Shown here: piece after piece, positions 1-24,544 of the stretch | How positions within the stretch are numbered: the first letter of the stretch is position 1 | Layout of the letters: each line of letters begins with the position of its first letter | Assembly (NCBI GenBank): GCA_048938445.1 | Contig: JBHLME010000064.1 | Span: 1 to 24,544 of the forward strand | Length of the DNA stretch: 24,544 bases | Direction: 5' to 3' | Source: Promethearchaeota archaeon | GTDB taxonomy: Archaea > Asgardarchaeota > Lokiarchaeia > Sigyniarchaeales > SOKP01 | Position numbers and translations under genes: made by a program | Notes under the pieces: generated by a model | The model's database searches: none | What the model was told of the DNA's origin: nothing | What the model saw: only the letters and a program-made list of their open reading frames with translations

Positions 1-590
1 GTATAATAAATTATCTCATCAATTTCTTTTTCCATAAATTTTGGTCTAAATAAGTGGCGGAATCTACCCATAGATTTCAAATATTCTACAAATTTATCTT
101 TATCTATTTCTAAACCTCGAAAATATGAAAAACTTGGCATCCCATCTTTTACTCTTATTGTATATAATGGCCAATACCCACAATCAGTGGCAAGTCTGGA
201 AATTTTTACTGCATCTTCAGATGCATGCCTCCAACCTCTCATACAATCTGCATATGATTGAATGAAAGAACCTCCATTTGTTTTTAATGCTTCAACAATC
301 TTTCCCATTAAATCATTTGGATACGCAGGATTTACTGTTGCTAAGAAGGTTGATTTTGTACCATAAAATCCAAATGGAGTCACAAGATCCTGTTTCACAC
401 CAACTTTACCTGGGACTTTTTCTCCTGCAGGACCTGTAGTTGTTGAGGCAAATGGTGGTGTTCCCCCTGATTCCTGAATACCAGTATTCATAAAGGCTTC
501 ATTGTCATAATTTAGAAATAACACATTACATTTACCATCTCTTGTTAATAAATCATCCATTTTAATAATATTTCTTTCTGGAGCCGACAT
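1..590 (-). CDS. porB: 2-oxoacid:ferredoxin oxidoreductase beta subunit (PorB-like); runs off the left edge; N-terminal Fe-S/GDG region absent from the visible part
   Basis: Hand translation from ATG at 590, open to the edge: MSAPERNIIKMDDLLTRDGKCNVLFLNYDNEAFMNTGIQESGGTPPFASTTT...DCMRGW...LATDCGYWPLY...MGRFRHL. YDNEAxMNTGIQ, CxxGW, GYWPLY and GRFRHL are PorB signatures. Starts 2 nt after the porA stop. Confidence 0.85.
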   Translation of the reverse strand, partial: MSAPERNIIKMDDLLTRDGKCNVLFLNYDNEAFMNTGIQESGGTPPFASTTTGPAGEKVPGKVGVKQDLVTPFGFYGTKSTFLATVNPAYPNDLMGKIVEALKTNGGSFIQSYADCMRGWRHASEDAVKISRLATDCGYWPLYTIRVKDGMPSFSYFRGLEIDKDKFVEYLKSMGRFRHLFRPKFMEKEIDEIIYY

Positions 591-592
591 CT

Positions 593-1822
593 TTAATTTT
601 TCACCCCATGAATTTTATCTTTTGTTTCTCTTACACCAAGATATGAATAGAGTGGCCCTTTCATATCTGTTACAATTTCCATCTTCTTTTTAGCTATATC
701 AAATTCGTCTCTTGTAACGTCTCGACCTCCTAAACCTACTATAAAACTTCTAAAAAGTGTTCCGAGTGGATATAACGCTGATGCAATTGTCATTGAAAAT
801 GGAGGCAATAATCCATTTAAAGAATCTGATTTCTCCAATATGATTAGCTTCTCTATATTATAATCTTGAATAATTTTTTGTAAATCTTCGTATGGAAAAG
901 GACGGTAGGTTTTGATTTTAATAAGCCCCACATCCTTATGTTTTGTCATATAACTTATGATATTTCCACACATGGAGCCCATTGTTATGAAAGCTGTTTT
1001 TGTATGATTGTCTAAATTGAAAGTCCTGATTGATTTGTATGCTCTTCCTGTCTCTTTTTCAAATTTTTTATATACATTACCTAATATTCCTAAGACAGTC
1101 TTTTTTGCCTCATCCAGATTTTTTCTTCCCTCCATAAAGAAGCTCGGAGTAACTATTCCACCCCATGTTCCTGGATGTTCAGGATCAATTATGTGTCTTT
1201 TTTTCTTTGGCGTAAGATTTCTAACCACTTCATCCGGAATAAGCGTCAAATTTTGAACAGAATGAGATATAATAAAACCGTCATGAACAAACATAGTTGG
1301 AAATAATGAATCCTCTGCGATCATTACTGAAAGAATTGCAGCATCGTATGTCTCTTGTACATTTTCAGATACAATACAATTCCATCCTAGTTCAGAGTTA
1401 GTCATAGTAAACTCCCAGCTATTCCAAATTGATAAGTTTGGAGCATTAAATGCTCTCGCTGAGATCATCATCGTAAGAGGGACTCTCCATCCAACAGCCA
1501 TGGGTAATGCTTCAGTCATTAATAAATACCCCTGTGAAGCTGTTGCTGTAAAGGTTCTAGCTCCTGCAGCACATGCTGCTGTCGAATAACTTAATGCAGC
1601 TAATTCTGACTCAACATTTATAAAAGCAGCTTTTAATCTTCCTTGATGTACAACATCTGATAACCCTTCAACAGATTGTGTTTGAGGTGTGATAGGAAAT
1701 GCACATATCACGTCCGGATCTGTTTGTGTGATACCACCAGCTACAGCATAATTACCAATCATTGTAGTTTTGATTGGTTCTTTAATTTCTTTGAAAAAGA
1801 TTTTCATTGGTTCTATTGACAT
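593..1822 (-). CDS. porA: Pyruvate/2-ketoisovalerate-type OFOR alpha subunit
   Basis: AFPITPQT, NVESE, RTFTATASQG, DGFIISH, IKTYRPFP and GLGGRD motifs; flanked by gamma-delta and beta genes. Substrate not assignable. Confidence 0.92.
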   Translation of the reverse strand: MSIEPMKIFFKEIKEPIKTTMIGNYAVAGGITQTDPDVICAFPITPQTQSVEGLSDVVHQGRLKAAFINVESELAALSYSTAACAAGARTFTATASQGYLLMTEALPMAVGWRVPLTMMISARAFNAPNLSIWNSWEFTMTNSELGWNCIVSENVQETYDAAILSVMIAEDSLFPTMFVHDGFIISHSVQNLTLIPDEVVRNLTPKKKRHIIDPEHPGTWGGIVTPSFFMEGRKNLDEAKKTVLGILGNVYKKFEKETGRAYKSIRTFNLDNHTKTAFITMGSMCGNIISYMTKHKDVGLIKIKTYRPFPYEDLQKIIQDYNIEKLIILEKSDSLNGLLPPFSMTIASALYPLGTLFRSFIVGLGGRDVTRDEFDIAKKKMEIVTDMKGPLYSYLGVRETKDKIHGVKN

Positions 1823-1824
1823 CT

Positions 1825-2823
1825 TTAATTACCTCCTCCTTCTTCAGGTGCAGCGCATGATGCTGGACCTTGTTTTAATTTTTTACTAATAGCATTTACA
1901 GGACAGATTTCTAAGCAATTTTGACATGATTTACAATGATATATATCAATTCCTGCCATATGATATAATCCATCCTCTCCTTTTTCTCTTAAAATTGTAA
2001 AATCTGGACAGATAAACCAACATTGAGCGCAATCAGTACATTTTTCTTTGTCCCAAATCATTTCCCATTCTCCCCAAGATCCTGTGTTTACTTGGTCACT
2101 TCCAACTTTAATAACCTGTTCATCGGAATACCATACTCCTGCTTTATCTAGTTCTTTATAACCTGGAAAACCTAACTCAACTTGTTGCCAAGGGACTTTT
2201 GTATCCTTAGTAAAGTCTATATCGATTCCCATGTCATAAAGGCAAGTCTCTTCATGTGCCTGCTTAATCGCAGCAATGTTTTTAGCAGCAATTTCTCCTT
2301 TAAATCTTCTCATTATTGCGTCTGCTAGCTCATCAATCGAAAAAAGATGAGAAACTCGAATTAATGATCCTAAAATAATTGTATTTGTAATATTTTTCCC
2401 TAAAACATCTAGCGCAATTCTGGTAGCATCTATTGTAGCTATGTTAATATCTTTTCTTTTTACTATATCTTGAATCTCGACTTGGTTCATCACTGTGTTC
2501 ACAATCAACCATCCACCTTTGGGCATTCCAACAACAACATCAACTTCGGTAAGTAATGTTGGATCTAAAACAGAAACGAAATGTGGACCATATACTTGTT
2601 CATTTGATCTAATTAATTCATAATGATAAGAAAGACGAACATAACTTTCAGTTGGACTTCCTGCACGTTCAGCACCGAATTTTGGCTGACAGATCCCCCG
2701 ACCCTTAAAAGCTTCAACACATAAATTACTCGCAGTAACACCTCCTTGACCACCTCTGGCATGAAATCGAAGATTAACACAGTTATTTTTTAAGATATCA
2801 TCAACTTGTTCTTTTGTCAACAT
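1825..2823 (-). CDS. OFOR gamma-delta fusion (gamma domain plus 2x[4Fe-4S] ferredoxin)
   Basis: N-terminal RFHARGGQG, FGAERAGSP, IDATRIA, NTIILG (gamma); C-terminal NTGSW, CTDCAQCWFICPD and CKSCQNCLEICP (delta). Confidence 0.92.
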   Translation of the reverse strand: MLTKEQVDDILKNNCVNLRFHARGGQGGVTASNLCVEAFKGRGICQPKFGAERAGSPTESYVRLSYHYELIRSNEQVYGPHFVSVLDPTLLTEVDVVVGMPKGGWLIVNTVMNQVEIQDIVKRKDINIATIDATRIALDVLGKNITNTIILGSLIRVSHLFSIDELADAIMRRFKGEIAAKNIAAIKQAHEETCLYDMGIDIDFTKDTKVPWQQVELGFPGYKELDKAGVWYSDEQVIKVGSDQVNTGSWGEWEMIWDKEKCTDCAQCWFICPDFTILREKGEDGLYHMAGIDIYHCKSCQNCLEICPVNAISKKLKQGPASCAAPEEGGGN

Positions 2824-2995
2824 TTTTATAAGTACTCTATTATTCGTTCCTAATTATTGAAATGTTTTACTAAGTAATTTGTGATTATTAAAAAAATTTT
2901 GCTCTAGAATTTAATCTTTTTACTTTAATTTTAAAAAATATTGCAGTTTTAGCGTTAATTACAGAATTAGGTAAAAAGATTTTAAAAAAATAAAT

Positions 2996-3790
2996 TCATT
3001 CATGTGATAACAATTTTTTGGTTAGGTCAGATGCTGATTCTGCAGATGTATATATTTTTTTCAAGTACTTAAATGTTGGATCCCCCGTTTTACTTTTCAT
3101 CATAGCAAGTTCGGCATTTCCCTGTATCGAATTTAATAGATCTAATAGATGTTGTATGTTAGATTGAATCAAATCTTTTTCTTTATTAATTTGTTTACGA
3201 TCTATATTTTCAATGATTTTATAACTTCCTCCACTTTTAGCAAGTACAAATTGATGAGAATTAGCTATATCTAAGAGTTCAAATTTATTAAACCTAGTAA
3301 TTGGATAAGAACAAATTGCAATCATCCTATAATCTCCAATGATATTAGATATATGAATTTCATAATCAATGAAACGCTCTAAATCCCTTTTATCTATCCA
3401 ACGAATGTCCCCCGTTACTCTTAAACCATTATATCCCTTTGTTATTGCCTGATTGAGATAATAAGTCCCCTTTTCAATAACTTTTTCGAGATTAAGTACA
3501 TCCTTTTTTAAATACCATTTTGTATAAGGTATAATTTTTATTTGTCCTTTTTCTAAACAATCGTCAAAATCAGTTACAGCTTCTCTTAAAGCATCTTTAG
3601 CAAATTCAGGACTCAAATCTTCTGAAGTAATCCAAATGCAAAATTCATTATTTTTCAGACCTACTTGAAAATATGGTACTAAGAGATTAAGTAATTCATA
3701 TTTGTTATGATAAAAATAACAAAAATGTGTTCCCCAAATTAATTTTTTAACGATTTCAATCTCGCTATAAGTAGTATTATTTGAAATCAA
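2996..3790 (-). CDS. MEDS sensory-domain protein with a C-terminal HisKA-like helical tail and no ATPase domain
   Basis: WGTHFCYFY, GLKNNEFCIWI, GYNGLRVTGD, ICSYP and SHQF match the MEDS domain; the tail IQGNAELAMM...SASDLTKKLL resembles a kinase dimerization domain. TTG start uncertain. Confidence 0.8.
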   Translation of the reverse strand: MISNNTTYSEIEIVKKLIWGTHFCYFYHNKYELLNLLVPYFQVGLKNNEFCIWITSEDLSPEFAKDALREAVTDFDDCLEKGQIKIIPYTKWYLKKDVLNLEKVIEKGTYYLNQAITKGYNGLRVTGDIRWIDKRDLERFIDYEIHISNIIGDYRMIAICSYPITRFNKFELLDIANSHQFVLAKSGGSYKIIENIDRKQINKEKDLIQSNIQHLLDLLNSIQGNAELAMMKSKTGDPTFKYLKKIYTSAESASDLTKKLLSHE

Positions 3791-3823
3791 AATTTCAAAA
3801 TCATCATTTTTAATTTTTTACAG

Positions 3824-3867
3824 TTTCGTAATATTTAATGTTCTTCAATTTTTTAAATATTATGAAA
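3824..3867. repeat. 15-bp inverted repeat (one mismatch, 14-nt spacer) upstream of the MEDS gene
   Basis: TTTCGTAATATTTAA (3824-3838) versus TTAAATATTATGAAA (3853-3867). Function unknown; AT-rich context. Confidence 0.45.
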
Positions 3868-3987
3868 ATTCAATAATTTAAGTCATATCACCTTTGAAGT
3901 GAAATATATTTCTAAAGGGAAACCATTAATTTATGAATTTAATTTTTTAAATAGCATTTCCATTTAATAGCATTATATTGCTATATT

Positions 3988-4503
3988 TCAAATATCCTTC
4001 TCAATAACACTATCAATTGCTTTAACATAATCAGGTTTGTATTTCGTTTTTAATAAGTTAGCATTACCCAAAGCAATTAATTTCCGGTTCATATTCAATA
4101 TTTGTGATGCGGCATGAATAATATTTCGTCCTTCACGAACGAGACTACCTTTTACACGAATTTTTTCGCCAACTTTAACTTTTCCTAGATAATCTACATG
4201 AAAATCAATTGTTATTAAAAAGCCCTCATAACCCAGAGTTGCCGTCATCATACCAATTGTATCATCCATCAATCCACACTGCATTCCACCATGAAGTAAC
4301 CCTGTTGGATTAGCCCATTCGGGTCTAACTTCGAATTCTAACTCGATTTCGCCCCTATCTGCATGAATAATTGAACCATTCAACCATTTTGAAAAAGGAG
4401 GAATCGGCCCGGGAAACTCACCAACATTTCTTCCTTTTATAGCATTAAACAATTTAAGAATCCTCTCAGATCTTCTCTTGATTTTTTTTTCATCCTCAAT
4501 CAA
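3988..4503 (-). CDS. PaaI-family hotdog-fold acyl-CoA thioesterase
   Basis: NPTGLLHGG...LMDD motif, TIDFHVDYL, 171 aa. Confidence 0.9.
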   Translation of the reverse strand: MIEDEKKIKRRSERILKLFNAIKGRNVGEFPGPIPPFSKWLNGSIIHADRGEIELEFEVRPEWANPTGLLHGGMQCGLMDDTIGMMTATLGYEGFLITIDFHVDYLGKVKVGEKIRVKGSLVREGRNIIHAASQILNMNRKLIALGNANLLKTKYKPDYVKAIDSVIEKDI

Positions 4504-4739
4504 TTGAATCCCTTCTAAAATTATTCCATTTTTATATAGGTTTAATTAAATTATAACCTAATATGTTAAGCACATAAATTAATTAAATCTTTTTAATATA
4601 TAATTGAATGTCTTGAAATTCTAAATTTAGTGTTTAAATATATTTTGATAAATTTTAGGAAACAGTTTTAAATTATAAAGTTTTATTTGTTATTTAGTTA
4701 TTCAAATTCATAAAAAATAGGTTAAGAATGTAGATTTAA

Positions 4740-5537
4740 ATGTATTCAAATACTCAAACTTTTGAAGTAGAAAACAAAGATTTAGAAATTATTCAACAAG
4801 AAATTAAAAATCTTTTACAAAATACGTTAGATTTCAATACTATGACTGAAAGTACCATCTCTTTTTTTGATAAAAAAACTTCTATAGAAGAATTAAAAAA
4901 GAATAAAATAGTAATTCGACAAGATCAAAAAAAGTTATTGATTGAAGTTATGGGCAATTTAACCGAAGGTCAAAATAATGTTTTATGGCAAGAATTAAAC
5001 AAAATAGCAAAATTATTTAAAAGTAAACCACAGATTAAGATATCAGAAAAAGAACTCATCAACAATATTATTAAGCGAATCAAAGCAGAAGGCTTCAACT
5101 TTAAAATAGAAGATGCTCAAAAATTTATTATTAATTTTCAAAGAAAATTCAATCGATTACCAGAAATAAACGAGATTGAATCAATTGGTTATGGATATAT
5201 TATGATGCTTAATCAAGAAATGTCAGCCGATAATATTGATTATGAAACAGTATGGAAAGAGAAATTTTCTGAAGATCTTGAAGAGTCTTTAGTTGAGACT
5301 TCATCAAACAAAAAAGGCCTGCTAATTAAAGAAAAAAATGATGAATTGTTAACTGAAAACGGATATTTAGAAGTATCAAAGCCATTAGGGAGGCGTGTAT
5401 GTCCTAAATGTGGTAATCAAAGTGTAAACTCAATCCGTGAATTGGAAGATAAGAACTTCATAATTTCCGAATTTCCAAAAATGTATGGAAAGAAATATCA
5501 GTGCCGAATGTGTAATTGTGAATGGAAAGAAATATAA
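4740..5537 (+). CDS. Hypothetical protein with C-terminal zinc ribbon
   Basis: 265-aa ORF; C-terminal CPKC...YGKKYQCRMC..EW; acidic linker before it. Confidence 0.75.
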   Translation: MYSNTQTFEVENKDLEIIQQEIKNLLQNTLDFNTMTESTISFFDKKTSIEELKKNKIVIRQDQKKLLIEVMGNLTEGQNNVLWQELNKIAKLFKSKPQIKISEKELINNIIKRIKAEGFNFKIEDAQKFIINFQRKFNRLPEINEIESIGYGYIMMLNQEMSADNIDYETVWKEKFSEDLEESLVETSSNKKGLLIKEKNDELLTENGYLEVSKPLGRRVCPKCGNQSVNSIRELEDKNFIISEFPKMYGKKYQCRMCNCEWKEI

Positions 5538-5640
5538 AAATAAATAACTAATCAGTAATTTAGTTATAATGTAAGATATTTTTATTTTTTTAACTATTTT
5601 TTTAATTAAATATTAACTAATGATTTATTTTTTAATTTAA

Positions 5641-7077
5641 ATGACGTATTTCGAGTGTTCTGACATAAACGTAAAAGACATTTCCTTTATTAATAATATT
5701 AAATCAATGGCCGTTATCGGTACATCTAAAAAACGAAGTTTCTTCTTTTTAAAAAACCATCAAGAAAATTTTAAAGGAAAGCTTTATGCTGTAAATCCAA
5801 CAATAGAAGAAATTCCTGGATTCGATAAAAATTATATATATCCTTCATTAAAGGATATTCCTGGTGAAGTTGATTTTGTTTTCATAGCTGTTCCGCCCTC
5901 ATTAATTTTGGAAGTAATGGATGAGTGTGTTGAAAAAGGTGTAAAACTAGCAACTGTTTTTACAGCAGAATTTTCAGACTCCGGGACAAAAGAAGGTTTA
6001 GAATTAGAGAAAGAATTACTAAGAAGAGCTAAAAATAAAGTTCGTTTACTAGGCCCTAATGGATTAGGCCTGTATTATCCTAAATTAGGTATAGCATGGA
6101 GGCCTAAATTTTCAGCAGAGAGCGGCAACATCTCATTTTTGGCACAATCTGGAGGATTATGTAATTTGGTAATTTACGGTGCTAATCATTTGGGAATGCA
6201 TTTTAGCAAGGTTTTCTCTTTCGGAAATGGTGCTGATTTAGATTTTGTTGATTTGCTCTATTTTTTAATTAACGATCCCGAGACTAATATTATCCTATGT
6301 TATATTGAGGGAATTAAAAAAGAAAGAGGATATGAATTAACAAAAGTTTTAAAACGAAATAAAAAACCTATAGCAATTGTAAGAGGTGGTCAAACTAAAA
6401 TTGGTTCCATCGCTGCCAAAACACATACAGCTACAATTTCAGGAGAAAATCAGATTTGGAGAGCGATTTTCCAACAAAACAATATAATTGAATTAGATTC
6501 AATAGAACAAATAATATCTTTTGCTTATTTAATAAAATCATATGGCCTTTTTGAGTTAAATAATCTCGCCCTTCTTAGTAGTAGTGGAGGATATGGAGTT
6601 ATTTTAGCCGACTTAATTGAAAAAAAGGGAATAAATATTCCTCAGTTCAGTCCTGACATTCAAAATCAAATAACATTACAATTTTATCTACTCGGGACAA
6701 GCTTCAAAAATCCATTAGATGTTTCTGCTCAAGTTTTCAATAGTGAAGCCATTTATAAAATTATAGAGCTAGTTCTAAAAGATAAAAGGATAGATGGACT
6801 AGTAGTAGATTTGCCCAGTTATTATTTCAATAGTGATTATTCATTTAGGATTGAATTAGATCAAAATTATGAAAATAAAATGATTGAAGCTTTAGCCTTG
6901 GGTCATAAATATAGAAAACCCTTAATTCCAATAATAAAACGAATTAATTGTCCTGAAGATTGGAATAGACTCTTTAAAAAGTTATCTGAAAGGAACGTTC
7001 CAGTATTTGACGATCCTCAAGAATTTATACCTTTATTACCTAAAATCTCAAAATTTATACGAAAAACAAAAAAGTAG
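5641..7077 (+). CDS. acdA: Acyl-CoA synthetase (NDP-forming) alpha-type subunit, CoA-binding
   Basis: MAVIGTS, YAVNP, YPSLKDIPGEVD, RLLGPNGLG, AQSGG, SFGNGADL, phospho-His motif AAKTHT, NPLD. No ATP-grasp domain in this ORF. Confidence 0.88.
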   Translation: MTYFECSDINVKDISFINNIKSMAVIGTSKKRSFFFLKNHQENFKGKLYAVNPTIEEIPGFDKNYIYPSLKDIPGEVDFVFIAVPPSLILEVMDECVEKGVKLATVFTAEFSDSGTKEGLELEKELLRRAKNKVRLLGPNGLGLYYPKLGIAWRPKFSAESGNISFLAQSGGLCNLVIYGANHLGMHFSKVFSFGNGADLDFVDLLYFLINDPETNIILCYIEGIKKERGYELTKVLKRNKKPIAIVRGGQTKIGSIAAKTHTATISGENQIWRAIFQQNNIIELDSIEQIISFAYLIKSYGLFELNNLALLSSSGGYGVILADLIEKKGINIPQFSPDIQNQITLQFYLLGTSFKNPLDVSAQVFNSEAIYKIIELVLKDKRIDGLVVDLPSYYFNSDYSFRIELDQNYENKMIEALALGHKYRKPLIPIIKRINCPEDWNRLFKKLSERNVPVFDDPQEFIPLLPKISKFIRKTKK

Positions 7078-7090
7078 AGTGTGTTAGAAA

Positions 7091-8797
7091 TTAAAAAGTC
7101 TCTTGAGGTTTATATTTTCCATATATTTCTCTTAGAATATCACAAATTTCTTGAATTGTAGCGTATTCCTTAACGAGAACGATAATTATTGGCATAATAT
7201 TATCAGGAGTTTGAGCAATTTTTTTTAATTCCTTCAATTTTTCTTTTATCACATTATTATTGCGTGTTTTTTTCAATTCGCTTAGCCCTGTAATTGATTT
7301 TTTCTCGACATCAACATCACACTTAAATGCTTTTATTTCAGATTTTTCCTCAGTTTTAAAAGAATTTACACCAATGACTTTGTCAGTACCATTTTCTATT
7401 TTTTTTTGAATCAGGTATGCGTTATTTTGGATTTCATTTTGTATAAAACCCTTTTTAATAGCAATTGGCATTCCACCCATTTCATCTATTTTTTGAATAT
7501 ACTTCATTGCCTCTTCCTCTAATCTTTTTGTTAAAAATTCTAGATAATATGACCCACCTATTGGATCGATAACATCAGCTATTCCTGTCTCGTGCGCTAT
7601 TACTTGTTGAGTTCTTAAAGCAATTCTCACAGCATCTTCAGTGGGAAGACAGAGCGCCTCGTCAAATGAGTTGGTATGTAATGATTGAGTACCTCCAAGA
7701 ATGGCAGCTAATGCTTGTAAAGTAACTCTAACTATATTTACTTGCATTTGAGAAGCTGTCAAGGCTACTCCTGCAGTCTGAGTATGAAATCTTAAACTTA
7801 ATGATTTGGGATCTTTAGCATTAAAACGTTCTTTCATTATTTTTGCCCATAATCTTCTAGCTGCTCGAAATTTTGCTATTTCTTCAAAAATATTGTTATG
7901 AACACAGAAAAAGAATGAAATCCTTGGAGCAAACTCGTCAATATCAATTCCTCTCTTAAGTACTTCTTCAACATAAGTGATGCCATTAGCCAAAGTAAAA
8001 GCAATCTCTTGAATAGCATTAGCTCCTGCTTCCCGCATATGATAACCACTTATACTTATGGTATTAAACTTTGGTAGATATTTAGAACAATATTCAATCA
8101 CGTCCACTGTCAATCTTAAAGAAGGTTCTGGGGGATAAATATATGTCCCTCTAGCTATATATTCTTTTAAAATATCATTTTGAACAGTCCCCATTAAATG
8201 TTCAGGTTTCACTCCCTGTTTCTCACCGATAGCAATGTACATTGCAAGCAAAACGGCGGTAGGGGCATTAATAGTCATACTAGTTGAAATCTTATCTAAC
8301 GGAATTCCATCAAATAGGTTTTCAAAATCTTTTAAAGAATTAATAGAAACACCTACTTTTCCAACTTCACCACAGCATAAATCATTGTCAGAATTATATC
8401 CCATTTGAGTAGGTAAATCAAAAGCGATCGATAATCCTTTCTGTCCCTGTGATATTAAGTATTTAAATCTCTTGTTAGATTCAACAGCATCACCAAATCC
8501 TGCATATTGTCTCATTGTCCATAGTCTTCCACGATACATATTCGAATAAACACCTCTTGTGAAGGGATATTTTCCAGAATATCCAATATCTTCAAAAAAA
8601 TTAATATCTTTTATTTCCTCAGGTTCATAGAGCTGTTTTAATGGGATCCCTGAAGGTGATTTAATTATTTCTTTTAAATCCTCTTTTTTAATAGATTTAT
8701 CTAAAACATTCTTTTTCCAAACTTTCTTTTGAGAATTAATATCATCATTATTTTTAATAGGTATTGTAATTTTTAATCTTCCTCCTAATTCATTCAA
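7091..8797 (-). CDS. mcmA1: Methylmalonyl-CoA mutase, substrate-binding (large) subunit; B12-binding domain not included
   Basis: YPFTRGVY, WTMRQYAGFG, AFDLPTQMG, QNDILKEYIARGTY, ISGYHMREAG, LHTNSFDEAL, DPIGGSYYLE. Tyr in RQY and Arg in ARG match MCM rather than isobutyryl-CoA mutase. No DxHxxG motif. Start codon uncertain. Confidence 0.92.
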   Translation of the reverse strand: MNELGGRLKITIPIKNNDDINSQKKVWKKNVLDKSIKKEDLKEIIKSPSGIPLKQLYEPEEIKDINFFEDIGYSGKYPFTRGVYSNMYRGRLWTMRQYAGFGDAVESNKRFKYLISQGQKGLSIAFDLPTQMGYNSDNDLCCGEVGKVGVSINSLKDFENLFDGIPLDKISTSMTINAPTAVLLAMYIAIGEKQGVKPEHLMGTVQNDILKEYIARGTYIYPPEPSLRLTVDVIEYCSKYLPKFNTISISGYHMREAGANAIQEIAFTLANGITYVEEVLKRGIDIDEFAPRISFFFCVHNNIFEEIAKFRAARRLWAKIMKERFNAKDPKSLSLRFHTQTAGVALTASQMQVNIVRVTLQALAAILGGTQSLHTNSFDEALCLPTEDAVRIALRTQQVIAHETGIADVIDPIGGSYYLEFLTKRLEEEAMKYIQKIDEMGGMPIAIKKGFIQNEIQNNAYLIQKKIENGTDKVIGVNSFKTEEKSEIKAFKCDVDVEKKSITGLSELKKTRNNNVIKEKLKELKKIAQTPDNIMPIIIVLVKEYATIQEICDILREIYGKYKPQETF

Positions 8798-9146
8798 TTA
8801 ATTTAAAAACATAACCATAAATTTCATTACCATCAAGATTATCACAAATTTTTTCATATACAGGTTTTAGTTTCATTCCAATGCGTAAATTTTCTTTAGG
8901 AGATATCTGTCCGAGAGCTTTTATACCATTTTTAAATTGTACAACACCAAGAGCGTATGGTCCTTTGTCTATAAATTCCATAGGTGGCGCTTTTAATAGC
9001 GTATATGTCAATAACACACAAATGCCATTAGCTTCTATTTTATCAAATGTGTTATTTTTACATTTTATACATCTTAGATGGCTTATATCTTGTAAATAAC
9101 CGCATTTTTTACACTTCTTATTAACTAAATTTTCTTTGTTACTCAT
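8790..9146 (-). CDS. DUF35/ChsH2-like Zn-ribbon plus OB-fold acyl-CoA-binding protein
   Basis: CKKCG...CIKC followed by G..LTYT...PYALGVV...G.KALG...IGM; directly downstream of a thiolase-fold gene. Confidence 0.9.
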   Translation of the reverse strand: MSNKENLVNKKCKKCGYLQDISHLRCIKCKNNTFDKIEANGICVLLTYTLLKAPPMEFIDKGPYALGVVQFKNGIKALGQISPKENLRIGMKLKPVYEKICDNLDGNEIYGYVFKLIE

Positions 9147-9152
9147 TAAGTA

Positions 9153-10385
9153 TCACATCCTTTCAACTAAAATTGAGATAATATTATTTCCAAATCCTCC
9201 GAAATTGCATGTTATTCCCGTTTGGGCATCTGAAACCTGTCTTTTTCCGGCTTCCCCTCTTAGTTGCCACACTAATTCAACAACTTGAGCGACACCTGTC
9301 GCTCCAAGTGGATGACCTCTAGCCTTTAAACCTCCAGAGGGATTGATAGGAATTTCTCCATCAATTTCTGTCCGACCTTCATGTGCAGCCATAGCGCCTT
9401 CTCCTTTTTTAAAAAACCCGATATCTTCACTTTCCACAACTTCTAAAATTTCAAATGCATCGTGAAGTTCTGCCACATCAATGTCCTTTGGAGTTTTTTT
9501 TGCCATTCTATAAGCTTGATCTGAACTAACTCTTAATGCATTTAAGACAGTAATGTCCTCTCTTTCATATATAATATGTGTATCAGTTGCTTGACCAATT
9601 CCGGAGATTAAAACTGGATTATCGCAAAATTTTTTCGCGATTTCAGCATTACATAAAACAATTGCAGCAGCGCCATCCGAAATAGGACAAATATGAAAAA
9701 GCCGCAATGGATCTGCTATTATCGGATTAATTTTATCATCATTGAGAAATTCATAAATCGTATTCCAATGACCCTTTCCTTTTTTAACAGCACTTTCCAT
9801 AAAATCCTCAATTTTTTTTTGAAAATGAGCAATAGGATTCAATGCTCCATTCCGATGGTTTTTTATGGCAATATCCGATAGCCATTCTAATTTTGCGTTA
9901 TATTTTTCAAGATAAATTCGAGATAGTAAACCTGCAAAAGAGGGAAGTGATGCGCCATGCTTTCTCTCTGCTTGATGATGGGTAAGAGTTGCGACAGCTG
10001 AAGTAATATATCCTGGAGTGGAAATATGTGTCATCTTTTCGCCTCCAACAACCAATACCATAGAATTCATTCCTGAAGATATTGCGTGGAACCCTGCTTT
10101 TATCGCAGAACCCCCACTAGCAGGTCCATTTTTCAAATGATCAGCAGCAGCAGGGATTAATCCTAATTTATCGACAACTATACTTGCAATTCCCGATAGG
10201 TGATTAAACTCCCCAGGACACATTGCTCCAACATAAACAGATTCAAATTCTTCATCACTTGTATTAGAGTCATTGATCGCTTCGAGAGAGGCTTCGCATA
10301 ACAAATCGATCAAATTTTTATCTTCTATTTTTCCAAATCTTGTATGCCCTATTCCTATTATTGCTACTTGATTCAATACTACCAA
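9153..10385 (-). CDS. SCP2/archaeal-type thiolase-fold protein lacking catalytic cysteines
   Basis: VAIIGIGHTRFG, VGGEKMT, KNHRNGALNP.AH, PISDGAAA, ELHDAF, INPSGGLKARGHPLGATG. NGPAS replaces ACAS and HDAF replaces HDCF. Confidence 0.88.
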   Translation of the reverse strand: MVVLNQVAIIGIGHTRFGKIEDKNLIDLLCEASLEAINDSNTSDEEFESVYVGAMCPGEFNHLSGIASIVVDKLGLIPAAADHLKNGPASGGSAIKAGFHAISSGMNSMVLVVGGEKMTHISTPGYITSAVATLTHHQAERKHGASLPSFAGLLSRIYLEKYNAKLEWLSDIAIKNHRNGALNPIAHFQKKIEDFMESAVKKGKGHWNTIYEFLNDDKINPIIADPLRLFHICPISDGAAAIVLCNAEIAKKFCDNPVLISGIGQATDTHIIYEREDITVLNALRVSSDQAYRMAKKTPKDIDVAELHDAFEILEVVESEDIGFFKKGEGAMAAHEGRTEIDGEIPINPSGGLKARGHPLGATGVAQVVELVWQLRGEAGKRQVSDAQTGITCNFGGFGNNIISILVERM

Positions 10386-10485
10386 TCCAGTTTTCTATCA
10401 AAAATTTAATAAAATTATTTCATTTTTATAATATTTTCCGAAATTATATTTCATATTTTTTTGTTTAATCTAAACGTCATTACAA

Positions 10486-10541
10486 AGAAAATAATTATTT
10501 TCTGAAATATGTTCATTTGTCAACAAAAAATAACTATTTTT
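10486..10541. promoter_or_regulatory. Pair of related palindromes (candidate operator) upstream of the thiolase-DUF35-mutase operon
   Basis: Perfect 18-bp palindrome AGAAAATAATTATTTTCT (10486-10503) and AAAAATAACTATTTTT (10526-10541); shared core AAAATAAnTATTTT. Confidence 0.35.
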
Positions 10542-10555
10542 ATGAACAACATTAT

Positions 10556-10565
10556 AAAAAAAAAA
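10556..10565 (-). terminator. Oligo-T tract, candidate archaeal intrinsic terminator of the kor-hdrA transcript
   Basis: T10 on the minus strand about 80 nt after the hdrA-mvhD stop. Confidence 0.4.
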
Positions 10566-10646
10566 GGGACATATAAAGGTTACATAATATCAAATAATAT
10601 TAAGAGTAGTTATATTAGTTTAGAAAGTTATATATAAAAATAACAA

Positions 10647-13013
10647 TTATTTTAAAGCTATTCTACTCATGTTTTTAACAATTCCAGCAAATCTTTTTCC
10701 TTCTGCGGCTGACATCCATTCGATGACAAATCGTTCGTCGGAAATATTATTCTTTTTCATCCAATTCCTAATTTCTTTCTCCCGCTTTAACGCAAAATCA
10801 TTACCAGTGATGTAATGACAATCTTGAGGGTGGCAACCAGTCAGCATTACTGCTCCGGCACCACGCTTAAAGCAATGTTTAATAAAATCGATATCAACTC
10901 GCCCAGAACACATGGTTCTAATAATTCTAGTGTTAGTCGGATATTGGATTCGACTGGTTCCAGCCAAGTCTGCCCCAGCGTAGGAACACCAATTGCAAGC
11001 AAAAATTAATAGTTTTTGTGAAGCATTTTCATTAAGGGCTATATCAATTTGACGAAGAATCATGGCATCTGTAAAGTTTGTCATAGTAATAGCGTCTGTA
11101 GGGCAATCAGCTGCGCACGTTCCACAACCTTTGCATAAGATAGGTCTAACATAAGCTGGAGTTTTTTTTTCACGATCGACGGAAATTGCATTATAAGGAC
11201 ACCGAGGCACACATGTTCCACAACTCGTGCATTTTTCAATATCAACAAATGCGTACAATGGTTCTACATGGTATTCTCCTTTTGAAAGTAATTTTGCAAT
11301 ACGACCTGCAGAAGCGCTAGCTTGAGTGACAGACTCACGAATATCCTTTGGAGATTCGGCTCCTCCTGCGATAAAAATGCCATCTGTAGGTGTATCCACC
11401 GGTCTAAGTTTTGGATGAGCTTCAATGTAAAAGCCTTTCTTATCTTTTGCTATTGGGAATGGGATTGATTCAGATGACCCTTCTGCACCAATAGAAAGAA
11501 CAACTAAATCAAATACTTCAGATAATATAGTTTCAGTACTTATATCTTCTGCAGTTATTATGAGATTTTTAGTACTTGGATCTTCTTTAATTTGGCCTGG
11601 ACGACCACGAATATATAAAACTCCCTGTTCTCTTGAACGCAAATATAATTCTTCAAATCCTTTGCCAAAAGCTCGAATATCGACATAAAAAATAGCAACT
11701 TCAACATCAGGCCAATGCTCCTTTATTAAAAGACTATCCTTAATACTCTCCATACAGCAAAAGTTAGAACAGTACGGATTAAATCTAAGATCTCGCGAAC
11801 CTACACAATTAATAAACGCTACTTTTTTTGGTTTCTTGAGATCACTTGGTCTCACTAATTCACCGAAGGTTGGTCCTGCAGCATTGATTAATCTTTCAAA
11901 TTCGAAGGTTGTAATCACATTAGGATACTTACCCCATCCAAATTCTGGGATTTTAGAAGCATCAAATTTTTCAAATCCAACGGCAACAATAATGGCTCCA
12001 ACATGAAATTTATATAATTTCTCAGTATCTTCATAATTGATTGCTTCTTTTTCACATTCTGATATACATTTTCCACAGGTTAAAGGTGATAAACCTAAGC
12101 AAGTTTTATCGTCAATGATATAACTGGCTGGTACTGCTTGAGGATAGGGGATATAAATTGCTTTTCTCCAACCTAAATTTCCAGAGTACTCGTCTATAAC
12201 ATTCTCAGGACAAATATCAACGCAATCACCGCAAGCAGTGCAAAGTTCTTCATCAACATATCGCGGTTTCTTTTTAATTGTGACATCAAAATTACCGATA
12301 TAACCTGATATTTCCGTTACTTCGGCATTAGTGATAAGGTCGATATTCTTATGATTGCCAACATCAGCCATCTTCGGACCTAAAATACATATCGAGCAAT
12401 CCATAGTTGGGAAAGTTTTATCAATAAGCGCCATATTACCACCAATAGTGGGCGATTTCTCAACAAGTATGATTTTATAATCGTCAGCTAAATCTAATGC
12501 AGCTTGAATTCCCGCTACACCACCTCCAATAATTAGGACACGTTTTTTAACAGGAACAATAATATCATCAACAGCTTCCAATAATTCAGCTTTAGCAATT
12601 GCCATCTCAATTAAATCTTTAGCTTTTTCTGTAGCTTTTTTATTCTCCGAGAGATGTACCCAACTACACTGTTCCCGAATGTTAGCAACCTCTACTAAAG
12701 AAGGATTAATCCCAACCCTCCTCAGTATTTTTTTCCACGTATGGCCATGTAATCGCGGGCTACAGGCAGCTACAACGATTTTTTCTATACCCTTTTCCTT
12801 AAGAGCCGCCTCAATCTCATCCTGTCCTGGATCAGAACATGTGTAAGTATTGACTTGAACAAGTTTTACTCCTGGAATATGTTCAATTTCTTCTGCTAAT
12901 TGATCAATATCAACAGTACCACCAATATTTTTACCACATTTGCAGAGGAATACACCAATATTCTGGTCAATCTTAGGTTTTTCAGCACTTTCAGTCAATT
13001 TTTTATACACCAA
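10647..13013 (-). CDS. hdrA: Heterodisulfide reductase subunit A fused to a C-terminal MvhD [2Fe-2S] domain
   Basis: GVFLCKCG.NI, AACSPR, NIREQCSWVH, GGGVAG (FAD), KTFPTMDCSIC, inserted and C-terminal ferredoxin motifs, CVGSRD..YCSNFCC, EAHPKLRPV; then MvhD motifs FACNWCSYAGADLAG, MCSGRVD, GCHPQDCHY, WMSAAEG. Confidence 0.95.
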   Translation of the reverse strand: MVYKKLTESAEKPKIDQNIGVFLCKCGKNIGGTVDIDQLAEEIEHIPGVKLVQVNTYTCSDPGQDEIEAALKEKGIEKIVVAACSPRLHGHTWKKILRRVGINPSLVEVANIREQCSWVHLSENKKATEKAKDLIEMAIAKAELLEAVDDIIVPVKKRVLIIGGGVAGIQAALDLADDYKIILVEKSPTIGGNMALIDKTFPTMDCSICILGPKMADVGNHKNIDLITNAEVTEISGYIGNFDVTIKKKPRYVDEELCTACGDCVDICPENVIDEYSGNLGWRKAIYIPYPQAVPASYIIDDKTCLGLSPLTCGKCISECEKEAINYEDTEKLYKFHVGAIIVAVGFEKFDASKIPEFGWGKYPNVITTFEFERLINAAGPTFGELVRPSDLKKPKKVAFINCVGSRDLRFNPYCSNFCCMESIKDSLLIKEHWPDVEVAIFYVDIRAFGKGFEELYLRSREQGVLYIRGRPGQIKEDPSTKNLIITAEDISTETILSEVFDLVVLSIGAEGSSESIPFPIAKDKKGFYIEAHPKLRPVDTPTDGIFIAGGAESPKDIRESVTQASASAGRIAKLLSKGEYHVEPLYAFVDIEKCTSCGTCVPRCPYNAISVDREKKTPAYVRPILCKGCGTCAADCPTDAITMTNFTDAMILRQIDIALNENASQKLLIFACNWCSYAGADLAGTSRIQYPTNTRIIRTMCSGRVDIDFIKHCFKRGAGAVMLTGCHPQDCHYITGNDFALKREKEIRNWMKKNNISDERFVIEWMSAAEGKRFAGIVKNMSRIALK

Positions 13014-13014
13014 A

Positions 13015-13884
13015 TCATCTATTTTTTGATTTTTTACTTTGAACCGATTTCTTTAATTCGATTAATCTTTTTGAAAAACCTTCCCTTTTTTCATCAATAA
13101 ATTCACCACATATAATAATTCCTTCTTTGAAGTCTAAGGTTGCTTCATGAGGGGGCCAATTAGTCTTAATTCTAATTTGCTTTTTCAACCATTCAAGCAT
13201 CTCTACAGCATCACCAAGCTTATTTTTATTACCGTATTGAACGAAACAAGGAGCAAGCACCTCGATGAAGCTAAAACCTTCATTATCAATACTTTTCAAA
13301 ATGCTTTTCTGTAATCTAAGCGTATCATATCCTGGCCATCGAGCGACATATGTTGCACCTGAAGCTACTGCTAAGCTTACTAAATTAAAAGGAGGTTCCA
13401 AATTTCCATAGGGAGTTGTTTGTGTTATGTCGCCAATTTGTGTTGTAGGAGCAACTTGCCCCCCTGTCATTCCGTATACATTATTATTAACACATAATAC
13501 AGTAATTTCAATATTTCTTCTCGCTGCGTGAATAAAGTGATTACCCCCTATTGCAAAAAGATCACCATCTCCTGATAATACAATAACATTTAACTTGGGA
13601 TTCGCGAGTTTTAATCCTGTGGCAAAAGGAATAGCTCTTCCATGGGTAGTATGAAAGGCTGGCGCTTTAAAGCAACCACTTGATCGCCCTGTACATCCTA
13701 TACCAGAAACTATAGCATAGTCTTTTGTTGTTAAATCTCTTTCTCTTAGACATGTGGTTATAGATGTAATTATTGTTCCAATTAAGCACCCAGGACAAAA
13801 GATAAAACGATTTAAGTTCAACCAGTCTTTTAGTGGATGTTCAAGGAGATTTTCTGGTTTTGTCAATTGATTTGTATGTGTCAT
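13015..13884 (-). CDS. korB: 2-oxoglutarate/2-oxoacid:ferredoxin oxidoreductase beta subunit
   Basis: FCPGC, SGIGC, HTTHGRA, SGDGD, NNNVYGMTGGQ, IEVLAPC; complete TPP and Fe-S motifs. Confidence 0.93.
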   Translation of the reverse strand: MTHTNQLTKPENLLEHPLKDWLNLNRFIFCPGCLIGTIITSITTCLRERDLTTKDYAIVSGIGCTGRSSGCFKAPAFHTTHGRAIPFATGLKLANPKLNVIVLSGDGDLFAIGGNHFIHAARRNIEITVLCVNNNVYGMTGGQVAPTTQIGDITQTTPYGNLEPPFNLVSLAVASGATYVARWPGYDTLRLQKSILKSIDNEGFSFIEVLAPCFVQYGNKNKLGDAVEMLEWLKKQIRIKTNWPPHEATLDFKEGIIICGEFIDEKREGFSKRLIELKKSVQSKKSKNR

Positions 13885-15044
13885 AAATTAACCTCCTTTA
13901 TCAGTTTCTTATATGTAAATTTTGGACTAAAAGGAATAGTTGTAGGAATTGAAATCCCAGAGACATCAAACAAATGCTGGAATCTTTGGACTTCGCGAAT
14001 AATCATTCCATAGTTCATCTCACTTACTATTACTTTTGATATTCCTTTACTGCCTATTTTTTCCATTAATTCATCTGGAAATGGCCATATGCTTTTCAAT
14101 CGAACGAATCCTATCTTATGACCTTCTTTACGAACTTGTTCAATCGCTTCCGGTACTCCTCGCGCATTAATTCCATATGCTAATACAAGAACATCAGAAT
14201 CATCTATATATTTTTCCTCCCAATCATTAATCTCTGGTCTTGCATTGATAATTTTATCGCAAAGTCTTTTAATTAATTTTTCTGCTGTTTCAGGTGACAT
14301 ATCTGGATTCCCTTCTTCATCATGTGTAAGCCCAGTAACGTAAAAATGATAATCAGTCCCTGCGATGGCCATTCCAGGAACGAGATCATCATCAAATACC
14401 TCAAAAGGTTTATATTTTTCTGGTGGAACTTGAGGTTTTTTACGTTCTACTAAATCAATATTTAAATGATAATATACAGGCTCCATCATTTGACCCAAGA
14501 TTCCATCTGATGCAACAATTACAGGCGTCCGATATTTTTCGGCCAAATTAAAAGCACGGATAGTTAAATCGTACATTTCTTGTACTGTTGAGGGAGCCAA
14601 TACTATAATTTGATAATCTCCATGAGATGCATATCTAGTTTGGTATATATCAGACTGGGAAGCATTAGTCGGTTGTCCCGTACTTGGACCACCTCTCATA
14701 ATAGTTGTAATAACTAAAGGTGTTTCTAACATAACTCCCAAGCCAATATTTTCAGCCATGAGAGAAAGACCAGGGCCCGAAGTTGCAGTCATAGACTTTA
14801 AACCAGCATAGGAAGCTCCAAGACAGCAATTAATTGAAGCCAACTCATCTTCCATTTGAATAAATGTTCCATTAACTTTTGGGAGTTGTCTTGACATATA
14901 AGCAGCTATCTCCGATGAGGGGGTGATAGGATATCCTGCAAAAAATCGGCAACCTGCCGTAATAGCTCCTTCTGCACAAGCATAATTTCCAGAGGTTAAA
15001 ATTGCTTTAGTTTGAGATTTTTTTGGATTATTTCTAAGATTCAT
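13881..15044 (-). CDS. korA: 2-oxoglutarate/2-oxoacid:ferredoxin oxidoreductase alpha subunit
   Basis: GYPITPSSE, QMEDE, TATSGPG, RGGPSTGQPT, TGLTHDE.G, IWPFP, EMNYG; 4-nt ATGA overlap with korB. Confidence 0.93.
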   Translation of the reverse strand: MNLRNNPKKSQTKAILTSGNYACAEGAITAGCRFFAGYPITPSSEIAAYMSRQLPKVNGTFIQMEDELASINCCLGASYAGLKSMTATSGPGLSLMAENIGLGVMLETPLVITTIMRGGPSTGQPTNASQSDIYQTRYASHGDYQIIVLAPSTVQEMYDLTIRAFNLAEKYRTPVIVASDGILGQMMEPVYYHLNIDLVERKKPQVPPEKYKPFEVFDDDLVPGMAIAGTDYHFYVTGLTHDEEGNPDMSPETAEKLIKRLCDKIINARPEINDWEEKYIDDSDVLVLAYGINARGVPEAIEQVRKEGHKIGFVRLKSIWPFPDELMEKIGSKGISKVIVSEMNYGMIIREVQRFQHLFDVSGISIPTTIPFSPKFTYKKLIKEVNL

Positions 15045-15321
15045 TGATAATACCTCCTTGTAAGTCTATTTCATTAATAAAAATTGAACTCGTGGGACAC
15101 AATCGCTCACATTGTTTACATCCTAAACAATTATCTGGATTTTTTATTACCACATAATGTAGCATACGACTATTAGTATCATCACTAGGCTCCAATAACT
15201 CTTTAGGACAGAATACTACACATACTTTACAGCCATCACATTGTTCAGAATCAATAATAACTTCGTATTTTTTTTGAGGTTGAGGAGGTGGTAAGATGGG
15301 CGCTCGTTTAGATTCTAACAT
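15034..15321 (-). CDS. korD: OFOR delta subunit (2x[4Fe-4S] ferredoxin)
   Basis: CDGCKVCVVFCP and CLGCKQCERLCP; overlaps the korA start; internal GGAGGT can serve as the korA SD. Confidence 0.9.
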   Translation of the reverse strand: MLESKRAPILPPPQPQKKYEVIIDSEQCDGCKVCVVFCPKELLEPSDDTNSRMLHYVVIKNPDNCLGCKQCERLCPTSSIFINEIDLQGGIINES

Positions 15322-15497
15322 TTTTTCTCTCCTTCTTGTAAGTTTAAACTTCCAGTTATATTCATCCTAATTGTGCTTTAAAAATAATAATTTCTCTTTT
15401 AAATTTGCTTTTTTACAGTATAAGTAATTCCTACAGAAAATATATTAAAATAAAGGAGAAAAAAGTAATCTCTCTATTTAAATAAGACTAGTTCAAT

Positions 15498-16067
15498 TTA
15501 TGATAGAGAATTGTCTTCAAATTCCTGATAAAGAGTTTTGCCAAGATTAAAACTCCGAAGGTTTATATCTCTAATGCTCTCTGGCATTTTATTAAAAACT
15601 TGGATATAATGCTTCTCTTCTAAGACAATTTTCCCATTATTACGAAGATATTCAGATAAGAATCCTAAAGAGAGCATATTTACTGCTTTAGGAACATTAT
15701 TTTCATCTGCACGCTTATTAATAGGAACCCGATGAATGGTACCTTCCGTAATGATTTCTTCGTAATTAGAAACTGTGTTAGAGTCAATAAATGAAATAGT
15801 TTTTTCATAAATGCATTCACTTGCGCGCTTAATTCCTTTTTGATCTATTACTAAGAAAATATCCGCATCTTCATCACAAAACGGATAGGAAATGGGTTCG
15901 GAGCTTAGTATAACATCACAAAAAATAGGGCCACCTCTAACTGAAGGTGTATAATCAACAGAAAGTGTCGCATAATAGTTTGCTTCCATTGCTACTTTAA
16001 CTAAAACACTTCCAAGAAATTTAATACCTTGTCCTCCACGACCTGATAATCGGAACTTTATTTTCAT
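15498..16067 (-). CDS. korC: OFOR gamma subunit
   Basis: FRLSGRGGQG, YTPSVRGG, EPISYP, NMLSLG; 189 aa. Confidence 0.87.
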   Translation of the reverse strand: MKIKFRLSGRGGQGIKFLGSVLVKVAMEANYYATLSVDYTPSVRGGPIFCDVILSSEPISYPFCDEDADIFLVIDQKGIKRASECIYEKTISFIDSNTVSNYEEIITEGTIHRVPINKRADENNVPKAVNMLSLGFLSEYLRNNGKIVLEEKHYIQVFNKMPESIRDINLRSFNLGKTLYQEFEDNSLS

Positions 16068-16124
16068 GAAAAAAAAAATCTTTTTTTTGTTATTGTAATA
16101 ACTTGTTTTATCGTAAATAAAAAT

Positions 16125-17414
16125 TTAGGAAGATAACGATTTAAAATAGTTTCTTAGACCACGCGACATTATAAATTGCTGAATTTGACGAGATCCGCCA
16201 ATTATTTCTTGAATTCTTGATATATTCAAATAATCATGCATAAGTGTATTATCACAGAGCCCTGCACCTCCCATTAAGTTAGCGGCTTCGTAACACACTT
16301 TTTTAGATAATAATGCACAAGAATATTTATATTGACTTGCTGCTCCAACCATTGATTGTGAGATGTGGGCAGGTAATTCTCCACCATATTTCTCAACTTT
16401 ATCGTCATAAGCTTCACAAAATTTTAATAATCCATGAGTAATTGATGTTGTTCTAGCCCATAAGTCAGTTAAAAGAAATCCTACTCCTTGAAAAAGCAAA
16501 ATTTCTTGATCAAATTGTTTTCTCATATTAGCATAAATAACAGCATGAGATAAAGCGCCCCAACTTTCACCAACTCCACGAAGAGCAATTGCAATTCTTT
16601 CTGGGATTAATCCTTCAAAGAGATGTTCACGACCTTTTCCCACTTCAGCTAATACATAATCTTTTGGAATTCTAAGGTTAACTAAACGTTCCTTTCCTAG
16701 ATAGAGTTTCGGTACCCATGGTATATAAATACGTTCACAATTCCAACCTTCCCAGGAAGTATTTATTAAGAATTGAGCCATCAGATTGCCATTATTCTTT
16801 TCCGCAGTCGCATACGCGACAGCCCATTTTGCTTTTGGAGCATTCGTGTTATAAATTTTTTCACCATTTAAAATGAAACTAGCATCTTCCTGCTCTTCAC
16901 ATGTAGTTAATTGGTGCACTGCATCAGATCCTCTTTCTGGTTCAGTGATTAAAAGGCATCCGAGAGAATCTCCAGTAACTAATTCTTTTAAAGCTTCTAA
17001 TCTAATCGGGATGTTTTTATGATGCCAATAGATTGGATTTACACATATAACAGTTGCACCAGTTATCATAGCGAATTGAGGATCAAATAAATCAAGTGCG
17101 ATTAATCTCATAAAATCTGCAACTAAACCATGCTCTTTATAATTTAAATCAACACATTCATAAGAATGTAGTCTTGTAATTAAACCTTCTTTACCAAAAT
17201 CGGAACACCAATCATAAATATCTTCATCAGGTCCATGAGTTATCTGTTTCTCTTTTTCAAAATTTAAACAAAAGTGCTGGACTCTTTTTAGATAATCTAA
17301 TTGCTCTTCTGATAATACAGAAAATAAATTATCATTTAGAAATTTATATCTATTTTTAAGGTTTAATTTTTCAAGAATTTCGTTATTAATAGCTTGTGTC
17401 TTAAATTTTGACAT
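16125..17414 (-). CDS. Acyl-CoA dehydrogenase (IVD/LCAD-like catalytic arrangement)
   Basis: ITEPERGSD, LNGEKIYNTN, RKQFDQ.I..FQGV, LMGGAG; C-terminal EIIGGS in place of YEGT, with Glu in LIPERI. Confidence 0.9.
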   Translation of the reverse strand: MSKFKTQAINNEILEKLNLKNRYKFLNDNLFSVLSEEQLDYLKRVQHFCLNFEKEKQITHGPDEDIYDWCSDFGKEGLITRLHSYECVDLNYKEHGLVADFMRLIALDLFDPQFAMITGATVICVNPIYWHHKNIPIRLEALKELVTGDSLGCLLITEPERGSDAVHQLTTCEEQEDASFILNGEKIYNTNAPKAKWAVAYATAEKNNGNLMAQFLINTSWEGWNCERIYIPWVPKLYLGKERLVNLRIPKDYVLAEVGKGREHLFEGLIPERIAIALRGVGESWGALSHAVIYANMRKQFDQEILLFQGVGFLLTDLWARTTSITHGLLKFCEAYDDKVEKYGGELPAHISQSMVGAASQYKYSCALLSKKVCYEAANLMGGAGLCDNTLMHDYLNISRIQEIIGGSRQIQQFIMSRGLRNYFKSLSS

Positions 17415-17550
17415 ATCTTTTCACTTAATTTTAACAATTTAATTTGTAAAATTAATTTTAATCTTAATTAATTTTAAATTTAAAAAAATGTAATGAAATA
17501 TAATTATTATTATAATTAGAAATTTCACCAAAATCAATAAATAGATATTT
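17415..17550. promoter_or_regulatory. Divergent promoter region between acyl-CoA dehydrogenase and thiolase
   Basis: 136-bp, extremely AT-rich head-to-head gap with several TATA-like TTTAAA/TATAAT boxes; individual elements cannot be pinned down. Confidence 0.5.
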
Positions 17551-18777
17551 GTGATTAAAAGAATGGTAGAATTAAGAGAAGTTGTTATAGTTGATTATTT
17601 AAGGACTCCTATGTCGCGAAGCAGACCTAGTGAACCTGAACGAGATTTTTTCTACGAAATTCCTGCTGACAATTTAATGGCAATGGTAATTAAAGAAATA
17701 ATGGCGCGAGCAAAATTCGATCCTTCTGAGATTGACGAACTTATAATTGGATGTGCTAACCAAGTAAAAGAAAATTTCCTATATGGTGGACGTCATTTAG
17801 TATTTTTAGCAGAACTTCCTGAAACTATTGCAGCAATTGGATTAGAAAGACAATGCGCGTCGAGCATGTCAAGCGTTCATATGGGGGCAATGGAGATAAT
17901 GACTGGAAATTCTGATATAGTCCTTGCTGGTGGGATGGAACATATGACACGAATCCCTCGTGGTTCTGACTTTGCAATTCGCCATATAGAGCTAGGTGAT
18001 GTAGAAAAATATCCAAATCATGCAAAATACAATTTAAAAACAGGTTTTTCGATGATTCAGACAGCGCAACAATTATGGGAGAACAATCCAGATATAACTC
18101 GTAAGGCTATGGATCAATGGAGCCTTAATTCACACGATAGAGCTATCAAAGCTCGGGATGACGGATTTTTTGATGGTGAAATCCTTCCTATTGAAGGAAC
18201 ACTGCCAGATGGTACCAAAAAATTTTTTAAATATGACCAATCTATACGTGGAGGGTCTACAATGGAAACTATGGGCAAACTCCGTTTAGTCTCGGAGGGG
18301 ATTAATAAAGATCCTCAAATTACTGCTGGAAATAGTTCGCCTTTAAATGCTGGAGCAGGTTGTTGTGTTCTTATGTCAAACACTCGTGCTGATGAGTTAG
18401 GAATTACTCCTTTGGCAAAAATAATATCAATGGGATGGGCGGGTGTAAATCCAGGTATTATGGGAAGTGGTCCCGTTCCAGCGAGTAAAAAAGCCCTTCA
18501 AAAAGCAGGCCTACAAGTTAGTGATATAGATTTTTGGGAAATAAATGAAGCATTCGCAATTGTTCCTTTATATGCCAGTAAAGTCCTAAATATACCACAC
18601 GAGAAAATAAATGTAAAAGGTGGAGCAGTAGCTCTTGGACATCCTCTTGGGGCAACTGGAGTAAGATTAGTCGGAACTCTTGCACGGATACTACAAAATG
18701 AAAATGGTGCATACGGTCTTGCTACTGCTTGCGTAGGTGGCGGTCAGGGTGTTGCTACTATAATCGAGAAGATCTAA
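17551..18777 (+). CDS. fadA: Acetyl-CoA C-acyltransferase (canonical thiolase)
   Basis: RQCASSM nucleophile, AGGMEHM, TAGNSS, EINEAFA, GHPLGATG, CVGGGQG all intact. The true start may be ATG at 17563. Confidence 0.93.
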   Translation: MIKRMVELREVVIVDYLRTPMSRSRPSEPERDFFYEIPADNLMAMVIKEIMARAKFDPSEIDELIIGCANQVKENFLYGGRHLVFLAELPETIAAIGLERQCASSMSSVHMGAMEIMTGNSDIVLAGGMEHMTRIPRGSDFAIRHIELGDVEKYPNHAKYNLKTGFSMIQTAQQLWENNPDITRKAMDQWSLNSHDRAIKARDDGFFDGEILPIEGTLPDGTKKFFKYDQSIRGGSTMETMGKLRLVSEGINKDPQITAGNSSPLNAGAGCCVLMSNTRADELGITPLAKIISMGWAGVNPGIMGSGPVPASKKALQKAGLQVSDIDFWEINEAFAIVPLYASKVLNIPHEKINVKGGAVALGHPLGATGVRLVGTLARILQNENGAYGLATACVGGGQGVATIIEKI

Positions 18778-19079
18778 TTATTATTGAACAATTATAAAGC
18801 TTATTCAATAATTTAGAAAAAAAATAATCTTTCTTTTTCATCTTAATTATTAAAAATTTCTTTTCAACTTTTTATAATTGTCTCTAAATCACTAAAGAAA
18901 AGCTCTAAATTAAATAAAATGTTCTAATGTAGATCAAAATTACTTTTTTACAAAGCAATAAAAAGAATTTTTTTAATTATATAGATATTAGATTTTATAT
19001 CCCAGGTTTTCAATCAAGAATTCAAATAGATTTATAAATCTTTAATTTTATAAAAAAAATATAAATTGGGGTTGTATAA

Positions 19080-22000
19080 GTGAGTGATGTGAAAAATAAA
19101 GAATCAGCTTCAGATGATCGCTTCAAAATAATCTTTAAAAATATTCCTATTCCATCATATATTTGGCAAATAAATCAAAATGATTTAATCCTTATCGATT
19201 TTAACTTTGCTGCTGAAGAAATTACAAATAATCAAATAAAAAATTACTTAGGAGTTAAAGCTTCAGAATTATATAAGAAGAAGCCAAAAATTTTTGAAGA
19301 TTTGCAGCGCTGTGCAAAAGGGCAGATCAATTTTTCTAAAGAGATGAAATATCACATGAAATCTACTGATATTGAAAAAATTTTTGATGTTAAATTTGTT
19401 TTTGTTCAGCCTGATTTAGTTTTGGTTCATACAAAAGATATTACTGAGCGTAAACAAACCAAAGTTAAATTAAATGAATCTGAAGAAAATTTAAAAAAAT
19501 TAAATCAAGAATTAGAACAAATGGTCGAAGTTAGGACTCAAAAATTAAAAGAATCGGAAGAAAAATTTAGAAGAATTACTGAACAATCTATTTTAGGTAT
19601 TTGTATAATGCAGGATGATGTAATTAAATATTCAAATCAGAAATTAGCTGATATCTTCGGTCTCCAAATGCAAGAAATACTAAATCTGAAACCTGGAGAA
19701 TTTATTAATACTATTGCTCCTGAATATCGAGAATTTGTTATGGAACAAGCAAGAAAAAAACAAGAAGGAGACAAAGATACAATAACCCAGTATACATACA
19801 AGGGGATAAAAAAATCAGGTGAAGAAATCTGGATTGAAAATTATTCAAAAACAATTGAATATGAACGTAGACTAGCAGATTTAATTACTCTTATTGAAAT
19901 AACAGATAAAATAAAAGCAGAAAAAAAATTAAAGGAATCTGAAGAAAAATATCGGTTACTATTTGAAAATATGAACGATCTAGTAGTAGTTCATAATGAT
20001 AAGTTCGAGTTTGAATATATTAATGAATCAGTTTTTATGAGTGTACTAGGATATTCAAAAGCTGATTTAATTGGTAAAACTAATGCAGAGATCATTCATC
20101 CCAACGATCTCAAAGGAGCAGTATTAGCTGCTAGTAAAATTCTAAGAAAAGGCACTGGATCTTATCAGGCAAGGTATCTACATAAAAATGGAAGTATTAA
20201 GTGGTTTGATACAACAGGAGGGATTTTTATTAATAGCAAAGGAGAAAAGAAAATTATTCGGATAATGAGAGATATTACCGAACGTAAGCAAGCGGAACTA
20301 AAATTAATCCAAGAAAAAAAATTCTCTGAGAGTTTGATTAATAGTAGTGTTGATGGAATACTTGCTTATGATCTTGAATGTCACTATACAATCTGGAATC
20401 CAGGAATGGAACGCATATCCGGAGTTAAAAAAGAGGACGCTTTGGGTAAATGTGCTTTTGAGGTATTTCCATTTTTGAAAGATATTGGTGAAGATAAGTT
20501 TTTCAATGATGCTCTAAATGGAAAACATGTTATTGCGAAAGACAGACCATATAAAGTACCTGAAAGTGGAAATACAGGATTTTTTGAAGGATATTATTCA
20601 CCTTTATATGACGAAACAGGTAAAATCGTAGGAGGTGTAACTATTATACGCGATATCAGCGATCGAAAGAATTCGGAACACAAATTAAAAGAACATGCTA
20701 GACAGATTGAATTTCTAAACCAAATTATAATAGCTGGCAATAAATCTAAAAGTTTATCTTTGTTATTAGAAAATGTCTTAAGTTCTACCATGGATTTTAT
20801 GAATTTTGAAGCTGGTGGAATATATTTAATTAATGAACCGAAAAAGATTGCTGAACTTGTATTTCATAAGGGGCTTTCTTCTGATTTTATAGAAAAAGCA
20901 AAACAGATAAAGATTGATGTAAGCCCTTTTAATACTGTTTTCATTGATGGAAAGTCTACTTTTGAAGATGATTATTCAAGGTTTAGACCTGTCCAATCAG
21001 AAAAAACAGGATTCTTATCTTCGGCTAGTATCCCGTTATTTTCGAAAGGTAAAATTATTGGGGCCTTAAATATTGCATCAAAAAATTGTCATTTTTTCTC
21101 AGACATAGAAAAAGATACACTTAAATCTTTAGGAAGAGAAATTGGTACAATAATCACAAGAATGATGGCTGAAAAAAAATTAAATGAATCTGAGAAGCGA
21201 TATAGGCATCTTGCAAATGAATTGGAGATGATTTTGGACAATATTCCTAGTCTAGTATTTTCTAAAGATACAGAAAATAATTTTATTCGAGTTAATAAAT
21301 ATTTTGCTGATGCTCAGAATTTACGAAAAGAAGATATGGAAGGATTAAGCTGCTTTGATATATATCCAAAAGAACAAGCACAAGCGTATTGGGATGATGA
21401 TTTAGAAATAATAAATAGCAGACAACCAAAATTAAATATAGTAGAGCTACGAAAATCTGAAAAAGGTAAGAGATGGGTAAATACAAGTAAAATACCCTAT
21501 ATTGGTGAGGATGGTAATGTTAAAGGGATTATTGGTATTGCTACAGATATAACTGAAATTAAATTAGCAGAGGAAAAATTGAAAGAAATTAATAAATTAA
21601 AATCAGAATTAATGACAAGGACGTCCCATGAATTGAAAACTCCTCTTGTTTCAATTAAAGGTTTTGCGGATTTATTATTAAATATATATAACGATAAACT
21701 TGATAATGATGTGATTTCAATTGTAGAAAATATTAAGATGGGGTGTGAACGCCTTGAAGGTTTGATAAAGGATCTTTTAAAAAGTTCTCATTTAGAATCT
21801 GGTCAAATGCAATTGAATCTTTCTCGAGAGGATTTATCATTTCTAATAAAATTTTGTGTGAATGAATTAGAAAGGCTCGTAAAAGCAAGAAATCAAAAGA
21901 TTAAATTAAAAATACAAGAAAATTTAATAACTAATTTCGAGAAAGAACGAATTTACGAAGTAATTAGTAATCTAATAACTAACGCAATGAAAAATTCGCC

Positions 22001-22292
22001 GCCAGACCAAGAAATCACAATTCAAACAGAAATTAAAGATCATTTCTACATTGTTTCTGTAAAAGATAATGGTATTGGCTTTACAGAAGATGAAAAAGAG
22101 AAGATATTTACTCAGTTTGGAAAAGTCGAGCGCTACGGTCAGGGTTATGATCTTGAAATAGAAGGTACTGGTTTAGGATTATATATATCGAAAAAGATTA
22201 TAGAATTACACGGAGGAGAAATTTGGATGGAATCAGAAGGAAGAAATAAAGGATCCACTTTTTATTTTTCCTTACCTGTAATTAAAAGTTAA
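19080..22292 (+). CDS. Cytoplasmic multi-sensor histidine kinase (PAS x4 - GAF - PAS - HisKA - HATPase)
   Basis: Five PAS/PAC units ending DITERK/EITDK/DITERK/DISDRK/DITE; GAF (SASIPLFSKGKIIGALNI); SHELKTPL; NLITNAMK, DNGIG, GTGLGL. No transmembrane helix evident. Confidence 0.93.
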   Translation: MSDVKNKESASDDRFKIIFKNIPIPSYIWQINQNDLILIDFNFAAEEITNNQIKNYLGVKASELYKKKPKIFEDLQRCAKGQINFSKEMKYHMKSTDIEKIFDVKFVFVQPDLVLVHTKDITERKQTKVKLNESEENLKKLNQELEQMVEVRTQKLKESEEKFRRITEQSILGICIMQDDVIKYSNQKLADIFGLQMQEILNLKPGEFINTIAPEYREFVMEQARKKQEGDKDTITQYTYKGIKKSGEEIWIENYSKTIEYERRLADLITLIEITDKIKAEKKLKESEEKYRLLFENMNDLVVVHNDKFEFEYINESVFMSVLGYSKADLIGKTNAEIIHPNDLKGAVLAASKILRKGTGSYQARYLHKNGSIKWFDTTGGIFINSKGEKKIIRIMRDITERKQAELKLIQEKKFSESLINSSVDGILAYDLECHYTIWNPGMERISGVKKEDALGKCAFEVFPFLKDIGEDKFFNDALNGKHVIAKDRPYKVPESGNTGFFEGYYSPLYDETGKIVGGVTIIRDISDRKNSEHKLKEHARQIEFLNQIIIAGNKSKSLSLLLENVLSSTMDFMNFEAGGIYLINEPKKIAELVFHKGLSSDFIEKAKQIKIDVSPFNTVFIDGKSTFEDDYSRFRPVQSEKTGFLSSASIPLFSKGKIIGALNIASKNCHFFSDIEKDTLKSLGREIGTIITRMMAEKKLNESEKRYRHLANELEMILDNIPSLVFSKDTENNFIRVNKYFADAQNLRKEDMEGLSCFDIYPKEQAQAYWDDDLEIINSRQPKLNIVELRKSEKGKRWVNTSKIPYIGEDGNVKGIIGIATDITEIKLAEEKLKEINKLKSELMTRTSHELKTPLVSIKGFADLLLNIYNDKLDNDVISIVENIKMGCERLEGLIKDLLKSSHLESGQMQLNLSREDLSFLIKFCVNELERLVKARNQKIKLKIQENLITNFEKERIYEVISNLITNAMKNSPPDQEITIQTEIKDHFYIVSVKDNGIGFTEDEKEKIFTQFGKVERYGQGYDLEIEGTGLGLYISKKIIELHGGEIWMESEGRNKGSTFYFSLPVIKS

Positions 22293-22371
22293 TACAAATT
22301 CAAAATTTTAAACGATTAAATTAAAATTACCATTTCATAAATTGTATTTTCTTGCTCTTGGTAAGACTTTA

Positions 22372-22397
22372 TTTGAAGATTTTCATTTATCTTCAAA
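22372..22397. repeat. 9-bp inverted repeat between convergent genes (possible terminator hairpin or binding site)
   Basis: TTTGAAGAT-N8-ATCTTCAAA. Confidence 0.35.
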
Positions 22398-22480
22398 GAT
22401 AGATTGATTTTCATATTCATCAATTATGAGAATTAAAAAATAAAAAAAGAATGAAAATTTAGTTTAAAGAATAGAAAATT

Positions 22481-23260
22481 CTAATCTCTAAAACCATAAT
22501 ATACGCTAATTAGCAATAAGAGCGTCTCACGTAGAGAAAATTCGTAAATTGGTAAGATCGCCACTATTAAATCCGTGCCTATTGTGTAGCATATTAGCGA
22601 TATAACTACTGCTATGAATGTAATTATCGAAAGTATATTTTTACCTTTTAACTCCCACCAACTTTTTACTTGTTTCTCTATATTGATGAGAATTTCAAAT
22701 TCAGAAAGAGATTTATAATTATCAATGCTTGTAATTTGACCTGTCAATCTTTTTTTTTCTCTAGAATTCTTAATAGCTCTAAAAATAGTACCAATAATAA
22801 ATAGGACAACAATTATTAAGATATCATATAAGGTATTAGTGATTTCAAAAGGTACTTTTGGACCAAAAGTGTTTATAATTAAGATTAACACTAACATTGA
22901 AACCAACATAATTCTTACAGAATATTTTGGCAGATAAAGAGGCTCTTTATCTATTTCATCTCTTGTTTTTGTTTCCTCGGGATATTTTATGTCTCTTATA
23001 ACATGTAATTTGTCCTTACTGCCCCGTCTTGTTTCAAAATAAAAGGCAACAACTACGAAAATTGCATTAATTATTAAACCAGGAACTGTCTGACCACTAA
23101 GTAAATATGTGAACGGGAATGCGACGATTAGAATAGTTATTAATGCTCTAACCGTTCCGCGAGGCATTCCAAGAGGATGTCCTTCAATTTTACCACCTTC
23201 TCCGAAGCGATTTATAACACACCATATAAGTAGGATTCCGCACAAAAACCAACTTATCAT
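22481..23260 (-). CDS. Hypothetical integral membrane protein with internally repeated helical hairpins
   Basis: About 6-7 hydrophobic segments; repeated PLGMPRGTVR / PLYLPKYSVR motif. Confidence 0.8.
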   Translation of the reverse strand: MISWFLCGILLIWCVINRFGEGGKIEGHPLGMPRGTVRALITILIVAFPFTYLLSGQTVPGLIINAIFVVVAFYFETRRGSKDKLHVIRDIKYPEETKTRDEIDKEPLYLPKYSVRIMLVSMLVLILIINTFGPKVPFEITNTLYDILIIVVLFIIGTIFRAIKNSREKKRLTGQITSIDNYKSLSEFEILINIEKQVKSWWELKGKNILSIITFIAVVISLICYTIGTDLIVAILPIYEFSLRETLLLLISVYYGFRD

Positions 23261-23541
23261 AATAATTATAAATTGAGTTTAGACAATATATTAATCTTTT
23301 CTTTTTAAACCCGTTGAAAAAATATAACTCTTTAATCATATCGATTTATTATTAATTAGAAATTTTTCAATTTGATTATTTTTTAATGAAGCATTTCCTC
23401 GATTTGCGATAAATATTCCAAGGATGATTTTTATTACTGTATTTTCTTCATTCTTTTTGCTAAAAGAGTAATAAATATTAGTAATTCTTAATTATTTGAA
23501 ATCTATATGATCTAAGAAATCAAAACAAAAGAGTTTGCTTT

Positions 23542-24312
23542 ATGGTTAATTTTTTTAATAAAGAAGAAATGGAGGTAAATACTGCAAAAGTTAGGAATTA
23601 CTTTTATGATTATTTAAATAAAATAAAATATAAAGGAATTTTTGGAGTTGCCAGTTTTTCAGTAGTGTACAATAATTTAATGCCTATTCAACAAATAAAA
23701 CTAAAAGAAATACTTGAAGCTAATTTTAATGATTTTGTAAAAACGGGTTCTATTATTTCTTTAGGTATTTTTTATTATCCGCAGATAATAGATTGTATTA
23801 ATGTTAAAAAGAATGGTGATATTGATAAAAAACTATGGAACCACTATAGTGATGAATATAAGCATCTTAATGAATTATTAAAAGTCATAGCAAATAAAAT
23901 TGCTGAGTTATTTAATGGGATGGCAATTCCTCCGACTACAGAGACCCCTTCAGACCACGTAAAAAATGTAAAAGATTATTTTCCAAAAACAATTTCTCAT
24001 AGAATAGTTGCTGAATTTGCTGGAGTAGGGTGGAGAGGAAAAAATGAATTAATTATAACTGAAAAGCAAGGTCCTGCAATTCGCTTTGCCTCGGTTTTAA
24101 TTAACATTCCATTGAATCAAGGAAAGCAAATGGAAAACAAATGTTATTCTTGTACAGCTTGTTTGGAAGTCTGTCCTTTTTTGAGAAATAAAGATAGTTT
24201 AGAAGATTATAGAGAAAATTGTAGAAAATATATCATATCATTAGGATTAAATCATGATGTATGTGGAAAATGTATAAAAGCTTGTTATGAAAAGTTTTAT
24301 TCCAGGCTTTAA
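23542..24312 (+). CDS. QueG/reductive-dehalogenase-like 2x[4Fe-4S] protein (probably cobalamin-binding)
   Basis: SHRIVAEFAGVGWRGKNELIIT...GPAIRFASV; CYSCTACLEVCP...C...CGKCIKAC (8 Cys). Confidence 0.82.
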   Translation: MVNFFNKEEMEVNTAKVRNYFYDYLNKIKYKGIFGVASFSVVYNNLMPIQQIKLKEILEANFNDFVKTGSIISLGIFYYPQIIDCINVKKNGDIDKKLWNHYSDEYKHLNELLKVIANKIAELFNGMAIPPTTETPSDHVKNVKDYFPKTISHRIVAEFAGVGWRGKNELIITEKQGPAIRFASVLINIPLNQGKQMENKCYSCTACLEVCPFLRNKDSLEDYRENCRKYIISLGLNHDVCGKCIKACYEKFYSRL

Positions 24313-24326
24313 TTAATACTTGATTG

Positions 24327-24544
24327 ATGGTAATGGTAGAAAAAATGGAAATTAAAAATATTTTAATCTGTGGATTAGGAGGGGTTGGGGGATATTTTGG
24401 GGGAAGAATCGCTCATAAAATTGCTCAATTAAATAATGTGGAGTATAATATATATTTCCTTGCTCGTGGACCTCATTTGAAAGAAATTAGGAAAAGAGGA
24501 TTAAAATTAAAAACTTCAAATGGAGAAGAATTAATTTGTAAACC
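24327..24544 (+). CDS. panE: 2-dehydropantoate 2-reductase (ketopantoate reductase family), 5' part, runs off the right edge
   Basis: Hand translation: MVMVEKMEIKNILICGLGGVGGYFGGRIA...IYFLARGPHLKEIRKRGLKLKT. GxGGVGGYFG and ARG.HL..I...GL are PanE signatures. In-frame ATGs at 24327, 24333 and 24345. Confidence 0.88.
   Translation, partial: MVMVEKMEIKNILICGLGGVGGYFGGRIAHKIAQLNNVEYNIYFLARGPHLKEIRKRGLKLKTSNGEELICK

Follow-up and report, generated by a model that had tools for sequence, protein, structure and literature searches.

The window, by which we mean the whole stretch of DNA analysed here, comprises 24,544 nt from a Promethearchaeota archaeon (GTDB lineage Archaea; Asgardarchaeota; Lokiarchaeia; Sigyniarchaeales; SOKP01) and corresponds to positions 1 to 24,544 of the forward strand of contig JBHLME010000064.1 in assembly GCA_048938445.1. 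On its minus strand the ORF listing places korC, a 176-nt gap, korD, korA, korB and a gene for an HdrA-MvhD fusion, here called HdrA2 (Table 1). By ORF coordinates korD and korA overlap by 11 nt and korA and korB by 4 nt. An earlier note on this DNA had described both overlaps, giving the length of the second; its picture of one coupled cluster is borne out by this tight packing, but it had left out korC. The arrangement of korC and korD with the intervening gap is common to three relatives (L018, L019 and L055), in all of which the ACD alpha gene also adjoins kor-hdrA2, and in L055 the acyl-CoA dehydrogenase gene occupies the same place as in the window. The genes around the cluster in the window are of catabolic type (ACD alpha, thioesterase, acyl-CoA dehydrogenase and thiolases).

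Table 1. Features of the kor-hdrA2 locus and its surroundings, with positions in the window
Feature	Position	Strand	Description
ADP-forming acyl-CoA synthetase (ACD) alpha	5641-7077	+	Pfam and NCBIfam
methylmalonyl-CoA mutase large subunit	7091-8797	-	Pfam and NCBIfam
DUF35/OB-fold	8790-9146	-	Pfam and NCBIfam
thiolase	9153-10385	-	Pfam and NCBIfam
run of 10 T	10556-10565	-	~85 nt past the hdrA2 stop, within a 261-nt A/T-rich gap; read from the sequence
hdrA2 (HdrA-MvhD fusion, "HdrA2", type Ia HdrA)	10647-13013	-	longest ORF 788 aa
MvhD ([2Fe-2S]) domain of HdrA2, residues 669-783	10665-11009	-	Pfam FlpD 150 bits
korB	13015-13884	-	OFOR beta, 289 aa, TPP and proximal [4Fe-4S]; TPP_enzyme_C 113 bits
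korA	13881-15044	-	OFOR alpha, 387 aa; POR_N 239 bits and PFOR_II
korD	15034-15321	-	OFOR delta, 95 aa, 2 x [4Fe-4S]; Pfam Fer4 x2
A/T-rich 20-nt element AAAAAGCAAATTTAAAAGAG	15394-15413	-	korC-korD gap; identical in four relatives
korC	15498-16067	-	OFOR gamma, 189 aa; Pfam POR 79 bits
acyl-CoA dehydrogenase	16125-17414	-	immediately upstream of korC; Pfam Acyl-CoA_dh_1/M

The longest hdrA ORF opens with a TTG 1 nt past the korB TGA. Although the earlier note was right to place the ORF there, the true start of hdrA2 is probably the TTG at 12998, 16 nt past the korB stop, because the ATG starts of six out of six relatives align with it and the database gene call for this protein has 783 rather than 788 aa. 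A GGTG lies 10 nt upstream of this TTG, and a GGAG lies 7 nt ahead of the korD ATG. Even so, this start leaves no space for a terminator or promoter between korB and hdrA2. The 20-nt element in the korC-korD gap is unchanged in the window and in four relatives (L055, L018, L019 and L020) amid varying flanking sequence, occurs once in the 4.6-Mb genome when up to 1 mismatch is allowed, and resembles a BRE/TATA promoter or operator, putatively that of korDAB-hdrA2. The T-run downstream of hdrA2 is a possible archaeal terminator.

HdrA2 carries FAD/Pyr_redox and Fer4 domains in Pfam, followed by the C-terminal FlpD (MvhD) domain, and thus has the make-up of an HdrA-MvhD fusion. Residues 17-658 match the solved HdrA chain 5odc_A at 722 bits and residues 666-783 match the MvhD chains 9sw2_D, 7bkb_F and 5odc_D. 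Against the NCBIfam HdrA2 model NF040770 the protein scores 1082.1 bits, under the cut-off of 1100, a near miss that would place it close to the Methanosarcina set yet outside it. The Glu of its FEFER motif and the Lys of its MESIK motif (E373 and K425), which the earlier note had associated with the bifurcating flavin by motif position, do align with E356 and K409 of 5odc_A and are invariant, together with all Fe-S cysteines, in 34 relatives. In the available text of PMC12054007, K409 contacts FAD N5 and E356 positions K409. On these residues HdrA2 is predicted to be an electron-bifurcating HdrA.

The Kor proteins have the domains of a four-subunit OFOR, namely POR_N and PFOR_II in alpha, a TPP-binding domain with Cys ligands in beta, POR in gamma and two CxxCxxCxxxCP motifs in delta, where all 8 cysteines are invariant among 34 relatives. 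Among solved chains the closest to KorA are 1yd7_A and 8ys5_A, and the closest to KorB is the beta chain of a 2-oxoglutarate ferredoxin oxidoreductase, 8ys5_C (204 bits), with whose CWGC the KorB CPGC Cys pair aligns. The putative substrate is 2-oxoglutarate. Only KorA passes an NCBIfam cut-off, that of the generic 2-oxoacid model NF006412 (496 bits against 411). With the 2-oxoglutarate models KorB scores 233 of a required 364 bits, KorC 73.5 of 216 (its best NCBIfam match being OorC) and KorD 55 of 93, which counts against a firm 2-oxoglutarate assignment; at equivalog level, the scores would leave the enzyme outside the strict-sense 2-oxoglutarate:ferredoxin oxidoreductases (Kor/Oor).

None of the window's 20 ORFs of at least 80 aa, 4 of which have no Pfam match, carries a CCG (HdrB), NiFe-hydrogenase, Fdh, Etf, Qmo or Apr domain, in agreement with the earlier note. 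There is no ferredoxin gene in the kor-hdrA2 cluster by Pfam, and mvhA, mvhG and hdrBC, which would complete the gene set of an Mvh-Hdr(-X) supercomplex, are absent from the window. The window holds the minimal form of the cluster, Kor plus HdrA2.

Distribution of the kor-hdrA2 linkage

In 79 loci that carry the closest relatives of HdrA2 we looked up to 7 kb away for korA or korB at 40% identity or more. These genes were found at 56 loci, on the same strand as hdrA2 in 55, in Asgard archaea (8 of 8 loci), Bathyarchaeia (18/22), Thermoplasmata and at least 8 bacterial phyla, including 'Delta' (11/18), Planctomycetota (3/3), Bacteroidota (3/4), WOR-3 (2/2) and Chloroflexi (4/6). Three gene orders occur: hdrA2 leads into korD at 19 loci, mostly with a spacing of -4 to +6 nt, whereas it follows korB tightly at 7 and korC at 9, with 4-nt overlaps seen between hdrA2 and korD or korC. 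The HdrA2 and KorA trees, the former proposed as a check in the earlier note, contain the same groups. Of 201 genomes sampled from the window's phylum, 35 have KorB no more than 1.6 kb from HdrA, and in the window's family of 41 genomes the same 10 have both KorB and HdrA2 while the other 31 have neither. The adjacency, whose restriction to a single genome had been named beforehand as grounds for abandoning the reading, is therefore far from unique; the linkage goes far beyond chance, and its recurrence across domains in three gene orders gives good support to a functional Kor-HdrA2 unit. At 23 of the 79 loci neither korA nor korB is seen: three of these (L046, L072 and L073), with flanks of about 7 kb to either side, have no kor gene whatever, and another with full flanks (L045) has korD and korC. 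KorB homologues occur in 122 of the 201 genomes of the phylum, mostly distant from HdrA, so Kor does not need HdrA.

That the adjacency means nothing, being due to chance or to a hitch-hiking paralogue, might be argued from the about twenty HdrA paralogues in the window's genome and from a second HdrA-MvhD fusion that stands alone on another contig (C182). However, no OFOR alpha match was found on the genome's other HdrA-bearing contigs (at least 13), leaving the window's as the one HdrA locus that adjoins an OFOR, and the surveys, with linkage kept at related loci over two domains and across the phylum, contradict the idea, which we consider very improbable indeed.

Outside the window's lineage the clusters nearly always include a third module, either HdrBC or an HdrD-like protein, an NfnB/GltD-like flavoprotein (as added in Bathyarchaeia and Bacteroidota), or both. 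One Asgard family (f12) has a complete operon, hdrC-hdrB-korDABC-hdrA-mvhD-mvhG-mvhA, that encloses the kor genes, which is the layout to be expected if Kor were a module of an Mvh-Hdr complex. A further Asgard family (f7) has hdrA2-hdrC-hdrB with no Kor, so HdrA2 does not need Kor. The window's own genome encodes more than 25 CCG proteins elsewhere, among them hdrCB pairs that have no hdrA next to them (on C176 and, beside mvhGA, on C158), and an HdrB tree assigned no partner to the window's HdrA2. Thus the Kor-HdrA2 unit of the earlier note is supported, but its HdrA free of Hdr partners is not supported in the form given, and since the non-minimal clusters nearly all have such partners, the cluster in the window may show the complex incompletely.

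Possible contact between HdrA2 and KorD

The earlier note had suggested multimer prediction of the whole assembly; run with ESMFold2 for HdrA2 and KorD, it gave a score of 0.55, whereas the highest of three controls scored 0.00, with at least 73% of contacts agreeing between runs and a partner pLDDT of at least 77. Among 80 solved complexes 58 reached the mark, as did 2 of 110 mismatched pairs, although scores of 0.60 or less that reach it come from just 7 of the 80 solved complexes and from both passing mismatches. The fold weakly suggests contact, and a likeness of KorD to the ferredoxin-like HdrA partners of solved supercomplexes may be the cause of the score.

The two enzymes might also be co-expressed and unwired, with Kor reducing a free ferredoxin that HdrA2, on its own or together with HdrBC from elsewhere, re-oxidises on the model of HdrA2B2C2 from Methanosarcina acetivorans, in which case the linkage would reflect co-regulation. 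Both HdrA2 and HdrA2B2C2 take free ferredoxin in vitro (PMC5296606, in excerpt), KorD resembles an ordinary delta subunit, no Kor-HdrA fusion protein occurs among the best 120 of 7964 relatives, and the Kor-less hdrA2-hdrCB family and the distant hdrCB pairs of the genome would also suit such an arrangement. Yet the linkage outlasts three rearrangements with 4-nt overlaps, both genes are jointly present or absent within the family, the cluster has no ferredoxin gene, and the predicted fold, weak as it is, points the other way. We regard this explanation as rather unlikely.

Discussion

The reading we put forward, at an even chance, is that korDAB-hdrA2 with korC forms a conserved functional unit in which Kor replaces free ferredoxin at the HdrA flavin, most likely in the oxidative direction. 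Single electrons would pass from TPP to the KorB cluster, through the two KorD clusters and directly into HdrA2, with its Fe-S chain and bifurcating FAD, Kor taking the place that free ferredoxin has elsewhere among Hdr systems. In the source organism a 2-oxoacid, probably 2-oxoglutarate, would most likely be oxidised to acyl-CoA and CO2, the acyl-CoA being handed to the adjoining mutase and ADP-forming acyl-CoA synthetase and the low-potential electrons entering HdrA2 without a soluble carrier. The ACD alpha, mutase and thiolase genes around the cluster in the window and its relatives would fit such a catabolic use. The electrons might leave as hydride to a two-electron carrier, NAD(P) or F420, for whose synthesis the genome encodes CofH and CofE (both above their cut-offs), or, with HdrBC and MvhAG encoded elsewhere, by confurcation towards H2. 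A donor at -500 mV reduces ferredoxin, F420 or a disulfide without bifurcation, and it is therefore not evident what the oxidative direction would gain in energy. By itself, the HdrA2 of M. acetivorans couples the oxidation of reduced ferredoxin to F420 (PMC5296606, in excerpt).

Electron flow might instead run in reverse, with HdrA2 bifurcating electrons supplied at medium potential (by F420H2, by NAD(P)H with an NfnB-like partner as its entry point, or by H2 via MvhAG docked on the MvhD domain), the low-potential electron driving the carboxylation of succinyl-CoA or another acyl-CoA by Kor and the high-potential electron going to HdrBC; such a unit would be comparable to the Hdr-Fwd/Fmd supercomplexes found in methanogens. 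The f12 operon, the bacterial clusters in which HdrD-like and NAD(P)H-type (NfnB/HdrL-like) modules accompany Kor and so provide all three potential levels, and the invariant E356/K409 equivalents are all in its favour, and succinyl-CoA could come from the adjoining mutase. In tubeworm symbionts and Chromatiaceae, korABCD genes are interleaved with flxABCD-hdrABC in rTCA clusters, and direct electron delivery to OGOR was proposed for them in the part of PMC6315080 that was available. Against this direction, no donor module and no HdrBC is encoded up to 7 kb away in the window or its close relatives, the window's neighbouring genes are catabolic in type, and cultured relatives are amino-acid fermenters that oxidise 2-oxoacids (PMC7015854, in excerpt). 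We judge it unlikely.

The earlier note had not recognised the Kor-HdrA2 pairing as a characterised system, and we found no description of it in the open-access literature searched. The closest single protein is M. acetivorans HdrA2 (type Ia, NF040770), with the same domain order, Fe-S cysteines, FAD site and E356/K409 equivalents; in contrast to it, the window's hdrA2 ends an OFOR operon, HdrB2C2 is absent from the window and the host is no methanogen. The Methanosarcina hdrA2 is likewise not known to adjoin hdrB2C2. Four-subunit OFORs of the KorABCD/OorDABC type (8ys5, 1yd7) share the alpha, beta, gamma and delta subunits with their expected domains and Cys ligands, to which the window adds a fifth cistron for a 783-aa Fe-S flavoprotein. 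Other OFORs have an added NAD(P)-reducing flavoprotein, as in the phenylglyoxylate:NAD+ oxidoreductase PadEFGHI and the NADP-dependent 2-oxoglutarate oxidoreductase of Azoarcus, and these too combine an OFOR core with a flavoprotein that passes electrons to a two-electron carrier; the NfnB/GltD-like protein in the clusters of Bathyarchaeia and Bacteroidota is a comparable addition. PadG and PadI give weak NCBIfam matches among the window's proteins; unlike those systems, however, the flavoprotein here is of HdrA type, with bifurcation-associated residues and an MvhD domain. The MvhAGD-HdrABC and Fdh/Vhu-Hdr-Fmd/Fwd supercomplexes (5odc, 7bkb, 9sw2; PMC13518236, in excerpt) share the HdrA core, the MvhD domain and the principle of attaching to HdrA an enzyme that otherwise uses ferredoxin, but the partner in the window would be a TPP-dependent OFOR rather than formylmethanofuran dehydrogenase, and polyferredoxin is absent. 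The flx-hdr-kor clusters of PMC6315080 similarly associate kor with an HdrA-containing module; as described in the available text, they are gammaproteobacterial carbon-fixation clusters that contain Flx, which is an NADH module, and an HdrABC whose HdrA is a separate protein, whereas the window has a fused HdrA-MvhD and neither Flx nor HdrBC.

More broadly, OFORs might be true modules of Hdr-type bifurcating machines, in a Kor-HdrA(-HdrBC-MvhAGD) supercomplex widespread among anaerobes, through which 2-oxoacids would be oxidised or made in direct coupling with the bifurcating flavin and with no free ferredoxin in between. Such a complex in Asgard archaea would link the oxidation of amino-acid-derived 2-oxoacids directly to confurcating H2 production, and the window would be its minimal, two-module form. 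We advance this wider proposal tentatively, as possible rather than probable.

HdrA modules receive their electrons from hydrogenase, formate dehydrogenase, F420H2 or NADH modules, and they pass those of low potential to ferredoxin or formylmethanofuran dehydrogenase. If our reading is true, a TPP-dependent 2-oxoacid oxidoreductase as hard-wired partner would constitute a further class of Hdr complex, one with a bearing on the central carbon metabolism of Bathyarchaeia, Bacteroidota and Asgard archaea as well as of sulfate reducers and syntrophs. The cluster types, Kor and HdrA2 alone or with HdrBC, an NfnB-like protein or MvhDGA, offer a ready experimental series. For Asgard archaea the finding would bear on the route of electrons from 2-oxoacid oxidation to H2, a path that is central to syntrophy models of the archaeal ancestor of eukaryotes (PMC7015854, in excerpt).

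Organisation of the kor-hdrA2 cluster

The genome bin that contains the window (as contig C186) is Asgard (Promethearchaeota) and amounts to 4.6 Mb at ∼30% G+C. Pfam identified the korC, korD, korA and korB products as the four subunit types of a 2-oxoacid:ferredoxin oxidoreductase (OFOR), here called Kor, and the last ORF of the cluster, HdrA2, as a FAD/Fe-S protein of the HdrA type that ends in an MvhD (FlpD) domain.

Coordinates of the kor-hdrA2 cluster and other features of the window
Feature	Position	Strand	Remark
acyl-CoA dehydrogenase	16125-17414	-	upstream of korC
korC	15498-16067	-	176-nt gap to korD
20-nt element	15394-15413	-	in korC-korD gap
korD	15034-15321	-	
korA	13881-15044	-	
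korB	13015-13884	-	
hdrA2 ORF	10647-13013	-	788 codons
second OFOR	3-2823	-	different type
MEDS-domain protein	2996-3790	-	
histidine kinase	19080-22292	+	multi-PAS/GAF, 1070 aa

An earlier note on this DNA had described HdrA-MvhD as the last cistron of an operon with overlapping kor genes, and the overlaps were recovered at 11 nt (korD/korA) and 4 nt (korA/korB), bearing in mind that our ORF calls take the first start codon and that some overlaps are consequently inflated. Its placement of hdrA2 1 nt after the korB stop holds for the longest ORF, which begins with TTG, but not for the likely start: because a TTG at 12998 aligns with the ATG starts of six relatives, and the database gene call gives a product of 783 aa, the real start probably leaves a korB-hdrA2 spacer of 16 nt, with GGTG 10 nt before the start. 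The hdrA2 stop is followed by an A/T-rich gap of 261 nt with a run of ten T. The 20-nt element, also A/T-rich, is identical across five genomes of the window's family with variable flanks, occurs once in the 4.6-Mb genome and resembles a BRE/TATA promoter or operator. No tRNA or Rfam family was matched anywhere in the window.

Outside the cluster, the histidine kinase and the MEDS-domain protein flank metabolic genes and are possible regulators. The second OFOR comprises a gamma-delta fusion (332 aa) and an alpha subunit (409 aa) with an 83% identical copy on contig C95 of the same genome; next to them, the start of another gene, interrupted by the edge of the window and lacking a Pfam match, weakly resembles by tblastn a region downstream of a second OFOR alpha gene in a Planctomycetota locus (L027).

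Protein features and predicted contact

Scored against NCBIfam models, the last ORF reached 1082 bits for HdrA2 (cut-off 1100), KorA exceeded the cut-off of the generic 2-oxoacid:acceptor oxidoreductase alpha model, and KorB, KorC and KorD all fell under the cut-offs for 2-oxoglutarate:ferredoxin oxidoreductase. The HdrA portion of HdrA2 matches the solved HdrA chain 5odc_A with 722 bits, and the tail matches solved MvhD chains. The FAD site, Fe-S motifs and flavin-associated Glu and Lys recognised in the earlier note were borne out: the Glu of FEFER and the Lys of MESIK correspond to E356 and K409 of 5odc_A, given as the residues holding the FAD N5 region in the HdrA survey of methane-metabolising archaea (PMC12054007, accessible text), and these positions and all cluster cysteines are invariant across 34 relatives. 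KorD has eight cysteines, likewise invariant. The reported absence of hdrB/hdrC, mvhA/mvhG, fdh, qmo/apr and etf genes also stands for the other window ORFs of at least 80 aa, in which Pfam found no HdrB/C, hydrogenase, Fdh, Etf, Qmo or Apr domain.

Multimer prediction, proposed earlier for the whole assembly, was run for the pair of full-length HdrA2 and KorD and scored 0.55 (0.00 for the best of three controls). In the benchmark, 58 of 80 solved complexes and two of 110 mismatched pairs passed the mark; with scores up to 0.60, it was passed by only seven of the 80 solved complexes and by both of those mismatches. The runs had at least 73% of contacts in common, with a partner pLDDT of at least 77. 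The model lends weak support to a physical contact between HdrA2 and KorD, and likeness to solved ferredoxin-like HdrA partners may contribute to its score.

Linkage of kor and hdrA2 across prokaryotes

An HdrA2 search of prokaryotes, limited to a single genome for each species, gave 79 loci of the closest relatives (47-87% identity), in which kor genes were detected by tblastn with the window proteins (korA or korB at ≥40% identity over at least half the length). As these loci are the best-scoring relatives rather than a random sample, and related genomes are not independent, the resulting count of 56 of 79 loci with korA or korB (55 on the hdrA2 strand) should be read accordingly. The positive loci include Asgard (8/8), Bathyarchaeia (18/22), 'delta' proteobacterial lineages (11/18), Planctomycetota (3/3), Bacteroidota (3/4), WOR-3 (2/2) and Chloroflexi (4/6), so that the kor-hdrA2 linkage extends well beyond this genome. 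Most of the 23 loci without korA or korB have an upstream flank of less than 3 kb, and several of the 23 (L037, L045, L056 and L069) still carry korC or korD; three (L046, L072 and L073), with full flanks, have no kor gene whatever.

Gene order varies: relatives of the window have korDAB-hdrA2, Bathyarchaeia hdrA2-korDABC and the 'delta' lineages korDABC-hdrA2. The hdrA2-to-korD junction is tight at 19 loci, with spacings mostly between -4 and +6 nt. The HdrA phylogeny proposed in the earlier note was built together with one for KorA (quick maximum likelihood, 32 shared loci), and the same groups were recovered in both; the long branch of L019 in the KorA tree is an artefact of a wrong OFOR paralogue. 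No Kor-HdrA2 fusion was seen, in that the best 120 of 7964 HdrA2 relatives (433-1379 aa) contained no POR or TPP domain.

Two further observations concern bacterial loci. In 25 of the 79 loci (L081:7400-7700 and 24 others), hdrA2 is split by an in-frame TGA where the DCSIC motif has its second Cys (C209 in the window), and the frame stays open if this codon is read as selenocysteine. On the chromosome of Deltaproteobacteria bin85 (L029, 5410-12500), a truncated korA (217 aa) is accompanied by korB and hdrA2 genes 71% and 73% identical to those of the window, then by HdrC-like, 3-hydroxyacyl-CoA dehydrogenase and thiolase genes, and a bacterial AsmA/YhdP gene adjoins; the segment would reflect gene transfer between domains or else a chimera made in assembly.

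Among 201 genomes sampled from the window's phylum (HdrA2 E ≤1e-220, KorB E ≤1e-70), 35 contained the pair within 1.6 kb. The window's family accounted for ten of these among its 41 genomes, the remaining 31 having neither gene at the E thresholds used; the others belonged to families f12 (16), f22 (4), f13 (3), f24 (1) and f27 (1). Of the 201 genomes, 122 have KorB homologues, for the most part distant from HdrA. Examples range from a minimal korDAB-hdrA2 (f22) through a Bathyarchaeia-type cluster with an NfnB-like gene (f13) and korD-korA-korBC-hdrA2-hdrC-hdrB (f24) to a single tightly packed operon, hdrC-hdrB-korD-korA-korB-korC-hdrA-mvhD-mvhG-mvhA, in which HdrA is unfused (f12). In the f24 cluster KorB and KorC are fused (504 aa; L102:4935-6449). 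An f7 genome has hdrA2-hdrC-hdrB without Kor. Across these genomes the linkage of Kor and HdrA is thus frequent but not obligatory. Chance adjacency was rejected on the recurrence of the linkage in both surveys, and on the window's HdrA being the only one in its own genome with an OFOR nearby.

Companion modules and possible remote partners

All ORFs of the 79 loci were clustered and representatives scanned against Pfam. An NfnB/GltD-like protein (∼480 aa, Fer4 and Pyr_redox_2) occurs at 26 loci, in Bathyarchaeia, Bacteroidota and the Planctomycetota locus L027, and HdrC with HdrB at 16, including Desulfomonile and other 'delta' lineages, WOR-3, Planctomycetota and one Bathyarchaeia locus. HdrL-like proteins (∼1100 aa; 10 loci), MvhD (17) and fused HdrCB/HdrD-like proteins (27) are found in Desulfobacterales, Chloroflexi, Eisenbacteria and others. 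Within 7 kb, none of these modules accompanies hdrA2 in the survey's eight Asgard loci.

In the window's own genome bin (8% contamination) there are ∼20 HdrA-like loci, several of which contain in-frame TGA, along with more than 25 CCG proteins. The window's Kor has no close paralogue there (next KorA, 32%), and for the NfnB-like, HdrB, HdrC, HdrD-like and HdrL-like companions seen in kor-hdrA2 clusters elsewhere, no relative in the bin exceeds 46% identity. Pairs of hdrCB without adjoining hdrA lie on contigs C176 and C158, the latter in an mvhG-mvhA-hdrC-hdrB cluster (3442-7588) with neither hdrA nor mvhD beside it. This cluster seemed to complement the window but was dropped as evidence for a remote partner: its MvhA is present in 50 of 61 family genomes, against 10 of 41 for kor-hdrA2, and the hydrogenase is therefore not co-distributed with kor-hdrA2. 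An HdrB tree (29 rows, quick method) was poorly resolved and assigns no HdrB partner to HdrA2. At the end of C176 (89558-91950), the MvhA C-terminus recurs at 100% identity next to diverged hdrCB and an IS605-type tnpB, which looks like duplication or assembly redundancy. Because CofH and CofE exceed their cut-offs, F420 is probably available in the organism.

A second HdrA-MvhD fusion (789 aa, ∼44% identical; L098, contig C182, 2187-4556) stands alone; it is flanked by an HD-domain gene on one side and a CxxCxxCC-domain gene on the other, with DNA methylase and Ras-family GTPase genes past the CxxCxxCC-domain gene.

Interpretation

In keeping with the earlier view that this pairing is not known as a characterised system, a full-text search of open-access literature found no description of an OFOR-HdrA2 pairing. 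The nearest described grouping of kor and Hdr genes, from what could be consulted of PMC6315080, is korABCD interleaved with flxABCD-hdrABC in rTCA clusters, proposed there as a complex. The survey of methane-metabolising archaea (PMC12054007) defines a fused HdrA type, Ia, and its accessible text makes no mention of OFOR partners of HdrA. An 82% orthologue of HdrA2 from Lokiarchaeum GC14_75 is on record, named simply HdrA. We rate kor-hdrA2 as a putative Hdr module whose partner belongs to a new class.

Across the clusters the invariant core is Kor and HdrA with MvhD, and the third parts vary. In known Hdr systems HdrBC serves the high-potential branch and an NAD(P)H module or MvhAG the mid-potential branch, while the low-potential position is taken by ferredoxin or, in methanogen supercomplexes, by formylmethanofuran dehydrogenase. 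On the simplest interpretation that fits all clusters, Kor would occupy the low-potential position of HdrA, in place of ferredoxin or formylmethanofuran dehydrogenase. The case for this coupling is comparative, and we infer its substrate, direction and partners. M. acetivorans HdrA2, as described in the accessible part of PMC5296606, alone passes electrons from reduced ferredoxin to F420, and with HdrB2C2 to heterodisulfide. For the window's organism we favour the oxidative direction, in which 2-oxoacid oxidation would feed HdrA2, because genes for ADP-forming acyl-CoA synthetase alpha, thioesterase, mutase, thiolases and acyl-CoA dehydrogenase flank kor-hdrA2 here and in relatives, and because cultured relatives, as far as the consulted text of PMC7015854 relates, oxidise amino-acid-derived 2-oxoacids and dispose of the electrons via Mvh-Hdr.
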